NCBI GenBank assembly: GCA_019058295.1
Contig: JAHPZI010000007.1
Coordinates: 32,001-96,000, forward strand
Origin: Promethearchaeota archaeon
GTDB taxonomy: Archaea > Asgardarchaeota > Lokiarchaeia > Sigyniarchaeales > SOKP01
DNA length: 64,000 nt
Direction of reading: 5' to 3'
The position numbers and the translations under genes were made by a program. The notes beneath the pieces were generated by a model. The model was not told the origin of the DNA. It searched no databases and saw nothing but the letters and a program-made list of their open reading frames with translations. This document shows positions 1-64,000 of the stretch, piece after piece. Numbering within the stretch: position 1 is the first letter of the stretch; each line of letters opens with the position of its first letter.

Positions 1-820
1 TATAAGATTTTACTGGCTCTTCTTGATTCTCATAATACAAATGAAACTTACCTTTATGAATATTCATTTTAGTTACTTTAGCCAAATCTATACCATCCTT
101 CTCAAACATGGGGTATAAAGTTTCTGGACTAAATGAGTCCATACAGAACAAGCCTATTGTAATAACATTGCTTCTAAGGAACCATCTAAGCATACCTGCC
201 GGAGAATCCATCATTTTTTTAACAGCGTCGATATTACAAGGTGTCCCAACAAAAGCGATTGATCTATAATCAGCTCTAATTGCCTCCATTAATGAATCAA
301 CCGTTTGACTATGACAATAAATAGAACCAGAAGCTTTTATAACATCGTCTTTTGTTGTAATTATTTGTGCAACAGGGTGCCATGGATTAGCAGGATCTCG
401 CATAGTAACAATAGCAGCATCAATGAGATGTTCATCGAATAAATAACATAATAAAGAAGTTACTGTACCACCATCTTGCCCTCCGATTACTTCAGGAATA
501 TTTGTATTAGCTACATATCCTGTTTTAAATTCTCCCATAAGTTGAATAGGATCTGTAATTGTCCGAGGACATTGATTGTAGCAAATACCGCAACCCGTGC
601 ATTTACCTATGAGTTTCGGTTGCGAGACTACAGGATCCCATTCGAGTACTGGACACACAGCAGCACACGTTCCACATTCAGTACAAATCCCCGAACGGAC
701 AATTTCTTTCATAAGCATGCCGTATGAATCTTTTTTCCCTTCTAACTTCTTTTGAATAAAATCAAATGAATATTTATATTTCTCTTCAGCTTGTTCATCT
801 TTGGTCTCTTCTTGTGTCAT
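1..820 (-). CDS. Coenzyme F420 hydrogenase/dehydrogenase beta subunit (FrhB family) with N-terminal 2x[4Fe-4S]; 3' end runs off the window
   Basis: Manual translation from ATG 820: CTECGTCAAVCP, CTGCGICYNQCP, GQDGGTVT, VGTPC, IGLFCMDSF. AGGAG RBS upstream. Absent from the ORF track because it is truncated. Confidence 0.9.
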   Translation of the reverse strand, partial: MTQEETKDEQAEEKYKYSFDFIQKKLEGKKDSYGMLMKEIVRSGICTECGTCAAVCPVLEWDPVVSQPKLIGKCTGCGICYNQCPRTITDPIQLMGEFKTGYVANTNIPEVIGGQDGGTVTSLLCYLFDEHLIDAAIVTMRDPANPWHPVAQIITTKDDVIKASGSIYCHSQTVDSLMEAIRADYRSIAFVGTPCNIDAVKKMMDSPAGMLRWFLRSNVITIGLFCMDSFSPETLYPMFEKDGIDLAKVTKMNIHKGKFHLYYENQEEPVKSY

Positions 821-986
821 TTTAACTCCTTAGAAAACTATGATTGTTTTATTTTAATTAATTGTTTGTTGTTTAATTTAATTGACAAGGGAAAAAAAAG
901 ATTATTAAATTAATTAAAAAAAAAATTGACTATTCATATTACAATTTATAAGGAAAAAAATGGATAATAAGATTGAATCATAATAA

Positions 987-2039
987 TTAAATTGAAAAGA
1001 TTTGATTTAGTCTAAAACTTCCTACTACAGCAATCAATAGTCCAAATAAAATTGATATTAAAAATAGAGAAAACGCCCATGATGAGATCTTTCTATGATA
1101 AATTCTTCCTTTCTTTGTTTTACGATATTTTGGTAGCCCTAAAATTGAGCCAATAATCAATAGCACTATTGTTATTAATCCAATTATTCCATGTAAGGAG
1201 TAGAATAATGCTCCTCTTGATATAATTGTTGAAATACTCCAATATATAAAAGATATACAAGAAAAAATAACAAATAATATTGAGAATATTATATGAAATC
1301 GTATCGAGACGAATTGAGGTAATTCTTTAAATCTGTTTGGTTTTTGGGAAAATTTATATCCTGAAATGATTGATAATCCTCCAAAAATGAAAGCTATTGA
1401 AAATAAGTAAGCATGTATTATCCAATTGGAAAAATTAGTCCTCGATGCATTGTCACTCCATCCTCTTTTTTCCCAATACCCTAGATGATCATAATCTACA
1501 ACTTTTATTTTCACAATCCATTTAACCCACTTATAGCCATAATGATCGGGACATACTAATCTGACTGGAAATCCCTGTTCTTTTGGGAGGGTCTCTCGGT
1601 TCATTTTGAATGCTAATATTATATTCTCTTCGGACGCTTCTTCCATATTTAAAGAATCACTGTAATCATCTTCCGCATAAAAAACAATATCATATGCGTC
1701 ATCTCTAATACCTGCAATGCCTAATATATCTACTAATGGAATGCCTTCCCATTCTGCTGTTCCAGAAGGCCCATCTACACATTCCAAAGTAGCAGTAAGC
1801 TTAATAGATTCCAGACTAGTAAAATTATCATAATCAAATCTTATGGGGTTATCAACTTTGCCCTCGATTTCTAATGTCCAGTTTTCTTTTTTTATATCAG
1901 GAATTCCACCCTTCTGAAGTTCGAAAAATTGGTCATTAGGTGTAATTTGAGTTCTTGAAAATTGTATTAATCCTATAAAAAGAAGTGGTATTGAAAACAA
2001 TAGTAACATACTTAAAAAAAAAAGTATTGGACGTCTCAT
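987..2039 (-). CDS. Molybdopterin oxidoreductase (sulfite oxidase/MsrP-like) fused to a C-terminal 4-TM His-containing membrane domain
   Basis: TLECV, QGFPVRLVCPDHYGYKWVKW and GYWEKRGW motifs; N-terminal TM; C-terminal hydrophobic helices. Confidence 0.85.
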   Translation of the reverse strand: MRRPILFFLSMLLLFSIPLLFIGLIQFSRTQITPNDQFFELQKGGIPDIKKENWTLEIEGKVDNPIRFDYDNFTSLESIKLTATLECVDGPSGTAEWEGIPLVDILGIAGIRDDAYDIVFYAEDDYSDSLNMEEASEENIILAFKMNRETLPKEQGFPVRLVCPDHYGYKWVKWIVKIKVVDYDHLGYWEKRGWSDNASRTNFSNWIIHAYLFSIAFIFGGLSIISGYKFSQKPNRFKELPQFVSIRFHIIFSILFVIFSCISFIYWSISTIISRGALFYSLHGIIGLITIVLLIIGSILGLPKYRKTKKGRIYHRKISSWAFSLFLISILFGLLIAVVGSFRLNQIFSI

Positions 2040-2138
2040 AGAACGAAAATTATTACTTTGTTAAATTAACTTTCAAAAGTTTTAATTTAAATTTAAAATC
2101 AACTCTTATATTTAAAAAGTAAGTGAGTAATCAAAAGA

Positions 2139-3722
2139 TTACTTTTCATTTTCAAGATTTTTTTCAATTTTTTTAATAGCTTTAGAAGCAGATATTCTAA
2201 CAATTCTATGAAAATCATTCACTTGTTTTAATAATGCAGGTAATGCCATTTTACCACCAAATTCTTCTAATAGTTTAATTAAGCTTAATTTTACTTTGGC
2301 ATTCTCGTCTAAATTATATTTTAGATGATCTATTAATCGTTCTGTATGCATAACAAAAAATCTTTCAGATTTAGAGCTCTTACCTTCTATACTTAAATTC
2401 TTAAGATAAATGTTATAGGTAGCGTCAGCTGCGACTTTCTTAAGAAGCCAATAATTATTCTCATCCTCAATTAAAGATATAAGAGAATCAATAGCATCTA
2501 TATTGCCGATTTTTCCTAAAGCTATTGCTGCGTTTTTTCGCACATCCAAATTTCTTTTCTTTAACAACTCAATTAACGGCTCTAAAAATTTCTCATACCC
2601 AATTTCTCCAAATAAAAACGCGACGCTTTCTAATAATATATCATTTGTAGTTTTAAGAATTGAATATAAGTAGTCAAAAGAGGCATCCTTATTTTTTAAA
2701 TATATATTCTTAATAGCATCAAGTACAAACCATTTCATATCTAAATCGATGTATTCAAATCGGATGTCCTCAATATTTAAAATATTTAATAGTTCAGGGA
2801 CCACAGATACATCTCCAATTTCGCCTAAGGATTTAATAGACGCCTTACTAACCTCGTCATATAAGTTATCTAAATTTTCTAATAACGCATCTAAACCTTC
2901 TTTAACCTCTAATTTTCCTATTAATTTTATTGCGTTTGTCTTTATAATGAAATCCTCATGATGAATATATTCTATTAGCTCGCTATTTATCTCGCGACCT
3001 AGTGCCTCTAAAATTTTTAAAGCGCTATCTAAAAAGTCATCTTTTAAAACAGTAATTATTATTTTCAATAATATATTTTTATATTGGATTAAATGTGACA
3101 AAATTTCAGGATAATTTATTTTATAAAATTTTGCCTCACCAGAAAAAGCATTTACGGTTGATAGCTCATATCCAATCAATTTTATTATCTCAATCTTGTG
3201 TTTTTCTGAATAACTCTCTTCTTTCAACGATTTTAATAAGAATCTTATTAATTTTTTTGGTTTCAGCTTTATCAATTGATGTGTAACACATTCTTTAATT
3301 GGTTGATATTTGTTACCTAATTCTTTAATAAAAAGCGGAATCTCATGCTCAGAAAATCTTACATTTGCAATTGCTTTTAACGTAGATATTTTAACTTGAT
3401 TATCGGTTGATTCTTGCTCTAATATCCAATTCAAAGGTTTCAAGACCTTTTCAAGCCCTAAAAACGATAAAGAATTAGCAGCTTCACATTTTAAATCTAT
3501 ATTTTCGTCAGAAATTAATACATTTTCTAAAATTTCAAAACATTCGTTTTTTAATATGGTCGAATTATGACTAATTAATCCTAAATATTTAATCGCTCCT
3601 TTTCGCCGCCCCTCGTTTTTATCTTTTTCTATTATTTCAAATAACATATTAATTGAATTCTGCAATCCTAATTCTTCTCGTTTTTGAAATATATCACGGG
3701 GAAGCAATTTTGAGTTTAGCAT
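2139..3722 (-). CDS. HEAT/PBS-lyase repeat protein
   Basis: Repeated helical-hairpin motifs such as VRKNAAIALGKIG, ASIKSLGEIG and NAIKLIGKL. Confidence 0.85.
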   Translation of the reverse strand: MLNSKLLPRDIFQKREELGLQNSINMLFEIIEKDKNEGRRKGAIKYLGLISHNSTILKNECFEILENVLISDENIDLKCEAANSLSFLGLEKVLKPLNWILEQESTDNQVKISTLKAIANVRFSEHEIPLFIKELGNKYQPIKECVTHQLIKLKPKKLIRFLLKSLKEESYSEKHKIEIIKLIGYELSTVNAFSGEAKFYKINYPEILSHLIQYKNILLKIIITVLKDDFLDSALKILEALGREINSELIEYIHHEDFIIKTNAIKLIGKLEVKEGLDALLENLDNLYDEVSKASIKSLGEIGDVSVVPELLNILNIEDIRFEYIDLDMKWFVLDAIKNIYLKNKDASFDYLYSILKTTNDILLESVAFLFGEIGYEKFLEPLIELLKKRNLDVRKNAAIALGKIGNIDAIDSLISLIEDENNYWLLKKVAADATYNIYLKNLSIEGKSSKSERFFVMHTERLIDHLKYNLDENAKVKLSLIKLLEEFGGKMALPALLKQVNDFHRIVRISASKAIKKIEKNLENEK

Positions 3723-3798
3723 TATTTTAATTTACTTTTTTTTCATAAAAACAATTTCTTTAATTATTATCATATAAAATCATTTAATTTATAAAAAT

Positions 3799-3899
3799 TA
3801 TCGAAATAGATCATTACCAACAAAACTTTATCAACTTGGATCATAAAGCCTTTCAAAAATCAACGGATCAATGAGAAATGATCCTATCTGATCCTTTCT
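3799..3899. promoter_or_regulatory. Array of (T/G)ATC-N6-GATC sites, putative operator upstream of Sec-hdrA
   Basis: TATC-GAAATA-GATC 3799-3812, TATC-AACTTG-GATC 3829-3842, AGAAATGATC-CTATCT-GATCCTTTCT 3874-3899. Same motif recurs at 14174-14330. Confidence 0.5.
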
Positions 3900-4040
3900 T
3901 TCGAAAAATTGATTATATTGATAAATAGAAAGAAATAAAAATATTAATAACGAATAGTATTTAAAAAAGAAATATAATATTATGATAATTTAATAATCCA
4001 ACGATTTATCTAAAAATTAAGAGGTGGTGTAAAAAACAAA

Positions 4041-6020
4041 ATGAAAAAGGATCAAACTCAATGGAATGATACAAAGAATAACGAAGAATTAGATAAACTA
4101 AGAATAGGATATTATTGTTGCGAATGAGGAATAAATATAAGAGGAAAAATTGACTGCGATAAATTAGCGGAGTATATTAAAAACCTTGATGACGATATAA
4201 TAATATCTAAGAAGAATGCGTTTCTATGAACTGATGCAGCGCAAAATGAAATAATCGAAGATATTAACGAAAAGAACTTAAATCGTATCGTGGCTAGTTC
4301 TTGAACTCCAAGAACGCACGAGCCAATTTATCGCGATTCAATTTCAAAAACAGATTTAAATCCTTACTACTTTCAGATGGTAAATATTCGTGAACATTGC
4401 TCTTGGGTTACAGAAAAAAAAGAGGACGCATTTGAAAAGGCAAAAATTCTAGTAAAGAGTGGTATTGCAAGGGCAAAATGTTTAGAAGTAGTTCCGATCA
4501 GAACTGTACCCGTCGAAAAAGCAACTCTAATAGTAGGGGGTGGAATCGCGGGTATGAATGCTGCGCTCGATTTGGCTAATCAGGGAATTAAAGTTTATCT
4601 TGTTGAAAAAAAGACAACAATAGGTGGTCGCATGGCTCAGCTCGATAGAACATTCCCGACTGATGACTGTGCAATATGAATTTGCGGTCCAAAAATGTTA
4701 GAAGTTAATAGAAATCCTAATATAGAAATAATTAGTTATGCTGAAGTAAAAAAAGTTGAAGGTTATGTTGGGAATTATACTGTAACTGTCGAAAAGAAGC
4801 CTCGATATACAAATAATGATTGTAATGGATGCGGGGCTTGTTCTGAAGTATGTCCCATATACACGATAAATTATTTTGATGAAAATTTAAGCGCTCGAAA
4901 AGCGATTGATATATCATTTGGCCAAGCAGTTCCTTTTCTATATGATATTGATCGAACAGTATGCGTAGAATGCTTTTCTTGAGTGGATGCTTGTGAATTA
5001 GATGCGATTGTATTTAGTCAGGTACCAGAAGAAGTCACCTTTCAAGTCGGTACAATAATTATCGCAACAGGTTGGGATATTCACGAACCCTATGGTGAAT
5101 ACGGTTATGGTGAAATTGAAAATGTTATTACACAAGCACAGCTTGAACGCATGTTGGCTCCAAATGGACCACTTGAAGGGCATGTGCGTAGAATATCGGA
5201 TGACAAAAAACCCAAGGAAATTGTATTTATTCAGTGTGTTGGAAGTCGCGAAACTGATAGAACATATTGTAGTGGAGTTTGCTGCATGCTTGCACTTAAA
5301 AATGGTCGATTGCTTTTAGAAGAATTTCCTGATGCTAATATTACAATATGTTATATTGACATCAGAACAAACGAGAAGGGATTCGAGGAATATTATCAAC
5401 GAGCCAAAGATGCTGGAATGAAAATGATTCGAGGGAAAGTAGGGGAATTCTCAGAAGATCCCGAAACAAAAGATGTTAAAGTACGTGTATATTCCTCTCT
5501 AACTGATGAAATAATTAACATCGATGCAGATTTAGTTGTTCTATCAAGTGCAGCACTGCCTTCACGAGGTACTGAACAAATTGCTAAGGTTCTAAACTTA
5601 GATACGGATAGGAATGGATTTCTTACGGAATCTCATTTTGGTTTGATGCCGCAAGAAACGAAAACAAAGGGAATTTTTATCGCAGGATTCGCTCAGGGTC
5701 CCAAAGACATCGCATATTCCGTATCTCAAGCACGAGCAGCGGCGAGTAAAGTTGCTGAAATGACTTCTGCAGGAGAAATAGAACTTGAACTTATAATAGC
5801 TGAAGTAGATAAAGAATTATGCATTTCATGTAGAAGATGCGAAAAGGAATGTCCAAAATCAGCTATAAAAATTACCGACGCTGAAGGGGCTGTTGTAGAT
5901 GAGATAAATTGTGATGGGTGTGGAATATGTGCGACGTGCTGTCCTACACAAGCAATTGATATACGATATTATAGAGAGAAACAATTATATTCTGAAATTT
6001 CGGCTATTTTAGAATCTTAG
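4041..6020 (+). CDS. hdrA: Heterodisulfide reductase subunit A, selenoprotein with 5 in-frame UGA (Sec), 659 aa
   Basis: Single frame from ATG 4041 to TAG 6020 joining track ORFs 4377, 4695 and 4983. UGA at 4125, 4227, 4302, 4677 and 4980, each at a conserved HdrA Cys position. GGGIAG FAD motif, FIQCVGSR, ferredoxin motifs. Confidence 0.93.
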
Positions 6021-6042
6021 ATAACATGGAGGTCTAATAAAA

Positions 6043-6483
6043 GTGGAAAATAATTATTCAATTCTTATGTTTGCGTGTTTAAAATGAGGTTATGGTGCGG
6101 CAGATTTAGCAGGTGTTTCACGATTTAAATACAGTCCTACAGTTAAAATCATCAAATTAAGGTGTACAGGAAGAATTGATGTTAAACATCTCTTGTTTGC
6201 TATAAAATCTGGTGCGGATGGTGTGATGATTGTAGGCTGACGTCCTAATGAGTGCCAATTTAAAGATGGAAACTTTAAAGCCCAAACCCACGTTGATCTT
6301 GCAAATAGAATATTAGATCGTAGAGGTTTTGGGAACCAAAGAATAAATCAGTATTGGTTAAGCTCAGCTGAATCAGAGAAATTAGTAAAAAGTGTTGAAG
6401 ATACAATTGAAAAAATTCAAAGATTAGGGCCTAATCCTCTTAAATCTATCGCAAAAAAAGTCTTAACTACCCCAGCTGAATGA
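6043..6483 (+). CDS. mvhD: MvhD/VhuD hydrogenase iron-sulfur subunit, selenoprotein with 2 in-frame UGA (Sec); not in the ORF track
   Basis: GGAGGT RBS 6028-6033, GTG 6043. MENNYSILMFACLK-U-GYGAADLAGVSRFKY...RCTGRID...GADGVMIVG-U-RPNECQF...WLSSAE...LGPNPL. UGA at 6085 and 6238; ends at TGA 6481-6483 (or TAA 6490-6492 if read through). Confidence 0.92.
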
Positions 6484-6537
6484 ATCTTGTAAATAAATTC
6501 TAGTTACAAGCTAACAATCCTTGCAATGGATGGGGTA
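6468..6537 (+). other. Candidate eukaryote-like SECIS element overlapping the mvhD stop codon
   Basis: TACCCCA 6468-6474 pairs with TGGGGTA 6531-6537; ATGA 6480-6483; CTTGTAA 6486-6492 pairs with TTACAAG 6504-6510; apical AA 12 nt after ATGA. The 3' core reads UAAC instead of the usual NGAN. Confidence 0.55.
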
Positions 6538-6589
6538 TTAATGAATAAAATATATATTTTTAAAAATAGGATAAAAATATTGTAGGAAT

Positions 6590-8098
6590 ATGGTTCAAGT
6601 AATAAATAACAAGACTTTTAAGGGCATCTCTCCAAATAAATTAATGGAAGCTACATATAGAGCTGCTGAAAATTTTCAGGTAAGGGCTTTCTATGAAGCT
6701 AAGAATGAAATCTTGAAAGTAGGGAAGTACACAGAAGAAGAATTTTTTAAAATTTTAGATGCGATGATTGATGCTGAGACTGAGCGAAAATTAATATTAG
6801 AGAGATTAAAAAGTAAAGAACCACTGTTTTTGGAAGAGATTGTTAAGATTATCAAGGAATTTTCCCCTGATAATGTTATTCGAGATATAATATATCTTAA
6901 GGAACAAGGTTATATTGATGAAAAAATTGAAGTTAAAACTAAAAAGGTCATAAAAAAGATCAAAGGAGAAGAAAAGGAAGTAGAAGAAAAAGAATATTTT
7001 TATAGATATCAAGTAAAAGATCTTCCAGATGATTTTATTGAACATTATTTTGAACCTGTTTCAATTGTTTTTGAGGCTGAAGTATGTTGTCATTGTGGTT
7101 GGTGTTCATCTATATGCCCTGTGAACGCAATTACAGTCACAGCAGATATATTAGAAATTGATGATAATGCTTGTATGAAATGTGGATTATGCTATACTAT
7201 TTGTCCTCGTTCATTTTCAATCGATCAAGCATATAAAAGTATTAAAAATTTAGATAAATCCTTAAAGTGGTCAGATAAAATTGGGGCTTATTATAACACT
7301 TATTCTGGATCAACTACGAAAGATAAAATTAAAAAAGTCAGGCAAGATGGAGGTGTTGTAACAACTCTACTTGAATATTTATTGAAAAATAAATTGGTTG
7401 ATGCAATTGTTGCGGTTCAACATTCAGTGGATTTATGGAGACCTGAACCTGTGATTGTGGATAATATTAAAGATTTATATAAAACTGGAGGAACGAAATA
7501 TGCAAATTCGCCTTCATTAGAAATCATTGATAAAGCAAAACAATATAACCGTTTAGCAGTAGTGGGCGTTCCATGTATGATGAAAGCTATTGAAAAAGCA
7601 ACATTATTTCCCAGTGGTCTGCCATTTTTTAACAATATTAAATATAAAATAGGGCTCTTTTGTATGGAATCATTTTCATATGCAAAAATAATCAATTTAG
7701 TTAAAGATAAATTTGATAAAGAAATTAATGAGTTAACTAAAATGAATATTGATAAAGGGAAATTTATAATTAACTTAACTTCTGGTGAGGAAATGGCAGT
7801 TGATTTGAAAGAAGTTCAATCTTATGCTCGCCATACTTGTCATTTTTGCGAGGATTTAACATCTGATTATGCTGATATCTCAGTGGGTTCAATAGGATCA
7901 CAGGCTGGCTGGTCTTCAGTAATAACAAGATCAAAAGAAATTGATGAAATTTATAAAGGCGCTGTTAAAGATGGCCTTATTGAATCACAAAACTTAAAAG
8001 AGGTAAAACCAGGGCAATTTTTAGTTGAGCGAATTGCGGGAGTGAAAAGAACAAAGTGTAAAGATCCTTTTTTAGAATTGAAAAAAAAAAGCCAATAA
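6590..8098 (+). CDS. FrhB-family F420-binding subunit with N-terminal helical/winged-helix region and 2x[4Fe-4S]
   Basis: CCHCGWCSSICP, CMKCGLCYTICP, QDGGVVT, VGVPC, IGLFCMESF, CHFCEDLTSDYADISVG. Confidence 0.9.
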   Translation: MVQVINNKTFKGISPNKLMEATYRAAENFQVRAFYEAKNEILKVGKYTEEEFFKILDAMIDAETERKLILERLKSKEPLFLEEIVKIIKEFSPDNVIRDIIYLKEQGYIDEKIEVKTKKVIKKIKGEEKEVEEKEYFYRYQVKDLPDDFIEHYFEPVSIVFEAEVCCHCGWCSSICPVNAITVTADILEIDDNACMKCGLCYTICPRSFSIDQAYKSIKNLDKSLKWSDKIGAYYNTYSGSTTKDKIKKVRQDGGVVTTLLEYLLKNKLVDAIVAVQHSVDLWRPEPVIVDNIKDLYKTGGTKYANSPSLEIIDKAKQYNRLAVVGVPCMMKAIEKATLFPSGLPFFNNIKYKIGLFCMESFSYAKIINLVKDKFDKEINELTKMNIDKGKFIINLTSGEEMAVDLKEVQSYARHTCHFCEDLTSDYADISVGSIGSQAGWSSVITRSKEIDEIYKGAVKDGLIESQNLKEVKPGQFLVERIAGVKRTKCKDPFLELKKKSQ

Positions 8099-8113
8099 AA
8101 AATTGATAATTCA

Positions 8114-9223
8114 ATGCAAAAAACATTCAAGAATTTAATTGAAGAGGTTCATAATAAAGGCATTTGTCAAGAATGTGGTGGGTGTGTAAGTTTTTGTAGT
8201 TCTGCGGAATATGATGTAATAGGTCAAAAAGATCCATATAGTCCACCAGAATATATAAATGAAGATAGATGTCTCGAATGTGGGATATGTTATTATATAT
8301 GTCCACAAACGCATATATTAGATGATGAGCTTAATAAAACGTATAATTTCACAGATTTTTCATCAAAACCTATTGGTAATTATGCTGATATCTTTTCTTG
8401 CCAAGCCACAGATAAGGAATTTTTAGAAAATGGAACTGATGGAGGCGTTGTGAATTCAATAATTAATTTTTTAATGGAGAAAAAATTAATTGATGGTGCT
8501 GTGGTTTCTAGAACAGATGCTCCTTTTTCTAGAGAAGCTACATATGCTGATAGTAAATATGACCTGTTAAAGGCTTCAGGAGCAAAATTAGATATTTCAC
8601 CGCAATTAGATGAAATTCAAAAGTTTTGTACTTATACTCATTCAATCCCTAAATTAAATCATTATAAATTTAAAAAATTGGCAGTAGTGGGAACACCTTG
8701 TCAACTATACACAATTAGATGTATGCAAGATTTAGGAGTTACTCCTTCAGAAAATATTGAAATTTGCCTTGGTTTATTTTGTTATGAGAACTTTTTCTTT
8801 GAAAAATTTCAGATTCAAAAATTTGAGAAAGATTTTAATATAAAATTTTCAGATATAGTGAAAATTAATATTAAAGAAGATGTGATTTTTAAAATAAAAG
8901 ATGAAGGATCTGGAGAAAAAATTATTCATATCCCTTTTAACCATTTAAACGATTATATGCGTCCCGCTTGTAATGCTTGTAATGATTTTACAAATATTTA
9001 TGCTGATATTTCTTTTGGAGGCTTAAGTTCTAATGATAAATATACTACTGTTATACCCAGAACTGAAAAAGGAAAAGAAATTTTATCTAAAGTTATTAAT
9101 GCGGGAGTAATTAATTGTATGGAATTAGATTCGGAAAAAAAAAATAAGATGATTAATTTAATTACTCAATTTTCTAAATCAAAAATTAAACGTAAAGAAA
9201 ATTTTATGAAAAATTTAAAATAG
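8114..9223 (+). CDS. FrhB-family F420-binding subunit
   Basis: CQECGGCVSFC, CLECGICYYICP, TDGGVVN, VGTPC, LGLFCYENF, CNACNDF..YADISFG. Confidence 0.9.
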   Translation: MQKTFKNLIEEVHNKGICQECGGCVSFCSSAEYDVIGQKDPYSPPEYINEDRCLECGICYYICPQTHILDDELNKTYNFTDFSSKPIGNYADIFSCQATDKEFLENGTDGGVVNSIINFLMEKKLIDGAVVSRTDAPFSREATYADSKYDLLKASGAKLDISPQLDEIQKFCTYTHSIPKLNHYKFKKLAVVGTPCQLYTIRCMQDLGVTPSENIEICLGLFCYENFFFEKFQIQKFEKDFNIKFSDIVKINIKEDVIFKIKDEGSGEKIIHIPFNHLNDYMRPACNACNDFTNIYADISFGGLSSNDKYTTVIPRTEKGKEILSKVINAGVINCMELDSEKKNKMINLITQFSKSKIKRKENFMKNLK

Positions 9224-9227
9224 GGAT

Positions 9228-10520
9228 GTGAAAAATATAACTGAATCAAAGTCAGGATCAAAAAAAGAATTAGAACGTAAAAAATTATTTTCTGATGCAT
9301 TTAAATATTTAGACAAAGTTTATGAACCAAATTTAAGAAATATTTTGAAAAGATGTTATCAGTGTGGCCGCTGTAGCGGTGTTTGTCAAGTAAGTAAAGT
9401 TCAAAAATTTACTCCAAGTAAAATTATTCAATTAATATTAGAAGGTTTTGAAGATAGAGTAATTGAAAGTGGTGTCTTATGGGATTGTTTAACTTGTAAT
9501 CAATGTCTGAAAGATTGTCCAGAACAAATAAATTTTGCAGATCTTGTACGAATGGCCAGATACAAAATGAGACATGAAGCAGATCAAAATCCTAGTGAGA
9601 TGGTTGCTCATAAAGGGATCTACACTACAATATCTGAACTAATGAGTCGCCCTTATATCGAGCCAGATAGAAATCTTGATTGGATACCTAAAGAATGTAA
9701 AATCACAGATAAGGGAGATACTTTATATTATGTTGGATGTATACCCTATTTTAATTTTGAATTTGAGAATTTAGATAATATCGCATCAAGTACATTAAAA
9801 ATAATGTGTCAATTAGAAGAAGAACCTATTGTAGTTTTTAAAGAAGAAAGTTGTTGTGGACATGATTTATATTGGGGTCAAGGGAAAATAAAAACATTTA
9901 TTAAACTAGCAATGAAAAATATTGAAATGTTCGAAAAAGCAGGAATATCTACAATTGTGACTGCATGTGCTGAGTGTTATAGAACATTTAAAATAGATTA
10001 TCCTAATATATTTGACGATTTTAATGAAAAATTTAAAGTAAAGCATTTAATTGAATATGTGTATGAAAAATGGAAACAGAATAAAATTGCTTTTAAAAAT
10101 CCTAATGAAGATGATAAAGTAATACCTTTTACTTATCATGATCCATGTAGATTAAGCAGATTCTTACCAAATGATAATAATATAACAGAAAAGGTTCGAG
10201 AAATTTTTAAAGAATTTAAAAAATTAGGCTATGAATTTAATGAAATGTTGCATAATAAAGAAAATTCTCTATGTTGCGGAGTTAGTTCTTGGATGAATTG
10301 CAATGAGAAAACTAAAGCGCTGCGATATAAACGTATGTTAGAAGCAAAAGAAGCTGGTGAGATTATGGTTACATCTTGTCCAAAATGCAATATACATCTA
10401 AGTTGCATTCAAAATGATTTTGAGAATATCGCTTCAATTAAAATTATGGATTTTTCTGAATTTTTAGTTGATCATATCGAAGTAATAAAAGACGAAGATA
10501 ATTTGGAGGGAAAGGTGTAG
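9228..10520 (+). CDS. HdrD/GlpC-like Fe-S oxidoreductase (2x[4Fe-4S] plus two CCG domains)
   Basis: CYQCGRCSGVC, CLTCNQCLKDCP, SCCG, TACAEC, YHDPCRL, LCCG, TSCPKC. Confidence 0.9.
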   Translation: MKNITESKSGSKKELERKKLFSDAFKYLDKVYEPNLRNILKRCYQCGRCSGVCQVSKVQKFTPSKIIQLILEGFEDRVIESGVLWDCLTCNQCLKDCPEQINFADLVRMARYKMRHEADQNPSEMVAHKGIYTTISELMSRPYIEPDRNLDWIPKECKITDKGDTLYYVGCIPYFNFEFENLDNIASSTLKIMCQLEEEPIVVFKEESCCGHDLYWGQGKIKTFIKLAMKNIEMFEKAGISTIVTACAECYRTFKIDYPNIFDDFNEKFKVKHLIEYVYEKWKQNKIAFKNPNEDDKVIPFTYHDPCRLSRFLPNDNNITEKVREIFKEFKKLGYEFNEMLHNKENSLCCGVSSWMNCNEKTKALRYKRMLEAKEAGEIMVTSCPKCNIHLSCIQNDFENIASIKIMDFSEFLVDHIEVIKDEDNLEGKV

Positions 10521-13500
10521 TGGAAGGCTCTGTTTTAGTAATTGGGGGTGGTATTGCTGGCATACAAACTTCATTAGATCTCACCGAATTGGGTTTTAAA
10601 GTTTATTTAGTAGAAAGATCACCCTCAATAGGAGGACGTATGTCACAGTTAGATAAGACATTTCCCACTAATGATTGCAGTTTATGTATTCTTGCTCCTA
10701 AAATGGTTGAAGTCTTCAGAAATCCAAATATTGAATTAATGACATATCACGAAGTAAAAAAGGTTACTGGTAAAACTGGTAATTTTCAAGTGACAGTTCT
10801 TAAAAAACCTCGATATATTGATGAGACAAAATGCAAGGGATGTGGTGATTGTGCATCTAAATGCCCAAAAATCGAAGTTCCTAATGCTTTCGATATGAAT
10901 TTAGGAAAAAGAAAATCAGTATATATACCATTTCCTCAAGCTGTACCCCCTATTTATTTAATAGATCCTGAATTATGTCTAAAGCTTACTAAAGGGGTTT
11001 GTGGTGTTTGTGAAAAAGTTTGTCAAGCTGAAGCAATTGTTTATGACCAAAAACCAAAAGAAATTTCAATAAATGTTGGAGCAATTGTTGTAGCTACTGG
11101 ATTTGATATGCCTGCTGAAGAATTATCTTCAAGATGGGGCTATAAATATAAAAATGTTGTAAGTGCTCTTGAATATGAAAGAATCCTATGTGCATCGGGG
11201 CCATTTGAAGGCCATGTTTTAAGGCCGAGTGATGAATCAGAACCAGAAAAAATAGCTTTCATCCAATGTGCCGGTTCTAGGGATTTACATGAAAATGTCC
11301 CATATTGTTCAAGTGTATGTTGTATGTATACTGCAAAAGAAGCAATAATTACTAAGGAACACTCAGATAATTCAAATTGTTTTGTATTTAGGCATGATAT
11401 TAGAGCTTATGGTAAAAATTTTTATGAATTTACTCAAAGGGCTCAAGATGAATATGGGGTTAAATATTTTCAAACAAAAATTAGTAAAATCGAAGAAGAT
11501 AAGGAAACTAATGATTTAATTATCCATTATGAGGATTTAAAATCAGGAAAATTCAATGATTTTCGAGCAAATTTAGTAGTATTAGCTACACCATTAGTTC
11601 CTTCGAAAGGTACAATAGATTTGGCTGAAATTTTGGATATAGAATTAGATCATTACGATTTCTTTAAAGAAAACTCATATTTTAATAAATCTTTATCATC
11701 AAGCGAGGGTATTTTCTTGTGTGGTTTTTGTCAGGGACCAATGGACATACCCGAAACTGTAGCTGATGCAAGTGGAGTTGCTTCTCAAATAGCTGCTTTA
11801 TTAAATTCAGTAAAATATACTGAAACAAAAGAAAAAGTTTTAGAAATACCTGAAATGGAAGTTAAAATATCAGATGAGCCACGAATAGGAGTATTAGTAT
11901 GTCATTGCGGTATTAATATAGGTAAATACGTTGATGTTTCTGAAGTTGTAAATTATCTTAAAACATTACCTTATGTTATTCACAGTGAAGCTAATTTATA
12001 TTCATGTTCCAGTGATTCTCAAGCAAGGATAAAGGAATTAATTAAGGAACATAATTTAAACAGATTTATTGTAGCATCATGTACACCAAGAACTCATGAA
12101 GCATTATTTCAAGAAACATGTCAAGAAGCTGGATTAAATAAATACTTATTTGAAATGGTTAATATCAGAGATCAATGCTCATGGGTTCATATGGGAGATA
12201 ACAAAGCTGCTACTGAGAAAGCTAAGGATTTAATTAGGATGGCAGTTGCGAAAGCACGCTTATTAAAACCATTACCAGAAGCGAAATTGGATATTATACC
12301 CACTACTCTTATTATTGGAGGAGGTGTCTCTGGAATGACTGCTGCATTAAATATAGCTTCTCAGGGATTTAAAGCATATATTATTGAAAAAGAAAATAAG
12401 CTAGGAGGAAATTTAAACAATCTTAATATTTTATATCCAATTCAAGAAGAGGCTTCATTATTTTTGAATGATATCAAGGATAAGGTTAATAACAATAAAA
12501 ATATCCAAATTTTCTTCAATTCTAAAATCAAGAATATTAAAGGTTATATCGGTAATTATGATGTTTCAATTATCGATTCAGAAAATAAAACTTATGATCT
12601 AAAAATTGGAACTATAATTGTCGCCACAGGAGCTCAAGAATTAAAGCCTGATGGAATTTTTCTATATGATAGAAAAAATAGAAATATTATAACTCAATTA
12701 GATTTAGAACAAAAACTAAAAGATAAAGATAAATCATGGTTAGATAATATAAACCGCATAACAACAATTCTATGTGTTAACGCAAGACAAAAAGAAGGAA
12801 TTACTTATTGCTCTAACGTCTGTTGTGGTGTTAGCATTAAAAATATTAATATATTAAAAGAATTGAAACCTGAGCTCGAAATTATTGTTCTTTATAGAGA
12901 TTTCCAAATGGCCAAAAAAGATTTTGAAGAATATTATCGTGAACGTAGAAAAGATGCTGTGTTTTTAAGATATGATTTGGATAATTTACCTAAAATTAAT
13001 AAAACAAATGATAAAATTGAAAAATATAATATAAAGGTATTTGATACTAACTTACAGGACGAGATTGAATTCGAAACAGATTTAATAATTTTATCTACTC
13101 CAATGATCCCAGCGGATAACTTGGAGGAATTGGCAAAAATGCTTAAAGTTCCATTAGATAAAAACGGTTTCTTTTTAGAGGCTCACGTTAAATTAAGACC
13201 TTTAGATTTTGCAACAGATGGAATCTTTTTAGCAGGATGCGCACAATGGCCAAAAAATATTCAAGATTCGATTTCTCAAGCTAATGGTGCTGCGGGGAGA
13301 GCAAGTAGGTTTTTAAGTGCTAAAACAATAACAACCTCAGGTTTAATCGCTGAAGTGAATCCCGAAAGATGTATTGGATGTGGAAAATGTGAATCCGTTT
13401 GCCCTTATAATGCAATAGAAATTAAAGAAGCATCAATGGACTTTGAGGATGTCAGTTTAGTTTTGAAAAAGTCATTCATAAATTCAGCATTATGTAAAGG

Positions 13501-13606
13501 ATGTGGAACTTGTGCTGCTACTTGCCCGAATGGAGCAATTTCAGTGAAACATTACGATTTTGATCAAATTTATGCAATGATTGAATCATATTTATTGGAA
13601 AGATAA
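10520..13606 (+). CDS. hdrA: Large HdrA-like flavoprotein (two FAD modules, internal HdrA N-terminal-type domain), all-Cys
   Basis: GGGIAG and GGGVSG FAD motifs, DKTFPTNDCSLCILAPK, RIGVLVCHCGINI...ASCTPRTHE, EAHVKLRP, terminal ferredoxin. Confidence 0.92.
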   Translation: MEGSVLVIGGGIAGIQTSLDLTELGFKVYLVERSPSIGGRMSQLDKTFPTNDCSLCILAPKMVEVFRNPNIELMTYHEVKKVTGKTGNFQVTVLKKPRYIDETKCKGCGDCASKCPKIEVPNAFDMNLGKRKSVYIPFPQAVPPIYLIDPELCLKLTKGVCGVCEKVCQAEAIVYDQKPKEISINVGAIVVATGFDMPAEELSSRWGYKYKNVVSALEYERILCASGPFEGHVLRPSDESEPEKIAFIQCAGSRDLHENVPYCSSVCCMYTAKEAIITKEHSDNSNCFVFRHDIRAYGKNFYEFTQRAQDEYGVKYFQTKISKIEEDKETNDLIIHYEDLKSGKFNDFRANLVVLATPLVPSKGTIDLAEILDIELDHYDFFKENSYFNKSLSSSEGIFLCGFCQGPMDIPETVADASGVASQIAALLNSVKYTETKEKVLEIPEMEVKISDEPRIGVLVCHCGINIGKYVDVSEVVNYLKTLPYVIHSEANLYSCSSDSQARIKELIKEHNLNRFIVASCTPRTHEALFQETCQEAGLNKYLFEMVNIRDQCSWVHMGDNKAATEKAKDLIRMAVAKARLLKPLPEAKLDIIPTTLIIGGGVSGMTAALNIASQGFKAYIIEKENKLGGNLNNLNILYPIQEEASLFLNDIKDKVNNNKNIQIFFNSKIKNIKGYIGNYDVSIIDSENKTYDLKIGTIIVATGAQELKPDGIFLYDRKNRNIITQLDLEQKLKDKDKSWLDNINRITTILCVNARQKEGITYCSNVCCGVSIKNINILKELKPELEIIVLYRDFQMAKKDFEEYYRERRKDAVFLRYDLDNLPKINKTNDKIEKYNIKVFDTNLQDEIEFETDLIILSTPMIPADNLEELAKMLKVPLDKNGFFLEAHVKLRPLDFATDGIFLAGCAQWPKNIQDSISQANGAAGRASRFLSAKTITTSGLIAEVNPERCIGCGKCESVCPYNAIEIKEASMDFEDVSLVLKKSFINSALCKGCGTCAATCPNGAISVKHYDFDQIYAMIESYLLER

Positions 13607-13633
13607 ACATTAAATTAGAATATATAATTAAAA

Positions 13634-14071
13634 ATGTCAAAAACAAAAAGAAAAGTTAAGAAAAAAGATTTTAATCCGGAAATTTTAGTTTTTTGTTGTA
13701 ATTGGTGCTCTTATGCAGGAGCAGATCTAGCAGGAGTTTCAAGATTCCAATATCCTCCTAATATGAGAATTGTTCGTGTTATGTGTTCAGGAAGAGTTGA
13801 TCCCTCATTTGTATTAAAAGCTTTAAAAGAAGGAGCTGATGGTGTTCTTATTACTGGATGCCATATAGGTGATTGTCATTATATCAGTGGTAATGAATAC
13901 ACTCGAGATAGATTTCAAAAACTTCATCAATTTATTATAAAACAACTGGGAATAAATGGAAAACGTGTAAGATTAGAATGGGTAAGTGCCTCTGAGGGAA
14001 AGCGATTTGCTGAATTAATCACTGAATTTACTAATCAAATAAAAGAATTAGGCCCATTTAAAGTTCTTTAA
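13634..14071 (+). CDS. mvhD: MvhD hydrogenase iron-sulfur subunit (Cys form)
   Basis: FCCNWCSYAGADLAG, RVMCSGRVD, GCHIGDCHY, WVSASEG. Confidence 0.95.
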   Translation: MSKTKRKVKKKDFNPEILVFCCNWCSYAGADLAGVSRFQYPPNMRIVRVMCSGRVDPSFVLKALKEGADGVLITGCHIGDCHYISGNEYTRDRFQKLHQFIIKQLGINGKRVRLEWVSASEGKRFAELITEFTNQIKELGPFKVL

Positions 14072-14173
14072 AGAAATTTATATAGTATTTTGTACAAATT
14101 AGTTTTCAGATGATATAAGAAAAAAACTTGTGTTTTCTTCGTTTTCTTCTTTCAACCTTGACAAAAATTAATT

Positions 14174-14340
14174 GATCATTTACTATCCTTTTTATTTGAG
14201 AAACTTCATTCTTATATGATCCATATTAATAACTCAAAAAATTGATTTTGACTGATCTCGATAAAGGTTTTTCACTCAAATGATGGATATGCAAAAAATA
14301 TTTAGAGGTTTTGATCGATTCTGATCAAAATATTTATATA
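14174..14340 (+). promoter_or_regulatory. GATC-N6-GATC operator-like array followed by a TATA box, upstream of the third hdrA
   Basis: GATC-ATTTAC-TATC 14174-14187, GATT-TTGACT-GATC 14244-14257, perfect inverted repeat TTTTGATC-GATTCT-GATCAAAA 14309-14330 directly followed by TATTTATATA 14331-14340; AGGAGG RBS 14435-14440. Confidence 0.55.
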
Positions 14341-14450
14341 CATTATTTTACTTATTTATTGATTATAAAATAGAGTCTTGACCAATGTGTCTTATATATC
14401 ATTTGACATAGGTTTAAAATTTCTATTCTTTATTAGGAGGTTAATTAAAA

Positions 14451-17216
14451 TTGGAAGGTTCCGTATTAGTTATTGGTGGTGGGATTGCTGGCATTCAGAC
14501 CTCATTGGATCTAACTGAACTAGGATTTAAAGTATATTTAGTTGAAAGAGAACCATCACTTGGAGGTCATATGGCGCAACTAGATAAATTATATCCTCAA
14601 GATGATTGTAGTTTATGTATGCTTGCTCCTAAAATGGTCGCTGTATATAAAAATCCCAATATTGAAATATTGACATTATCTAATGTGCAAAAAGTTTCTG
14701 GAAAAGCTGGAAATTTCACTGTAAGTATTATTAAAAATCCACGCTACATTGATGAAACAAAATGTAGAGGATGTGGAGATTGTGCCGCTAAATGTCCTAA
14801 AATTGAAGCTCCTAATGCTTTTGATATGAATTTCGGTAAACGTAAATCGATATATATTCCATTTCCTCAAGCAACTCCTCCTGTATATTTAATTGATCCT
14901 AAATTATGTCTTTATTTAAATAGAGACATATGTGGTGTATGTAATAAAGTTTGTAAAGCTGGAGCGATTGAATTTGAACAAAAGTCTCAGGAAATTACAT
15001 TAAATGTTGGAGCGATTGTAGTTGCTACTGGATTTGATATTTTAGGTGATAAATTAGCACCGATTTGGGGTTATCAATATAAGAATGTAATTAATGCTTT
15101 AGAGTATGAAAGAATTTTATGCCCCACTGGACCATTTGGTGGGTTTGTTTTGCGACCAAGTGATGAACAAGAACCTGAAAAAATTGCTTTTATTCAATGT
15201 GCTGGTTCCGGTTATTTGAAGGGAAATGTACCATATTGTTCCCATGTATGTTGTTTATATACTGCAAAACAAGCAAAGCTGACAAAAATTTACGCTGAGA
15301 ATTCTCAAGTTTTTGTATTTAGGCATAATATTAGAGTTTATGGAAGAGAATTTTATGAATATACTAAAAAGATTCAGAAAGATTATGATATTAAGTATTT
15401 TCATTCCAAAATAAACAATATTGAAGAAGATTCTGAAACCAATGATTTAATTATCCACTATGTTGATTTAAAAGATGAAAAATTAATCGATAAAGATTTT
15501 CGAGCAAATATGGTTGTTTTAGCCTCTCCAGTTGTTCCTGCTAAAGGCACAGAAAAATTAGCAAAATTATTAGGAATAAAATTAGGGAGATATAGTTTTT
15601 TTAAATCAAATTCCTATTTTAACACCTCTCAATCTACACGAGAAGGAGTTTATTTATGTGGAGCAAATCATGGACCAATTAATATCTCCCAAAGTGTTTC
15701 TGAAGCTAGCGCTGTGGCCTCTCAGGTTGCTATCCTCTTAAATTCAGCTAAATACTCTAAGATTACTGAAAAAGAAGTCGATATATTACCCGATGAGAGT
15801 ATTATCAAGATGACGCCTCATGCGTTGATAATTGGTGGTGGGGTCTCTGGTATGACTGCTGCCTTGAATATTAGCGAGCAAGGTTTTGAAACAAGCATTA
15901 TAGAAAAAGAAGAAAGATTAGGAGGGAATTTAAATGATATAAATATTTTATATCCATCTCATCAAGAAGCCTCAGAATTTTTAAATGAAATAGAAAATAA
16001 GGTCAGAAATAATAAAAACATTCAAGTTTTCTTAAATTCTAAAGTAAAAGAGATAAATGGTTCCCTCGGTAATTATAGAGTTTTAATTTTCGATTCTAAA
16101 AATAATACTCATGAATTAAAAGTTGGAACCATTATTGTTGCAACTGGAAGTCAAGAATTTAAACCACATGGATTATTTCAATATGAGAAAAAAAATAAGA
16201 ACGTTATAATACAAAAAGATTTAGAAAAATTGCTTAAAAGTAAAGATACATCTTGGCTTGATAAAATAAATCATGTAACTACGATTTTATGTGTGAATGC
16301 TCGACAAAAAGGTGGGTATTCATATTGCTCAAATATTTGTTGTGGTACTTCAATAAAAAATATCAATATTTTGAATAAAGTAAAACCAAATCTAGATTTT
16401 GTTGTACTCTTCCGAGATCTTCATGTCGCGAAAAAAGAATTTGAAGAATTTTTTAGTAAGAGAAAAGAAATTGCAAATTATTTAAGATATGATCCAGAAA
16501 ATATCCCTGAAATTACTAAAATTCAGGATAATCCAGAAAGATACGAAATAAAATTATACAACGAGAGAAACACAAATGAATACATAAAATTCAAAACTGA
16601 CCTCATTGTGTTATCAACTCCTATGATACCTAATGATGATAATGAAGAATTAGCCCAAATGCTTAAGATTCCTTTAGATGATAATAGTTTTTTTATCGAA
16701 GCGCATGCTAAATTAAGACCCTTGGATTTTTCCGCACATGGAGTTTTCATATGTGGTAGTGCATTATGGCCTAAAAATGTACAAGAATCTATAGCAGAAG
16801 CAAATGGAGCAGCGGGAAGGGCAAGTAGATTCTTAAGTTTAAAGGAGATTTCAACTACAAAATTAGAATTACTCTCATTTCTGCTTTCTATCCAATGTTT
16901 TTTTAAGGATATGATTGTAAACAATGAAAGATGTAATGGATGCGGAAGATGTGTGGAAGTCTGTCAATTTAAAGCGATAACATTAACAGATTTAAAACAA
17001 GAATTCGAGGATGTAACAGTGCCGGCTAAAAAGGCATATATTAATCCTGCCTTATGTAAAGGGTGTGGAAGATGTGCTGCCACGTGTAGGATAAAAGCGA
17101 TTGATCCCCTACATTATGACTTTAATCAAATCAAATCTATAATTGATCCTTACTTCTTAGAAAAAGTGAAAAGTGAGGAAATGGAAGAAAAAACTGAATT
17201 ACTGATGATTGATTAA
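14451..17216 (+). CDS. hdrA: HdrA-like flavoprotein, close paralog of 10520-13606 lacking the internal domain
   Basis: N-terminus MEGSVLVIGGGIAGIQTSLDLTELGFKVYLVER identical to 10520; two FAD modules; ferredoxin motifs. Confidence 0.9.
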   Translation: MEGSVLVIGGGIAGIQTSLDLTELGFKVYLVEREPSLGGHMAQLDKLYPQDDCSLCMLAPKMVAVYKNPNIEILTLSNVQKVSGKAGNFTVSIIKNPRYIDETKCRGCGDCAAKCPKIEAPNAFDMNFGKRKSIYIPFPQATPPVYLIDPKLCLYLNRDICGVCNKVCKAGAIEFEQKSQEITLNVGAIVVATGFDILGDKLAPIWGYQYKNVINALEYERILCPTGPFGGFVLRPSDEQEPEKIAFIQCAGSGYLKGNVPYCSHVCCLYTAKQAKLTKIYAENSQVFVFRHNIRVYGREFYEYTKKIQKDYDIKYFHSKINNIEEDSETNDLIIHYVDLKDEKLIDKDFRANMVVLASPVVPAKGTEKLAKLLGIKLGRYSFFKSNSYFNTSQSTREGVYLCGANHGPINISQSVSEASAVASQVAILLNSAKYSKITEKEVDILPDESIIKMTPHALIIGGGVSGMTAALNISEQGFETSIIEKEERLGGNLNDINILYPSHQEASEFLNEIENKVRNNKNIQVFLNSKVKEINGSLGNYRVLIFDSKNNTHELKVGTIIVATGSQEFKPHGLFQYEKKNKNVIIQKDLEKLLKSKDTSWLDKINHVTTILCVNARQKGGYSYCSNICCGTSIKNINILNKVKPNLDFVVLFRDLHVAKKEFEEFFSKRKEIANYLRYDPENIPEITKIQDNPERYEIKLYNERNTNEYIKFKTDLIVLSTPMIPNDDNEELAQMLKIPLDDNSFFIEAHAKLRPLDFSAHGVFICGSALWPKNVQESIAEANGAAGRASRFLSLKEISTTKLELLSFLLSIQCFFKDMIVNNERCNGCGRCVEVCQFKAITLTDLKQEFEDVTVPAKKAYINPALCKGCGRCAATCRIKAIDPLHYDFNQIKSIIDPYFLEKVKSEEMEEKTELLMID

Positions 17217-17391
17217 AATTTAATTTATTTTCTTTAAATCAGTTTTTCTTCTGATATTTTTTTTCTTTGGCTATCTAACAATAAGTTTGAGTAATATTCG
17301 ATGGTCTTTTAACATCAAAATTTATTATTGTTTTATTATTTAAAACACTAATTCAAATTAATTTAATAACCTCATAAAAAAATGAAAAAAG

Positions 17392-18228
17392 GTGATTAAA
17401 ATCTCTGAAGTAAAAAAATTCGAGCATATTAAAATAGATTGGGTTGAAGATGGAAATTACGCTGTAATAAGTATAAACCGTCCTGATAAATTGAACGCAC
17501 TTCAAAATATGACGCTCAAGGAAATTGCAGAAGCTTTAGAAACATTAGCAGTGGATCCAAAAGCTCGGTGTGTAGTTTTACGGGGCACTAAGGATTTTAC
17601 TAAAAAACCTGCTTTCTCAGCTGGCGCTGATCTCTCTTCTCGTAGCGGCTCTGACTTGGACCAACGTAATTTAAGGCATCAAAGTCATGCAATGTATAGG
17701 AGACATAAATATTACGATTTAATTGAAGAATTTCCAAAACCTTTAATAGCTGCTGTTGATGGATATGCCTTAGGGGGAGGGTTTGAATTAGTATTAGTAT
17801 GTGATATCGTTATTGCATCGAAACGATCAACATTCGGATTTCCTGAAATTCAAAGAGGTATTTTTGCTGCGAATGGAGGCACACAACGATTAATTAGACA
17901 TATTGGCAAATATAGAACAAAGAAATTGATGTTTTTTGGGGCGCATTTTACTGCAAAAGAAATCTATGATTGGGGTATTGTCGCTTTTTTAGTAGATGAC
18001 GATAAATTTGAGGATATTTTACACGAAAAAGCATCTTGGTTAGGAAATGCTGCTACAAATAGTTTATTTGTAATTAAAAAGTGTGTCGATTATGGAACTC
18101 AAGTACCATTAAATGTCGGACTTCAATTCGAACAATTTGGTTATGCTGTAAATTCCCAGTCAAAGGATGTCATTGAAGGAGTAACTGCCTTTCTCCAAAA
18201 GAGGACTCCTAAATTTAAAGGTAAATAA
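17392..18228 (+). CDS. Enoyl-CoA hydratase/isomerase
   Basis: NRPDKLNAL, FSAGADL, GYALGGGFEL, FGFPE, GGTQRL. Confidence 0.93.
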   Translation: MIKISEVKKFEHIKIDWVEDGNYAVISINRPDKLNALQNMTLKEIAEALETLAVDPKARCVVLRGTKDFTKKPAFSAGADLSSRSGSDLDQRNLRHQSHAMYRRHKYYDLIEEFPKPLIAAVDGYALGGGFELVLVCDIVIASKRSTFGFPEIQRGIFAANGGTQRLIRHIGKYRTKKLMFFGAHFTAKEIYDWGIVAFLVDDDKFEDILHEKASWLGNAATNSLFVIKKCVDYGTQVPLNVGLQFEQFGYAVNSQSKDVIEGVTAFLQKRTPKFKGK

Positions 18229-18300
18229 GATTAAATACTCAATCTATAATTTACTTTTTTTTTATTATTATTTTCTAATGAAATCTTTTTAGTATGTATA

Positions 18301-19398
18301 TTAAGTCAATAAAGTCCATGCAATTTTATTTTCTTCAAACATTTGTTTGTTAATTTCAACACCTAATCCAGGTTTTTCTAAGGCTGAAACGAATCCCTTT
18401 TCAACCTTTATAGGTTCTTCGAGAAATTGAAATTGTTCTGGGTAATATGGGAATTCGCATATTTCGCATCTTGAAGCCATAATGAAATGTAAATTTGCAG
18501 CTATAGTATGGCCATAACCAAAAATATGAGGTATGCATCGAACGCCTTTCACTTCTGACATAGCATCAATTTTTTTGAGTTCGATAAAGCCTCCGCTACG
18601 TGTTACATCTGGTTGAATAATATCATAGCACCCTCTCGTTAATATATCTTCGAATCGGAAAATTCCCATGTCATTTTCTCCACCTGCAATTTCAATTGGA
18701 GATTTCTCTCTTAATCGAGCAAGACCATTTAGATTATCACTAGGTAAAGGTTCTTCCAGCCAAGTAAGGTCGTATTTATCGCAAATTCTTGCTACTTTTA
18801 GTGCATCGCTTACTGAAGTATATCCCGAATTAACATCAACCATTATTTCTATGTCTGGAAATGTATCTCTTACGGCTTTTATAAGCATTTCATCCTTTTT
18901 GATTCCTTGTCCTATTCTTAACTTAACAGCAGTAAATCCTCCTGTTTGAACTGCACTTTGTACAGCTCCAACTGCAGCCTTAGGTTTATAAACTTTAAAT
19001 AACGAAGCGTAAGCGCGAACTTTTTGTTTTCGAGCCCCTAATAGTTTATATATTGGTTGTTTTGTAATCTTGCCTATAATATCCCATAATGCAACTTGCA
19101 CAGCACTAGTTGATTGCGGTATTCCAAACATAATTCTATTTGACATATGATATATATCATTATAGATATCGTCTGTCAAAAAAGGATCTCTATTTATTAA
19201 AAATTTCTTCAATGCTTCATCTATAAATTGCTTTTGAGCCATATTTGATAAATTCCAATGAGATAGAGCCCAACCATCAATACCCTCGTCTGTTATGATT
19301 TGAATATATAAGCCAGATGCTTTGAAACGTGGCATTGATCCAATTTTTATCTTAAAGTCAGGTTGAATCACATGTGTTTTAACATCTGTAATTATCAT
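18301..19398 (-). CDS. Mandelate racemase/muconate-lactonizing enzyme family (enolase superfamily)
   Basis: ALWDIIGK, KLRIG, MVDVN, WLEEP, GGEN, QPDVTRSGG, KPGLG. Confidence 0.92.
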   Translation of the reverse strand: MIITDVKTHVIQPDFKIKIGSMPRFKASGLYIQIITDEGIDGWALSHWNLSNMAQKQFIDEALKKFLINRDPFLTDDIYNDIYHMSNRIMFGIPQSTSAVQVALWDIIGKITKQPIYKLLGARKQKVRAYASLFKVYKPKAAVGAVQSAVQTGGFTAVKLRIGQGIKKDEMLIKAVRDTFPDIEIMVDVNSGYTSVSDALKVARICDKYDLTWLEEPLPSDNLNGLARLREKSPIEIAGGENDMGIFRFEDILTRGCYDIIQPDVTRSGGFIELKKIDAMSEVKGVRCIPHIFGYGHTIAANLHFIMASRCEICEFPYYPEQFQFLEEPIKVEKGFVSALEKPGLGVEINKQMFEENKIAWTLLT

Positions 19399-19690
19399 AA
19401 TTTATATCCTCTATCATTTTTTATTAATTTAATTCTTTTAATTATAAAATCTTATAATTGTACGATATCTTAATTTTATTAAAACTTGGATCCGGCAGAA
19501 TTACTACCTTCTAAAGAGTTTATAGCACCAACTTCGAATTTAAAATCAAGCTTTCATTTGTATTTTTTGAATTCTATAATTTTCATAAAAATCAAATTAG
19601 AAGTGTTTAAATTAATCATCTTTATTATTAGTATAGCTGTTTAGAAAAAAAATATTTCAATCTCTTTTTAAAATCACTGTATATAAGCGT

Positions 19691-20641
19691 ATGAGATTAG
19701 TAGGACCATCAGAGAAAAAACCATTCGAAGATCTATTCGAGGTATATTTATTATTCCTTGATGAGACTCGAGGAAACATGCCCTTCTTAATTCATCCTGA
19801 TGAATCCATTAAAAACAATAAAGAAAAGATGCGTCCAATAAAGATTCATAGTGTTTGGTGGACAGATATGGAGGATCAAGCTGTAATGGATCACATTGAT
19901 CTAGAATATAGTAATAGAACGTATTTAGCAAGGAAGTTCTTAACATTATCAAAAAGGAGTCAACATCGGATTGGAACAACCTTTGATAATATTGAAACTA
20001 TTACAATTATATTTGTTTTGCCTTCTAATCTATATATTTTTGGTGTAGATCTTCTAAATAAACTGACAACAAATATTATAACAAATTTCGAGGGACAATT
20101 ATATAAAGTGATTGAATCAGAAATTGCAAAAGAAGAGATAATTAAATCTGATAAAATTATAGAGACTATTAAAATAGGAGAAAAGGTTAAACAAAAATTA
20201 AAAAATCTTATTGTAAATACTTGTAAAGATTTTTTTTCTTCAGTTATTAAAGAAGATAATAAGAATTCAATTGAACTGCAGAAAGCAATTTCTTATTTTT
20301 CTCTTAAAGGGATAGATTCTAGTGATGAAAGGAATTCCTTTTCAAAAATTAAAGTTTTTGAACCAAAAATAGGGGACAACAACAATGAATTTGAAATTAT
20401 TGTTCAAAACAATTCTCAAAAGGAATATAATAATCTTTCTATAAAAATAACCTATTTAAAGGAATTTCTCGAAACAGAAATAATGAATTATCCTATAGAT
20501 AATTGGTTCCCAGAAGAGGAATTATTGTTTATTTCTCCAATTATTCCTAATGTTAACGAGTATCATTTATTTATTGAACACAATAAGAATCAATGTTTTT
20601 CAAAAAAAATAGATTTAAATGCATTCATTAAATATAATTAG
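19691..20641 (+). CDS. Hypothetical protein, uDENN/longin-like N-terminus plus C-terminal Ig-like domain (paralog 1)
   Basis: VYLLFLDETRGNMPFLIHP; shares WFPEEELLFISPIIPN with the next gene. Confidence 0.65.
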   Translation: MRLVGPSEKKPFEDLFEVYLLFLDETRGNMPFLIHPDESIKNNKEKMRPIKIHSVWWTDMEDQAVMDHIDLEYSNRTYLARKFLTLSKRSQHRIGTTFDNIETITIIFVLPSNLYIFGVDLLNKLTTNIITNFEGQLYKVIESEIAKEEIIKSDKIIETIKIGEKVKQKLKNLIVNTCKDFFSSVIKEDNKNSIELQKAISYFSLKGIDSSDERNSFSKIKVFEPKIGDNNNEFEIIVQNNSQKEYNNLSIKITYLKEFLETEIMNYPIDNWFPEEELLFISPIIPNVNEYHLFIEHNKNQCFSKKIDLNAFIKYN

Positions 20642-20660
20642 AAATTAATATTTATTTCTC

Positions 20661-21704
20661 TTGATGGCTGACTTATTTAATTCTAAATCACCAGAAAAAG
20701 CATTAAAAGAAGAAATCTGTGTGGTTTATATTCTTTATTTTGACGAAGCTAAAGGTCATGTTCCACTCCTAATTTTTCCATTTGAAGAAGGATATAAACT
20801 TAAAGATGATAAGCGATTTATGCGACCTATCAAATATCATCCTGTATGGTTTTTATCTATTGAAGAACAAGAACCATTGGATCATATCGACCTCGAATTT
20901 AAAGGTTATACTTTTTTCGGTAAAAAATTTCTAACTAAATCTAAGAGAAAAAAAAGACGAGCTGGTCTTAAGGAGGAATCTCCTGAGATAATTGTTGTAA
21001 TTGCATCGGTGTCAAATGATATAGCAATCTTCGGGGATGAACTTATTCATTTAATAACAGACGAAATCAAAGAGAAATTTGATGACAAATTGTTTAAAAT
21101 TATTGAATGTGAGATTGCTAAAAATGAAATTATTAAAACTCCAGAGATCAAGAAAATCATTGAAGAAGGCATGAAAATAAAGGAAGATCTTAATAAGTTG
21201 ATTCGTAAAATTACTGACAACTATTTTCTCAATGCAATAAAGCAAAAAGATTTACATTCAATGAACCAACAAAAAGCACTTTCATATTTAGCTTTAAAAG
21301 GAATTGATGTATCATCCATAAGTGATAAAAAAAAACCTGATTATTTTTTAAATATTAAATTATTTGATCCCTCTATAAAATCCGCAAATGAATTAGCGCT
21401 AAAAGCACCATTTATTATAACTAGTGTAACTTTAATCGAAGATAGTCAAGAATTAGAAATTACGGTTCAAAATAATACGGGAAAAGAAATTAAGGATGTG
21501 ATCATAAATATTACCCATTTAAAAGAATTTTTTGAAAAAGAAATTATGGAACAAGATATTGATCTATGGTTTCCTGAAGAAGAATTGTTATTTATCTCAC
21601 CTATTATTCCTAATATTAACGAATATCTCTTTTTCATCACCAAGAAAGAAAATAAAGAAAAAATCCTCTCAAAAAAAATTGATTTAAAATCTTTAAAAAA
21701 TTAA
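20661..21704 (+). CDS. Hypothetical protein, uDENN/longin-like N-terminus plus C-terminal Ig-like domain (paralog 2)
   Basis: VYILYFDEAKGHVPLLIFP; ELEITVQNNTGKEIKDVIINI; tandem paralog. Confidence 0.65.
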   Translation: MMADLFNSKSPEKALKEEICVVYILYFDEAKGHVPLLIFPFEEGYKLKDDKRFMRPIKYHPVWFLSIEEQEPLDHIDLEFKGYTFFGKKFLTKSKRKKRRAGLKEESPEIIVVIASVSNDIAIFGDELIHLITDEIKEKFDDKLFKIIECEIAKNEIIKTPEIKKIIEEGMKIKEDLNKLIRKITDNYFLNAIKQKDLHSMNQQKALSYLALKGIDVSSISDKKKPDYFLNIKLFDPSIKSANELALKAPFIITSVTLIEDSQELEITVQNNTGKEIKDVIINITHLKEFFEKEIMEQDIDLWFPEEELLFISPIIPNINEYLFFITKKENKEKILSKKIDLKSLKN

Positions 21705-21721
21705 TTAATTTGATTAGAAAA

Positions 21722-22210
21722 ATGTCAAATAATATTCTTAAAGAAGATGAAATCATAATAAGAAACTATCGGACCTCTGATTATGAAGCAACACTTGAAA
21801 TATTAAAGCAACTTGATAAAGAATTAGATATTGGATTTAAAGAGGAACAGTGGAAACAATCCTCTGGTCTACGACAATTTAAACCTAATTTAAAACGTAT
21901 AACTCTTATAGCTGAATTAAAATCGACTGGTGAAGTTGTAAGTATGGGGATGCTTGAAGCAGTAAAAAATAGTTTAGGCCAATATGTTGGTTATCTGGAT
22001 AACTGGTCTACAAAAAAAGAATTTATTGGTAAAGGCGTTGGAAAAATACTGGCGGACAGAGCCATTCAAATACTTAAATCATGGGGTTGTACTTCAGTAA
22101 GAATTAATATGGGTTATAATGTAAGTAAAAAAATAATCGATGTTATTTGTAAAGGACAAGGATTTTCTCCCGTTTTTATAGTTTTAGAAAAGAAATTTGA
22201 TGAAACATAA
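21722..22210 (+). CDS. GNAT-family N-acetyltransferase
   Basis: IIIRNYRTSDY and KEFIGKGVGKIL acetyl-CoA motif. ATG 21722 preferred over TTG 21710. Confidence 0.8.
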   Translation: MSNNILKEDEIIIRNYRTSDYEATLEILKQLDKELDIGFKEEQWKQSSGLRQFKPNLKRITLIAELKSTGEVVSMGMLEAVKNSLGQYVGYLDNWSTKKEFIGKGVGKILADRAIQILKSWGCTSVRINMGYNVSKKIIDVICKGQGFSPVFIVLEKKFDET

Positions 22211-22380
22211 ATTTAACTTCTTTTCTTTATTAGCATTAGCATTTATGTTATTCCCTTTTAAACATTTTATACTTGTTTTTCACCTAAAAATCAAAATAAA
22301 TATTTTTAATCTTTACTTCTTTAAAATTATAAATTAAAATTAAAAAAAAAATAAAACAAATAAAAGGGTTGATTTTAAAC

Positions 22381-23847
22381 GTGATTGGAATAAAAACGTT
22401 TGGTGCATATTTGCCAAAGTATTTAATGCCCCGGGAGTTAGTTGCTAAAGCTTAGTTTAGTTCAAATTAAGCGGAAAAAGCATGGGATTTTCCATCTATG
22501 CCAGGGACTAAAGCTTTGGCTAATTCTGACGAAGATAGTATTACAATGGGAGTAGAAGCTGGTCTTGACTGTATAACTGGAATAGATCCTAAAACAATTG
22601 ATGGACTTTTTTTTGCAACAACCACTCAAGTTTATACAGAAAAAAATTCAGCAGCATTTATAGCAAATATATTAGATTTAAGGGATGAGATTATTACTGC
22701 AGACTTCACAGATTCCTTAAGGGCAGGAACCACTGCTGTATGTAGGGCAGTCGAAGCTATAAAAGCAAATAAGGATATTAAAAGTATCCTTGTTATCGCT
22801 GCTGATACTAGAGAACCTGAACCAGGTACATTTTGGGAATATGGTTTGTCTGATGGGGCTGCTGCCTTACTTATTGCGGAAGAAGATTTATTACCACTTT
22901 CAATTGAAGATTATTATTCAGTTTCGGCAAATGTTACTGGTCCTTGGAAAAAACCTACAGATAAATTCATTAAAACATTTCAAGATAAAATGGATAATAA
23001 ATTCTATTTTGAAAGCTTAACAAAAGCTATGAGTGGACTTTTAGAGAAAAATAATTTAAAACCTGAAGAAATTGCTAGTGCTGCGTACCATTATCATGAT
23101 CCTAGGGTACTTGGGATAGTTTCTAAAATGATGAAATTTCCTCAAGGTGTTGCTCAAAATGGATTATTTCTTCAAATAGGGTGTGTTGGAACTCCAATGG
23201 CATTCTTGTTATTGATGTCTGCTTTAAGAAGACCCAAACCTGATACTAAAATAATTTTTGCGGGATATGGAGATGGTGCTGATGCAATTTTATTACAAGT
23301 AAAAGATAAAGATCTTTTAAAAGCTTCAAATAAGGGAAGAATGGGCTTGTTAAAACACCAAAAATCTATGGCACAATTAAAAAATTATAATACGTTAATC
23401 GAAAATAAGAAACTTATCGATAGACATAGATATTCAAGAAGGAGTTCAGCTGTTACACTCTGGCGGGATACTAAATCTTTATATCAGATGTATGGGATTA
23501 AATGTAAAAACTGCGGAACTATTCAATATCCAGCGATGTTTAAAGGTTGCTATAACTGCAGAACAGATGATCAATTTGAATTTGTAAAACTCTCTTTAAA
23601 AGGGACTGTTTTTACTTATACTTTGGATCATTTGTATGGAGGGAGTTATTTAAATACTCCTGTACCGAGATGTATAATTGACTTAGAAGGCGGTGGGCGT
23701 ATAATGCTTGATATGACTGAAATTGAAAATCCAACTGAAAATGTCAAAATTGATATGCCGGTTGAATTAACTTTCCGATTAATGCATGAAGGCGGAGAAT
23801 TCCGCAATTATTATTGGAAATGTCGCCCTGTAAGGGGGAGACCATAA
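22381..23847 (+). CDS. HMG-CoA synthase-like condensing-fold protein fused to a DUF35 (Zn-ribbon/OB-fold) domain; interrupted by a 30-nt insertion at 22449-22478
   Basis: GTG 22381 gives MIGIKTFGAYLPKYLMPRELVAK/AWDFPSMPGTKALANSDEDSITMGVEA, in frame with track ORF 22498. C-terminal CKNCGTIQYP..CYNC, GTVFTYTLD, YYWKCRP. Confidence 0.85.
22449..22478 (+). other. Candidate bulge-helix-bulge (BHB) mRNA intron, 30 nt, with in-frame TAG and TAA
   Basis: Hairpin GCTTAGTTT/AAATTAAGC, two AAA bulges (22447-22449, 22477-22479), central TGCT/GGAA helix. Removal restores VAKAW. Confidence 0.6.
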
Positions 23848-23861
23848 GAGAGGTGAAAAGA

Positions 23862-25040
23862 ATGGTTAGAAAAGGAATTGCAGATAAAATTGCGATAATA
23901 GGATGTGACGCCACAAAATTTGGTGAAAGATGGGATAAAAATCAATATGATTTATTATACGATGCAGTTAAAGGTGCCAGAGATGATGCTGGAATAACTA
24001 AGGATGAGATTGATGCGGTTTGGGTTGGGATATTTTATTTCTTTACAGGGCTTTCAGGGGCAGTAGTAGAAGATATTTTAAGATTGGATGGGAAACCAGT
24101 TACTAGAACGGAGAATTACTGTGCATCGGGAATGGATGCTTTCAGAAATGCTTGTTTTGCTCTTGCTGGTAATGCATATGATGTTGTTCTAGCATGTGGT
24201 GTAGAAAAATTAATGGATGAGGCCTCTAGTGGATTACCTGGCTTTGAATTGTTTGGTCATCCCACATTACCTATACCTTCTGCTCCAGCAATGTTTAGCT
24301 TGGCAGCAACAAGATCATTTCACACATGGGGGTGGACTAAGGAGGATTTAGCTCGGGTTGCTGTTAAAAACCATGAAAATGGCTCTCATCATCCAAAAGC
24401 ACATTTTCGGAGACCAACTACAATTGAAAAAGTAATGAGAGATGTTATGATTGCAGACCCCTTAGGGAGATCTGATTGTTGTGCAATGAGTGATGGAGCA
24501 GCAGCTTTAATCTTAACAAGAATAGAAGATGCTCCAAGTTATTCTTCGCACAAGGATGATTATATAGTTGTAAAAGCGAATGCGATATCTTGTCAAACAA
24601 ATACTCCTTGGTATAATCCAAATCACACCTTCACAAGTTTTCCAGCAACAGTAAAAGCTGCGAAAATGGCTTACAAAGAGGCAGGTATTACAGATCCTAG
24701 AAAACAAATCGATTGTGCTGAAGTTCACGATTGTTTCACGATTACTGAACTTTTAAATTGCCAAGATTTACAATTCTGTGAGATGGGAAAAGCAGCTGAA
24801 GAATTAAAAAACGGAACTTTTAATTGGGATGGTGAAACTGCAGTTAATCCATCCGGTGGTTTAAAATCCTTCGGTCATCCAATAGGTGCTACAGGATGTA
24901 GAATGCTACAAGAAATAACCAAACAACTTCAAGGAAGAGCCGAAGGCAGACAAGTTCCTGACGCAAAAATTGGTTTGGCTCATAATCTTGGCGGAGCATT
25001 TTGTGTCTGTAGTACTAGTATTTTAGGACAAGCAGATTGA
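23862..25040 (+). CDS. Acetyl-CoA acetyltransferase (archaeal/SCP2-type thiolase)
   Basis: GAGGTGA RBS then ATG 23862; ENYCASG, AEVHDCFT, NPSGGLKSFGHPIGATG, HNLGG. Confidence 0.93.
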   Translation: MVRKGIADKIAIIGCDATKFGERWDKNQYDLLYDAVKGARDDAGITKDEIDAVWVGIFYFFTGLSGAVVEDILRLDGKPVTRTENYCASGMDAFRNACFALAGNAYDVVLACGVEKLMDEASSGLPGFELFGHPTLPIPSAPAMFSLAATRSFHTWGWTKEDLARVAVKNHENGSHHPKAHFRRPTTIEKVMRDVMIADPLGRSDCCAMSDGAAALILTRIEDAPSYSSHKDDYIVVKANAISCQTNTPWYNPNHTFTSFPATVKAAKMAYKEAGITDPRKQIDCAEVHDCFTITELLNCQDLQFCEMGKAAEELKNGTFNWDGETAVNPSGGLKSFGHPIGATGCRMLQEITKQLQGRAEGRQVPDAKIGLAHNLGGAFCVCSTSILGQAD

Positions 25041-25186
25041 AAATTATAAATCCTAATAATTTTTTTTCTTTTTTTTATTTGTGAATGATAATCTTCAAAA
25101 ATAAGGAATTTTATCGTAATTTATCATATAAAAAAATATAAAATTATACAATTATTTAAAATTAATTTCTTAGGAGGTAGAAAATT

Positions 25187-25477
25187 ATGACTGAAAAAGC
25201 AAGAATTGGTTACAGAATTGTAGGGACTATAAAGGATGTAAAGGGAGTTTGTAATGCTGGTCACAAAAAAGGAGATAAAATAGAGATAAGTGGATATGAC
25301 AGTGGAGGCTTGTGTGGTTTTTTTTATCACGATATTTTCCCATATATTATCATGCTTCAATTCGGAGGGGGTTTTCCAGCTAAGTGGGTTGAAGATCCAG
25401 ATGTAGTTGAGCTTGAATGTATGGATAAATTTAATGCAGTTAAAATAGAATTAAGAAGGATAAAAAGTGAAGACTGA
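25187..25477 (+). CDS. TIGR04076-like small Cys protein
   Basis: VKGVCNAGHKKGD, GLCGFFYHDIFPY, ECMD. Confidence 0.75.
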   Translation: MTEKARIGYRIVGTIKDVKGVCNAGHKKGDKIEISGYDSGGLCGFFYHDIFPYIIMLQFGGGFPAKWVEDPDVVELECMDKFNAVKIELRRIKSED

Positions 25478-25543
25478 ATTAAATATTAATTCTATATTGG
25501 AAAAGTCAATAATCTTTTAATTTCTAATTAATTCTATTTAATT

Positions 25544-26398
25544 ATGAGTAATGCTAGTTTTAATCAATTCAAGGGGAATGTTAACACTGAACGAGTTCAA
25601 TATATCGCAGATCCTCAGCTGAGAAATATTGTAAACGTCTCAATTGCTTTAGAGCGTCCATTACTAGTGAAGGGAGAACCAGGTACAGGAAAGACATTAT
25701 TGTCCCACGCGATCGCCGAGGCACTTGGAAAGCGTTTAATTATTTGGAATATAAAAAGCACAACCGAAGCGATTGATGGGTGCTATATGTATGACACAGT
25801 ACAAAGACTAAACGATAGTCGATTTGGAAGCGACGATCGCAATGTGAATAATATTAAAGATTATATAACCCTTGGACCGCTAGGAGATGCATTTGTTTCT
25901 GAGGAACAAGTTGTTCTCCTTATTGACGAAATTGATAAGGCTGATATAGAATTTCCAAATGATTTATTACAAGAGCTTGATGTAATGGAGTTTTACATTA
26001 AGGAAACCAAAGAGTTTATAAAAGCAAAAACGCGTCCTATAGTAATTATTACCTCAAATAACGAAAAAGAACTCCCGGATGCATTTCTTAGGAGATGTGT
26101 ATTTCACTGGATAGAATTTCCCTCTAAGGAATTTATGGCTGAAATTTGCAATTTACATTATCCTAATTTGAAGAAGAATCTACTTGATCAATGTCTTAAA
26201 CATTTTTATTGGTTAAGGACTATAACTAAAATCAGAAAAATGCCGTCTACTTCTGAACTCTTGGATTGGATAGGAGTCTTATTAAAAAGTGGCATTTCGA
26301 TTGATGAATTAATGAAAGGAATACCTTTTCTCGGAGTCCTTATAAAGAAAGAAAAGGATCTTGAAGCTGTATTGGCAAAAGCACAATTTCCAACCTAA
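25544..26398 (+). CDS. MoxR-family AAA+ ATPase (CoxD-like)
   Basis: GEPGTGKT, LLIDEIDKAD, TSNNEKELPDAFLRRC. Confidence 0.93.
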   Translation: MSNASFNQFKGNVNTERVQYIADPQLRNIVNVSIALERPLLVKGEPGTGKTLLSHAIAEALGKRLIIWNIKSTTEAIDGCYMYDTVQRLNDSRFGSDDRNVNNIKDYITLGPLGDAFVSEEQVVLLIDEIDKADIEFPNDLLQELDVMEFYIKETKEFIKAKTRPIVIITSNNEKELPDAFLRRCVFHWIEFPSKEFMAEICNLHYPNLKKNLLDQCLKHFYWLRTITKIRKMPSTSELLDWIGVLLKSGISIDELMKGIPFLGVLIKKEKDLEAVLAKAQFPT

Positions 26399-26413
26399 TT
26401 ATTTTTTCTTAGG

Positions 26414-27652
26414 ATGTTTGTAGAATATTTTTATTATCTAAAAGAAATACTTCCCTCGGTAAGTATTACCGAATATATGACTCTACTGCAAGCCTTAAAT
26501 AAAGGACTAATCCATAATATGATGGATTTTTATTACATCTCACGGAGTATCTTATGTAAGAACGAGCATCATTATGATCTTTATGATATTGCTTTTGCTA
26601 ATTTTTTCAAAGACGCTTCAATTAAACTTACTGATGATATAAATCAAGAAATCTGGAAGTGGTTGCAGAAAAATACAGAAGTATTAAATTTTCCATTTAG
26701 TATCAGAGAATTTCAAAATGTTAATTTAGAAGAATTAGAAAGAAGGTTTGAACAATTATTAAAAGAACAAAATGAACGACATGATTACGGTAACAAATGG
26801 ATTGGGACTCAAGGACAATCACAATTCGGAAATTCAGGGCTAAATACAATGGGAATAAAAGTCGCTGGGGGAGTTGGCTTGCGTAGAGCAGTTATAATTG
26901 CTCAAAAAAGAATATTCAAGGATTATAGGAAAGATATTATCATCGGGACCAGGCAAATTAAAGTAGCTTTAAAGCGTCTTCGTAAATTAGGCGATATTGG
27001 CAAACCTAACGAATTAAATTTAGATAAAACTATTGATTTGACGGCTAAGAATGGAGGAGATATTGATTTATTCTTCGAAAAAAGGAAGAAAAATAATGTA
27101 AAACTAATACTTCTGATGGATGTTGGAGGTACTATGGATCCTTATATTCATCAAGTTAATTTATTATTCTCTGCAGCGAATCATATGTCGCATTGGAAAG
27201 ATTTTAAGTATTACTATTTCCACAATTGTATTTACGATAAATTATATAAAAATGCCGCAAGAACTCCACAGAGGGCAATTGATTTCGACGATTTTTTAAG
27301 AAAATATAAAAACTCATATCGAATAATTATTGTAGGAGACCAATGTATGCATCGCAGTGAATTAAAAAATCCTCGAGGTGCCATATATGACGGAGCCACA
27401 AATAAAAAGCCTGGAATTTATTACATAGAAGAAATTGCACAACACTTTAAAAATAATGTTGTATGGTTAAATCCTGAACCCAATACTGTTGAATGGATGT
27501 CATGGACGCGATTAGTTATCTCAAAAATTATTCCAACGTACCCATTTACAATTGAAGGCGTTGAAAAAGCCATGGATTATTTAAGAACCAATGGTAAAAA
27601 CTCATATACTACAGTACAACAGCTTAAAGGAGTCCCATTAGCTTTTTATTAA
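26414..27652 (+). CDS. VWA-domain protein (CoxE-like partner of MoxR)
   Basis: KWIGTQGQSQFG, LLMDVGGTM, YYFHNCIY, VGD, VWLNP. Confidence 0.88.
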   Translation: MFVEYFYYLKEILPSVSITEYMTLLQALNKGLIHNMMDFYYISRSILCKNEHHYDLYDIAFANFFKDASIKLTDDINQEIWKWLQKNTEVLNFPFSIREFQNVNLEELERRFEQLLKEQNERHDYGNKWIGTQGQSQFGNSGLNTMGIKVAGGVGLRRAVIIAQKRIFKDYRKDIIIGTRQIKVALKRLRKLGDIGKPNELNLDKTIDLTAKNGGDIDLFFEKRKKNNVKLILLMDVGGTMDPYIHQVNLLFSAANHMSHWKDFKYYYFHNCIYDKLYKNAARTPQRAIDFDDFLRKYKNSYRIIIVGDQCMHRSELKNPRGAIYDGATNKKPGIYYIEEIAQHFKNNVVWLNPEPNTVEWMSWTRLVISKIIPTYPFTIEGVEKAMDYLRTNGKNSYTTVQQLKGVPLAFY

Positions 27653-27696
27653 AAAACAATCAAAAATTAATATGTTATTAGAGAATTTCTAATATT

Positions 27697-28173
27697 TTAT
27701 GATCTAAGAGTTGCTATCATAATTTTTTCATCTAATAGAAAATCTAATGCATTTAAAGGATCTGGGAGAACTACATCACTATTCATAATGCTTTTGATAG
27801 ATGCCCCTTCATTACCTAATATCACTATTCCCACAATTGCGTTTTTAAGCATTAAAGCATCATTATTTCCATTACCTATTGCTACTGTGATGTCTTTTCC
27901 TAATCGTATTAATTCGTTGTTTTTAGCTTTTGCCTCTGTAATTCCCCTTGGATTGATTTTAATATACTTTACATCTAACATTTCAGCAATATTTTTCAAA
28001 TTTCCTCTAGTATCCGCTGATAATAAATAAATTTTGTATATTTTTTTCAATTCCTTAAACTTACGAATTAAAATTTGTGAAATCTTCCCTTGAAATTGTA
28101 ATGTTCCATTTACATCAAATATTATATTCTCAATTGTAATTATACCATAGTTAGGAATTTCTATTTTTCTCAT
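27697..28173 (-). CDS. HAD-family hydrolase (soluble P-type ATPase-like)
   Basis: IFDVNGTL, LSADTRG, AIGNGNNDALML. Confidence 0.88.
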   Translation of the reverse strand: MRKIEIPNYGIITIENIIFDVNGTLQFQGKISQILIRKFKELKKIYKIYLLSADTRGNLKNIAEMLDVKYIKINPRGITEAKAKNNELIRLGKDITVAIGNGNNDALMLKNAIVGIVILGNEGASIKSIMNSDVVLPDPLNALDFLLDEKIMIATLRS

Positions 28174-28261
28174 CTTTAAATCACTTTTTTTTTTTAAAAA
28201 CCAAAAATCTAAATTTTGAAATTTTTTATTTTAAGATAGAATAAATGTTTTTTTTATTTCT

Positions 28262-29680
28262 ATGTTTGTTGAGTATTTTTATTATCTAAAGGAAAGATTA
28301 CCCGTTAGTATTACGGAATATATGACTTTATTACAAGCCTTAGAAAAAGGTTTAATCCGTAACATGGTAGAATTCTATTACGTTTCGAGATCTATATTAT
28401 GTAAAAACGAGCACCATTTCGATATCTATGACATTGCCTTTGCAAATTTTTTCAAGGAAGCGTTAATTAAATTTCCGGAAGAATTAAAAAAAGAGATCTG
28501 GGATTGGCTTAATAAAGAAATAACCTTTCAGGAGTTAATAGAAGGTTTACAAATTTTATTAAGTGAATATGGACAATTTATGAATGTCGAGGATTTTCAG
28601 CAGTTAATTGAAGAGTTATTAAAAAAGGCAGAATCGGGGGAGTTAAAATTAATTAACGCTCCTAGTGAGATAAAGGATGAGATCTGGGAATGGCTACAAA
28701 GAAATTTTGATTTATCAAAAATAAATTCTGTAACTCAAGAATTTTTAAGCAAATTCTCTAATATCGAAGAATTGCAAAAATATTTTGAAGAATTGATGGC
28801 AAAACAAGATGCGGAACATAATTTCGGAAATCAATGGATCGGAACCCAAGGTACCTCACAATTTGGAAACGCAGGGCAAAATCCAATGGGAATGCTGGTT
28901 GGCGGTGGTGCGGGAATGCGTACGGCTGTTCAAATCGCACAAAAAAGAATTTTTCAAGATTATAGAAAAGATGTAGTCTTGGACACTAGACAAATTAAAG
29001 TAGCGTTAAAACGGCTTCGAAAATTGGAAGAAATTGGTAAACAAGATGAATTAAATATTGACAAAACAATTGATAAAACTGCTAAAAATGGTGGCGATAT
29101 TGAAATAATATTTGAAAAAAGAAGAAAAAATAATGTAAAACTCCTTCTTTTAATGGATGTTGGAGGTTCCATGACTCCTTACGCTCACCTGGTTAATCTC
29201 TTGTTTTCTGCCGCAAACAATATGTCTCATTGGAAGGATTTTAAATATTATTACTTCCATAATTGCATCTATGAGAGTTTGTATTTTAACGCGCAACGCA
29301 ATCCTGATGAAGCAATTTTATTTGACGACTTCTTAAGAAAATACGATAGTAGCTATCGAGTAGTCGCCGTAGGTGATGCTGCAATGGCATCATGGGAGCT
29401 TACCGAACGCTATGGTTCGATATATTATTATCACAGAAATGAGATGCCTGGAATTTATTATATCAGAGAGTTAGCCAATCATTTCAAAAATCATATTGTA
29501 TGGCTGAATCCCGAAATCATCAAATTTAATTGGCAACCTTGGACGCGTAAAATCATTTCTAGTATTATTCCTATGTTTGATTTAACTGTAGAAGGCATTG
29601 AGGAAGCGATGAATTATCTAAGAGAAAGCGGAAGACACATATACACAACCGTCCATCTCCTTAAAGGTTTTGCTTTTTAA
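28262..29680 (+). CDS. VWA-domain protein (CoxE-like), paralog 2
   Basis: Near-identical N-terminus to 26414; LLMDVGGSM; extra internal segment. Confidence 0.88.
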   Translation: MFVEYFYYLKERLPVSITEYMTLLQALEKGLIRNMVEFYYVSRSILCKNEHHFDIYDIAFANFFKEALIKFPEELKKEIWDWLNKEITFQELIEGLQILLSEYGQFMNVEDFQQLIEELLKKAESGELKLINAPSEIKDEIWEWLQRNFDLSKINSVTQEFLSKFSNIEELQKYFEELMAKQDAEHNFGNQWIGTQGTSQFGNAGQNPMGMLVGGGAGMRTAVQIAQKRIFQDYRKDVVLDTRQIKVALKRLRKLEEIGKQDELNIDKTIDKTAKNGGDIEIIFEKRRKNNVKLLLLMDVGGSMTPYAHLVNLLFSAANNMSHWKDFKYYYFHNCIYESLYFNAQRNPDEAILFDDFLRKYDSSYRVVAVGDAAMASWELTERYGSIYYYHRNEMPGIYYIRELANHFKNHIVWLNPEIIKFNWQPWTRKIISSIIPMFDLTVEGIEEAMNYLRESGRHIYTTVHLLKGFAF

Positions 29681-29687
29681 GCAACAT

Positions 29688-30065
29688 TTATGTATTTAAG
29701 AAAAATCCTAAGCCAAATGCTAAAAGTAGATTTGCTATAAATGCCCGTTTCTTCTTTTTTTCTCCGAATTCTTTGAAATATTTTTTTCCCAACTTAACTT
29801 GCGCATCATTCAAATCTTCATAGATATATCCTTCCCTAATTAGAAAATAATAAATCTCTTCGCTTTTCTCTATTACAGCATATTCTGTAAAATTTTCTAT
29901 AAGAGTCGATCTCATTCGAATTATGTACTTCAGCTCGTCTTTTATCGCTGAAGGACGAAATATCATTTCTCCTTGATATAATTCCATCCTTTCCAGCAAT
30001 GCGATAATATCTTCCATAAAGACATAGTACCGATTCAAATCAACTTTATCTTTTGCAACGGGCAT
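29688..30065 (-). CDS. Hypothetical protein with C-terminal TM anchor
   Basis: 125-aa ORF ending KKKKRAFIANLLLAFGLGFFLNT. Confidence 0.6.
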   Translation of the reverse strand: MPVAKDKVDLNRYYVFMEDIIALLERMELYQGEMIFRPSAIKDELKYIIRMRSTLIENFTEYAVIEKSEEIYYFLIREGYIYEDLNDAQVKLGKKYFKEFGEKKKKRAFIANLLLAFGLGFFLNT

Positions 30066-30146
30066 CTTAATTTTAATATAATATTAAGAAAATATAAACT
30101 TAAGGTGTAAAGTTTATATATTGGTTTAAACTTTTTTATATTAATT

Positions 30147-31055
30147 ATGAATGGTCTAAAGAAGCATTACACGAGAAAATTACAAAATATTAGTAGGTCA
30201 TATTTAGTAAGTTTGCCAAGCGAATTTTTAAAGAAACATGGATTAAAAGATAAAAAAAATGCATCAGTAATTATAAAAATCAATGAAGATTGGTCCTTGA
30301 CTATAATTCCTGAGAAATTAGCAGAACAAATTTCAGATGAGATAATAATTGAAGTATATAGAGAAGTCGCTCGTGAGGTTGTTGAGAAAGTACTGTCGGG
30401 TACAGAAAAAATTACTATTCTTTCTGATAAGAAAATTGATGAAGATATAAGAAAAGAAATACGATTTTTTGTTGATGGATTGCCTCAAGCTGAAATACTT
30501 GAAGATGAGGCTCAGAGAATTGTTGTATACAATATTGGTTTTAAGAATATTCCAAATAGAAAGATTTTACATCGATTATTATCAATCGTCTCTGATATAT
30601 TTGAAAATATTAAAAAAGAAAAAACATTAGAGTTAGAGCTGAATTTTAAAGATCTAAAAAAATTCTATATAATTTTAAATGGAAATATTCGGACATATCA
30701 TAATTCCGGATTTCTTGAGTATGGCGATGAAGAATTAACGCAAAAAAAAGCTTCAGACTATCGTATTTTCTCATACCAACTTAAAATAATAGGATATATT
30801 TTAAGGGATATCGAAATTGACGATTCTATTTTAGAGTTGTTCACTAAAATTGAAACTTATTTCAATGCGATTTTTGATGCCTTTTTGAAAAAGAACGAAC
30901 GATTAGCACACGAATTATGGTTTCAAAATCAACCTCTTGAACGAGAAGGTAGAAAACTTATGGATGGTGTGTCAAGTGAGTTTAAATATAAGATAAACCT
31001 TCTATTAATGATTGTTAAGATTTGTAGAAGTATGACGGCTCTATTGTATTCATGA
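30147..31055 (+). CDS. Archaeal phosphate-uptake-regulator-like protein (AbrB N-terminus plus PhoU-like helices)
   Basis: TRKLQNISRSYLVSLP...WSLTIIP AbrB-like start; helical remainder. Confidence 0.75.
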   Translation: MNGLKKHYTRKLQNISRSYLVSLPSEFLKKHGLKDKKNASVIIKINEDWSLTIIPEKLAEQISDEIIIEVYREVAREVVEKVLSGTEKITILSDKKIDEDIRKEIRFFVDGLPQAEILEDEAQRIVVYNIGFKNIPNRKILHRLLSIVSDIFENIKKEKTLELELNFKDLKKFYIILNGNIRTYHNSGFLEYGDEELTQKKASDYRIFSYQLKIIGYILRDIEIDDSILELFTKIETYFNAIFDAFLKKNERLAHELWFQNQPLEREGRKLMDGVSSEFKYKINLLLMIVKICRSMTALLYS

Positions 31056-31111
31056 AAATATATTTTATTGACATTTTATAAAATATAGGCTTTTCAATTA
31101 AATTATTACAG

Positions 31112-31654
31112 CTATATTTCCTCGTGAGTTAATAATTTCCTAATTATTGTTTTGAAGGCTTCTCCTACATTTTCTCCAGTTTTCGCTGATGTTTTATAAA
31201 ATCCGAGAAATCCACGCTTATCAACTATTTTTTGAACTTCTGCATCTTTTGAGTTTTTATCAGCTACTAAATCGAGTTTATTTCCTAATATTACAATAGG
31301 GATATCACCACAAAACTTTTTTATATCACCGTGCCAAGCAGGTATTCGTTTTAAACTTTCCTTACCGTGATCAGAATCTTCTAAAGAAAAAACTATAATT
31401 CCACAGCTCGTACCCTTGTAAAAAACAGGTCGAAGAAAAAAATGGTCATCTTGTCCAGCTATATCCCATAAGGATAAATGACACTTTAGATTATCGACCT
31501 CGTCGGAATAAGATGAAAATTGAGCACCGATGGTTTTAGTATATTGCGTTTGAAACGAGGCTTGTGTGTATCTCCGAATTAAAGATGATTTTCCTACTTG
31601 CCCATCTCCAATAACTGTTACCTTAAAAACAAAGTCAGCCTCACTGTCACTCAT
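31112..31654 (-). CDS. Rab-like small GTPase
   Basis: GDGQVGKS, TIG, WDIAGQ, GNKLD, TSAKTG; no C-terminal prenylation Cys. Confidence 0.95.
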   Translation of the reverse strand: MSDSEADFVFKVTVIGDGQVGKSSLIRRYTQASFQTQYTKTIGAQFSSYSDEVDNLKCHLSLWDIAGQDDHFFLRPVFYKGTSCGIIVFSLEDSDHGKESLKRIPAWHGDIKKFCGDIPIVILGNKLDLVADKNSKDAEVQKIVDKRGFLGFYKTSAKTGENVGEAFKTIIRKLLTHEEI

Positions 31655-31818
31655 AATAAAATCTTGTTTTTATTATTCTATGACATATAATATTCATTAA
31701 ATTTTAACATCTATTATTAAGAAATAACTTCATTATAAAGTAGAGATAAAAATATTAAAATGAAGTTAATAATATTTGCATTTAAACAGTGTGAATAATA
31801 ATAATTACGTGCTGATTT

Positions 31819-32601
31819 TTGACAGAACTGGATAGAAATTTAGAATGTATATTTGTAATGGTAGGGGCAATTTTTGTTGCATCTATTGTCATTATTGCAG
31901 CAATTTTATCGTATTTTGAGATGGGATATAATCCGATTGAATATACTATTAGCGAACTAGCACTTTATAGATATAGAACATTATTTAGTATTGGTTTAGT
32001 TTCAGCAGGGTGTTTACTTATTCCTTTTTTTATAAAACTAGAAAGAGAATTAGTTAATATAAAAGAAAATTTAAGAAAAAGCGCCACAGCAGTCGCTATT
32101 TTTGCTTCAATTTGTACTTCCATGGTTGGCGTAATTCCTGATATAGAATATCGTAAAGTATTTGATCTTTTTCACATATTTGTTGCAGTGATTGCATTTG
32201 GCGGTTCTGCTACTTATATCTTCCTCTACAGTATCTTAATGTATAAAGGACATAGTTCTCCCATGTATAAAGGACCTCAATTCAAACGACACGTATCATA
32301 TTATGGTATTTTCATCTTTGGGAATTTTATTATACTACTCCTTATTTTTATACCCCCAATAGAATGGATGTTATTTATTAATATTTTAACTTGGAACTTT
32401 ATAACTGCCTATTACATAATTAAATATAAATTTTCTGGCATTCCAGGTATTTATTATAAAGAAGAACAATATCCAGAAATGCTGGAAAAATTTGAAGAAT
32501 CCTTGATGATATTAAAACAGTTAAATTTAGAGGATGATCCTATGGCAGAGGTTCTTAAAGAAAATATAAAATTTATAAAAAGTGCTCAAGATAAAAACTA
32601 A
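31819..32601 (+). CDS. Membrane protein, DUF998/Frag1-like
   Basis: GYNPIEYTISEL, about 6 TM helices, HIFVAVIAF, PPIEW. Confidence 0.7.
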   Translation: MTELDRNLECIFVMVGAIFVASIVIIAAILSYFEMGYNPIEYTISELALYRYRTLFSIGLVSAGCLLIPFFIKLERELVNIKENLRKSATAVAIFASICTSMVGVIPDIEYRKVFDLFHIFVAVIAFGGSATYIFLYSILMYKGHSSPMYKGPQFKRHVSYYGIFIFGNFIILLLIFIPPIEWMLFINILTWNFITAYYIIKYKFSGIPGIYYKEEQYPEMLEKFEESLMILKQLNLEDDPMAEVLKENIKFIKSAQDKN

Positions 32602-32650
32602 TTTATGAAAGGGAATATTCTTTAATTTTATATAATAAGGTGGAAAAAAA

Positions 32651-33088
32651 ATGCTAAATTTGGTAGGAACAGGTGGAACCTTCGATCGTCTTCATGATGG
32701 GCACAGGCTTTTAATTGAAACAGCTCTAAAAATTTCCAATAAAGTAGTTATAGGATTGACAACTCAGAAGATGCTCAAACGAAAGAAATTTGCCGATATT
32801 ATTGAAGATTTTGAAACAAGAAAAAAGCATCTTGAAAATTTCATCAGTAGCATTGGCGGGTCAGACCGAGTTGAAATTATTGAACTCACTAATCCATACG
32901 GTCCTCCAATCAAAGAACCAGAATACGAGGGTATAGTTGCAAGTCAAGAAACCTTCTTGAATTCAGTTCGATTAAATGAATTAAGAGTTGCCAATGGATT
33001 TGATCCCTTAGTTATTATTCTGATCCCAATGGTAATGGGTTCAAACGACCAACGACTTAGCTCGACGGCTATAAGAGCTAACCTTTAA
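32651..33088 (+). CDS. coaD: Phosphopantetheine adenylyltransferase (archaeal/eukaryotic type)
   Basis: GGTFDRLHDGH, PYGP, SQET, LSSTAIR. Confidence 0.9.
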   Translation: MLNLVGTGGTFDRLHDGHRLLIETALKISNKVVIGLTTQKMLKRKKFADIIEDFETRKKHLENFISSIGGSDRVEIIELTNPYGPPIKEPEYEGIVASQETFLNSVRLNELRVANGFDPLVIILIPMVMGSNDQRLSSTAIRANL

Positions 33089-33250
33089 AAATCCTCTACT
33101 TTTTAATACTATTGAAGGTTGTTGTCAATATTTTTTTATCTGAATTTAAATCTTAAACTTTTTAGTAAAGAATGTTCAAATTTTAAACATCTTTAAATAA
33201 ACACCTAACATATTATACTATATTAATTTAAATTAAATTCAATAGATATT

Positions 33251-36200
33251 TTGAGAAATAAAAATTTTTATCTAATAGCTACAACAGTTTTTTTTCTTGC
33301 ATTATTCGTGCTCTCCATAAATCACAAAAAAGAAACCGAAGAGAGCGACCCAAGTTTAAATGAGAATATTGAAATAGAAACGCCAAATGAGATTACTGAT
33401 CCAGATGATATTACTATAGAAACACCTAGACCAAAAACCTCGGGGGCTTATAATTTAGATTTCATACACATTGATGGCAATTGGTCAGCAGCAGAAGCTG
33501 AGCTATGGTGTTATAAACAAAATGGAGTATATATTATCGAAAATGTTACAATTGATGCAACAAACTCGCCCATTAATAGCGGGATTTTGATTAATAATTC
33601 CAATGATGTAAGTTTTATTGTTAGAAATTGCACAATTTATAATGTAGCAGGACCAGAGTCTCCTCGCGCAGGAGGTATAAAGCTTGTAAATTGCTCAAAG
33701 GGAACCCTCTTCAATAACACTTGTAGAGATGGCGTTGTCAGTGGAAGATCAAGCGGAATTTTAGTGTGGGATTACTGTCATAATATTACTGTTGAAGATA
33801 ACTATATAGATTATCATCATTATCATGGAATTCAATTATGCGGTGAAACCGAAGGAATAGCCCCTTATAACGTCACAGTAAAAAATAATAAAGTCTATGA
33901 TTCTCAATATTATGGCGTCTACTTAGTAAGGGCTGATAATAATACCATCAGAGACAACTTTGTTAGTGATAGTGATAGAAGAAATATACGTTTAGTATCA
34001 AATTGCGATTATAACAGAATTATTAATAACACTGTGACTGATACTGGAGCCCCCCCGGGTTATTCAACCCACCATGGAATAGTATTATCGAGTGAATGTG
34101 ATAATAACATCATAAGAGAGAATAAAGTTACCCAAATTTACGATCATGGTATCTACTTAATTAATAATTGCCATAATAATACCATCAAGGACAATACAGT
34201 AAAAGATAATGGAGATGACGCAATACGTTTAGAAGATAATTGTGACGATAATAAGATTATTAATAATACCGCATCTGACACAGCAGCAGCCCATGGTCAA
34301 GATAATGGGATATGGATAGAAAATGGATGCGAGAGAAACATGATCATCAATAACACTTGCAACGATAATGGTCAGGAGGGAATATACATTTATGATGATT
34401 GTGATGACAATATAATCTCTTACAATATCGTAAAAGATAATACCTATCGTGGATTTTATTTATACTCTGGATGCGACAACAATACTATTTTCAACAATAC
34501 AGTAATTAACAATGGATATAATGGAATACTATTAATTACTAATTGCCATGATAACAATGTCTCTAAAAATTATGCTTGTGGTAATGGGCATGATGGAATA
34601 TTACTACAAGTAAATTGTGATTACAATACAATATTTAATAACACCTGTAATAATAACATTCGAAATGGAATCTATATATATGACGGTTCTGATTACAACA
34701 ATATAACTTATAATACAGCAAATGGTAATGGAGATTCGGATCAGGATAGTGGGATATATCTGTATAATAGTGATTATAATGTAATCCATAATAACACTGC
34801 CAACGGAAATTATTATTCAGGGATATATTTATACTCTGATTGTAATGATAACAATATTACTAATAATGTTTGCAGTGAAAATGATCAATATGGGATTAAG
34901 CTATACACGGATTGCCATAATAACACCCTTGACAATAACACCGCAAACGACAACTTTCAATACGGGATACAGTTACATACAAATTGCACTGATAATGACA
35001 TTATTAATAACTTAGCATTAAACACAATAGAGGGGTATGATCAAAATGTTGGAATACGCATTGCATGGTATTGTGATTACAATACCTACGCAAATAACAC
35101 TGCCAATGGTAATACCGACTCTGGAATAAGTATAGCTTATTATTGTACTGACAGCATCATAGTAAACAACACTTGTAAGAATAACGGTAATGGGATTGAA
35201 TTTTATAGTAATTGCGAAAACCATATAATTGAAAATAATACTGTCAACGAAAATTACCAATATGGGATATTATTAGAGATTAACTGCAATAATAACAATA
35301 TCACAGGAAATATTGGGATTGGTAATGATATCTCAGGAATAAGGTTATATACTAATTGTGATTTTAATCTGATTTTAAATAACACTTTTAGTTATTCTGT
35401 ATCAGAGCATGGAATTGATTTAGAGACTGGTTGTGTTTTTAACACAATAATTAATAACACACTTATGCATAACAATTTGAGAGGTATCCGATTATATGAT
35501 GATTGCGACAACAACACGATTTCGGGAAACACCGCATACTATAATGGTAAGGGAATAGAATTGGATAATTATTGTGATAATAACACGATTTTGGGGAATT
35601 CCTTAAAATATAATTCTCATGGAATACATGTGGCAAATTATTGTGAGGATAACTTCATTATCGGAAATAATTGTAGTAAGAATACAGGACGGGGTATTGC
35701 AATAGGACAAAGAGAAAGCCATTATACTATAATAGATAATAATTATATATGTAATAATGGATATCGTGGAATTGAAATCTATTTTTGGTGTGGTAGCACC
35801 ATTATTACTAACAATATTATAAATAATAATATAGATAATGGACTCAGAATAGTTTCTGCTAGTAGTGGCACTATAGTTCATAATAACACTATTAATGGTA
35901 ATACTAATATAGGAATATATATTTCTGATAACACTGATAACTGTAGGATATCACATAATATTGTCAATGATAATAACAACTATGCGGTATATATAGCAGG
36001 GACTAGTAGTGAAAACACTATTCTTATAGGAAACACGTTCAATAACAATAATCTCTTCTATAATCTGGGCACAAACACTCTAGATGCGATGAACTGCTTT
36101 GACGGCGTGTGTACACCTCTGATAATTGATGCGGATAGCAGCACCGCTGACTCATTTACATGGGAAGAGGTTCTAACATATGTTCCTTGGTTTTCTGGTG

Positions 36201-39200
36201 CGGGTACCTTGAACGATCCTTATATGATCGAGGGTATAACTATTAACGCATCTGGAAACGCAGTAGGTCTTTATATAATTGATTCTAAAGATGTCTATTT
36301 TAAGATTAAAGATTGTACCGTGTACGAGGCGGGTAGTGGCAGTGGTTATGATGCGGGAATTAAACTAGAAAATACATGTAATGGTACAATTATTAATAAT
36401 ATAGTCTCGAATAATGAAAATAATGGAATTTGTTTGATAAGTGGATGCCGTAATAATACGATCACGGAGAATACTGGAATTGGTAATAAGGATTCCGGAT
36501 TAAGATTGCAAACTGATTGTGATTATAATATTATTTCAAATAATAATTTTAGCTATTCTGATCCGACTTATGGTAATGATGGAATTCAAATAGAGAGTGA
36601 TTGCGATTACAATACAATAATTAATAATATACTTAATAATAACAAAAGGAATGGTCTCCGATTTTGGGATACTTGTAATGATAATAAAATATTGAAAAAC
36701 ACCATAAATGGTAATATAGAAAGCGGTATAGTTATAACATTAGATTCTGATAATAATAATTTCTCGGAAAATACTATATCTAATAACTTAATTTATGGTG
36801 CAGGTATACACGCGCCTACATGCGATAACAATTTATTTTACAACAATACTTTCACGGGAAATACCAACTCTCATATATATGATGAATCATCTAATACGAA
36901 ATATAATAATACCCAAATTGGTAATTATTGGGACGATTATGGGGGTATAGATGCGGATGATAACGGTATAGGTGATACTGATTATAATGTTTATGGGTCT
37001 CTATGGGATGAGCTCCCTATTTGGTGGGATGCACCCGTTGTATCAATTACTACTCCATCATATATGGACGTCTTTGGGAACGCCACGATTAATTTTACTT
37101 TAAGTATTACTAGGACAATTCCAAGTTTGTGTAATATGTGGTATATGTTAGTAAACAATACAAATCCAACTGATAAGACGGGTAATCAAACATTTACCAA
37201 ATATCCTTCGCACTATATTTTATATAATTTATGGAACACATTTGAAAATGGAACCATTAAGATTTGGTTTTTTTTAAATGATTCAAGAGGTTATATTGGT
37301 TCTGCAAGTGTCATTATTCAAAAAAATATCTATGCTCCTACAATTTCAATCGTAAAAATAGGTTTTTATGGCGTAGGAGGGGTATCAACAATTAATTTTA
37401 CCGTCGCTTTAGATGGTCCAGATGTGGATACACTTTGGTATAGAATTTATAACGGGACTTGGTCAAAAAATTACACTTTTAATGCAATATCAGGGCAAAT
37501 GAATAAAGAAATAAATCCCAATTTATGGAAATCACTTGGTAATGGTACTTTAACAATTCAATTCTTTTTAAATGATACTTTAGCCCCTGAAACAACCAAA
37601 AAAGAACGCAAATTCATAAAAGATATTGTCCCTCCAAGTTTAATTATTACAAGTCCCTCTAACAATGATGTTGCAGGAATTTCTCCACCAGATATTACAT
37701 TTAATATTAATGAAAGCCAACTCCATCAAATTTGGTATGAATTGGATGATGGCACTGGCTATGGTAATTATACGTATCGTGATGTTATCGCGGATTTATT
37801 TGATAAAATTAAGTATGACTATTGGAAATTATTAAATAATGGAACAGTTATCATTAAATTCTGGGCAAATGATACAGGGGGTAATGTAAATTACACTATT
37901 GTATCACTTTCGCTACGAAAAGACATCTATAAACCCATAATTGATGATATTGATAGATTTTATGAAGGATGGACATACGGAAGCACACCTCCACTTTATA
38001 CTCTTGAGATAACTGAACCTCATTTTTATCAGATGTGGTATACTTTATTCGATGGAACAAACCTTTATACTTCTTCAACTTATACATCATTAAGTGGCTC
38101 AATTGACCAAACTCTTTGGAACAATTTAAACAATGGAGAAATTAATGTCACATTTTATGTTGAAGACCAAGCAGGAAATGTTGGATATAAAGATTATGCT
38201 GTTATAAAAGAAGTGGCAATTCTCCCTGGATCACCACCTCCTGCAGATGACGATGATGACGATGATGACGGAGAAGATGATACAATGGATTGGATAATTC
38301 GTGCATTATTAGCGGGACTAATTAGTGGTACTGTAGGAATTTCTCTCAGAATTGCTTATAGCAAGATTAAGAAAAAGAGAGAAGCTGCGCGACAGGCAGC
38401 AGCACCAACTGTAATCTTAAAAAAGAAATATCAAATTGTCCATCATGACTTTTTAACACCATATGGCAAAGTAGAGAAAAAGGAGTTCAAAGTTGGAATT
38501 GCACAAATTGGGTTATCAAAAACGGGCAATCTTATAACCGAGTTATTCGACATGACCCCTGAAGGACTCATGAGAATTCGTGAAAATATGGTAGAAACCG
38601 TAAGCGCTAATATTAAAAGTATGGTTAAACAAGCTCATGAAAATGGTATTAACATATTACTCTTCCCTGAAATGACATTTGACCTTAACTATAAAAGAAT
38701 GGTAAAAGATGTCAAGCAATGGGCGCAAGATTACAATATGTATATAATTACAGGCGGATATCATGATATCAAAACTAAACAAAATATTTGCGCTGTATTT
38801 GGACCAGAAGGCATTCAATGGGAACAAGAGAAACATACACCAGCTACCATTCACTTTGGAAAGCATGTATTTACAGAAGCAATAGAGATCCATCATCCTC
38901 CGCATAAACTTCACATTTGCGCCACCGAATATGGAAGAATCGCAATAGCGATATGTCGAGATTTTCTTGATATGGATTTACGGGTTGAAATTAAGAATTG
39001 CGAGCCACCTGTGGATCTTTTCTTTAATCCAGCTTATACTCCAGTTACAGTTGATTTTGAGGCAACACATTTTGATGCCCGTCGAGCCGTATATGCATAC
39101 ACTTTCTTTGCTAATGTTGCTGAATATGGCGGAACAATTATAAATACACCAGAAAAGGACAGGACAAAAAGGCAGATCCCTCCAAAAGAAGAAGGTCTTA

Positions 39201-39301
39201 TATTTAAGGATGTAGATCTATTTAGCTTGCGGTCAGAGCGTAATAAATGGGAAAGAAGGCAAAGTAAGGAAAAGAGATATATCCAAAGCACAAGATCATA
39301 A
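33251..39301 (+). CDS. Giant membrane protein: signal anchor, parallel beta-helix (NosD-like) repeats, Ig-like repeats, poly-Asp linker, TM, C-terminal carbon-nitrogen hydrolase domain
   Basis: Many GIxLxxxCDxNxIxNN coils; GNYWDDY..D.D..GIGD cap; TM WIIRALLAGLISGTVGISL; LLFPEM, QEKHTP and AICRDF motifs. Confidence 0.88.
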   Translation: MRNKNFYLIATTVFFLALFVLSINHKKETEESDPSLNENIEIETPNEITDPDDITIETPRPKTSGAYNLDFIHIDGNWSAAEAELWCYKQNGVYIIENVTIDATNSPINSGILINNSNDVSFIVRNCTIYNVAGPESPRAGGIKLVNCSKGTLFNNTCRDGVVSGRSSGILVWDYCHNITVEDNYIDYHHYHGIQLCGETEGIAPYNVTVKNNKVYDSQYYGVYLVRADNNTIRDNFVSDSDRRNIRLVSNCDYNRIINNTVTDTGAPPGYSTHHGIVLSSECDNNIIRENKVTQIYDHGIYLINNCHNNTIKDNTVKDNGDDAIRLEDNCDDNKIINNTASDTAAAHGQDNGIWIENGCERNMIINNTCNDNGQEGIYIYDDCDDNIISYNIVKDNTYRGFYLYSGCDNNTIFNNTVINNGYNGILLITNCHDNNVSKNYACGNGHDGILLQVNCDYNTIFNNTCNNNIRNGIYIYDGSDYNNITYNTANGNGDSDQDSGIYLYNSDYNVIHNNTANGNYYSGIYLYSDCNDNNITNNVCSENDQYGIKLYTDCHNNTLDNNTANDNFQYGIQLHTNCTDNDIINNLALNTIEGYDQNVGIRIAWYCDYNTYANNTANGNTDSGISIAYYCTDSIIVNNTCKNNGNGIEFYSNCENHIIENNTVNENYQYGILLEINCNNNNITGNIGIGNDISGIRLYTNCDFNLILNNTFSYSVSEHGIDLETGCVFNTIINNTLMHNNLRGIRLYDDCDNNTISGNTAYYNGKGIELDNYCDNNTILGNSLKYNSHGIHVANYCEDNFIIGNNCSKNTGRGIAIGQRESHYTIIDNNYICNNGYRGIEIYFWCGSTIITNNIINNNIDNGLRIVSASSGTIVHNNTINGNTNIGIYISDNTDNCRISHNIVNDNNNYAVYIAGTSSENTILIGNTFNNNNLFYNLGTNTLDAMNCFDGVCTPLIIDADSSTADSFTWEEVLTYVPWFSGAGTLNDPYMIEGITINASGNAVGLYIIDSKDVYFKIKDCTVYEAGSGSGYDAGIKLENTCNGTIINNIVSNNENNGICLISGCRNNTITENTGIGNKDSGLRLQTDCDYNIISNNNFSYSDPTYGNDGIQIESDCDYNTIINNILNNNKRNGLRFWDTCNDNKILKNTINGNIESGIVITLDSDNNNFSENTISNNLIYGAGIHAPTCDNNLFYNNTFTGNTNSHIYDESSNTKYNNTQIGNYWDDYGGIDADDNGIGDTDYNVYGSLWDELPIWWDAPVVSITTPSYMDVFGNATINFTLSITRTIPSLCNMWYMLVNNTNPTDKTGNQTFTKYPSHYILYNLWNTFENGTIKIWFFLNDSRGYIGSASVIIQKNIYAPTISIVKIGFYGVGGVSTINFTVALDGPDVDTLWYRIYNGTWSKNYTFNAISGQMNKEINPNLWKSLGNGTLTIQFFLNDTLAPETTKKERKFIKDIVPPSLIITSPSNNDVAGISPPDITFNINESQLHQIWYELDDGTGYGNYTYRDVIADLFDKIKYDYWKLLNNGTVIIKFWANDTGGNVNYTIVSLSLRKDIYKPIIDDIDRFYEGWTYGSTPPLYTLEITEPHFYQMWYTLFDGTNLYTSSTYTSLSGSIDQTLWNNLNNGEINVTFYVEDQAGNVGYKDYAVIKEVAILPGSPPPADDDDDDDDGEDDTMDWIIRALLAGLISGTVGISLRIAYSKIKKKREAARQAAAPTVILKKKYQIVHHDFLTPYGKVEKKEFKVGIAQIGLSKTGNLITELFDMTPEGLMRIRENMVETVSANIKSMVKQAHENGINILLFPEMTFDLNYKRMVKDVKQWAQDYNMYIITGGYHDIKTKQNICAVFGPEGIQWEQEKHTPATIHFGKHVFTEAIEIHHPPHKLHICATEYGRIAIAICRDFLDMDLRVEIKNCEPPVDLFFNPAYTPVTVDFEATHFDARRAVYAYTFFANVAEYGGTIINTPEKDRTKRQIPPKEEGLIFKDVDLFSLRSERNKWERRQSKEKRYIQSTRS

Positions 39302-39483
39302 AGCTTCCTTTTTTATAATAATAAATTTAATAGAAGAATTAAATTCCGAAATTTAATTTATAATTAATCTAACCTTTTGAAAATTAATACTAATTTTAAA
39401 AAATAAATCTAGTTTATATTCTTACGAGAATATTATAAATGAAACTTTTCTCAAATATTATAAGAAAGTAATAGAAATTTATT

Positions 39484-42018
39484 ATGGCTTTAAATTCCCA
39501 GGTAAAACCTATAAAACCATCGGATTTTTCAACCAGCAGGAGTAATAGAACGCAGATCTTAAAGAAAAAGATTTTAGATGCTCCTTATGAGATTTGTATC
39601 GAGCGTGCTCGCTATTTTACACAGGTATTTAAGGAAACCGAGGGCGAACACCCTTCATTAAGAGCGGCTAAGGCAATAGAGCGAACTTTAGATAATATGA
39701 CAATTTACATTTTGCCAGAAGAGCTTTTAATAGGTAATCGATCAAGTAAATTAGTAGCCTCTGTAATTCCAATTGAGAGAGGCGAATTTAACATGATTTT
39801 TCAATTAGATCTAAAAAATGTTATGAAAAGAGAAATCAAACCATTTCAATTATCTCCTGAAGAAAAAAGGGAACTACTAAAGGAAATTATTCCATACTGG
39901 AAAAAAAAAACAATTCGAGATTATAAAAAGCAAGAATGGAAACAAGAGGATTTATTATTAAAACCTAGGTTTGGCCTTTTTTCAATCTTCCGCAGGATGA
40001 AATATTTTGGTTTAAAGTCTCTATGGAAATCAACTAAACCGTTTTTAAAAGGACGAATCTTACATATTTTTAAAGCATTCAGAGAAATCGCATTAAACAA
40101 CCCTAATCTTGTAGATGATGTGTTTGACGATCAGGGGCATCTTATTTTAGGAATAGATAATGTAATGCCAATTGGCTTTAAGGGTATTAAAGAAAAGGCG
40201 TTGAATTTAAGGAAAAAAAATCCTGAACGAGCTGTGTTTTACGATTCTGTAATTATTTGTTGCGATGCTGTCAAAAGATTTGCTGATAAATTTGCCTCAC
40301 TATCATTAAAAATGGCTCATGAAGAAAAAAATGAAGAACGTAAAGAGGAATTACTTCAAATTTCAAAAAATATGACAAAAGTTCCTTGGAATCCTCCTGA
40401 GAATTTTTATGAAGCAATGCAATTTCTATGGTTTACTCAGGATATTGCATTAATTGCATTCGGCTTAGGTGGAATATTTGCTATTGGAAGACCTGACCAA
40501 TATCTTTTCCCCTATTATAAAAAAGATATTGATGAAGGGATTATCACTCGTGAGTTTGCGTTGGAATTAGCTGAAGAACTGCTAATTAAACTTAGTTATA
40601 ATCTTTTTGTCCTACCTTCATATGCAAAAAATACCGCTTCGGAACTTGGAGGAGATAATAATGCCATAACAATTGGAGGAGTTGATAAAAACGGAAATGA
40701 TGCTGCAAATGATTTATCTTTTGTATTTATGGATGCGATTATAAATATCAAGAGCATGACAAATTCTTTTTCTATGAGATTGCATTCAAAATCCACTGAT
40801 GATTATCTACTTAAAGTAGCGGAAGTTTTTTCAAAAACTTCGGGTCCTGCCATATATAACGATGAGATTATTATACCTGCTCTATTGGAAACAGGATGCT
40901 CAATAGAAGATTCAAGAAATTATGGAATTATTGGTTGTGTGGAGCCAACTAGTTGCAGTAATACTCACGGATGTACAGCTGGAAACGATATCTCTCTCGT
41001 TGGAATATTAGAGAAGGTATTAAATAATGGTAAATTGAAGATGATGGGAAAAAGAACTGGCTTAAAAACTGGAAAATTTAAAAGATTTAAGTCATTTGAG
41101 GAAATACTGGAAGCATATAAGAAACAATTAACCAATTCTATTGAATATATCGCTAAATGTGTAAATTGTAAAGATAAAGTCTATATGGAAAGGTTTCATA
41201 ATCCTTATCTCTCCTTAACGATAGATGGTTGTTTAGAGAGCGGATTAGATATCACGGAGGGAGGAGCAAAATATAATTTTGGGTCAATAACAGCAAGAGG
41301 TCTTGCAACTGCTGCGGATTCGTTATTTGCGATAAAGAAAGCTGTTTTTAACGAGAAGTGGCTTACATTAAAAGAGCTAAAGAAATTATTAAATAAGAAT
41401 TTTAGAAAGAATGAAGCTATTAGGCAAAAATTAGTTAACAAAGTTGCCAAATATGGAAATGATAATGACGAGGTTGATGAGATCGCAAGATGGGTTGCAG
41501 ATATATTTTGCGACGAGACAATGAAACAAAAATCTATTAGAAATGGGGGTATTTTCAGACCAGGTTTCTTTTCTTACGGGATGAATGTTGTGGACGGAGC
41601 CTTCCTTGGCGCCACTCCAAATGGCAGACTCGCCGGAGAACCAGTATCTAATAGCATATCTCCAAGTAATAATGCTGAAAAAGAAGGCCCTACTGCTATC
41701 ATTAAGTCTTATGCTAAGTTAAACCAAATAAAAATCTCAAATGGAAGTGCCTTAAATATCAAACTGAGTCCCTCATTTTTAGATTCAGAAGATAGAAAAA
41801 ATAAATTTATAAGCTTTATGAAATCTTTTGTAGATTTAAATGCAATGCATGTTCAATTTAATACTGTTGACACTAAAACTTTATTAGATGCTCAAATCCA
41901 TCCAGAAGATTATTGGGATTTAGTTGTTAGAGTATCTGGATATTGTGCTTATTTCAACGATCTAGGAAAGCCCGTTCAAGACGATATTATCCAACGTGCA
42001 GAATTTAATACTATTTAA
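39484..42018 (+). CDS. Glycyl radical enzyme (PFL-like family)
   Basis: ICIERAR, GRPDQYLFPYY, IIGCVEP, HVQFN, LVVRVSGY. Confidence 0.93.
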   Translation: MALNSQVKPIKPSDFSTSRSNRTQILKKKILDAPYEICIERARYFTQVFKETEGEHPSLRAAKAIERTLDNMTIYILPEELLIGNRSSKLVASVIPIERGEFNMIFQLDLKNVMKREIKPFQLSPEEKRELLKEIIPYWKKKTIRDYKKQEWKQEDLLLKPRFGLFSIFRRMKYFGLKSLWKSTKPFLKGRILHIFKAFREIALNNPNLVDDVFDDQGHLILGIDNVMPIGFKGIKEKALNLRKKNPERAVFYDSVIICCDAVKRFADKFASLSLKMAHEEKNEERKEELLQISKNMTKVPWNPPENFYEAMQFLWFTQDIALIAFGLGGIFAIGRPDQYLFPYYKKDIDEGIITREFALELAEELLIKLSYNLFVLPSYAKNTASELGGDNNAITIGGVDKNGNDAANDLSFVFMDAIINIKSMTNSFSMRLHSKSTDDYLLKVAEVFSKTSGPAIYNDEIIIPALLETGCSIEDSRNYGIIGCVEPTSCSNTHGCTAGNDISLVGILEKVLNNGKLKMMGKRTGLKTGKFKRFKSFEEILEAYKKQLTNSIEYIAKCVNCKDKVYMERFHNPYLSLTIDGCLESGLDITEGGAKYNFGSITARGLATAADSLFAIKKAVFNEKWLTLKELKKLLNKNFRKNEAIRQKLVNKVAKYGNDNDEVDEIARWVADIFCDETMKQKSIRNGGIFRPGFFSYGMNVVDGAFLGATPNGRLAGEPVSNSISPSNNAEKEGPTAIIKSYAKLNQIKISNGSALNIKLSPSFLDSEDRKNKFISFMKSFVDLNAMHVQFNTVDTKTLLDAQIHPEDYWDLVVRVSGYCAYFNDLGKPVQDDIIQRAEFNTI

Positions 42019-43687
42019 TTTCTCTTAATGATTCATTTTCTATAGAGATCTTTAAGGAATCATAAAAAATTGACCCAAATTTTTCATAAAATTCTTTTTT
42101 ACTCTTCATTATTAATGATTTATCTTCCTTCTCAGGTTTTCCTTGAGACCAAAAGATTTTTCCTTGAAGCGACAAATCAATCTTTTCTTGTTCTTTAATA
42201 ATAGTACCTGCTTTTATTACATACTCAATATTGCTTAAATCGGTCTTGATGCTATTAGGATTCTTAGAAATATCAATATCGTTAATACTGAGATCTATTA
42301 TATTAATGTCAGCATCTGCCCCTATACCAAGATTACCTTTTATACTTCCAAGCCCTAAAGATTTAGCTGGACTTGCCCGGGTTAATATTACAAATTCGTT
42401 AAAAGTTAGAATTTTATCATTATTTATTAAAGAATTTTCCTTTAAAAAATCGGAATTCATATCTTTCATAAAAGTATCTCTGGCACTTTTACTCATTAAC
42501 CAAGTTGCGATTTCAGGTACATCAGTAATATTTGCATAATTGGGAAAGTTAATGGAGAACTGTATTTGCCAGATATTTTTAACGTTAAGAGCAATATCTA
42601 AAGCATTAGCCCATAAATAACAATTTGCAATATTCTTCTTATCAAAATTTCTAAATGTTGCAAATGTATCTCCTTCAAATTCTATTGCAGCTCTAATTAA
42701 TTTATGAGTAGCTTCACTATTATTAGCCTTTAAAAGAGAATCTATTAATCTTCTATCTGATGTGATCAATGGATTGATTTGGTCAAATCCTATAAAGCCC
42801 AAATCCAAATCTATATTTTCATTTGAATTAACCATATTAATTAACTCTGAATTATTCCCGTCTACATTGTAAGCAGATGCATGTGCTATATGAAAAATTT
42901 GTGTTCGCTTTATCTCACTATTAATTTTAGAATTTGGTTGCAAATCTAAAGAGTTTACTTTATTTAAAATTGTAAATAAGTTGTTTTTTGCCTTTATATC
43001 TTCATATCCTTCAATATGAGCATGAATAGAATGAGGTAATCCTAAATGTTCATTCGCTCTTGTTAAGTTCTCGTAGACATCGAGAGCAGAAAAATTATAG
43101 AGCCTTCCTTTACCAGACACCTCTTTTCTTAATTTCTGGAAATTCCAGCTTTCAGATTCAAATGGATTATAGACTTTAAGACCAAAACCCTTCGTAATCG
43201 ATAATAAATCTGATAAAAATACGGACATATCTTCTATTTTTCCTCTCTGAAACTCTATTTCTAAAGGCCACATATTACTAACATTTAGTAGCATTGCCTT
43301 ATCTAAAACGGGCAATAGGCTAAAGTTAAAAACAGTCTGGTTTGCAAGGGAGGGATAGACATTTGCCTCAAGAATGAAAGTATAACCATTTGATATATAA
43401 TTCCTCGCAAAATTTTTTAAAGTTAACCTGTTCCATACATTTTTGAATAGCTCATTTTTGGTCCCAAGTAATCTTACCCAATTAACTTGTTGGGAAGCAA
43501 TATGTGTGTGAATATCAATGGCTGCGGGTATTACTGTTTTTCCGTTTGCGTTAATCTCTTTTATCTCTTTTTCCTTAGAAAATTTATCTACAATTTTGGA
43601 ATTTTCGATTAATATATCTTTAACTTCCCCATCTATATTATTTAATGGGTCAAATACCAGCCCATTTTTGATTATTAATCTTTCCAT
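42011..43687 (-). CDS. fwdA: Formylmethanofuran dehydrogenase subunit A-like amidohydrolase (divergent)
   Basis: IIKNGLVFDP, IDIHTH, GLKVYNP, LGLPHSIHAH, TRASPAKSLGL, GADADI. Confidence 0.8.
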   Translation of the reverse strand: MERLIIKNGLVFDPLNNIDGEVKDILIENSKIVDKFSKEKEIKEINANGKTVIPAAIDIHTHIASQQVNWVRLLGTKNELFKNVWNRLTLKNFARNYISNGYTFILEANVYPSLANQTVFNFSLLPVLDKAMLLNVSNMWPLEIEFQRGKIEDMSVFLSDLLSITKGFGLKVYNPFESESWNFQKLRKEVSGKGRLYNFSALDVYENLTRANEHLGLPHSIHAHIEGYEDIKAKNNLFTILNKVNSLDLQPNSKINSEIKRTQIFHIAHASAYNVDGNNSELINMVNSNENIDLDLGFIGFDQINPLITSDRRLIDSLLKANNSEATHKLIRAAIEFEGDTFATFRNFDKKNIANCYLWANALDIALNVKNIWQIQFSINFPNYANITDVPEIATWLMSKSARDTFMKDMNSDFLKENSLINNDKILTFNEFVILTRASPAKSLGLGSIKGNLGIGADADINIIDLSINDIDISKNPNSIKTDLSNIEYVIKAGTIIKEQEKIDLSLQGKIFWSQGKPEKEDKSLIMKSKKEFYEKFGSIFYDSLKISIENESLREIK

Positions 43688-43708
43688 TTATGTTATCCCT
43701 AAGATAAT

Positions 43709-44089
43709 CTATTTCTCTTTAATTTTTAATATTAAATCTTTATATTCCGGTACAGGATCACGAGTGGCTTCTACCTCAACTTCAATATTTTTATATTGAA
43801 TTTCATCTTTTTCCACTCCAGTAATTTGATTTGACCAAATTGAAACAGGCATTAGCACAGTACCTTCCGGAACATTTTCATCTTGTTCTTGCTCAATAAT
43901 AATGTCGCCAAAACTATTTGATAATTTTATTCTTAAGCTCTTGACTAATCCAAGTTTCTCAAAATCACTTGGATTTATAAATCCAATTCCCAGATTTTCT
44001 TTTAATGATTTTTCATCTCCAAAAGCAAATTCCTTGGCTTGATCGTGATCAACCATTCTAACAATATTTACTATCATTTTCATAGGCAT
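43709..44089 (-). CDS. fwdD: Formylmethanofuran dehydrogenase subunit D (molybdopterin dinucleotide-binding)
   Basis: INPSDFEKLG, VPEGTVLMPVSIWSN, YKNIEVEVE; operon context. Confidence 0.85.
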   Translation of the reverse strand: MPMKMIVNIVRMVDHDQAKEFAFGDEKSLKENLGIGFINPSDFEKLGLVKSLRIKLSNSFGDIIIEQEQDENVPEGTVLMPVSIWSNQITGVEKDEIQYKNIEVEVEATRDPVPEYKDLILKIKEK

Positions 44090-44096
44090 TCACATC

Positions 44097-45401
44097 TCAG
44101 GATACATCTAATTTTTGGATTATTTGATTTAGTACTTCTTCATCAGTTGGAATCCCACTCGGGGGATCCAGAACTTTTTTCAATTGCATAGGGACATGAT
44201 CAAACCTATAAGCTAAACCCTCACATTCAATTCCAGTAATTGCAGATGGTAATATCACATCAGCGATATCTGATGTTGCTGATTTCCTATTATCAATACA
44301 AATTATGGGTTTTGAAGCCATATTTTTACTTAAACTAAAGGGGAAATGAGAAATAGGATCAGTACCAACAATTATTGAACAATCAAAATCATCCTTTTCA
44401 ATTTTATTTATTATAGTATCTTTTGTTTCGATTAAGTTATTATCTGAAAATTGTAAACTATGATTTTTACCAGTAATAGATAATGCCACCTGCTCAAATC
44501 CAATCATATTATAGTGGCCACCCAATAATGCTAAAGACATTCTGCCTTTTTCTTGCCTTGAATTAATAAGTTGAACTAATTCTAATAGCTCTTTAATAAT
44601 ATTGTCATCCGAATGAGTTCTCAAAATCCCTTGTCCAACAAATATTACACCATTTTCGGCGCCAACTAAATTAAGCAATAACCTATTAAGCTCCTCTTTA
44701 TCAATCCCGGCAACACTTTTCTCAAGAACGCTATCTTTTTTACAGCATTCTTCTTTCAAAACCCTAATTAATTCCAAATCTTTCCCATGTTCTATGTGTA
44801 AAGCTACATCACGAAGTTGCATTACTCCAAAAGAAGCAGTTTTGACTGGATCAATGATAATAATGGTTTTTATCTCACGACCAGTCATGCGAAATTTACC
44901 CCTAGAAAATAGTATCTTATTAAGAAGTCGAGGAATTGATGCTGCCGCATTTGATCCCCAGAGAATTATTAAATCCGTTTTATTTATCACTTCAGCAAGT
45001 GTTGTTAGTGTCATTCCTATCTCTTTTGCTACATTCAGAACCTTTCCTTGGCATATTATAGAATTAGAATCGATAAATCCATTAATCTTTTTTGCTAGTT
45101 TGATTCCCTTTAATTGTGCCTCGCAACTTGATGTTGAGAATCCATAAAGTAAAGGCCTTGAAGAATTTGCTAAAATTTGTTTAATCTTTTCTAAGGCCAC
45201 ATCCCAAGATACATTCTCTAATTTGCCGTTTTTTCTTATCATTGGGCTTGTGAGACGATTTTCTGCAATAGGTTGATTAAATCGCTCTTTTCCTTTTAAA
45301 CATGCTCCATAAATTTTATCAATAAAAATACCATCAGTCCCAATGAGAACATCATCACATAATAAGGAACAACCAGTACAAGGAATTCTCTCCATAGCCA
45401 T
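44097..45401 (-). CDS. fwdB: Formylmethanofuran dehydrogenase subunit B
   Basis: CTGCSLLCDD..ACLKG, DSNSIICQG, WGSN, GHYNMIG, GTDPISHFP, AYRFDHVP. Confidence 0.88.
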   Translation of the reverse strand: MAMERIPCTGCSLLCDDVLIGTDGIFIDKIYGACLKGKERFNQPIAENRLTSPMIRKNGKLENVSWDVALEKIKQILANSSRPLLYGFSTSSCEAQLKGIKLAKKINGFIDSNSIICQGKVLNVAKEIGMTLTTLAEVINKTDLIILWGSNAAASIPRLLNKILFSRGKFRMTGREIKTIIIIDPVKTASFGVMQLRDVALHIEHGKDLELIRVLKEECCKKDSVLEKSVAGIDKEELNRLLLNLVGAENGVIFVGQGILRTHSDDNIIKELLELVQLINSRQEKGRMSLALLGGHYNMIGFEQVALSITGKNHSLQFSDNNLIETKDTIINKIEKDDFDCSIIVGTDPISHFPFSLSKNMASKPIICIDNRKSATSDIADVILPSAITGIECEGLAYRFDHVPMQLKKVLDPPSGIPTDEEVLNQIIQKLDVS

Positions 45402-45407
45402 TCACAC

Positions 45408-45878
45408 CTAAATATAGATAATTTCAATTGCCTCTCGCGGACAATATATTTCACATACACGACATTCTCTTTCTCTTCCCCCAGCTTCCAACCTACGACA
45501 GTGTTCAAGGTTTAATAAAACACATTTACCATCCTTTACTTCAAAAAGTTGGTGTTTGTCATGAGGAACATCTGGAGCTTTACCACTTAAAGTTGGAGGA
45601 CAATATCTTGCATTTACAGGACAGGCAGTAACACAAATTCCGCATCCATCACATAAGTCCTCATCAATTTCAATGTGTAATTGCTTTTCTTTACCGCCTT
45701 CACCCCCCAATAATTCCTTTAATGCCTCATATTTTTCTTTATACTTTACTTCCTCAATAAGAGGCGTACAATCACTAATTTTTACCTTACCTTGTAATAG
45801 TTCTAAGGCAAATGACATACATGTTGGTTTACCGCATTTTTTACAGTTAGTCTGCGGTAAATATTTGTAGAGTTCCAT
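45408..45878 (-). CDS. Fe-S domain plus ferredoxin (FwdG-like); start may extend to ATT 45896
   Basis: LPQTNCKKCGKPTCMSFA, CDGCGICVTACPVN, CRVCEIYCP; first gene of the fwd cluster. Confidence 0.8.
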   Translation of the reverse strand: MELYKYLPQTNCKKCGKPTCMSFALELLQGKVKISDCTPLIEEVKYKEKYEALKELLGGEGGKEKQLHIEIDEDLCDGCGICVTACPVNARYCPPTLSGKAPDVPHDKHQLFEVKDGKCVLLNLEHCRRLEAGGRERECRVCEIYCPREAIEIIYI

Positions 45879-46116
45879 AAAGTTTTGTGCCGGAATGCAA
45901 AACCACCTTTAAAACATTATATTTCCATCATATTTTCTTAATGACTATAATTCTATTAATTTATTTAGATTATTGATTATAAATTGTAAATATATTTTAA
46001 TTTGTTCTTATGTTCCGAATTTACCATTTTATAATTATGCTTAATAAAGAATAATTTTTTTATTTTATCAAAATATTTGCTATTTTCATTTTTAGACTTT
46101 TAAAGGTGCATAAAAA

Positions 46117-46593
46117 ATTAAGAATCTAATAAAAGGGATTATTATCTGTAAAACTTCGGGGGAATATTTAATGGATTTGATACTAGATTCAGATATTAAT
46201 CCGATTTTATTATCCTCTTTTATTGGGGCGCTCTCACTTTTTGGAAAAAGTAAATTGGGAAAAATAAAGGAGATTAGCATCACAGGTATAGATGTAAACA
46301 TGATTATTGTCTATAAATATGATTTGATATTAACTGTGATTGTAGATACTGACTTTTTAACCCATAATATAAGAACTGAGGCTGAAAAAGCATTAGATAT
46401 GTTCTACAGCTCATATTTGGCTGAAATTAATAATGGCGTGGAAGTATCTGTATTTAATGGATTTAAAAAAATTCTATATATGCAGATTCAAGATTATCTT
46501 GAAATACTTAAAGAGAAAGAAAGAGAAAAAAAGGTTGGAGATTTTGGTTTCTTTACTGAGGCTGTTAAAAAAACGAAATATGAGCTTCAATAA
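46117..46593 (+). CDS. Longin-like small protein; probable ATT start upstream of track ATG 46171
   Basis: In-frame extension (M)KNLIKGIIICKTSGEYL, then LLSSFIGALSLFG; AGGTG at 46104-46108. Confidence 0.65.
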   Translation: MKNLIKGIIICKTSGEYLMDLILDSDINPILLSSFIGALSLFGKSKLGKIKEISITGIDVNMIIVYKYDLILTVIVDTDFLTHNIRTEAEKALDMFYSSYLAEINNGVEVSVFNGFKKILYMQIQDYLEILKEKEREKKVGDFGFFTEAVKKTKYELQ

Positions 46594-46603
46594 ATTAAAA
46601 TTT

Positions 46604-47500
46604 CTAGAAGTTTGAGGTTTTTTTTTTAAAGATAAGATCTCCAATTTTTACATTAAATATTCGTTCCATTAAATTACATTTAGCTTTTAATAAATAATAG
46701 AGATCTTTATTTGGAATATCCATTCCGTGTAGTGTTTCAAAATTTCCCTGTCCTTTCGATAATATCATACCATTTGGATGAAAAAAATGTTCTTTAAATT
46801 CTTCCGTAGCTGTAGTTAGGTCGATTCCAGGGACAGGACTGGCTTCAATGACTTTTATTATTTTGGTAAGATTAATAAATTTGGCATCTTCCATCGTAGC
46901 ATCATTTATAATAGGAATAGATCTAACCGAATACACAATCTCTATATTAGGATATAGTTCTTGAATTATCTCAACTAATAATTTGTCAAATACGATTTCT
47001 CCTGTATTATCTCCTAGGATCAAGAGTTCTCCCTCTTCTTCATAGATTTTATTTAAGGATTTCTTAAAATCGTCATATTCATTTACTTTGAAATCATCAG
47101 AAGAGAAATTTTTGATGTCATTTATCAAATCAATCTCATGTTGTCCAGCAAAATCAACAGTATTTCCTAAGGCTGCTGCTGCTAAAGCTTCAAATAACTT
47201 ATCTTCACTATTTTTTACAATTTCTTTAATCTCATCATAATATTGAAGCGCAAGCTCGTTATATTTATCCTTTAATTTTTTATATGGATCATTAATTCCT
47301 AAATAATTTGAAATGAGTTTATAGACAAAATTTCCAACAATAGGAGCAGATATTTTATCCGTTTCGGCTTCAATAAGATATTTCATTAAATCTTTTTGAG
47401 CGTTTATGATTATTTCATTATTAATGTCTGGTTTTACCATTTTAAATGCTCTTTGTAATTGATTAAATAAACATCCAATACATTCTGGTTCAAGTTGCAT
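46604..47500 (-). CDS. DUF89/ARMT1-like damage-control phosphatase
   Basis: PECIGC, DPYKKLK, GNTVD, DNTGEIVFD, PIINDAT, SKGQGNFETL, KAKC. Confidence 0.92.
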   Translation of the reverse strand: MQLEPECIGCLFNQLQRAFKMVKPDINNEIIINAQKDLMKYLIEAETDKISAPIVGNFVYKLISNYLGINDPYKKLKDKYNELALQYYDEIKEIVKNSEDKLFEALAAAALGNTVDFAGQHEIDLINDIKNFSSDDFKVNEYDDFKKSLNKIYEEEGELLILGDNTGEIVFDKLLVEIIQELYPNIEIVYSVRSIPIINDATMEDAKFINLTKIIKVIEASPVPGIDLTTATEEFKEHFFHPNGMILSKGQGNFETLHGMDIPNKDLYYLLKAKCNLMERIFNVKIGDLIFKKKTSNF

Positions 47501-47617
47501 AATTTTTACCTTAATTTCCTATTATACTTAAGAAAAAAGAAGAGTAATTTTAAATTCTTTTAAAACAAAATAATCAAAATCAATGGAAAAAAGTGAATAT
47601 ATAGAAGATTATTAATA

Positions 47618-49054
47618 TTAATTTCCTTGTAATAAAGAATAAGGAGAATCTGTTTTATTTTCAGAAAGTTCTATGATATATTCTTTATTTAATTTCTTCC
47701 ATCTTCTCATACCAATTCGCATTCCTATATTTCGGCCAAAATCATTGAACATTTTATTTATTCGATATTTAAAAGTACGGTATTTAAAGCGAAATAAATA
47801 AACAAAATCTCGGCAGAACTGTCGGAAGATTTTCCACCAGCCAAATACTTTTTTGTATGCTCTTAATATGCCGTCCATTACATCTTTAACGGACATATTC
47901 TTTGGTTTCACATTTACATGAAAACCATCATAATGATCCCAATTAGTAGTAACAATGCGGGATTCACCAATTGATTTATAATATTGAGTACCTGGAAAGG
48001 GAGTAATAGCAAGAAATTGGGCAAATTCCATCAAATTTTTACGACAAAATTTTATAGTATTCTTAAAAACTTCAGGATTATCTTCATCTGAACCAAAAAT
48101 AAACATTCCATGAACAGAAATTCCATATCTTTGGAAGACCTTTACAGCTTGTAGTACTTCATCTGCTGTTTCGTTTTTATTTAAATCCTTAAGAGTAGCA
48201 TCATTTATAGATTCAAAACCTATAAATACTCTCCTGCAGCCAGCTTCTGCCATTTTTTTAACGAATTGTTCATCATTTGCCAGATCAGCTCTAACCTGAG
48301 TAATCCATTTAAATTTTAATTTTTCTTCCTTTATTCTTTCCAAAAGTTCAAGACTAATTCTCTTTTTAGCACAGAAATTATCGTCATAGAAAAAGATTTT
48401 TTTCTTCCTAAAAAATTTAAGTTGTTGCTTTATTTCTTCAATTGTCCTTTCAGGAGTTTGGATTCTATATTTTCGACCATAAACAAGTGTTACACAACAA
48501 AATGTGCAATTAAATGGACACCCGAGTGAAGTCATAATTGGAATAATTCTGGATTTCTTGGCATTTATCATTAGAGAAAAATCTGGAATAGGTCGTTGGT
48601 CTAAATTTTCTAGTGGAGTACCATATACAATTTTATCACTTAAATTTCCCTCTATTAAATCTATTATAATGTTGTCTCCTTCCCCAACAGCAACTTGATC
48701 TGCGTATTGACTTGGTTCCTCGGGATTAAGTGATGCATGAATTCCCCCAATAATTATTCTCCCATCAGGCCGGATTTCTCTATATTTTTTAGCGATTTCA
48801 TATCCTCGAAAAGCTGAATTAGTTAATAAAGTTAATATAAGAATATCAGTTGCAGGAAGATAATTTTCAATTTTATCTGATTTATCTAAAAGATTCTCTT
48901 TTATGACTAATACGTCGTATCCAGCTTGATGAAGCTTAGTTGCTAAATGTATAGGTCCTAACAATGGAAGTTTCATAGCAAATGTAAAAACATTCGCTTT
49001 TGATCCAGAAGGTTCAACAAATAAAATCTTTTTATCTTTATTATCTGAATCCAT
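47618..49054 (-). CDS. B12-binding radical SAM protein
   Basis: PLLG, IIGGIHAS, GEGD, GCPFNCTFC, FYDDNF, GFES. Confidence 0.92.
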   Translation of the reverse strand: MDSDNKDKKILFVEPSGSKANVFTFAMKLPLLGPIHLATKLHQAGYDVLVIKENLLDKSDKIENYLPATDILILTLLTNSAFRGYEIAKKYREIRPDGRIIIGGIHASLNPEEPSQYADQVAVGEGDNIIIDLIEGNLSDKIVYGTPLENLDQRPIPDFSLMINAKKSRIIPIMTSLGCPFNCTFCCVTLVYGRKYRIQTPERTIEEIKQQLKFFRKKKIFFYDDNFCAKKRISLELLERIKEEKLKFKWITQVRADLANDEQFVKKMAEAGCRRVFIGFESINDATLKDLNKNETADEVLQAVKVFQRYGISVHGMFIFGSDEDNPEVFKNTIKFCRKNLMEFAQFLAITPFPGTQYYKSIGESRIVTTNWDHYDGFHVNVKPKNMSVKDVMDGILRAYKKVFGWWKIFRQFCRDFVYLFRFKYRTFKYRINKMFNDFGRNIGMRIGMRRWKKLNKEYIIELSENKTDSPYSLLQGN

Positions 49055-49092
49055 ATTAATCGAACATATATTTTTATATTAAATTTTAAAAT

Positions 49093-49530
49093 TTATCGGT
49101 ACATATCATCAGCAGATTTATCTTTTTTTTCAATTTCTTCTTTTTTTTTTACAAATTCCTTTAATAATCTAGAACCAGTTTCATCACGTTTAAGGACAAG
49201 TTGAGTTAATAGATTTTGTTTTCTTTGAATTTCAAGCAGAGTATTAGCTATATGATTCATTAAATCAAATTGGAGCTGACACATATTTATTTTTTCTTCT
49301 TCTCCACATTCATCGCAATGTTCAGAGCATTCTCTCCAATCTTGAAAAAATAAATCAATGTTTATATCTTCTGGAGTAAGAAACGTTTTTTCGCATTCGG
49401 CGCAATTTTTATCAGCTTGTACTTTCAATTGTTGAACTATTTTTTTTATAGTCTGAATTAAATTCCATTTTTCACTATTCGTAAGTCCACTAAATTCCTT
49501 TTCTGTTAATTCATCTAATTCTTCAGCCAT
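49093..49530 (-). CDS. Hypothetical coiled-coil protein with Cys cluster
   Basis: CAEC, CSEHCDEC and MCQLQ in a helical 145-aa ORF. Confidence 0.65.
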   Translation of the reverse strand: MAEELDELTEKEFSGLTNSEKWNLIQTIKKIVQQLKVQADKNCAECEKTFLTPEDINIDLFFQDWRECSEHCDECGEEEKINMCQLQFDLMNHIANTLLEIQRKQNLLTQLVLKRDETGSRLLKEFVKKKEEIEKKDKSADDMYR

Positions 49531-49862
49531 TTTTTCACAGTAAAAATTTTTTTAATCCATATTTCTAAAATAAATTTATAATTAAAAGTTAGTATTAAAT
49601 TTAAATCTATATAAAGATATTTAGATTGGATTTAACGCATTTTAACAATATTTATTTCTAACACTAATTTTTTTTTATTTTTTCTAAATAGCCTCCATAG
49701 AATCTTATAGCGCTTAATAATAAAGAGATTCTGTCGATGAATAGAATAAGTAAAGGAAATAAATATCATCATTTTTAGATGAAGAAATCGAAAAACAAAA
49801 GCTTAAATCTACTTAATTTATCTTTTTAGAAACAAAAATAATTATAAGAATAACTAATTAAT

Positions 49863-52289
49863 ATGGAACTAATTTCAAAATTATTAAGTCTTTCAGATGA
49901 AGCGGTTGCTATATATTTAAAATGTTTGGGGAAAAATCCATTAACTTATAAAGAGATTCGCTCTTTTAACCTTGATTTATCTGATGCTAAGTTTGAAGAA
50001 ATTATCAATGAACTTATTGATAATAAATTTTTCTTAAATAAAACCCCTAAAAACTCTCAAATTCTTGCTCATTATATAGCAATGCCTCCATTCTTTCTTA
50101 TTAATAATATGATTACTCAAATAAAAAACGATTTAACAGAGAGGTATGAAACTAAACAAGAAAGCGATTCTAAAGTATTTATTGATTTTATAAAAAAATC
50201 CGAGGAAGAAATAAAAAAAATAATTACTTCTGAATTATCTGATATTGCTATTACACTTATCCAGCTTAAAAGTGAACTAGACGAAAAAATTAATGCTATT
50301 GGCATTGAAGATAGCCAATGGGTCATGCTAAGTAATTACATCAAGGATATATTAGCTCTAAAAACTCATAATAAAGCTCAAGATATAATTAATAGAATTT
50401 CGGAGAAATTTAAAGAGTTTGGTAATATTACTAATATTCAACAATCCATTTCTCAAGATGATAATCTTTTTTCAAATATACAATTTATAGAAGATTTTAT
50501 ACAAATAATTTTAAACTATTACTCAGAATTAAATTTTTTTATTTTTGATAAATTTTGGCCTATTAGCAGTAAAGCAAAAATTTGTGAAGAAATTTCGATT
50601 TTATTGTCGAACTCGAAGGAAAAAGCTCTAATAATAATTCCTGAAATAAAAGATTATATTGTATTAGAGGAATTAAATAAATTTGCTGCTAATTTGAAAA
50701 TAACCTTAATTTCCTCAGAATCTCATAATAATCCCTTAATTAAAAAAGTTAAAGAAATAGATAATATCGAGTATTTGAGATTAAAAAATAATAATTTCAT
50801 TGGGCTTAATAAAGATAATGACTCTTATATTGTAATTGGTATATCTCAAGAAAATGAAGATGATTCGCTAAAAAATGTTATCGGATTTGGAACTACTTAT
50901 AAGCCATTAATTGATCAAATAGCTCCAATATTCTTAGAAAGACTAAAGGAAGCAAAACCTTCCAATGAAAAACAAATAACAGATGGATTTAATAAGATTT
51001 TACAAAATATAAATGAAATTAAGGGCAAAAAGATTAGCAAGATATTACGAGAAATTTTGAATGCTGCAGAAGAAATGGAAGGAAATTCTTTGAATATCTT
51101 AGAGATTAAATTGTTAATAAACAAATTACAGACAATAAATCAGCCTTTAGATAAAGAGACGAAAAGTCAAATAATTGAAAAGATTAATAAATTAAATGAT
51201 ATAATTTCAAAATTAAAATTAAATCCGCCCCCAGAATTAACATCTCAGCCTCCTCCAAAAACAGAAATGTTAGAGAATATTTCTAAGGTTGATCTCGAAT
51301 CAATTACAACCGAAGAGTTTGAAAATTTATTTAATCTTTTTTTGGAAAAATTTAATAATTTTAATGGAACAACGATAAGTAATCAAATTGAAAGTCTTAT
51401 AGATTTGAGTTTAGAGTATCAAGGATATTCTACTATTATTAATTGGAAAAATCAGCTCAAATCAATTAATACTGTTTTAGAAGAACCTTTTAAAGAAAAA
51501 TTAAAGGAAGATTTTATTAAATGGAAAAACAACCTCATAAAGCCTAAAAGTTCTGAAATTTCTATTCAAAAACAAATGTCTGAACCATCAATTACTAAAC
51601 CTATTGCCTCGAGTCAAAATAATGTAGTTGTAGGTAAAGAAGAATATTATAGTCCAGCACTAGCAGAAAACACTGAATCGGCAGCTGTTGTCACTGAAGA
51701 AGAAACGAAAATAGATGGTAGTATTGTTGAGAGATTTAATAGAATTAATCAAAATTTAAACAATTTTAGTGGATTAGAAATCAGTAAAGAAATGCAATAT
51801 ATTATGGATATTATTCTTGAGACAATAGGTTATTCAATGGATTTAAAAGATATGAAACAATGGAATAGTAGGCTTAAAAAATTTATAAAACCCTTAGATG
51901 ATGAAATAAAGAATCAGTTTTTACCTGAATTTAATAAATGGAGGAGTAAATACTCAAAGAAGATGTCTGAGCCAGAGTTATTAGACCATACTCCCTCATT
52001 TACAATTACAGAAGAACTCTCTGAAGATACTGGAGAAGAACAAAGCAAAGGATTAAAAGGGCAGTTTGATGATTTGATCCAAAAGGTTAATACACTTAAT
52101 GGAGTTGAACTTAGCAAAGTATTTCTAAATCTTATAGATACTTTACTTGAAACTAAAGGATATTCTATGGCCTTAAAAGATATGAGGCAATGGTTGAATA
52201 AAATTAAGTCAATAAAGACCCCATTAGAAGAAGAACTTAAAATTCAATTACTCAATGAATTAGAAAAGTGGAAAGCTCAATTTAGTTAA
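49863..52289 (+). CDS. Hypothetical protein: TrmB-like N-terminal HTH, middle alpha/beta domain, four C-terminal helical repeats
   Basis: LSDEAVAIYLKCLGKNPLT...ELIDNKF...YIAMPP; repeats of NG.E.SK...ETxGYSMxLKDMxQW...PL.EE.K...KW. Confidence 0.7.
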   Translation: MELISKLLSLSDEAVAIYLKCLGKNPLTYKEIRSFNLDLSDAKFEEIINELIDNKFFLNKTPKNSQILAHYIAMPPFFLINNMITQIKNDLTERYETKQESDSKVFIDFIKKSEEEIKKIITSELSDIAITLIQLKSELDEKINAIGIEDSQWVMLSNYIKDILALKTHNKAQDIINRISEKFKEFGNITNIQQSISQDDNLFSNIQFIEDFIQIILNYYSELNFFIFDKFWPISSKAKICEEISILLSNSKEKALIIIPEIKDYIVLEELNKFAANLKITLISSESHNNPLIKKVKEIDNIEYLRLKNNNFIGLNKDNDSYIVIGISQENEDDSLKNVIGFGTTYKPLIDQIAPIFLERLKEAKPSNEKQITDGFNKILQNINEIKGKKISKILREILNAAEEMEGNSLNILEIKLLINKLQTINQPLDKETKSQIIEKINKLNDIISKLKLNPPPELTSQPPPKTEMLENISKVDLESITTEEFENLFNLFLEKFNNFNGTTISNQIESLIDLSLEYQGYSTIINWKNQLKSINTVLEEPFKEKLKEDFIKWKNNLIKPKSSEISIQKQMSEPSITKPIASSQNNVVVGKEEYYSPALAENTESAAVVTEEETKIDGSIVERFNRINQNLNNFSGLEISKEMQYIMDIILETIGYSMDLKDMKQWNSRLKKFIKPLDDEIKNQFLPEFNKWRSKYSKKMSEPELLDHTPSFTITEELSEDTGEEQSKGLKGQFDDLIQKVNTLNGVELSKVFLNLIDTLLETKGYSMALKDMRQWLNKIKSIKTPLEEELKIQLLNELEKWKAQFS

Positions 52290-52468
52290 TAATTTTACAA
52301 CTTTAAAAATTAATTTTTTAAGAAATATAAATTTCGTGAAACTACTGTTCAATCATGGAATTCATGAATAATTCATTCATAGAGTTCAAAATTTCTTATT
52401 TTTCATCTTTATAGATTATTAATTAATCTCTGAGCCTCGAAAAACTATGACTTCAAAAGGATGTAATT

Positions 52469-52666
52469 TTAAGCTGTTTTTATTAGTACTACATTTTCTA
52501 TTGGAATATATATTAAATTGTTGTGTTCCTCATCATTAAATACAATAAGATGCTCTGTTACAGCTTCGATCTTTCCTAATTGAATACAATGTGGATCAGG
52601 CAAATCTTTTATATAAAGCCTTAGTTTTTTCCCTTTTAATTCTTCAAGTGTAGATCGAGGAATCAT
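52469..52666 (-). CDS. Small Sm/LSm-like beta-barrel protein
   Basis: LEELKGKKLRLY...GKIEAV...IYIPIENVVLI pattern. Confidence 0.55.
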   Translation of the reverse strand: MIPRSTLEELKGKKLRLYIKDLPDPHCIQLGKIEAVTEHLIVFNDEEHNNLIYIPIENVVLIKTA

Positions 52667-52843
52667 AATAGTTCAATATGTTGTATTTTATAAAAAATCA
52701 TTCAATTGTAGCATGATAGTTATCAATATCTTCTTCATTAATCCCTAAAAAATCCATTAAAAGATAATAGAAATAAATATAATAAAATGTTATTTACATC
52801 TGTTATTCAAATATTAAAAAATATATGTATAAATAGATTATAT

Positions 52844-54286
52844 ATGAGAATTGAAGTCCTTACAAAACAACAAATCGAAATAATTCATAATAAATCTCTT
52901 GAGATTTTAGAAAAAATTGGAGTACATGTTCCTCATGATGATGTAGTTTCCTTATTTGTTGAGAATGGAGCAGATGTTGATCTTAAGACAAAAATTGTAA
53001 AAATTCCTTCTGAATTAGTAATTGAACTTATGTCAAAAGCGGGAAAAACATTTACGATCTATGGTCGTGATCTCTCTAAAAAGGCAGAATTTGGGACTGG
53101 TAAAAGAAATTATAATACATCCTCTGGTCAAGCGTTTTGGGTTGAAAATCCTGGTGAAGAACGCAGGCATACTACTCTTAATGATGTTAAAACAGCGGTT
53201 AGATTTGCTGACGCGTTAGATCAAATAAATATTCCTGGGGCAATGTCAGATCCTCTTGAGATCCCCGTGGAGTGGCGATGTGTAGCAGTAGCGGCTGAAA
53301 TGATTAAAAATACAGAGAAGCCAATTAATTTTTGGTTCTATGATAGAAATTCTGCGAAATATTTAGTTGACCTCGTCATAGCTCTCAGAGGTGACGAAAA
53401 AAAAGCTGAAAAATATCCTATGTTCTATCACGCTCTCGAACCTATAAGTCCTCTAAGCTTTCCTTTTAATGGGATTGATCTTTTATTTGAAACTGCTCGT
53501 TTAAACATGCCTGTTCATCTCAGCCCTATGGTCCAAATGGGCATTTCTGGTCCCGGAACTATTGCTGGAACGATAATTCAAGAAAATGCCGAAGTAATTG
53601 CCGCTATTTGCATAACTCAACTTATTAAGGAAGGAATGCCAATTTGCTATGGAGGAATTTGCCATGCATTTGATATGAGAACTGCTCAAATCATTTTTGG
53701 CGGTCCTGAACAAGCAATTTTTAGTATCGCCATGACTCAGATGGGTAAATATTATGGATTTCCTATTTATATTAATGCAGGATTAACTGATTCTAAAGTA
53801 TCTGATGCTCAAGCGGGTCTCGAATGTGGTATAACATTATCACTCGGCTTATTAACAGGCGCAGATATTTTTGGACATATGGGAATTTGCGGGATGGATC
53901 AAGGGGCTTCATTAGATATGCTTGTTTTACAATCAGAAATTATATCCTATATTGAAAGTGTCAATAGAGAAATTATTTTTGATGATAACACATTTGCTCT
54001 AGATATTATTGCTCAAACAGGCCCACAAGGGTCATATTTGAAAAATCGTCATACTGCAAAAAATATTCGAAAAGAATTATGGTTTCCAGAAATATTTAAC
54101 AGAGAAAGTTATGAAAAATGGAAAAAAAATGGAGCTCTAGACATAGCAGAACATTGTCGTAATGTTAAAAAGCAAATAATAACCAATCACATCCCAAATC
54201 CTATAGCAAATGATATAGCAAATGATATTGATACCATAGTTAACTCAGCAAGAAAAACTCTAACTTCAGAGTCAAAATCAATATAA
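52844..54286 (+). CDS. Trimethylamine methyltransferase (MttB) family, non-pyrrolysine
   Basis: IHNKSLEILEKIG, PISPL, GTIIQENAE, FDMRT, GGPE, AGLTDSKVSDAQAGLE; no in-frame TAG. ATG 52844 preferred. Confidence 0.9.
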   Translation: MRIEVLTKQQIEIIHNKSLEILEKIGVHVPHDDVVSLFVENGADVDLKTKIVKIPSELVIELMSKAGKTFTIYGRDLSKKAEFGTGKRNYNTSSGQAFWVENPGEERRHTTLNDVKTAVRFADALDQINIPGAMSDPLEIPVEWRCVAVAAEMIKNTEKPINFWFYDRNSAKYLVDLVIALRGDEKKAEKYPMFYHALEPISPLSFPFNGIDLLFETARLNMPVHLSPMVQMGISGPGTIAGTIIQENAEVIAAICITQLIKEGMPICYGGICHAFDMRTAQIIFGGPEQAIFSIAMTQMGKYYGFPIYINAGLTDSKVSDAQAGLECGITLSLGLLTGADIFGHMGICGMDQGASLDMLVLQSEIISYIESVNREIIFDDNTFALDIIAQTGPQGSYLKNRHTAKNIRKELWFPEIFNRESYEKWKKNGALDIAEHCRNVKKQIITNHIPNPIANDIANDIDTIVNSARKTLTSESKSI

Positions 54287-54301
54287 TCATATAAACTATT
54301 G

Positions 54302-55516
54302 TTAGATTTTTTCTATAATCGTAGCAACACCTTGTCCGCCCCCTACGCATGCCGTAGCAAGCCCGATTTTTCCCCCTTCTATCTGTAAAATTCGAGCAAG
54401 TGTTCCCACTAACCTTACGCCTGTCGTCCCCAAAGGATGTCCAAGAGCAATTGCCCCTCCCTTCACATTTACTTTTTCATCGGGAATTTTTAAGATTTTT
54501 ATAGCATATAGAGGTACGATTGCAAAGGCTTCGTTAATTTCCCAAAAATCTATATCCTCAACGTTTAATCCCGCTTGGTTAAGTGCTTTCTTACTTGCAG
54601 GTACTGGACCTTGTCCCATGACTCCTGGATTTACACCTGCCCAGCCCATTGATCTAATTTTTGCCATAGGTTTTATTCCCAACTCCTCTGCTCGGTTTTT
54701 TGACATTAGCACGGCACACCCCGCTCCAGCATTTAAAGGGGAACTATTCCCTGCTGTTATTTGAGCTTCTTTATTAATACCCGTTGATACAACACGGAGC
54801 TTACCCATTACTTCCAATGTAGATCCTCCACGCATTGACTGGTCATATTTAATTATCTTTTTACTGCCATCTGGTAGGGTACCTTCAACTGGAAGAATCT
54901 CCTTATCAAAAAATCCCTCATCTCTTGCTTGAATGGCTCTTTCATGAGATCTTAAACTCCAAAGATCCATTTTTTCACGTGTGATATCTGGATTTTGCTC
55001 CCATAATTGTTGAGCTGTCTGAAGCATTGAATATCCGGTTGTTAAATCATATTTCGCATGATTTGGAAATTTTTGATTATCCCCTAATTCAGTATGACGC
55101 ATTGTTAAATCAGTTCCACGAGGGATCCTTGTCATATGCTCCATTCCACATGCAAGTACGATTTCGGAATTGCCGGTCATTATTTCCATTGCTCCTATAT
55201 GAACACTCGACATGCTAGATCCACATTGCCGGTCTATACCCATGGCAGCAACAGTAATAGGGAGTTCACCTAAAAATACTGGATGCCTTCCTCCATAGAG
55301 AAAGTTTTCTTTTACCTGGTTAGCACAACCAGTTATAATCTCATCAATATCGGAGGAATCAAACTTAGCTCTCGATATAATTTCTTTTATTACTAGAGAT
55401 AACAACATATCAGCAGGAATATTATGGAATACATCTCTTTCGGGTTGATTGGGTCGACTTCGAGATAAGGGACTCCGTAAATAATCTACAATAACAACTT
55501 CTTTTAATTCTGGCAT
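54302..55516 (-). CDS. Acetyl-CoA C-acyltransferase (thiolase)
   Basis: DRQCGSS, TAGNSSPLNAG, WEINEAF, GGAIALGHPLG, ACVGGGQG. Confidence 0.95.
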   Translation of the reverse strand: MPELKEVVIVDYLRSPLSRSRPNQPERDVFHNIPADMLLSLVIKEIISRAKFDSSDIDEIITGCANQVKENFLYGGRHPVFLGELPITVAAMGIDRQCGSSMSSVHIGAMEIMTGNSEIVLACGMEHMTRIPRGTDLTMRHTELGDNQKFPNHAKYDLTTGYSMLQTAQQLWEQNPDITREKMDLWSLRSHERAIQARDEGFFDKEILPVEGTLPDGSKKIIKYDQSMRGGSTLEVMGKLRVVSTGINKEAQITAGNSSPLNAGAGCAVLMSKNRAEELGIKPMAKIRSMGWAGVNPGVMGQGPVPASKKALNQAGLNVEDIDFWEINEAFAIVPLYAIKILKIPDEKVNVKGGAIALGHPLGTTGVRLVGTLARILQIEGGKIGLATACVGGGQGVATIIEKI

Positions 55517-55535
55517 TTTTCCTCACTCAGATAAT

Positions 55536-56330
55536 TTATTTTCCAATAAATTCAGGTTCTTTTTTATCGATTAATGCAGATACTCCAATTTTATAGTCTT
55601 CACTTTCCGCTGACTTAATCTGCATCTGTCTTTCATTCTCAAGATGTTCTTTAAATGGTGTATTAAGTGCGTCAAAAAATAATTCTTTCGTTCTCGCGAA
55701 AGTTAAAGTGGGGCCTCTGGCTAATTTTTGAGCCCATTGCAGAGTAACTTCTTCTAAATTTTCTGCTGGTACAATTTCATTTACAAATCCGAGTTCTTTC
55801 ATTTGTTTAGCATTATATGTTTCTCCAAAAAAGGACATTTCTACTGCCTGTTGCCATGTAAGTTGACGACTTAATAAAATCGTTCCAGCAAAACCTGGAA
55901 TTAAGGCAAGTTTAACAAAAGATTGTCTAAATCTCGCATATTCAGAAGCTATGATAAAATCACATGAAAGCGCAAGATTCATCCCTGCACCCACAGCCCA
56001 GCCGTTCACGGCTGCTATAACTGGTTTTGGATAAAGACGTAAAACTAATGCGATTTTATAAAGTACTCTAAGCAATTCATCCATTACCTGACCCGGATTG
56101 CCATCTTCAATACTAGCCTTAAATTGTTTTATATTACCACCTGCAGAAAAAGCTTTTCCTGAGCCGGTAATTATTACACATCTTACCTCGTTATTATTTC
56201 GAAGCGATTCTAAGGCATCTAATATTTGCTGCCCTGTCTCTTTATTTAATGGATTTGAATTCTCAGGATCATTAAATTTTATCGTTGCAATTTGATATTT
56301 AATTTCTAATTCAATTTTTTTTTCTGACAT
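55536..56330 (-). CDS. Enoyl-CoA hydratase/isomerase
   Basis: AFSAGGN, PKPVIAAVNGWAVGAG, LALSCD. Confidence 0.92.
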   Translation of the reverse strand: MSEKKIELEIKYQIATIKFNDPENSNPLNKETGQQILDALESLRNNNEVRCVIITGSGKAFSAGGNIKQFKASIEDGNPGQVMDELLRVLYKIALVLRLYPKPVIAAVNGWAVGAGMNLALSCDFIIASEYARFRQSFVKLALIPGFAGTILLSRQLTWQQAVEMSFFGETYNAKQMKELGFVNEIVPAENLEEVTLQWAQKLARGPTLTFARTKELFFDALNTPFKEHLENERQMQIKSAESEDYKIGVSALIDKKEPEFIGK

Positions 56331-56332
56331 TT

Positions 56333-57550
56333 TTATTTACCCCATAACCTAACCATTTCTCTTGTAATAAGATATTTCAAAATCTCTACAGTACCCGCAG
56401 AAATTTGTCCGATCTTGGCATCTCTATAATATCTTTCTAATGGATACTCTTCTGAATAACCAATTCCACCTGAAACTTGAATTGCTTCTTGAGAAATCCT
56501 GACCATTGCATCTGCTAATCGAGCCTTTACAGCGGCAACTAGCGGTCTAGAATAATGACCCTCATCGATCATTCGGGCTATTTGTATTAATGCCATTCGG
56601 TTCAATTCAATGTCAATAAACATATCGGCTAATTTAAATGATATTCCTTCAAATGAATATATTGGTTTTTTAAATTGTACTCGTTTGTGTGAGTATTTAT
56701 AAGCTACTTCAAATGCACTTCTTGCTAAACCAAGATATTGAGATGCAGTAAAAGTTCGTTCTCCATCAAGCCCGAATAATAATACATCTAGCCCTTGATT
56801 TTCTTTATGAAGTAAATTTTCTGCTGGTACCTTACAATTATTGAATCGCAGATAGGAGTTCGGCATTCCTCTGCGGCCCATATGTTTGTAATCCTTTACG
56901 ACCTCAAATCCAGGTGTATCTGTCTCGAAAATAAAAGCAGATATCCCTTGATGACGTTTAACCTGATCATTTGTAACTGCGTAAAGGCATATATAATCGG
57001 CAAAACTGCCATTTGTAATAAATGTTTTATGCCCATTAAGCACATAATAATCGCCTTCTTTCACAGCTCGTAATTGCATACCACTAACAGCATCAGAACC
57101 TCCTGTCTCTTCTGTGATTCCTATTGCACCTAATTTTGTACCATCAGCAATTCCAGAAAGGTATTTTTTTTGTTGTTCATAAGATCCAAATTCTATAATG
57201 GGACCTGCAAATAAACATGAGGAGGCTCCAAATATACTTGCTATGGCATAACTAAAAGCAGATAATTCTTCACCAAAAATACATCTATATAAAAGCCCTT
57301 TACCTTGTCCCCCTGCATCCTTTGGAACAATAATATCCAAATATGGCATTTTTTTTAAAGTTTCCACTGCTAACTGTTTATCTCGATTTTGATCAATTTT
57401 TTCTACCACTGGTTCAATATTATCTCTGCACCATTCTCGCACCTCCATGCGAAAATCATTTTCCTCTTTAGTAAAATAATGCAATCTATCGGGCATACAT
57501 GAATACCCATATTCTAAATTCAAATCTTCAAATTTAACATGTCCTTCCAT
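56333..57550 (-). CDS. Acyl-CoA dehydrogenase
   Basis: ITEETGGSD, LNGHKTFITNG, RVQFKKPI, GGIGY, ERYYRDAK. Confidence 0.95.
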   Translation of the reverse strand: MEGHVKFEDLNLEYGYSCMPDRLHYFTKEENDFRMEVREWCRDNIEPVVEKIDQNRDKQLAVETLKKMPYLDIIVPKDAGGQGKGLLYRCIFGEELSAFSYAIASIFGASSCLFAGPIIEFGSYEQQKKYLSGIADGTKLGAIGITEETGGSDAVSGMQLRAVKEGDYYVLNGHKTFITNGSFADYICLYAVTNDQVKRHQGISAFIFETDTPGFEVVKDYKHMGRRGMPNSYLRFNNCKVPAENLLHKENQGLDVLLFGLDGERTFTASQYLGLARSAFEVAYKYSHKRVQFKKPIYSFEGISFKLADMFIDIELNRMALIQIARMIDEGHYSRPLVAAVKARLADAMVRISQEAIQVSGGIGYSEEYPLERYYRDAKIGQISAGTVEILKYLITREMVRLWGK

Positions 57551-57796
57551 AAAATTCTCACATACAGTTGTAATACGTATAAATTTTTATGATTTATTAA
57601 TTATTTTTTAAATTTTGATAATAATTAAATTAATTTAATATTTGAGATTCATTAGAAATTATTTATCTAACTGTAAATCTTCATCGATAATTCATAAAAA
57701 TAAATTTATATATATATTAAACTTAGAAATACTAAATAAAGCAAATCTAGATCCTATTCACTTAAAGAAGTAAAACCAAATAAGGTTAAATGGAAA

Positions 57797-59662
57797 ATGA
57801 TAAATGGAAAAGAGGCACCAAGAGTTAAAAGAATTTCTAAAGAAGAGTTGGAAGAGTTAAAAAATGAGGGATACGTTATTTTTTCCTCCCATAATCACTC
57901 AAATTTTTCAGATGGTGCGGATTACCACGAAGTAATTGATACTCTTGTTAAATTTGGAGTAAATCTAATTGCATTAACCGATCATAATAATATACGAGTG
58001 GCTAAACATGCAAAAGCTTATATTAAAGATAAATACCCTGAATGTGGTTATCTCATTGGGGAAGAAATAAGTAGTAATCATGGGGATGTTCTTGCTTATG
58101 GATTGCAGAATGAAATCCCTGTCGATGAGGAAGAAAAACCTTCTGTCAAAGATGTTATCGAAGCAATCCACAAACAAGGCGGATTAGCCGTCGTTGCCCA
58201 CCCATACCATCCTGGGGAAGGAATCTTTAGAACCTTCGGTGGGCTTAAAAACTCGAAAATTAAAAATTTAAACTTTGACGGAATAGAATTTTACCATGCA
58301 GATCTCCCACCCTTCCTAAATTATATGTGTTCTACACTTTTAAAGTTACGACCACAAATGTTTGTTTTAGGATCCGATGATGCACATACTGTCCATCAAA
58401 TCGGTCGTTATTTCAATTTAATTGGACCTAATATTGGTGATGTTCACAATATTGACGAGATTTTTAACACTTTGAAGCAAGGAAATACAACAGTTCTTGA
58501 ACTTATGGGATGGACTGCTAGACCTTTTCACATGCTCCCAGGTTTTATTGATCTCTTATTTAAAAAGGGATTAAAAAGAATCAATGCTTTTGCAGGAATT
58601 TATGGTCTCTTTAAAGGAATCCATTTTCAGCATGAATCATTGGGATGGAATCCAATTACGCCTCAAGAATTTAAAGTTCTTCTTCAGCAGATAATACAGA
58701 CAATGAACATTAACACAATTCGGCTTGATGCTATGCGGCCCAAAACCAACGCATATGATTTTGCGTTAGTGGCAAAAGAACTTGGATTAAATGTTATTCT
58801 AAATCCAAAATTCGTTTATCCAAGGGGTCTTGAAAATCCTCAATTAGACCGTTCACTCACATATGATGATTTTGAAGATTTTTGTTTAAACCATGCACAG
58901 AGGGCACAAGACGCTGGTGTCGATATTTTTTGCATTGGAAATGAACTCACTCTCGAATTGAGTGATGATAAGTCAGGTCATATAGAAAGATTCAATCCAG
59001 AATTTTTCACACAATTTACCCCTTCCTTATTAGAAATGATTCCAGGTTTGGGTACCACGCGCCTTGCTAAAATAGGTAAAGGGAAAAAGAAGGAACATAA
59101 AATCACTGCTTATTTAGAGAAATTGTCCGAAAAAGTAAGAGAATACTATGACGGAATGGTTTCCTATGCTTCAGGTGCTTGGGAAATTCGAGAAGTTCCT
59201 TGGAAGAACTTTGATATCATTAGTTGCAACCTATATTTTAGTGATATATTCTTAGAATTTATCGAGGATTTCCCTAAACTAATAATTAAAATTTTAAAAG
59301 GCAGTCCCTCTAGCCGAGCGGCCCATCTTTTTAGACAAAACATCCAATATCTCAAGACCTTTAAAAAACCCGTTATTATATCGGAATTGGGCTTTCAAAC
59401 AGTTTCTAATTCAATCTGCGTTGGTCCGATGCCTGTCCAATATCATAAAGATTTTGATAGATTTGAATTTGATGAATCAGCTCAAGCTCAGGCGTTCGCT
59501 GAAGTTTTTAAACTGTTGAAAAAAGATATTTTTGTTAATGGTGTAATTATTCATGAATGGAGTGACCACATAGATAAAGGATTTGGATTAACAAAACTCG
59601 ATAATACCCAAAAATTATCATGTGAAGTAATATCAGATTTCTTCAAAACATGGAAGATCTAA
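57797..59662 (+). CDS. PHP-domain phosphoesterase fused to a clan GH-A-like glycoside hydrolase barrel
   Basis: HNHSNFSDG, ALTDHN, GEEISS..GDVL, VAHPY, GSDDAH; then IGNEL and PVIISELG. Confidence 0.8.
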   Translation: MINGKEAPRVKRISKEELEELKNEGYVIFSSHNHSNFSDGADYHEVIDTLVKFGVNLIALTDHNNIRVAKHAKAYIKDKYPECGYLIGEEISSNHGDVLAYGLQNEIPVDEEEKPSVKDVIEAIHKQGGLAVVAHPYHPGEGIFRTFGGLKNSKIKNLNFDGIEFYHADLPPFLNYMCSTLLKLRPQMFVLGSDDAHTVHQIGRYFNLIGPNIGDVHNIDEIFNTLKQGNTTVLELMGWTARPFHMLPGFIDLLFKKGLKRINAFAGIYGLFKGIHFQHESLGWNPITPQEFKVLLQQIIQTMNINTIRLDAMRPKTNAYDFALVAKELGLNVILNPKFVYPRGLENPQLDRSLTYDDFEDFCLNHAQRAQDAGVDIFCIGNELTLELSDDKSGHIERFNPEFFTQFTPSLLEMIPGLGTTRLAKIGKGKKKEHKITAYLEKLSEKVREYYDGMVSYASGAWEIREVPWKNFDIISCNLYFSDIFLEFIEDFPKLIIKILKGSPSSRAAHLFRQNIQYLKTFKKPVIISELGFQTVSNSICVGPMPVQYHKDFDRFEFDESAQAQAFAEVFKLLKKDIFVNGVIIHEWSDHIDKGFGLTKLDNTQKLSCEVISDFFKTWKI

Positions 59663-60358
59663 ACAATTTATTATAGCAGAAACAAAACTATTAATAAAAA
59701 TTTTAGTCAAAGATCGCGATTCTCTGATATGTTTAGCAACTTCGAGTTGATAAGCATTGACGAGTCTTTTTTCATAAAACTGATGAGTAATGTACCCTCC
59801 ACTATAACTAAGATTAAAATCTGTAATTCCAAGCCCATCGTCTATGGAAAAATTTTTAGATAATGACTTAACCATTTCATTAAATCCCCAAAATTTTTTA
59901 TCATTTTGTATTTTTAGAGTTTTGCCGAATAAATTTCCGAAGATTATATCTGGATAATCTTCACTTGGTTTAGTAAATCCGTGCAAATCTATAAATAAAC
60001 ATTTTTTAAATTTATCAACACATTCTTGATAAAATTTCTGAATCTGCTCGTGATATTTATGATGAATTTGTTTCGCTTCAGACGAATGATGATTAAAAGC
60101 AGCAAAAGCTCTTGGGGGGCGATTAAAATCTATTTTACTTCTGTGAATTTTACTTAAAATATAATAAATCTGAATTCCAAACTTCTCAAATATAACTTGA
60201 ATTATCCTTTTTGATATAAGAAATTTATTTTTATCTGCAATTTTAATCCCCTTTAATTTGTCAGGTATATTTTTTGGTTTTAAAAAACCACCATGGGGGC
60301 ACGATAAAATAATTGGGACAGATCCCTTGCTTATTATAAAATATTTTTCTAAATTCAA
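59633..60358 (-). CDS. N-formylglutamate amidohydrolase family protein
   Basis: PIILSCPHGG, HRSKIDFNR, FIDLHG, YSGGYIT, QLEV. TTG 60358 preferred because the track start overlaps the upstream gene. Confidence 0.8.
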   Translation of the reverse strand: MNLEKYFIISKGSVPIILSCPHGGFLKPKNIPDKLKGIKIADKNKFLISKRIIQVIFEKFGIQIYYILSKIHRSKIDFNRPPRAFAAFNHHSSEAKQIHHKYHEQIQKFYQECVDKFKKCLFIDLHGFTKPSEDYPDIIFGNLFGKTLKIQNDKKFWGFNEMVKSLSKNFSIDDGLGITDFNLSYSGGYITHQFYEKRLVNAYQLEVAKHIRESRSLTKIFINSFVSAIINCLDLPCFEEI

Positions 60359-60422
60359 GATCTTTCTTAATAATTTAAAAACACAATCAAAAAAAAAAGA
60401 TTTGAAAAAATTAATTTTCTTA

Positions 60423-60857
60423 TTAAATAGTATCCAAAAAGGCAATAAATACATTTTGAGATGCTTCTGGAAGATCAGAAATTGCCTTCTGTACTTTTTC
60501 CTTAAATTCTTCAACTGTTTTGGCATCCCTTAGAATGTAGTTATCAACATCTTGAAATATTTTAACAATCTTTCCATATGCGCCTATTAATTGGTCAAGA
60601 TTTTTACTTATTGCAATCTTCCACTCTTGATCGGGCATATCTTTATCTTTCTTATCCTTGTCTTCCTTATCCTTGTCCTTCTTATCTTTATCTTTTTTAT
60701 CTTTGTCCTTCTTATCTTTATCCTTCTTATCCTTATCTTTTTTATCCTTGTCTTCCTTATCCTTGTCCTTTTTATCTTTATCTTTCTTATCTTTGTCTTT
60801 CTTATCTTTATCTTTCTTATCCTTATCTTTCTTATCTTTTTCTTTTTCTTTTCCCAT
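60423..60857 (-). CDS. Small protein with KDKKD charge-repeat N-terminus and helical C-terminal domain
   Basis: 13 pentapeptide repeats, then 71 aa of ordinary helical sequence; synonymous variation between repeats. Confidence 0.75.
   Translation of the reverse strand: MGKEKEKDKKDKDKKDKDKKDKDKKDKDKKDKDKEDKDKKDKDKKDKDKKDKDKKDKDKKDKDKEDKDKKDKDMPDQEWKIAISKNLDQLIGAYGKIVKIFQDVDNYILRDAKTVEEFKEKVQKAISDLPEASQNVFIAFLDTI
60639..60839 (-). repeat. 15-nt coding tandem repeat (about 13.4 units)
   Basis: Units such as AAGGATAAGAAAGAT and AAAGATAAGAAGGAC on the minus strand; the KDKED variant recurs after 6 units. Confidence 0.92.
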
Positions 60858-61101
60858 TTTCTTTTCCCATAAGAATTTTTTAGAAATTGTGTTAATTCAA
60901 ATAATAGAAAAAGAGATATTTAATATTTTAGATTCTTGGATTAATTTTAATCCAATTTTTGATTTTATATCTTTCAAATATAACTTATTATTCTTTTGTC
61001 AAAATTTTATATTTTATTATAGAAATCTTTTTTAATAGTTTTAATTTTTCTAATGCAAATTATTAAATGTACAAAATACCGTATAAGATAGGTTAGGGAT
61101 A

Positions 61102-61392
61102 TTGATTTTAGATGATTTAATAGGATTCTTAAAGAAAAAAGGATTTCGAGATACATTCCAAGTGCTTACGCAGTTTAAGAATAATAAAACAGACAAACAC
61201 ACGTTTTATAATGAATTGAATAAATTTAGTTATTACAATTCATATTTTCGAGTTAAGGAAGATTTAATTAAAAAAGGATTACTCTCAATTAAAAAAATTA
61301 ATAAAAAAAAGTATATACAGCTCACAAAAAAGGGATTGGAAGTATATAATAAATTAATTGAGATAAATGAATTAATTGGGAATCATTCATAA
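61102..61392 (+). CDS. Small winged-helix protein
   Basis: DLIKKGLL...YIQLTKKGLEVY wHTH C-terminal signature. Confidence 0.75.
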   Translation: MILDDLIGFLKKKGFRDTFQVLTQFKNNKTDKHTFYNELNKFSYYNSYFRVKEDLIKKGLLSIKKINKKKYIQLTKKGLEVYNKLIEINELIGNHS

Positions 61393-61456
61393 AGATAATT
61401 GAAAAATCTTTTACTTAATTAAAAATATTTAGCTGTACTTGTTTAGTTTTTTTATT

Positions 61457-62092
61457 ATGATTCTATTAAAGCTTATTGTGGGGGCGCTTGCAACTAATTG
61501 CTATATCTTTGGTTCAGATACGACAAAAGAAGTTGTTATTATTGATCCCGGGGCAGAAGGTAATACTATTATTAAAGCAGTAGAAGACCTTGGAGTAAAA
61601 CCAATTGCAGTTCTTTTAACTCATTGTCACTTCGACCATACTATGAAAGTCGGACAGATTATTAGACATTTTAAAATTCCATTAATGTATAATAGAAAAG
61701 AATTAGATTCAGGCGGATTCGCTAACTTTAAAAAAGCTGATAAATGGTTATCTGAAGGTGATTCTATCAAAATAGGTGAATTTGACCTCCATATTTTGGA
61801 TACGCCAGGCCATAGTTTAGGGGGTTTAAGCTTTTATTCTAAAGATGTTAGAGAATTCAATGGAAAAAAAATTGATGGAATTATATTTACAGGAGATTTA
61901 ATATTCCGCAGAAGCATAGGGAGGTCCGATATAGGTGGTGGTGATCAAAATCAATTATTTTTTAGTATAAAAAATAAAATTATGTATAATCCTGAATTAT
62001 CAGATAATTTTATTATATTTCCCGGTCATATGGGCAGTACTTCAATTGGAGAGGAACGTAAATTAAATTTATTTAAAAAGTTTTTCTTATAA
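61457..62092 (+). CDS. Metallo-beta-lactamase fold hydrolase (glyoxalase II-like)
   Basis: TNCY, IDPG, THCHFDH, TPGHS, FTGD, PGH. Confidence 0.92.
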   Translation: MILLKLIVGALATNCYIFGSDTTKEVVIIDPGAEGNTIIKAVEDLGVKPIAVLLTHCHFDHTMKVGQIIRHFKIPLMYNRKELDSGGFANFKKADKWLSEGDSIKIGEFDLHILDTPGHSLGGLSFYSKDVREFNGKKIDGIIFTGDLIFRRSIGRSDIGGGDQNQLFFSIKNKIMYNPELSDNFIIFPGHMGSTSIGEERKLNLFKKFFL

Positions 62093-62104
62093 TGAAACTG
62101 TGAA

Positions 62105-62542
62105 TTATTTTACAATTTTAATTTTATCTAAAAAATATTCTACTTTATTTCCTTTTCCAAGCTGCTCACTTATTGTTTCAATAAAAGATTCCATTTTTTT
62201 TTTCTTTATAATTTCCTCAGAAGAGAAACTCCCCGTAAATCTCTCTAAGAACACATTCATTAGATTTGTTAAAACGTGTTTAATTTTTTTAGGTTTAGTG
62301 TCTTTTTTACATTTAATCGCAAAACCGATTTTTGTTAATTTATCCCTTGTGTGAAAGAATTTAATATTCCCAAATTCTAATACGTTTACTTCTTCTTCTC
62401 CAATATTTAAAGCAATTGTTTCCACTACAGATAAAAAGTCGCCTAAATAATCGGAATCAAATGTGGAGCCCTCTAAATTTTCTAGAGAGAATATTAATCC
62501 CCCATCACCGCTAAATATATAAGCGCCGTCAATCTCTTTCAT
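62105..62542 (-). CDS. Longin-domain-like protein
   Basis: IDGAYIFSGDGGLIFS...YLGDFLSVVE...IGFAIKC...LMNVFLERF pattern. Confidence 0.65.
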   Translation of the reverse strand: MKEIDGAYIFSGDGGLIFSLENLEGSTFDSDYLGDFLSVVETIALNIGEEEVNVLEFGNIKFFHTRDKLTKIGFAIKCKKDTKPKKIKHVLTNLMNVFLERFTGSFSSEEIIKKKKMESFIETISEQLGKGNKVEYFLDKIKIVK

Positions 62543-62634
62543 AAACTAAAATCTTTTTTAAAAAAATGTGATGTCTAAAATATATTTTGAATCATTACCT
62601 ATAAATATTTATTCAGATTGATTAATAATGATTC

Positions 62635-63582
62635 TCACATCGTCAACGGACTTAAAAATAAATTCTGACCACTATTTTCTGAAAAATCTTCTTGCTTCCA
62701 TAGTTCGATTTTCTTATGGTTTATTAGGTGTAAAATACAAAGTAAAGCTTCAACAAGTGCCTTTGCTGTGGGTTGGCGGACTAATTTTAAAAATTGTATT
62801 GGTTCCTCTTTATCTTTATATTGCTTTTTTAGAGTTTCATAAAATTTATTTATTCGATTCTCAAAATTCGCCCTTTTCTTTTCAGCATTAGCAATAAAGT
62901 TCTCAGGTAATAAAGGCAATTTTGATTTATCTAGAATATGATCTCTATTTTTTTTAGCTCTACTTGTTGTATCTTTCCTTGTAAATACATTATTTAAAGC
63001 ATCAGCAAGATCTTTTAATTCCACTTTTTTATAGATTAATTTTGGTGGATTATTTAATTTTTCAATTCTATTTTTTATTTCCTCATTTAAATCAGAGACA
63101 TCTAATTTCAAAACTCTTTTAATTTTTTCTTCCTTTAATAACTCCTTTTCTTTTTCAGATAATAAATTCTTGGATTCTAATTCAGCAAAGGCTTCAAATA
63201 ATTCGCCTTCCTCATCATAATCTTCAGAAAGAATAAGGTTATCTTCTTCATTCATTTCATTAGCTTGAGTTTCCATAATGTCTTCTTGAGTTTCTAATGA
63301 GGCATTGATAATGGTGCTCGTTTTAGTCTTAAGAACATAAGTAGATGAATTGAGTATTTTCCCGCTTACTTTAAATTTTATATTTTGTTTAAAATCATTA
63401 ATATCATCTATAAATCCGCGTAGCATAGATTTGAGCTCATAACCCCATAAATTACGCTTAACACTTTTAGTTAAGGCCTGATGGTTTAAAAGTGTACTAT
63501 AGTTATTAGATTGTAAATAAGTATCCTGAGAAATTCGATTTTCTAAATTTTTACTTGAATTAGCAGAGTTGAATTGTATCAT
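62635..63582 (-). CDS. ScpA/kleisin-like protein (tentative)
   Basis: NLWGYEL..FKVSGKILNSSTYVLKTK N-terminal and LLCILHLINHKKIELWKQ C-terminal kleisin-like motifs. Confidence 0.6.
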   Translation of the reverse strand: MIQFNSANSSKNLENRISQDTYLQSNNYSTLLNHQALTKSVKRNLWGYELKSMLRGFIDDINDFKQNIKFKVSGKILNSSTYVLKTKTSTIINASLETQEDIMETQANEMNEEDNLILSEDYDEEGELFEAFAELESKNLLSEKEKELLKEEKIKRVLKLDVSDLNEEIKNRIEKLNNPPKLIYKKVELKDLADALNNVFTRKDTTSRAKKNRDHILDKSKLPLLPENFIANAEKKRANFENRINKFYETLKKQYKDKEEPIQFLKLVRQPTAKALVEALLCILHLINHKKIELWKQEDFSENSGQNLFLSPLTM

Positions 63583-63847
63583 ATATAAAACTCTTTTAGC
63601 TTAATTTATAAGAATACAATATGTAAATATAGAATGAATATTTATTGAAGAGAATTTCAATTATCGTAATATCCACGTAATATTGAACAGAATTTCGACT
63701 TTCAAAATTATTTAAATAACGGAAAATTAATAAATAAAAATCTTAAATTGAAAAAATAATTAATAAACATTTTTTTAAATACTAAATCTATTATATTATA
63801 TAATAAATCAAGACATTTTTTTTTCAGAATAATAAAGTGAAATTAGT

Positions 63848-64000
63848 ATGATTGATACGAACGAAGTAAAAGCCATCATCAGAAGGTTTGAGGAAAAGGA
63901 GGGTGTTAGAGGGGTGATTATCTGCGACTCAAGTGGGTTACCAATAAAGGCTAATCTGCCGACTGAACAAACAGAGGAAGTTAGTGCGTATATAACATCC
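63848..64000 (+). CDS. Roadblock/LC7-domain protein (partial, runs off the window)
   Basis: MIDTNEVKAIIRRFEEKEGVRGVIICDSSGLPIKANLPTEQTEEVSAYITS. Confidence 0.85.
   Translation, partial: MIDTNEVKAIIRRFEEKEGVRGVIICDSSGLPIKANLPTEQTEEVSAYITS

Follow-up and report, generated by a model that had tools for sequence, protein, structure and literature searches.

In vertebrate selenoprotein P, many UGA codons of one message are decoded processively as selenocysteine (Sec) from 3' SECIS elements; there, two SECIS elements serve a single cistron and the Sec residues function in selenium transport. The HdrA proteins of the Methanococcales (e.g. M. maripaludis with Sec197; structures 9sfi and 5odc; PMC13518236) contain one or zero Sec and depend on an archaeal-type SECIS. 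Multi-Sec HdrA proteins of Lokiarchaeota were described by Mariotti et al. (2016; PMC4989117), who reported an HdrA-VhuD pair sharing a lokiSECIS, a maximum of four Sec per gene, five positions at which Sec may occur, and no more than six UGA codons per SECIS. That study, which predates the 2017 structure, concluded that most of these Cys residues are not cluster ligands, whereas the structure-based literature now puts Cys197 on the N-terminal cluster (PMC9012536). A catalogue of 1439 Asgard selenoproteins was later compiled by Huang et al. (2024; PMC11227280), in whose supplementary FASTA files Sec is written as X.

The stretch analysed here (i.e. the window) comprises 64,000 nt of a Lokiarchaeial genome (GCA_019058295.1, contig JAHPZI010000007.1, positions 32,001-96,000, forward strand), the source being a metagenome-assembled bin of 30 contigs with 79% completeness and 3.6% contamination. 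Its hdrA locus resembles the system of Mariotti et al. in the tandem arrangement of hdrA and vhuD with a very short gap, in the single eukaryote-like SECIS located only after vhuD, in the canonical and N-terminal Sec sites and in the placement of every Sec on a conserved Cys, but differs in having a predicted five Sec in HdrA and seven UGAs per SECIS. Codon 314 lies in the inserted ferredoxin domain and does not fit the fifth position of that study, which lies in the final Fe-S motif and is immediately followed by a Cys. The product shares ~50% identity end to end, the four-domain layout and the canonical Sec/Cys site with the Methanococcales enzymes but has four additional predicted Sec and comes from a non-methanogen. 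As compared to selenoprotein P, one SECIS apparently serves two cistrons and the Sec residues are predicted metal-cluster ligands.

Residues 1-313 of the window HdrA are found unchanged in two entries of the Huang et al. catalogue (i.e. Lokiarchaeia_GCA_019058415_U_5 and GCA_019058295_U_2), where X stands at 29, 63, 88 and 213. Both end '...VCVECFS' at residue 313 and lack the other 346 residues, indicating that the fifth UGA was taken as a stop. X-motifs for the contexts of 261, 311, 314, 414/415, 627 and 630 were not found in these FASTA files. The class of multi-Sec Lokiarchaeial HdrA is already published and the window gene is an extreme example of it. What is new here is a full-length reading of this gene with a likely fifth Sec that the catalogue missed, a probable load of seven UGAs on one SECIS, Sec at at least 11 ligand positions in a family with repeated Cys-Sec switching, and the occurrence of four of the five predicted Sec positions among the residues around one cluster.

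The hdrA frame and its in-frame UGA codons

The original prediction was that a single frame with UGA at codons 29, 63, 88, 213 and 314 is hidden as broken ORFs. Translation of the forward strand with TGA read as U reproduced this frame, yielding 659 residues with U at these five codons and otherwise no stop, and in the table 11 list of ORFs of at least 60 aa the same region is split into three (i.e. 4377-4679, 4695-4982 and 4983-6020). The features of the frame are as follows.

4041-6020, + strand: hdrA coding sequence, 659 codons, five in-frame UGA, TAG stop at 6018-6020
4125-4127, + strand: UGA codon 29, predicted Sec; second Cys of the N-terminal CxC motif, an HA3-domain position
4227-4229, + strand: UGA codon 63, predicted Sec; conserved Cys position of the N-terminal domain
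4302-4304, + strand: UGA codon 88, predicted Sec; conserved Cys position of the N-terminal domain, in xxU-TPRTHE
4677-4679, + strand: UGA codon 213, predicted Sec; canonical HdrA Sec site, equivalent to Cys197 of 5ODC and Sec197 of M. maripaludis
4980-4982, + strand: UGA codon 314, probable Sec; inserted ferredoxin domain, third Cys of its second CxxCxxCxxxC motif

Residues 21-658 of the product aligned with residues 5-651 of chain 9sfi_A (E 1e-194; this is the ~50% identity, end-to-end match), and an end-to-end match was likewise obtained with the solved chain 5odc_A (E 7e-192). Pfam assigned NAD_binding_8, Pyr_redox_2 and FAD_oxidored to residues 160-215, in the FAD-binding Rossmann, thioredoxin-reductase-like domain, together with 4Fe-4S domains that correspond to the inserted and the C-terminal 2x[4Fe-4S] ferredoxin domains. 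Cysteines of the inserted ferredoxin domain occur at 261/264/267/271 and 308/311/(U314)/318, with further ones at 399/410/414/415 (a CX10CX3CC motif), 594-604 and 624-634. Judged by homology, 4041-6020 is a genuine full-length HdrA gene.

All five TGA codons aligned to Cys in solved HdrA chains, with codon 213 corresponding to the X (Sec) of 9sfi. The homolog alignment thus placed 5/5 UGAs on Cys/Sec columns, as had been predicted; the chance that five random positions would all do so is ~3e-7 (33 such columns in 659). Columns 27, 29, 63 and 88 of the N-terminal MvhD-like domain and column 213 were Cys or Sec in all aligned relatives, and read C, U, U, U and U in the window gene. Five motif pairs had also been claimed between this gene and the paralog at 10520; all were recovered by BLASTP, three from the C-terminal half of the paralog and two from its N-terminal half. 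This paralog is a Cys-type, fused double HdrA of 1028 residues. A CCG-domain HdrD-like gene is located at 9228-10520 in the same window. An HdrA frame in which all five UGAs would be decoded as Sec is the best overall explanation of the locus, to which we assign a probability of roughly 0.8.

An hdrA ortholog was present in 104 of 135 genomes of the family, mostly with 3-4 TGA codons. Site states were counted for 60 mapped Asgard HdrA loci, excluding TGAs at query positions 7-10 of some relatives, which are upstream of the true starts. The search for conserved UGA that had been suggested for Asgard HdrA was positive for the first four sites: TGA was found at codon 213 in 60/60 loci, at codon 29 in 53 of the 58 loci covering the site, at codon 88 in 46/59 and at codon 63 in 27, with TGT or TGC at codon 63 in 32 loci. 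The state of codon 63 switches about five times on the ortholog tree. Codon 314 was TGA in three mapped loci, TGT in 44 and TGC in 13, and other five-Sec HdrAs have Sec at 311, at 627 or at 414+415+630. Cys and Sec swap repeatedly at these positions among relatives.

A probable shared SECIS and the selenocysteine machinery

The hdrA gene is followed after 22 nt by the start of vhuD, which matched PF02662 (141.5 bits) and has predicted Sec at codons 15 (6085-6087) and 66 (6238-6240). In most of the related loci examined, HdrA is likewise followed by a two-U VhuD. The elements downstream of hdrA are listed here.

6029-6034, + strand: ribosome-binding-like site GGAGGT, 8 nt ahead of the vhuD GTG start, read from the sequence
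6043-6483, + strand: vhuD/mvhD (FlpD family), 146 codons, GTG start, terminal UGA at 6481-6483
6469-6536, + strand: SECIS, Loki-type (eukaryote-like), from ortholog alignment and covariance model
6469-6473/6532-6536, + strand: SECIS helix I
6480-6483, + strand: SECIS AUGA core, overlapping the vhuD stop codon
6484-6492/6504-6512, + strand: SECIS helix II
6493-6503, + strand: SECIS apical loop of 11 nt, A-rich, AUAAAUUCUAG
6513-6514, + strand: SECIS 3' core AA
6519-6529, + strand: SECIS side hairpin

No Rfam family matched any part of the window at gathering thresholds, the SECIS included, and a covariance model was therefore built from orthologs. Alignment of 31 orthologous 3' ends revealed an invariant AUGA and a helix of 8-9 bp with compensatory changes, and the same orthologs keep the 11-nt A-rich loop, a 3' GA or AA, the side hairpin and the outer helix. 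Changes on both sides were observed for 10 of the 17 pairs, and 0/500 shuffles reached the covariation scores. The window element has one U.C mismatch in helix II and AA, not GA, in the 3' core, a variant that has been noted for Lokiarchaeia (PMC11227280). The model gave a single match in the window (6469-6536, 86.4 bits) and six matches genome-wide, situated after the window pair, two other hdrA-vhuD pairs, selD, a VhuU-like ORF and a small unknown ORF; four of the six were checked and lie 3' of hdrA-vhuD or selD. An AT hairpin at 6553-6581 was dropped as a SECIS candidate, as the orthologs conserve the element at 6469-6536.

The short spacing of the two genes, together with a contig from an RNA library of a ~95%-identical strain that begins 14 nt ahead of the hdrA start and reaches into vhuD but may derive from DNA in that library, hints at a bicistronic hdrA-vhuD message. 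In the proposed mechanism, hdrA would be co-transcribed with the two-Sec vhuD, and the single kink-turn-type SECIS 3' of vhuD would recruit archaeal SelB/EFSec loaded with Sec-tRNA(Sec). The SECIS-bound complex would then direct Sec insertion at each of the seven UGAs, up to 2.36 kb upstream. Five UGAs of hdrA and two of vhuD thus probably share one SECIS, raising the known load on such an element from six to seven UGAs, in two cistrons and over 2.36 kb, with a bearing on processive recoding by the eukaryote-like Asgard SECIS.

Most of the Sec machinery for which a search had been proposed was identified. Contig C30 contains a cluster of Sec genes, i.e. an aSelB candidate (an EF-Tu-like GTPase with 238 bits on the TIGR00475 SelB model and an aSelB_III domain match), SepSecS (480 bits), Sel_Asgard ('putative selenocysteine system protein' NF045535; 232 bits) and, directly upstream of SepSecS, a tRNA-Sec candidate. 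This tRNA carries a 30-nt insert in the D-loop and appears to be intron-bearing; minus the insert it folds into a cloverleaf with a 9-bp acceptor, a 4-bp T-stem and a UCA anticodon. It scored 44.2 bits with the Rfam tRNA-Sec model against a 47-bit cut-off, and was not called by ARAGORN because of the D-loop insert. The selD gene, on contig C9, contains one in-frame TGA, consistent with a Sec-containing SelD. The exception was PSTK, for which the best scores in this 79%-complete assembly were at chance level (22.9 and 17.2 bits; models TIGR03574 and PF08433). Of nine genomes from the same genus, eight contained PSTK homologs (118-160 bits).

Decoding of the fifth UGA and alternative readings

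Errors of sequencing or assembly, or a mixture of strains, might have produced one or more of the TGA codons, as the source is a metagenome-assembled bin and a natural TGT allele exists at codon 314. Such an origin is highly improbable. Logan assemblies of two further samples of the source study (X2 and X3, at 27.7x and about 6.7x) are identical to the window at all five sites: record 5 of X2 covers 4041-5136 at 27.7x with a sole difference at 5060, and records 10 and 12 of X3 cover all five TGAs with a sole difference at 4922. TGT or TGC, which the original prediction had named as a contrary outcome, was thus absent from these contigs. The same 313-residue prefix is present in the published catalogue from two assemblies, and four of the five TGAs are kept across dozens of species genomes. 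Another alternative is that UGA is read as Cys, Trp or Gly, either genome-wide or by way of a tRNA, and not as SECIS-directed Sec; in its favour, a UGA=Cys code would also put every UGA on a Cys column. We regard its probability as negligible, since TGA ends 231/1686 long frames genome-wide (14%), indicating that it is a working stop codon, and ARAGORN detected no suppressor tRNA and no other UCA-anticodon tRNA in the genome. The genome has, moreover, a dedicated Sec system, and its SECIS elements are located exactly at genes with in-frame UGA.

The state of codon 314 was examined in relatives. The same five-site TGA pattern was found in three other loci (L075 of genome G086, L077 of genome G109 and the metagenome contig L090) and the 345-codon downstream frame is open in each. 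A 95%-identical strain (L089) has TGT at this codon. In a maximum-likelihood tree of the orthologs from GTDB genomes, U314 occurs at three separate tips and at least two origins are forced. When L089 and L090 were included in the tree, L090 (U314) was sister to the window (U314) plus L089 (TGT), indicating that the U314 allele has probably persisted across about 17% protein divergence. The probable fifth Sec came from a TGT to TGA change in a gene with recoding already in place. Downstream of codon 314, pN/pS was 0.105 as compared to L089 and 0.124 as compared to L090, neither being above the upstream value, and interspecies dN/dS was 0.02-0.05 where computable, several pairs being saturated at synonymous sites. 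In a wider protein collection, approximately nine in ten C-terminal fragments were of 441-443 residues (Cys314) and a few were of ~345. A terminating UGA would free the 345 downstream codons from constraint, which is not seen, and read-through is therefore favoured. On these sequence comparisons, the fifth UGA is likely to be read as Sec.

Alternatively, codons 29, 63, 88 and 213 may encode Sec while UGA 314 is a stop, giving a truncated four-Sec HdrA whose 345 3' codons either remain from a pseudogene that arose very recently or encode a separate C-terminal polypeptide started at GTG 4983. We consider this unlikely. It agrees with the catalogue entries ending '...VCVECFS', with TGT in the nearest strain and with a GTG directly after the TGA, which gives rise to ORF 4983-6020; the restriction of U314 to terminal branches of the tree of GTDB-genome orthologs would also fit short-lived, mildly deleterious nonsense alleles. 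Termination would, however, cut the CxxCxxCxxxC motif mid-way, and it is difficult to reconcile with an identical TGA in three other diverged loci whose downstream frames are open or with the probable maintenance of the allele implied by the position of L090. The downstream pN/pS of 0.10-0.12 does not exceed the upstream value, whereas a loss of constraint in one lineage should have raised it to ~0.5 or more. GTG 4983 is not preceded by any visible Shine-Dalgarno-like sequence, and the four upstream UGAs of the same mRNA are predicted to be recoded already via the same SECIS. A further reading is that decoding is conditional, i.e. that under selenium limitation some UGAs, chiefly the distal or newest, are read as stop or Cys, resulting in a mixture of products and reliance on Cys-type HdrA paralogs. 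A Cys-type hdrA-mvhD module does lie 4.5 kb downstream in the same cluster, the genome has several more HdrA paralogs without TGA, and Methanococcus can switch from Sec isoenzymes to Cys ones and back (PMC13518236, discussion). The Cys paralog next to the window gene is, however, a fused and differently built HdrA and no isoform, and such mixed decoding appears improbable. Under the preferred reading of all five UGAs as Sec, current selenoproteome catalogues cut genes of this kind at late UGAs, so that Asgard Sec counts and full-length HdrA inventories are underestimated.

Predicted selenocysteine around the HdrA iron-sulphur clusters

Structural roles were assigned to the Sec residues from homology and published structures. 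Among the aligned relatives, the N-terminal domain keeps Cys or Sec without exception in just four columns (i.e. 27, 29, 63 and 88). These are the conserved N-terminal Cys positions around HA3, the [4Fe-4S] 'shuttle' cluster, and U29, U63 and U88 would occupy three of them. U213 would be the residue given to the same HA3 cluster by the partner protomer. By homology, U29, U63, U88 and U213 all belong to the conserved residues around this one cluster. The fifth Sec had been predicted at the ferredoxin CxxCxxUxxxC position, and codon 314 does align to the third Cys of that motif, its decoding as Sec being the probable reading given above. U314 would serve as a ligand to one of HA5 and HA6, the two clusters that the inserted ferredoxin domain carries, and by the usual ferredoxin rule it presumably ligates the same cluster as C308, C311 and C271.

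According to Chadwick et al. (2022; PMC9012536), who summarise the crystal structure, the N-terminal cluster has as ligands both N-terminal-domain cysteines and Cys197 of the other HdrA copy. Part of the original assignment was altered by this arrangement. Sec had been proposed at three N-terminal Fe-S ligand positions: all three are conserved Cys/Sec columns, and if three of 27, 29, 63 and 88 are ligands, then at least two of U29, U63 and U88 must bind HA3. U213 had been treated as a separate 'core site'; it does occupy the canonical Sec column, but the structure makes Cys197 the fourth ligand of the partner's N-terminal cluster (PMC9012536). With at least two of U29, U63 and U88 and the partner's U213, a single [4Fe-4S] cluster would have three or four selenium ligands.

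The low-potential path in HdrA has been described as HA3 to HA5 to HA6 (PMC6019823, PMC12350162). All five seleniums would therefore belong to the low-potential branch of a module for flavin-based electron bifurcation, in which electrons pass from FAD via HA3 and HA5/HA6 to ferredoxin. We tentatively propose that the HA3 'shuttle' cluster is held by 3-4 selenolates (at least two of U29/U63/U88 plus the partner's U213), that another selenolate is on a cluster of the inserted ferredoxin and that the whole low-potential branch may thereby be selenium-tuned. The Cys-Sec flicker at Fe-S ligand codons would then be a tuning knob for cluster potentials or for oxygen/redox robustness and not neutral noise, an interpretation that we hold to be possible rather than probable.

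Natural Sec ligation of iron-sulphur clusters is poorly characterised. In a 2026 cryo-EM study of the M. maripaludis enzyme, a density between A3 and FAD is held by a Cys and Sec197; the authors take Sec197 to belong to a Cys-Sec bridge and not to be a simple ligand, and call the role of this Sec unresolved (PMC13518236). A homolog with predicted Sec at four of five conserved residues round the same cluster, and at one ferredoxin-motif ligand, constitutes a natural experiment on this question. Across the HdrA family, predicted Sec occupies at least 11 ligand positions, and in the HA4 CC motif of a paralog both adjacent residues are U.

A two-Sec vhuD gene and its overlapping SECIS element

Downstream of hdrA lies a further UGA-containing gene that is missed by ORF finders:

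Window 6043-6483, + strand: two-Sec VhuD/MvhD (FlpD family), UGA at codons 15 and 66

Each of these UGA codons falls on a conserved Cys position. The terminal UGA of vhuD is part of the AUGA core of the SECIS element at window 6469-6536, and a TAA is found two codons past it. The outer helix of this element (CCCC/GGGG), which overlaps the coding end of vhuD, is conserved with compensatory changes, and the 3' strand carries a conserved side hairpin (CC..GCA..GG) followed by a T-run. The outer helix and side hairpin are additions to the published core, helix and loop.

A 2238-nt contig of about 95% identity, matching window 4041-6264, was obtained from a metatranscriptome library (run X17). This contig starts 14 nt upstream of the hdrA ATG, extends into vhuD and may represent the strain of the JGI contig with TGT at codon 314 (L089).

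Sec positions and Cys-type relatives of HdrA

Sec positions in relatives are numbered by the codons of hdrA. Two orthologs (L037 and L078) have Sec not at codon 314 but at 311, where the ferredoxin motif that contains both codons has its second Cys. Sec was also observed at 261 in locus L080 and at 627 in locus L076. Another genome of the same genus (G006) encodes the following paralog, in which an adjacent pair of UGA codons (414, 415) falls in the CC motif ascribed to cluster HA4:

G006:C12:39400-42700 (L079): HdrA paralog, five Sec at 29, 213, 414, 415 and 630

A Cys-type module is also present in the window:

Window 10520-13606: fused double HdrA, 1028 residues
Window 13634-14071: Cys-type MvhD, 3' of the fused double HdrA

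The fused double HdrA exhibits a complementary pattern, as in ANME HdrA3/4 and Moorella (PMC9012536).

Sec genes and additional SECIS matches in the source genome

The Sec genes of the source genome (G000) were located on contig C30 (locus L022):

L022:7582-7702: tRNA-Sec gene, 30-nt D-loop insert at about 7598-7628
L022:3016-9898: Sec gene neighbourhood, aSelB on minus strand

The gene order is aSelB, a zinc-ribbon protein, two Nudix/CoA-pyrophosphatase-like genes, tRNA-Sec, SepSecS and Sel_Asgard (NF045535). The D-loop insert is beyond what ARAGORN can handle. In contrast, the tRNA-Sec of Lokiarchaeum has a 31-nt intron in the T-loop (Mariotti 2016, PMC4989117), and the position of the tRNA-Sec intron therefore varies among lineages.

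The SECIS model matched two additional sites:

G000:C14:93974-94392, minus strand: small ORF, SECIS-model match (50 bits) ~100 nt past it
G000:C5:1553-1786, minus strand: VhuU-like mini-ORF, then SECIS-model match (42 bits)

The small ORF, with a hydrophobic helix at the N terminus and an end reading '...GGGG-U-GC', may encode an as yet uncharacterised small selenoprotein, or may have arisen by chance. The VhuU-like mini-ORF contains the motif FDC-U-LSCAAH, the Ni-ligand region of [NiFeSe] hydrogenase.

What the first reader, a model, noticed from the sequence alone, without database searches (positions are those of the whole stretch)
22381..22500. Candidate bulge-helix-bulge intron inside a protein-coding metabolic gene
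Seen: the family-typical N-terminus (GTG 22381, MIGIKTFGAYLPKY..RELVAKA) is in frame with the rest of the gene but blocked by TAG 22453 and TAA 22468 within 30 extra nt. The RNA can fold as: central helix UGCU 22443-22446 with GGAA 22473-22476 (U-A, G.A mismatch, C-G, U.G); bulge AAA 22447-22449; 9-bp stem GCUUAGUUU/AAAUUAAGC with loop AGUUC; bulge AAA 22477-22479; short outer pairing GU/GC plus GGGAG/UUUCC. Known: archaeal splicing endonuclease EndA cuts after the second nucleotide of each 3-nt bulge, and mRNA BHB introns are established mainly for crenarchaeal cbf5. Applying that rule removes exactly 22449-22478 and gives GTT GCT AAA GCA TGG = VAKAW, restoring the expected protein. The rest of the gene and its thiolase partner are intact. 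Inference: EndA/RtcB-dependent mRNA splicing in an Asgard-like archaeon, possibly gating expression. Caveats: the central helix is imperfect, and the AAAGC direct repeat (22447-22451, 22477-22481) also fits an insertion footprint that inactivated the gene.
Basis: partly seen in the sequence, partly recalled or inferred. Interest (0 to 1): 0.9.

Follow-up and report, generated by a model that had tools for sequence, protein, structure and literature searches.

The report
tRNA-type mini-intron in Asgard gene
A 30-base hairpin with two stop codons interrupts an otherwise healthy enzyme gene of a Loki-type Asgard archaeon. It most likely is a tRNA-style intron cut out of the mRNA, which papers document inside a coding sequence for only one archaeal gene (cbf5); RNA proof is missing here.

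Summary
Window 22449-22478 is an exact 30-nt in-frame insert with TAG 22453 and TAA 22468. It sits between codons 24 and 25 of an HMG-CoA-synthase-like/DUF35 fusion gene (22381-23847).

- **Distribution:** eight sequences (four species-level MAGs plus other contigs) carry it. They form one clade (100/98 support). Sister lineages at 87% identity and all 20+ farther orthologs read ..KAWDFP.. without interruption.
- **Selection:** the gene stays under purifying selection among carriers (dN/dS 0.08-0.33). The 24-codon first exon stays open.
- **Variation:** the three variable insert positions are all unpaired in the model.
- **Fold:** the RNA forms a relaxed bulge-helix-bulge with the handedness of tRNA introns. 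Cutting after the second bulge base restores VAKAW.
- **Context:** the same genome has canonical BHB inserts in uL11 and Sec61beta, 28-30-nt tRNA introns, and a two-subunit EndA with the broad-specificity loop. A congener's RtcB gene carries a similar 29-nt insert.

Weak points:
- No RNA contig bridges the site.
- The central helix has a G.A mismatch and the outer helix is 2 bp.
- Motifs this loose are as common as a mirror-image control genome-wide.
- ATG 22498 could give a truncated protein.

Verdict: BHB mRNA intron, about 0.68. This scan has noted such inserts before in this genome and in other Asgard genomes.

The parts
22381..22448 (+). Exon 1: GTG start and 22 2/3 codons (MIGIKTFGAYLPKYLMPRELVAK, first two bases of the Lys codon). 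A GGGT Shine-Dalgarno-like motif lies about 14 nt upstream.
   Evidence: 79% identical and 100% similar to the N-terminus of the intron-less relative P0003. It aligns to residues 3-6 onward of solved HMGCS/PhlA structures. 6 of 68 sites vary among carriers, against 18% at third codon positions (P=0.023).
22441..22446 (+). Exonic half of the BHB: outer-helix bases GU 22441-42 and central-helix strand UGCU 22443-46.
   Evidence: Pairs with GC 22480-81 and GGAA 22473-76, giving 3 of 4 central pairs. Invariant in all 8 carriers.
22447..22449 (+). 5' bulge AAA. The predicted cut is between 22448 and 22449.
   Evidence: Geometry as in tRNA-Pro(UGG), uL11 and Sec61beta of the same genome. Position 22449 is A>T in QM1B.325, an unpaired position.
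22449..22478 (+). The 30-nt mini-intron (A + 23-nt hairpin + GGAA + AA), with in-frame TAG 22453 and TAA 22468.
   Evidence: Absent from 20+ orthologs and present in one clade. Single copy per genome, found in 4 of 121 family genomes.
22450..22472 (+). Inner helix h': 9-bp stem GCUUAGUUU/AAAUUAAGC with loop AGUUC.
   Evidence: The only variation is G22460A in the loop, in the JGI contig L047.
22473..22476 (+). Intronic strand of the central helix (GGAA).
   Evidence: U43-A76, G44.A75 mismatch, C45-G74, U46.G73. A22475G in QM1B.325 falls on the mismatch position.
22477..22479 (+). 3' bulge AAA. The predicted cut is between 22478 and 22479.
   Evidence: The joined sequence GCU AA|A GCA UGG reads AKAW, as in the orthologs.
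22479..23847 (+). Exon 2: the rest of the HMGCS-like domain plus the C-terminal DUF35/OB domain. Public records annotate only ATG 22498 onward (449 aa).
   Evidence: Pfam PF01796. NCBIfam HMGCS models score below cut-off, 169 against 244 bits. dN/dS is 0.08-0.33 among carriers. All 8 full-length members of the 10-member cluster of carriers are called as 449 aa.
23814..25040 (+). Thiolase-family partner gene, intact.
   Evidence: Pfam thiolase domains. NCBIfam acetyl-CoA acetyltransferase at 494 bits, above the cut-off.

Best explanation
Window 22449-22478 is an archaeal bulge-helix-bulge (tRNA-type) mini-intron inside the coding sequence.

Proposed mechanism:
1. The gene is transcribed with the insert.
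2. The pre-mRNA forms the 9-bp hairpin, flanked by two AAA bulges across a weak 4-bp helix (UGCU/GGAA).
3. The heteromeric (alpha-beta)2 splicing endonuclease cuts after the second base of each bulge.
4. An RtcB-type ligase joins the exons, and probably circularises the 30-mer.
5. The mRNA then reads ..ELVAKAWDFPS.. and yields the full 478-aa protein.

The intron was gained once in the ancestor of a small clade of one Promethearchaeota (Loki-type) genus.

Shown: the insert, its distribution, selection on the gene, the fit of the cut sites, and the presence of the enzyme. Inferred: cleavage and ligation. No role beyond neutral persistence is indicated.
For: - **Exact insert:** 30 nt relative to empty sites in DNA of relatives at 83-89% identity.
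- **Single gain:** the carriers form one clade (100/98), nested among intron-less lineages, needing one change.
- **Functional gene:** dN/dS is 0.08-0.33 at dS 0.10-0.16 among carriers. Exon 1 is open, has no indels and is less variable than third positions (P=0.023). Its four amino-acid changes (F>Y, K>R, M>V, E>D) are states seen in intron-less orthologs.
- **Structure-respecting variation:** the three variable intron positions (22449, 22460, 22475) are all unpaired in the model.
- **Cut rule:** the BHB register restores the ortholog sequence.
- **Same architecture elsewhere:** in this genome, tRNA-Pro(UGG) has a 28-nt intron, and tRNA-Pro(GGG) has a 3/4 central helix. uL11 (30 nt) and Sec61beta (32 nt) are canonical hBHBh'. 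An actin 30-nt insert has H 3/4 and a 2-bp outer helix. In the congeners G002 and G006, RtcB carries a 29-nt frameshifting insert with a 2-bp outer helix, and its removal restores GGVGYDINCG.
- **Enzymes:** two EndA paralogues are present. One has Tyr/His/Lys, best matches the A. pernix alpha subunit and has the L1/CSL loop region. The other lacks the His and matches the structural half of alpha'2 models. Asgard (alpha-beta)2 EndA with L1 is published (PMC5829648). RtcB is present in 5 of 5 congeners.
Against: - No RNA evidence. Two metatranscriptome runs hold parts of the gene, but no contig bridges the insert. The one contig that starts at 22477 has 9 preceding letters that differ from our exon 1 at 3 positions, so it probably comes from an intron-less relative.
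- No 478-aa product of this clade exists in the protein collection.
- The BHB is poor. The central helix has a G.A mismatch and a U.G pair, and the outer helix is 2 bp. The conformer is about 8 kcal/mol above the MFE fold, which sequesters UGCU with AGCA 22479-82.
- Motifs of this quality are not enriched over a mirror control genome-wide.
- RtcB was not found in G000 itself, which is 79% complete.
- ATG 22498, with a GGGA motif about 14 nt upstream, could start a truncated protein.
- Divergence among carriers is low, so the conservation tests are weak.
Confidence: 0.68

Rival explanations
1. The insert is a tolerated lesion. It is never removed, translation starts at ATG 22498, and a 449-aa protein lacking the first 29 residues does the work. 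The N-terminal mini-exon is a decaying remnant.
For: ATG 22498 is preceded by GGGA at about -14, a spacing like that of the real start. All public annotations aa. dN/dS cannot tell this apart from splicing for exon 2. There is no RNA evidence for splicing.
Against: The Met codon also exists in intron-less relatives (PSMPGTK in P0003-P0005, L064, L066), so it is not an adaptation to the insert. Residues 2-29 align from the first strand of every solved homologue, so a core beta-strand and the invariant AWDFP would be lost. Exon 1 has no stop or indel and shows reduced variability (P=0.023). Its start codon and SD-like motif are kept in all 8 carriers.
Confidence: 0.17
2. Programmed translational bypassing, of the T4 gene 60 / mitochondrial byp type. 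The ribosome takes off at AAA 22447-49 or GCU 22450-52, just before UAG and inside a hairpin, skips 30 nt, and lands at AAA 22477-79 or GCA 22480-82. The protein produced is the same.
For: There is a matched AAAGC at both ends, a stop codon right after GCU, and a stable hairpin starting exactly at the take-off region. The product would be identical, so comparative data do not separate the two readings.
Against: In QM1B.325 the 5' codon is AAU but the landing codon is AAA. GCU and GCA are not identical codons. No bypassing is known in archaea (my knowledge). The same genome and genus hold inserts of 28-32 nt whose boundaries obey exact BHB geometry, including tRNAs where translation is irrelevant.
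Confidence: 0.05
3. Young pseudogene or assembly artefact. The gene is dead, or the 30 nt are not in the real DNA.
For: There are two in-frame stops. Only MAG and metagenome data are available.
Against: Identical or near-identical inserts occur in 8 sequences from NCBI, JGI, ENA and Logan assemblies of different samples. dN/dS is 0.08-0.33, with no other lesion in 1.4 kb. The DNA contig of run X1 covers the insert with no difference.
Confidence: 0.03

Closest known systems
cbf5 pre-mRNA intron of Crenarchaeota (Watanabe 2002; Yokobori 2009, PMC2738675)
   Same: A short intron inside a coding sequence with a relaxed ('unconventional') BHB and cuts between bulge bases 2 and 3. It is handled by a heteromeric EndA and is patchily distributed by gain and loss. 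Gene callers mis-annotate the gene.
   Different: A different phylum (Asgard/Promethearchaeota) and a different gene (HMGCS-like/DUF35). It is in-frame with two stops rather than at a catalytic Asp codon. The gain is very recent and clade-restricted. cbf5 splicing is shown by cDNA and in vitro cleavage, whereas here nothing is shown at the RNA level.
tRNA introns of the same genome, e.g. tRNA-Pro(UGG) 28 nt and tRNA-Pro(GGG) 28-30 nt
   Same: The same layout and size: one base, a 6-9-bp hairpin, a 4-nt strand pairing with the 5' exon, two bases, and A-rich bulges. The central helix is 3/4 in tRNA-Pro(GGG).
   Different: In tRNAs the outer helix is the 7-8-bp anticodon stem. Here it is 2 bp followed by an internal loop. 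The host is an mRNA.
BHB intron in the 5' UTR of Haloferax volcanii HVO_1309 (PMC7714728)
   Same: An mRNA substrate of the splicing endonuclease with a circular excised intron.
   Different: It is 46 nt, lies in an untranslated leader and is cut by an alpha'2 enzyme. It does not interrupt a reading frame.
T4 gene 60 / Magnusiomyces byp translational bypass elements
   Same: A short stop-containing gap with a 5' hairpin and similar codons at both edges. The protein is continuous.
   Different: Those act at the ribosome, need identical take-off and landing codons, and are unknown in archaea. Here the codons differ in one lineage, and the geometry fits EndA.

Membership tests
Archaeal BHB (EndA-spliced) intron, strict hBHBh' motif | [quoted passage not shown] | tested here: not met
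   The central helix has a G44.A75 mismatch and a U.G pair. The outer helix is only U.G + G-C.
Archaeal BHB intron, relaxed motif (HBh'-like, as cut by (alpha-beta)2 EndA) | At least one 3-nt bulge between the central helix and a stable helix, with correct handedness and spacing of the two cut sites. | tested here: met
   AAA bulge next to the 9-bp stem. The second AAA bulge lies exactly 4 nt after the stem. Handedness checked on tRNA-Pro(UGG), uL11 and Sec61beta.
Archaeal BHB intron | Cutting after the second bulge base and joining gives the functional sequence. | tested here: met
   Removing 22449-22478 gives ..PRELVAKAWDFPS.., colinear with all intron-less orthologs.
Archaeal BHB intron | The host encodes a splicing endonuclease able to take relaxed motifs. 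| tested here: met
   There is an alpha-like paralogue (Y/H/K, A. pernix alpha-like, loop region with Lys) and a beta-like paralogue (His lost). Literature: PMC5829648.
Archaeal BHB intron | An RtcB-type ligase is present. | tested here: inconclusive
   Not found in G000, which is 79% complete. Present in 5 of 5 congeners, including three carriers.
Archaeal BHB intron | Spliced RNA and/or a circular intron is observed. | tested here: inconclusive
   Two RNA runs were laid and none bridges the site. No spliced-form protein is in the collections.
Translational bypass element (gene 60 / byp) | Identical take-off and landing codons, with a stop directly after take-off. | tested here: not met
   AAA/AAA is not followed by a stop. 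GCU-UAG has a non-identical landing codon, GCA. QM1B.325 has AAU against AAA.
Bona fide HMG-CoA synthase (host gene) | Nucleophilic Cys in the (E/F)AC(K/Y)AGT motif, and a score above the NCBIfam equivalog cut-off. | tested here: not met
   Leu aligns to the Cys of 6esq_I and 1xpk, as in PhlA. The score is 169 bits against a cut-off of 244.

The most novel reading that the evidence does not exclude
This insert is one of many endonuclease-spliced mini-introns in protein genes of Loki-type Asgard archaea. Even metabolic genes, and the ligase gene rtcB itself, would then need mRNA cutting and rejoining. Relaxed motifs like this one would show that the Asgard (alpha-beta)2 enzyme polices a broad, recently expanding population of coding-sequence introns in the closest prokaryotic relatives of eukaryotes.
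Probability: 0.55. Interest if true: 0.8.

Novelty: new member of a known kind. Interest (0 to 1): 0.6.

Why it matters
In the papers I could search, EndA-type splicing inside a coding sequence is confirmed only for crenarchaeal cbf5 (PMC2738675, PMC7714728). Searches combining Asgard or Lokiarchaea terms with cbf5, bulge-helix-bulge/mRNA or splicing endonuclease found no report of one in an Asgard protein-coding gene.

- **Young gain:** a datable gain with known empty sites in sister lineages is good material for asking how such introns arise.
- **Annotation:** every public record of this gene starts 29 residues too late.
- **Broader question:** if splicing is confirmed, it adds to the case that interrupted protein genes are routine in Asgard archaea. 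That bears on ideas about the origin of split genes in eukaryotes.

Tried and rejected
1. **RNA evidence.** The single run search and the single read-laying run gave no contig across the insert. The X19 contig starting at 22477 with loose letters CTTATTGCT is most likely an intron-less relative, so it is not used as evidence.
2. **Spliced-form proteins.** I looked for them among 5.8 billion clusters, as full-length and N-terminal fragments. Only 449-aa calls exist for this clade. The 478-aa hits are intron-less relatives known from DNA.
3. **Genome-wide BHB census with ORF joining and codon-usage scoring.** It recovered uL11, Sec61beta and this insert, but counts equal a wrong-handed mirror control. 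Structure alone therefore has no statistical weight, and I could not count the introns in this genome.
4. **Truncated orthologues (434-469 aa) as possible second introns.** They are gene-caller artefacts of ATA/ATT/ATC or TTG starts.
5. **Mobile-element reading.** The sequence is single copy in each carrier and is found in 4 of 121 family genomes. It has no paralogue by blastn-short.
6. **Guide-like matches to the uninterrupted site** (nuclease-protection idea): none of 18 nt or more beyond chance.
7. **Rfam:** nothing in 22000-23000.
8. **Alternative 36-nt excision from the MFE fold** (22449-22484): rejected, because it deletes the invariant Ala-Trp.
I could not fit it to BHB geometry in the frame-restoring register.

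Full report
**1. What is there**

The window is G000:C7:32001-96000, from a 3.2-Mb MAG that is 79% complete and 31% G+C. Its relatives are deposited as Promethearchaeota / Lokiarchaeia MAGs such as AMARA_1S, TEKIR_6S and Loki_b32.

From GTG 22381 the frame reads MIGIKTFGAYLPKYLMPRELVAKA, then TAG 22453, FSSN, TAA 22468, AEKA, and then WDFPSMPGTK.. to the stop at 23847. The 449-aa ORF from ATG 22498 carries a C-terminal DUF35/OB domain (PF01796). A thiolase-family gene follows it.

**2. It is an exact 30-nt insertion, gained once**

I fetched the orthologous locus from 40 relatives and read the upstream frame. Four species-level genomes of the same genus (G000, G007, G005, G002) share the ten extra codons. 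Their proteins are 91-98% identical.

All 22 other full-length orthologues read ..(I/V)xKAWDFP.. without a break. Further DNA contigs show the same split:
- **Carriers:** JGI Ga0209536 and Ga0568915, GCA_019058335.1 and a Logan contig.
- **Empty sites:** the closest intron-less lineages, at 83-89% identity. These are ABR05, Loki_b32, a Logan contig and DZ1B.199, the last reading GTTGCTAAAGCT|TGGGATTTTCCATCTATGCC.

A maximum-likelihood tree puts all carriers on one branch (100/98), nested inside intron-less lineages. One change explains the distribution. The sequence is single copy and occurs in 4 of 121 genomes of the family. It is therefore not a repeated mobile element.

**3. The gene is alive, and so apparently is its first exon**

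Among carriers dN/dS is 0.08-0.33 at dS 0.10-0.16. Exon 1 (68 nt) keeps its GTG start, the upstream GGGT motif and an open frame without indels in all eight carriers.
- 6 of its 68 sites vary, against 18% of third codon positions in exon 2 (P=0.023).
- Its four amino-acid changes (F>Y, K>R, M>V, E>D) are states seen in intron-less orthologues.
- Residues 2-29 align from the very first strand of every solved homologue, so a protein starting at Met 22498 would lack a core strand and the invariant AWDFP.

The Met codon at 22498 also exists in intron-less relatives, so it did not evolve as a rescue start. These points argue that the full-length protein is still made, which requires removing or skipping the 30 nt. 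The tests are weak because divergence is low.

**4. Structure**

I checked the handedness of the motif on tRNA-Pro(UGG) of this genome. The layout there is outer helix, 4-nt helix strand, 3-nt bulge, inner hairpin, 4-nt strand, 3-nt bulge, outer helix, with cuts after bulge base 2.

Applied to this locus, only register 22448|22449 gives a motif:
- outer helix GU/GC (2 bp)
- central helix UGCU/GGAA (U-A, G.A, C-G, U.G)
- bulges AA|A and AA|A
- inner stem of 9 bp

That register yields VAKAW. The motif is relaxed, not canonical. RNAfold prefers UGCU paired with AGCA 22479-82 (-15.5 against -7.6 kcal/mol). The 36-nt excision that fold would suggest deletes the invariant Ala-Trp.

The three variable intron positions among eight carriers all fall on unpaired positions. 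They are 22449 in a bulge, 22460 in the loop and 22475 at the mismatch. Chance for this is about 0.03.

My genome-wide scans found as many motifs of this stringency in a wrong-handed control as in the true geometry. The fold alone therefore proves nothing.

**5. Context in the same genome and genus**

Earlier notes of this scan pointed to similar inserts, and I re-derived some of them myself.

| Gene | Genome | Insert | Motif | What removal restores |
|---|---|---|---|---|
| uL11 | G000 | 30 nt, in frame with a stop | Canonical hBHBh' (4/4 central pairs, 6-bp inner helix, 7-bp outer helix) | Conserved protein sequence |
| Sec61beta | G000 | 32 nt, frameshifting | Canonical hBHBh' (4/4 central pairs, 6-bp inner helix, 9-bp outer helix) | Conserved protein sequence |
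| Actin | G000 | 30 nt, in frame | H 3/4, AA\|A, 7-bp stem, 2-bp outer helix | TRRE\|YKEMGP |
| RtcB | G002 (a carrier) and G006 | 29 nt, frameshifting | Perfect central helix, 9-bp stem, 2-bp outer helix | Active-site motif GGVGYDINCG |

In RtcB the two genomes differ at two stem positions, and both changes keep pairing. A second, 31-nt actin insert did not fit the geometry in my hands.

The tRNA introns here are 28-30 nt and have the same layout. tRNA-Pro(GGG) also has a 3/4 central helix.

G000 encodes two roughly 200-aa EndA paralogues:
- One keeps Tyr/His/Lys and best matches the A. pernix catalytic subunit through the loop region.
- The other has lost the His and matches the structural half of two-domain models.

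This is the (alpha-beta)2 type with the L1 loop, which has been published for Asgard and linked to relaxed-motif cleavage (PMC5829648; also the 2026 bioRxiv tRNA census). RtcB was not found in the incomplete G000 but is present in all five congeners searched.

**6. RNA evidence**

There is none. One run search found two metatranscriptomes with small shares of the gene. When laid at 85% likeness, no RNA contig crosses 22449-22478.

One RNA contig begins at 22477 and is preceded by CTTATTGCT. That differs at 3 of 9 letters from our exon 1, so it fits an intron-less relative. I do not count it.

The source DNA contig covers the insert without difference. No 478-aa product of this clade is in the protein collections. 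All eight full-length members of the carriers' cluster are called as 449 aa.

**7. Rivals**

- **Internal start at ATG 22498 with a dead first exon (0.17).** This remains possible, because a GGGA motif lies at a start-like distance. Section 3 argues against it.
- **Translational bypassing (0.05).** It would give the same protein, and superficially fits: a hairpin, UAG after GCU, and the repeated AAAGC. However, the codon pairs are not identical (GCU/GCA, and AAU/AAA in QM1B.325). No archaeal case is known to me. The neighbouring inserts obey EndA geometry even in tRNAs.
- **Pseudogene or artefact (0.03).** Eight independent assemblies and the dN/dS values exclude it.

**8. Host gene**

It is HMGCS-like but not a typical HMGCS. 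It scores below the NCBIfam cut-off (169 against 244 bits). Leu aligns with the nucleophilic Cys of the M. thermolithotrophicus and S. aureus enzymes, as in PhlA.

With its DUF35 fusion and thiolase neighbour it resembles a PhlA-PhlB/PhlC-type or thiolase/HMGCS/DUF35-type complex. I therefore do not claim that it is essential for lipid synthesis.

**9. Comparison and novelty**

The closest known case is the cbf5 pre-mRNA intron of Crenarchaeota. It has a relaxed BHB, a heteromeric EndA, and patchy gain and loss (PMC2738675). A 2020 paper still lists cbf5 as the only coding-sequence case and adds a Haloferax 5' UTR intron (PMC7714728). Three full-text searches found no report for Asgard protein genes.

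This locus is a new member of that kind. Its interest lies in the host lineage, the very recent gain with preserved empty sites, and its relaxed motif. It is one of several such inserts that this scan has already noted in the same genome and in other Asgard genomes.

**10. Verdict**

- The BHB-intron reading is supported by comparative evidence, at about 0.68.
- It is not shown at the RNA level.
- There is no evidence for a regulatory 'gating' role.

Noticed in passing
L075 (G002:C3:15700-16200) and L076 (G006:C13:33170-33670): The RtcB RNA-ligase gene of two congeners is split by a 29-nt frameshifting insert. It has a perfect central helix (UUGG/CCAA), a 9-bp stem, bulges AU|A and AA|A, and only a 2-bp outer helix. 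Removal restores the active-site motif GGVGYDINCG. The ligase needed for splicing would itself need splicing.
   Followed up: partly
G000 C30 about 126,400-126,700 (-) and C30 about 55,990-56,200 (-): The uL11 gene (30-nt insert, in frame with a stop) and the Sec61beta gene (32-nt insert, frameshifting) carry canonical hBHBh' inserts. Their removal restores conserved protein sequence.
   Followed up: partly
G000 C2 about 177,000-177,200 (-): The actin gene has a 30-nt in-frame insert without a stop (TRRE|..|YKEMGP) and a relaxed BHB like the one studied here. It also has a 31-nt frameshifting insert near SLKTF|KMWV, for which I could not find a BHB in the frame-restoring register.
   Followed up: partly
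L010, L042-L046, L059 (orthologues of the 22381 gene): Many orthologues have ATA, ATT or ATC where the MIGIK start should be. Gene callers then truncate them to 434-466 aa, which suggests non-canonical start codons in this gene family.
   Followed up: no
window 22381-23847: The protein family has Leu at the position of the HMGCS nucleophilic Cys (DSLRAGT against FACKAGT), as PhlA does. It scores below the HMGCS equivalog cut-offs, so its chemistry may differ from HMG-CoA synthesis.
   Followed up: partly
window 22498-23847 and public records (e.g. TFG01522.1): All public annotations of the intron-carrying clade start the protein at the internal ATG (449 aa), missing 29 N-terminal residues.
   Followed up: yes
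G000 C16:12782-14988 (-): ARAGORN calls a 'tRNA-Stop(tta)' with a 2114-nt intron. This is probably a false call. Overall, 10 of 44 predicted tRNAs have introns.
   Followed up: no

Follow-up and report, generated by a model that had tools for sequence, protein, structure and literature searches.

A single gene from a Lokiarchaeial (Asgard) archaeon of the Promethearchaeota, lying in a 64,000-nucleotide stretch of DNA (the window), encodes a protein in which a beta-helix ectodomain and stalk are joined by one transmembrane helix to a nitrilase-superfamily domain predicted to face the cytoplasm. The chances are about even, in our judgment, that the protein works as a one-chain transmembrane sensor-effector in immunity or conflict. 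Its membrane-anchored form is the new element; the nitrilase module and the surface scaffold are each of known kinds. The outside-sensor, inside-effector design is rare, with four beta-helix-transmembrane-nitrilase proteins, this one included, in the collections searched. A literature search found no paper describing the architecture, which an earlier, sequence-only reading of the same DNA had likewise not recognized from characterized proteins.

The gene is one uninterrupted frame (Table 1). At the roughly 30% GC of the surrounding DNA stop codons are common, so a frame of this length is not due to chance; the start position is identical in the homologue P0002 (MRNKNYF...). The gene is probably monocistronic, with AT-rich gaps of 162 nt and 182 nt on either side; an oligo-T run directly follows its stop codon. 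Its neighbors (ten flanking genes scanned) include genes for a Ras GTPase, a DUF998 protein, a cytidylyltransferase, and a PFL-like enzyme. Of these, the Ras-family GTPase gene is found 1.6 kb upstream, within the same variable segment. In a second genome of the genus (G138, 99% complete), the flanks of the locus are 92 to 96% identical in nucleotide sequence, and at the syntenic site the cytidylyltransferase and PFL genes stand 36 nt apart with no receptor-nitrilase gene between them; no copy of the nitrilase domain was found anywhere in that genome. The gene is accessory, and dispensable in this close relative. No soluble copy of the nitrilase family was found in the source genome, which is 79% complete.

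Table 1. Features of the receptor-nitrilase gene, in window coordinates
Feature	Residues	Coordinates	Strand	Remarks
Whole gene		33251..39301	+	2016 codons plus stop; TTG start
Basic residues and hydrophobic segment	1-26	33251..33328	+	Hydropathy peak 2.1
Beta-helix module 1	about 65-940	33443..36070	+	NosD/PbH1 type; about 33 coils of about 24 aa; Cys/Asn ladder
Beta-helix module 2	about 975-1245	36173..36985	+	Own cap, similar to module 1 cap
Four beta-rich repeats of about 100 aa	1258-1656	37022..38218	+	23-35% identical pairwise
Pro/Asp-rich acidic linker PPPADDDDDDDDGEDDTMD	1662-1680	38234..38290	+	Start of high identity to P0002
Single transmembrane helix WIIRALLAGLISGTVGISLRIAY	1681-1703	38291..38359	+	Kyte-Doolittle hydropathy; small-residue G/S spacing
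Basic cluster KIKKKR	1705-1710	38363..38380	+	C-terminal side of transmembrane helix
Nitrilase-superfamily (C-N hydrolase) domain	1727-2016 (290 aa)	38429..39298	+	Profiles, AF2, Foldseek
Catalytic Glu E1807 (FPEM)	1807	38669..38671	+	Invariant in 41 aligned sequences
Catalytic Lys K1861 (QEKH)	1861	38831..38833	+	Kept in at least 90% of 41 aligned sequences
Second tetrad Glu E1876 (FTEAI)	1876	38876..38878	+	Kept in at least 90% of close family
Catalytic Cys C1902 (ICRDF)	1902	38954..38956	+	Invariant in 41 aligned sequences
C-terminal tail YIQSTRS		39278..39298	+	Family consensus FIQSTR; low pLDDT in monomer model

The domain's own sequence scored 20.5 bits against Pfam CN_hydrolase (PF00795; cut-off 23.2; E 3.4e-4), with only profile positions 16 to 151 aligned; relatives at 53 to 68% identity scored 27 to 41 bits, above the cut-off, over profile positions 10 to 253 of 256. 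In the PDB, the family profile matched Nit2 (E 9.4e-14, 54.6 bits) and DRT1 (E 2.7e-11, 46.5 bits). An AF2 model of the domain (pLDDT 90.8, pTM 0.88) gave 213 Foldseek matches to the PDB at E of 1e-3 or below, nitrilase-superfamily throughout among the matches listed, the best being Nit2 (2w1v; E 5.9e-16, TM 0.62 to 0.69). The modeled fold is confirmed as the nitrilase alpha-beta-beta-alpha sandwich. The alignment used for E1807, K1861, and C1902 includes relatives of 20 to 25% identity, and E1876 lines up with the stretch of Nit2 (FQES) that holds its tetrad Glu; judged by this conservation, the Glu-Lys-Glu-Cys tetrad is intact. The C-N hydrolase with its Glu-Lys-Cys triad, as first read from the sequence, was thus borne out. 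In all family members the stop codon falls at most one residue after the FIQSTR tail. By analogy with DRT1, in which a conserved C-terminal tail completes the neighbor's active site (PMC13275509), the YIQSTRS tail is a candidate trans-acting active-site lid. A polytopic membrane nitrilase of the Lnt type, with its enzyme domain on the outer side, was considered and rejected: a single transmembrane segment precedes the domain, with the basic cluster on the domain side, and no Lnt model is among the protein's NCBIfam matches.

Several features bear on topology. Kyte-Doolittle hydropathy gave only two transmembrane-like peaks in the whole protein, at residues 3 to 26 and 1681 to 1703. The first 26 residues, read from their composition, form a signal peptide or signal anchor, and a basic and hydrophobic N terminus is likewise found in about 15 paralogous surface proteins. 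The acidic linker PPPADDDDDDDDGEDD and the KIKKKR cluster are both present; the latter lies C-terminal to the transmembrane helix, a position that by the positive-inside rule assigns the C-terminal side to the cytoplasm. All 57 N-X-S/T sequons precede the helix (38 expected from composition), the stalk repeats being the most enriched part (17 observed, 6 expected), and 46 of the 51 cysteines stand before residue 1250. The cytoplasmic tail is a 313-residue segment, with about 23 residues between the membrane and the start of the nitrilase domain. Outside the receptor form, relatives of the enzyme domain lack a transmembrane segment and are joined to domains of cytoplasmic type (TPR, kinase, Ras/Roc, AAA). 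We conclude that a type I (or signal-anchored) single-pass protein with its enzyme in the cytoplasm is well supported.

The beta-helix assignment draws on several profiles: Pfam Beta_helix matched nine stretches (E 1e-101), Pfam NosD nine (E 1e-97), and NCBIfam para_beta_helix 13, and module 2 matched NosD in the PDB (7o0y, E 4.5e-5). A cysteine recurs at a common position, C-x(1-3)-N-x-[IVLFYT], in 29 coils of about 24 residues. The four stalk repeats are probably Ig-like domains of the Big_13 type; Big_13 matched them at E 0.013 and reached 26.6 bits (cut-off 27) on a paralogue, and the atlas scores for an Ig-like label, at 0.83, serve as leads only. The sequence-only reading had proposed, for the part before the enzyme, a hydrophobic N-terminal signal, an acidic linker, a transmembrane helix at about 38291 to 38360, and a basic KIKKKR, all of which were recovered. 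Its beta-helix of about 1,200 residues kept the one cysteine in most coils and became two modules instead of one; its count of about four repeats held, with modest support for their Ig-like label.

With a signal, a parallel beta-helix, and a C-terminal transmembrane anchor, the protein resembles archaeal tail-anchored NosD/PbH1 surface proteins. A probe made from the ectodomain gave 69 matches in the source genome, spread over at least 15 large ORFs. About 18 surface paralogues there have a signal and a C-terminal transmembrane segment followed by a tail of 0 to 20 residues, the exceptions being one tail of 85 and one of 236 residues; no Pfam domain was found in the latter. By these sequence comparisons, the ectodomain is a stock Lokiarchaeial tail-anchored surface scaffold.

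The nitrilase domain occurs with various N-terminal parts: in 39 full-length cluster representatives it is C-terminal, preceded by beta-helix and transmembrane segment, TPR, Pkinase, Ras/Roc plus Pkinase, or parts of about 880 and 1,280 residues without domain assignment. P0010 fuses the module to a Ras/Roc GTPase and protein kinase, P0011 to a kinase, and in P0005 the domain is internal, with AAA_16 and an alpha/beta-hydrolase. The soluble partners comprise TPR solenoids, a STAND-like ATPase, and kinases with or without Ras/Roc GTPase. Of 301 genomes sampled from the phylum, 95 carry the domain, in four to five families only; its distribution is patchy, with up to seven matches per genome and tandem arrays, such as four consecutive genes at G192:C1:157746-170593. 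Its motifs (PE, Q.KH, ICRDFLD, TPVT.DF, and FIQSTR) are all found in our protein, the last as YIQSTRS, and the enzyme module is 53 to 91% identical to those of family members. This sequence evidence marks the domain as a shuffled module whose family is restricted to Asgard archaea and is soluble in its other forms. The receptor-enzyme reading stands as to architecture and topology, with the enzyme a mobile effector-type module in place of a generic one.

The other three receptor-type members, P0002, P0003, and P0004, share the order of beta-helix, acidic linker, transmembrane helix, basic cluster, and nitrilase. They come from independent Asgard MAGs (Lokiarchaeota and Hodarchaeota among them), and the nitrilase domains of the fusion proteins group in a single clade (UFBoot/SH-aLRT 100/100) that lies within the soluble forms. 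These homologues argue that the fusion is real and retained, and exclude misassembly. The source genome is itself a MAG in 30 contigs, which could favor a chimeric assembly, a read-through of two genes, or a reversed or same-side topology; such an artifact is hardly credible given the recurring layout and its single clade, the absence of a composition break over the ectodomain/enzyme junction, the position of the gene midway along a contig of 143,766 bases, and the basic cluster, sequons, and cysteines that place the enzyme inside. Misassembly and a same-side topology, the two outcomes named beforehand as fatal to the receptor reading, are both contradicted.

Comparison with P0002, its closest homologue, divides the protein in two: the enzyme is 91% identical and the linker/transmembrane region 88%, against 37 to 39% for the ectodomain. 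The sequence of the transmembrane helix is kept in P0002 and P0004 well past what an anchor requires. By these identities a hypervariable sensor part is set on a conserved linker-transmembrane-enzyme chassis, and such a chassis under a changing ectodomain suggests that the two halves act together. Joint action would tell against a protein without signaling, in which a structural surface protein (S-layer-associated, or an adhesin) would hold a constitutively active amidase on the cytoplasmic face of the membrane, there to serve local metabolism or to modify the envelope or lipids. The ectodomain is of the same kind as the ordinary tail-anchored paralogues, as this would predict, and membrane-bound enzymes (Lnt, for one) as well as ecto-enzymes (the vanins, for example) belong to the nitrilase superfamily; pantetheinases are among the PDB matches of the family profile. 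The protein nevertheless shows no similarity to Lnt-type NCBIfam models, its relatives are soluble multidomain sensor-like proteins and not metabolic enzymes, the helix is conserved beyond anchoring, and a close relative dispenses with the gene. We consider simple tethering quite improbable.

Affinities of the enzyme point toward defense. PADLOC models matched the domain at E 7.5e-15 (RTasNitrilase, 52.8 bits), 2.4e-10 (CARF_nitrilase), 2.6e-9 (RT_UG5-nitrilase), and 6e-4 (Drt1a); the first three outscore the general Pfam CN_hydrolase. All 13 distinct nearest nonfamily relatives scanned with PADLOC match RT- or CARF-linked nitrilase models; the nearest nonfamily HMMER matches, from an exhaustive search, score 133 to 349 bits on its defense-nitrilase models, and P0115, P0143, and P0146 among them score 166 to 349 bits on the nitrilase part of the CARF_nitrilase model. 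By profile scores, the domain is closer to defense-type nitrilases (DRT1/UG5/UG6 and CARF-linked) than to housekeeping ones. In the PDB the family profile scores Nit2 slightly above DRT1, so the placement closest to defense nitrilases hinges on the PADLOC profiles and on what the weaker matches are. No reverse transcriptase or CARF domain was found in the protein or in ten neighboring genes; membership of a DRT or CARF system was therefore rejected, the effector module alone being in common.

Fast divergence of the ectodomain on a conserved chassis and presence or absence between close genomes fit an arms-race role; such divergence is not peculiar to immunity, since rapid evolution of surface proteins has many causes. 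The same sensor-enzyme mechanics could serve a receptor for contact or environment (syntrophic partners, kin, surface or polymer substrates), whose nitrilase, instead of arresting or killing its host, would make or destroy a signaling or metabolic amide. The fusions of the module to kinase and Ras/Roc GTPase in P0010 and P0011 speak for this, as do the upstream Ras-family gene, the lack of recognized defense genes among the ten neighbors scanned, and the fact that NosD/PbH1 beta-helices commonly bind carbohydrates. Such a nonimmune receptor is unlikely: beyond the family, the enzyme's nearest relatives are without exception nitrilases of conflict systems, the family is patchy, multicopy, and tandemly arrayed, a near-identical genome lacks the gene, and the sensor varies far more than the enzyme. 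The preferred link to defense draws on the effector module's homology and on arguments of a population-genetic style, with no defense-island context.

Surface binding is envisaged as coupled to intracellular amide hydrolysis. A surface ligand of a virus or foreign cell, most likely a glycan or a protein that the beta-helix binds, would cluster or reorient the ectodomains, and the conserved transmembrane helix would relay this by drawing the nitrilase domains, close beneath the membrane, into contact; ligand-induced clustering and transmembrane signaling are here purely conjectural. To our knowledge, nitrilase-superfamily enzymes are active only as oligomers. Oligomerization, with the FIQSTR tail, would then switch on cytoplasmic hydrolysis of an amide or other C-N substrate, with growth arrest, abortive infection, or a signal as the outcome. 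In its strongest form, a genuine transmembrane receptor of innate-immune type, whose hypervariable solenoid detects a virus or foreign cell and activates, through the one transmembrane helix and oligomerization, a nitrilase "warhead" of defense type in the cytoplasm, the proposal is tentative and somewhat doubtful.

By its C-terminal domain the protein belongs to the Asgard sensor-nitrilases, being nested inside the family tree. The soluble members, among them TPR-solenoid-nitrilases of about 880 and 1,280 residues annotated "nitrilase-related carbon-nitrogen hydrolase" (e.g., MGB5912191.1), have an enzyme module 53 to 61% identical that shares the tetrad and the FIQSTR ending; no paper on them was found in the literature. 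They lack a signal peptide, transmembrane segment, and sequon enrichment, so their sensors are cytoplasmic, whereas the N-terminal part of our protein is extracellular; it would, if the proposal is true, be the family's sole outward-looking member. DRT1 (UG1) and UG5-large/DRT11 are class 3 UG/Abi defense reverse transcriptases that carry a nitrilase at the C terminus (PDB 9yfd; PMC13275509, PMC13436386). In them, as in our protein, the C-terminal nitrilase effector has an intact catalytic center, its extreme C-terminal tail is conserved, and it is subordinate to a large N-terminal part that senses or regulates; the family profile matches the DRT1 chain over positions 60 to 292, and some UG1/UG5 systems also involve a transmembrane protein. 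The nitrilase cysteine is needed for defense in DRT1 and UG5, DRT1 requires tetramerization and essential conserved residues of its C-terminal lid, and protection against viruses has been shown only for these two (PMC13275509, PMC13436386). They differ in that the regulator here is an extracellular beta-helix and Ig stalk, joined through the membrane in one chain without reverse transcriptase, and in host (archaeal here, bacterial there); identity is about 20 to 30%. The stand-alone RT-associated nitrilases (PADLOC RTasNitrilase) are the domain's top profile match. CARF-nitrilases (CARF_m7--CARF_nitrilase), uncharacterized candidates for type III CRISPR-associated signaling, have a related module whose output a sensor domain controls; our protein has neither CARF domain nor CRISPR context.

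Ordinary archaeal surface proteins have the same succession of signal, beta-helix, Ig-like or PKD stalk, acidic or Thr-rich linker, C-terminal transmembrane segment, and basic tail, but mostly end within 20 residues where this one continues into an enzyme. With the Toll-like receptors (LRR-TM-TIR) and receptor kinases of eukaryotes the protein has, by analogy, the design principle alone in common, namely a repetitive solenoid ectodomain, one transmembrane helix, and a cytoplasmic effector acting on oligomerization; there is no homology in any part, and the output is a nitrilase, not a TIR domain or kinase. If the proposal is true, it would be a prokaryotic counterpart of LRR-TM-TIR logic, built from different parts in the archaeal lineage closest to eukaryotes.

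The giant gene is a single unbroken ORF of 2016 codons with a TTG start, and the start of the closest homologue, P0002, matches this position. GC content in the window is ~30%, with no composition shift across the gene. AT-rich gaps of 162 and 182 nt flank it, TATA-like runs lie on its 5′ side, and an oligo-T run directly follows the stop codon; from these features, the gene is probably of the monocistronic type, standing alone. Between the two membrane-type segments of the protein, Pfam Beta_helix and NosD each matched nine stretches (E about 1e-100); thirteen stretches of the protein matched the NCBIfam parallel-beta-helix repeat. The coils are ~24 residues each and correspond to the DNA-level repeats within the gene. 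Cys occupies the same position in 29 of them, in line with the sequence-only reading, which had placed one in most coils. That reading had also described about four Ig-like repeats after the beta-helix. The beta-helix stands, as two modules, and so do four repeats of ~100 aa, which we assign an Ig-like fold with modest confidence from matches to Big_13 (E 0.013 on the giant protein; 26.6 bits, where the cut-off is 27, on a paralogue with repeats matching those of the giant protein at E 8e-9). Atlas searches scored 0.83 to 0.84 and were taken as leads only. PDB sequence searches gave no credible match for the stalk and only a weak NosD match for the beta-helix.

Features of the giant protein, its surroundings, and related loci (window positions, unless residues or another sequence are named)
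Feature	Position	Strand	Remarks
Giant gene	33251-39301	+	
Hydrophobic segment 1	aa 3-26	+	Hydropathy; one of just two membrane-type segments
Beta-helix module 1	aa ~65-940	+	Own cap; sequence cut at N-x-[IVL]-x-x-N motif
Beta-helix module 2	aa ~975-1245	+	Own cap; sequence cut at N-x-[IVL]-x-x-N motif
Four stalk repeats, ~100 aa each	aa 1258-1656	+	Pairwise identity 23-35%
Linker PPPADDDDDDDDGEDD, then TM helix WIIRALLAGLISGTVGISLRIAY, then SKIKKKRE	After stalk repeats	+	
TM helix WIIRALLAGLISGTVGISLRIAY	aa 1681-1703	+	Hydropathy; second of the two membrane-type segments
Own-genome probe, 681 aa	36215-38257		Beta-helix module 2 and stalk
Variable segment, ~9.8 kb	~29,680-39,450		125-aa ORF; MazE/AbrB-like 302-aa ORF; Ras GTPase; DUF998 membrane protein; diverged cytidylyltransferase (72% nt identity); giant gene
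Counterpart of variable segment in G138, ~1.6 kb	L049 (G138:C165) 8199-9803		
Ras/Roc small GTPase, 180 aa	31112-31654	-	Pfam Ras E 1.6e-40; inside variable segment
PFL-like glycyl-radical gene	39484-42018	+	Downstream of giant gene
Extra 150-aa ORF in G138	L049 4747-5199		Between PFL-like and amidohydrolase genes
Paralogue with 236-aa tail	G000:C10:122447-123955 (L053:148-1656)	-	Cut by contig end
Paralogue with 85-aa tail, 1649 aa	G000:C28:45543-50492		
Tandem solenoid-nitrilase arrays	G192:C1:157746-170593; G121:C33:148257-157077; G049:C49:2237-7115		Two to four ~1280-aa genes

Whole-protein Pfam and NCBIfam scans missed the nitrilase domain. Scanned alone, it scored 20.5 bits in Pfam against a threshold of 23.2, and phmmer against the PDB gave marginal matches only (E 0.03 to 0.04). 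An exhaustive HMMER search of 1.84 billion representatives returned 179 relatives, of which 49 reached E < 1e-30, and relatives with 53 to 68% identity exceed the Pfam threshold over nearly the whole model. Across an alignment of 41 sequences, E1807 and C1902 are invariant and K1861 is found in at least 90%; the second Glu of the tetrad, E1876, is conserved in at least 90% of the close family. The profile of this alignment matched Nit2 (E 9e-14) and DRT1 (2.7e-11) in the PDB, as well as beta-ureidopropionase, yeast Nit3, and PH0642. An AlphaFold2 model of the domain built with the alignment (pLDDT 90.8, pTM 0.88) was used in place of a single-sequence model, which was unusable (pLDDT 45), and the Foldseek matches listed for it were nitrilase-superfamily structures only. 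On these sequence and model data, we regard as settled the assignment of the domain to the nitrilase superfamily, with a predicted intact catalytic center; the Glu-Lys-Cys triad picked out by the sequence-only reading is the one conserved here.

All 57 N-X-S/T sequons of the giant protein lie before the TM helix, where 38 are expected from composition; the stalk alone has 17 against 6 expected, and none follows the helix, against 1.1 expected. The ectodomain also holds 47 of the 51 Cys residues. An N-terminal signal or anchor is present, a basic cluster sits on the C-terminal side of the single TM helix, and the other relatives of the C-terminal domain are all TM-less, with cytoplasm-type partner domains. 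The basic cluster, the sequon and Cys distributions, and the TM-less relatives agree on the topology proposed earlier, an outside ectodomain, a single TM helix, and an inside nitrilase; the first ~1680 residues are thus predicted to be outside the cell and the last 313 inside.

The same order of acidic linker, TM helix, basic cluster, and nitrilase recurs in P0002 (Lokiarchaeota MAG, 1800 aa), P0003 (Hodarchaeota MAG, N-terminally partial), and P0004 (1616 aa), and P0002 and P0004 have four stalk repeats too. In a maximum-likelihood tree of the enzyme domains, these three homologues and the giant protein form one group, with support of 100/100. Given this shared order in other MAGs and the 100/100 clade, the fusion is not a misassembly, a possibility that the sequence-only reading had raised against itself, and an artefact is essentially excluded. 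In this tree, which was rooted with long-branched outgroups, the membrane group lies opposite five of the six distant sequences and is nested among soluble forms; the simplest reading is a single, retained origin of the membrane form from a cytoplasmic ancestor. Identity between P0002 and the giant protein is 91% in the enzyme, 88% in the linker/TM region, and 37 to 39% in the ectodomain, with the break at the PPPADDDD linker; for P0004, it is 61% in the enzyme and 26 to 33% in the ectodomain. The fusion is real and old enough for divergence, and behaves like a chassis on which the sensor part changes. A constitutive amidase simply tethered to the membrane is a rival reading that we consider quite unlikely; the P0004 helix, AIIAGAISGSVGLSIRIAY, is much closer to that of the giant protein than an anchor requires.

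A query with the TM/juxtamembrane region, aimed at finding this chassis attached to different cytoplasmic modules, matched only the giant protein itself and P0002. In the collections searched, the membrane-anchored variant comprises four proteins, each the sole member of its 90%-identity cluster; among the matches listed in 301 genomes (a further 42 stand outside that list), only the one from its own genome lies in an ORF longer than ~1300 aa. The new element is this membrane-anchored, outward-facing variant, and it is rare.

The nitrilase module is C-terminal in 39 full-length cluster representatives. It is preceded by beta-helix/PKD and a TM helix only in P0002 to P0004 and the giant protein; other partners are TPR arrays, a protein kinase, a Ras/Roc GTPase with a kinase, and large N-terminal parts of ~880 and ~1280 aa that lack a domain assignment and are probably helical. 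It is a shuffled end-module. In the sole relative seen with the module elsewhere than at the C terminus, P0005 (1090 aa, JGI/ENA metagenomes), the module is internal (aa ~123-420), between a STAND-type AAA_16 ATPase and a C-terminal alpha/beta-hydrolase. P0010 (785 aa, metagenomic; 6 cluster members) runs from Ras/Roc GTPase through protein kinase to nitrilase in a ROCO/LRRK-like layout, and P0011 lacks the GTPase but has the kinase and nitrilase. In P0005, P0006, P0020, P0027, P0042, and others, the hydropathy peaks correspond to amphipathic or buried stretches; with no TM helix adjoining the domain, these relatives were rejected as TM-anchored forms.

Named sources of the relatives are Promethearchaeota/Lokiarchaeota and Hodarchaeota MAGs. 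The domain occurs in 95 of 301 sampled genomes of the phylum, in only 4 to 5 families and with at most seven matches per genome; two of the five other sampled genomes of its own genus carry it, and one genome, G192, has four consecutive ~1283-aa genes. The sensor-nitrilase family is restricted, patchy, and multi-copy. Tandem arrays of soluble solenoid-nitrilase genes were seen at three loci; these genes, in same-family genomes, have 55 to 60% identity to the enzyme domain of the giant protein. Neither a nitrilase family of Asgard archaea nor a TM-anchored receptor-nitrilase turned up in full-text literature searches, and annotation of these proteins in the source records is limited to "hypothetical protein," "NosD domain-containing protein," or "nitrilase-related carbon-nitrogen hydrolase."

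In G138, a genome of the same genus (99% complete), the flanking genes are 92 to 96% nt identical to those of the window, the cytidylyltransferase-like and PFL-like genes are 36 nt apart, and the variable segment is replaced by ~1.6 kb. No match to the nitrilase module was found anywhere in G138. The giant gene is accessory. Mobile-element borders were rejected for the segment, since no direct or inverted repeats were found flanking it; the only repeats were the internal beta-helix coils. The segment also contains a Ras/Roc small GTPase, and some relatives of the nitrilase module are fused to Ras/Roc plus kinase (P0010); this GTPase and the nitrilase module may be functionally linked. The downstream PFL-like gene is one of seven such matches in its own genome, part of an unusually large paralogue set (3 to 8 matches in same-genus genomes). 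The extra 150-aa ORF of G138, absent from the window, adds another small indel to this neighborhood.

The probe of beta-helix module 2 and stalk gave 69 matches in its own genome, and phmmer with beta-helix and stalk queries against all ORFs of at least 300 aa there identified ~18 paralogues. These begin with a hydrophobic segment, share the beta-helix repeats, the stalk repeats, or both, and close with a TM helix that leaves a tail of only 0 to 20 basic residues; two have longer tails, of 85 and 236 aa, with no Pfam domain in either. Among them, an enzyme lies behind the anchor in the giant protein only, and the nitrilase module was found only once in this genome (79% complete). Judged by these sequence matches, the ectodomain is a stock part. 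The paralogue with the 236-aa tail, which looks like a coiled coil and follows Big_13-like repeats and a TM helix, is, besides the giant protein, another candidate here for outside-in coupling.

Outside the family, the nearest relatives appear to be defense-system nitrilases. PADLOC profiles matching the nitrilase domain were RTasNitrilase (E 7.5e-15), CARF-nitrilase (2.4e-10), RT_UG5-nitrilase (2.6e-9), and Drt1a (6e-4). Weaker matches of the HMMER search scored on RTasNitrilase (at most 187 bits) and on the nitrilase half of the CARF_nitrilase model (at most 349 bits); others are HEAT-repeat-nitrilase fusions, among them matches of ~1120 to 1140 aa that had been guessed to be DRT1-like RT-nitrilases. 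A single clade holds the nitrilases of UG1, UG5, UG6, and UG29, and UG5 defense needs the nitrilase catalytic Cys (PMC13436386). The effector of DRT1 is its nitrilase, the substrate of which is unknown; the monomer is inactive, and tetramerization via the nitrilase is needed (PMC13275509).

We propose a sensor-effector that works from the outside in: ligand-driven clustering would bring together the membrane-proximal nitrilase domains, each beginning ~23 residues below the membrane; the hydrolase, if oligomerization dependent, would then be switched on and act on a cytoplasmic C-N substrate. An immune or conflict role would be its most likely purpose. A non-immune receptor for contact or environment would share the same mechanics, and with these affinities to defense systems we consider it unlikely.

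Nitrilase effectors are a recently recognized, mechanistically unsolved arm of prokaryotic immunity, and Asgard archaea have a large family that plugs a nitrilase enzyme onto many kinds of sensor. The giant protein is the rare case in which the sensor would be outside the cell, joined to the enzyme via a single conserved TM helix. If the proposed outside-in coupling is correct, archaea have receptors that keep watch at the cell surface and act through cytoplasmic death or signal enzymes, and the design is easy to test: forced dimerization of the TM-anchored nitrilase could activate the enzyme and reveal its substrate, a result that would also inform the DRT1/UG5 problem. A tethered amidase would still be a new nitrilase-superfamily architecture, of modest interest.

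All members of the Asgard family carry FIQSTR at the C-terminal end or one residue before it (YIQSTRS in the giant protein), and within the C-terminal region of the model, confidence is low in this tail alone. In DRT1, conserved C-terminal residues that cover the active site of the neighboring subunit are essential (PMC13275509). The FIQSTR tail is a candidate trans-lid by analogy with DRT1, rather than by demonstrated homology.
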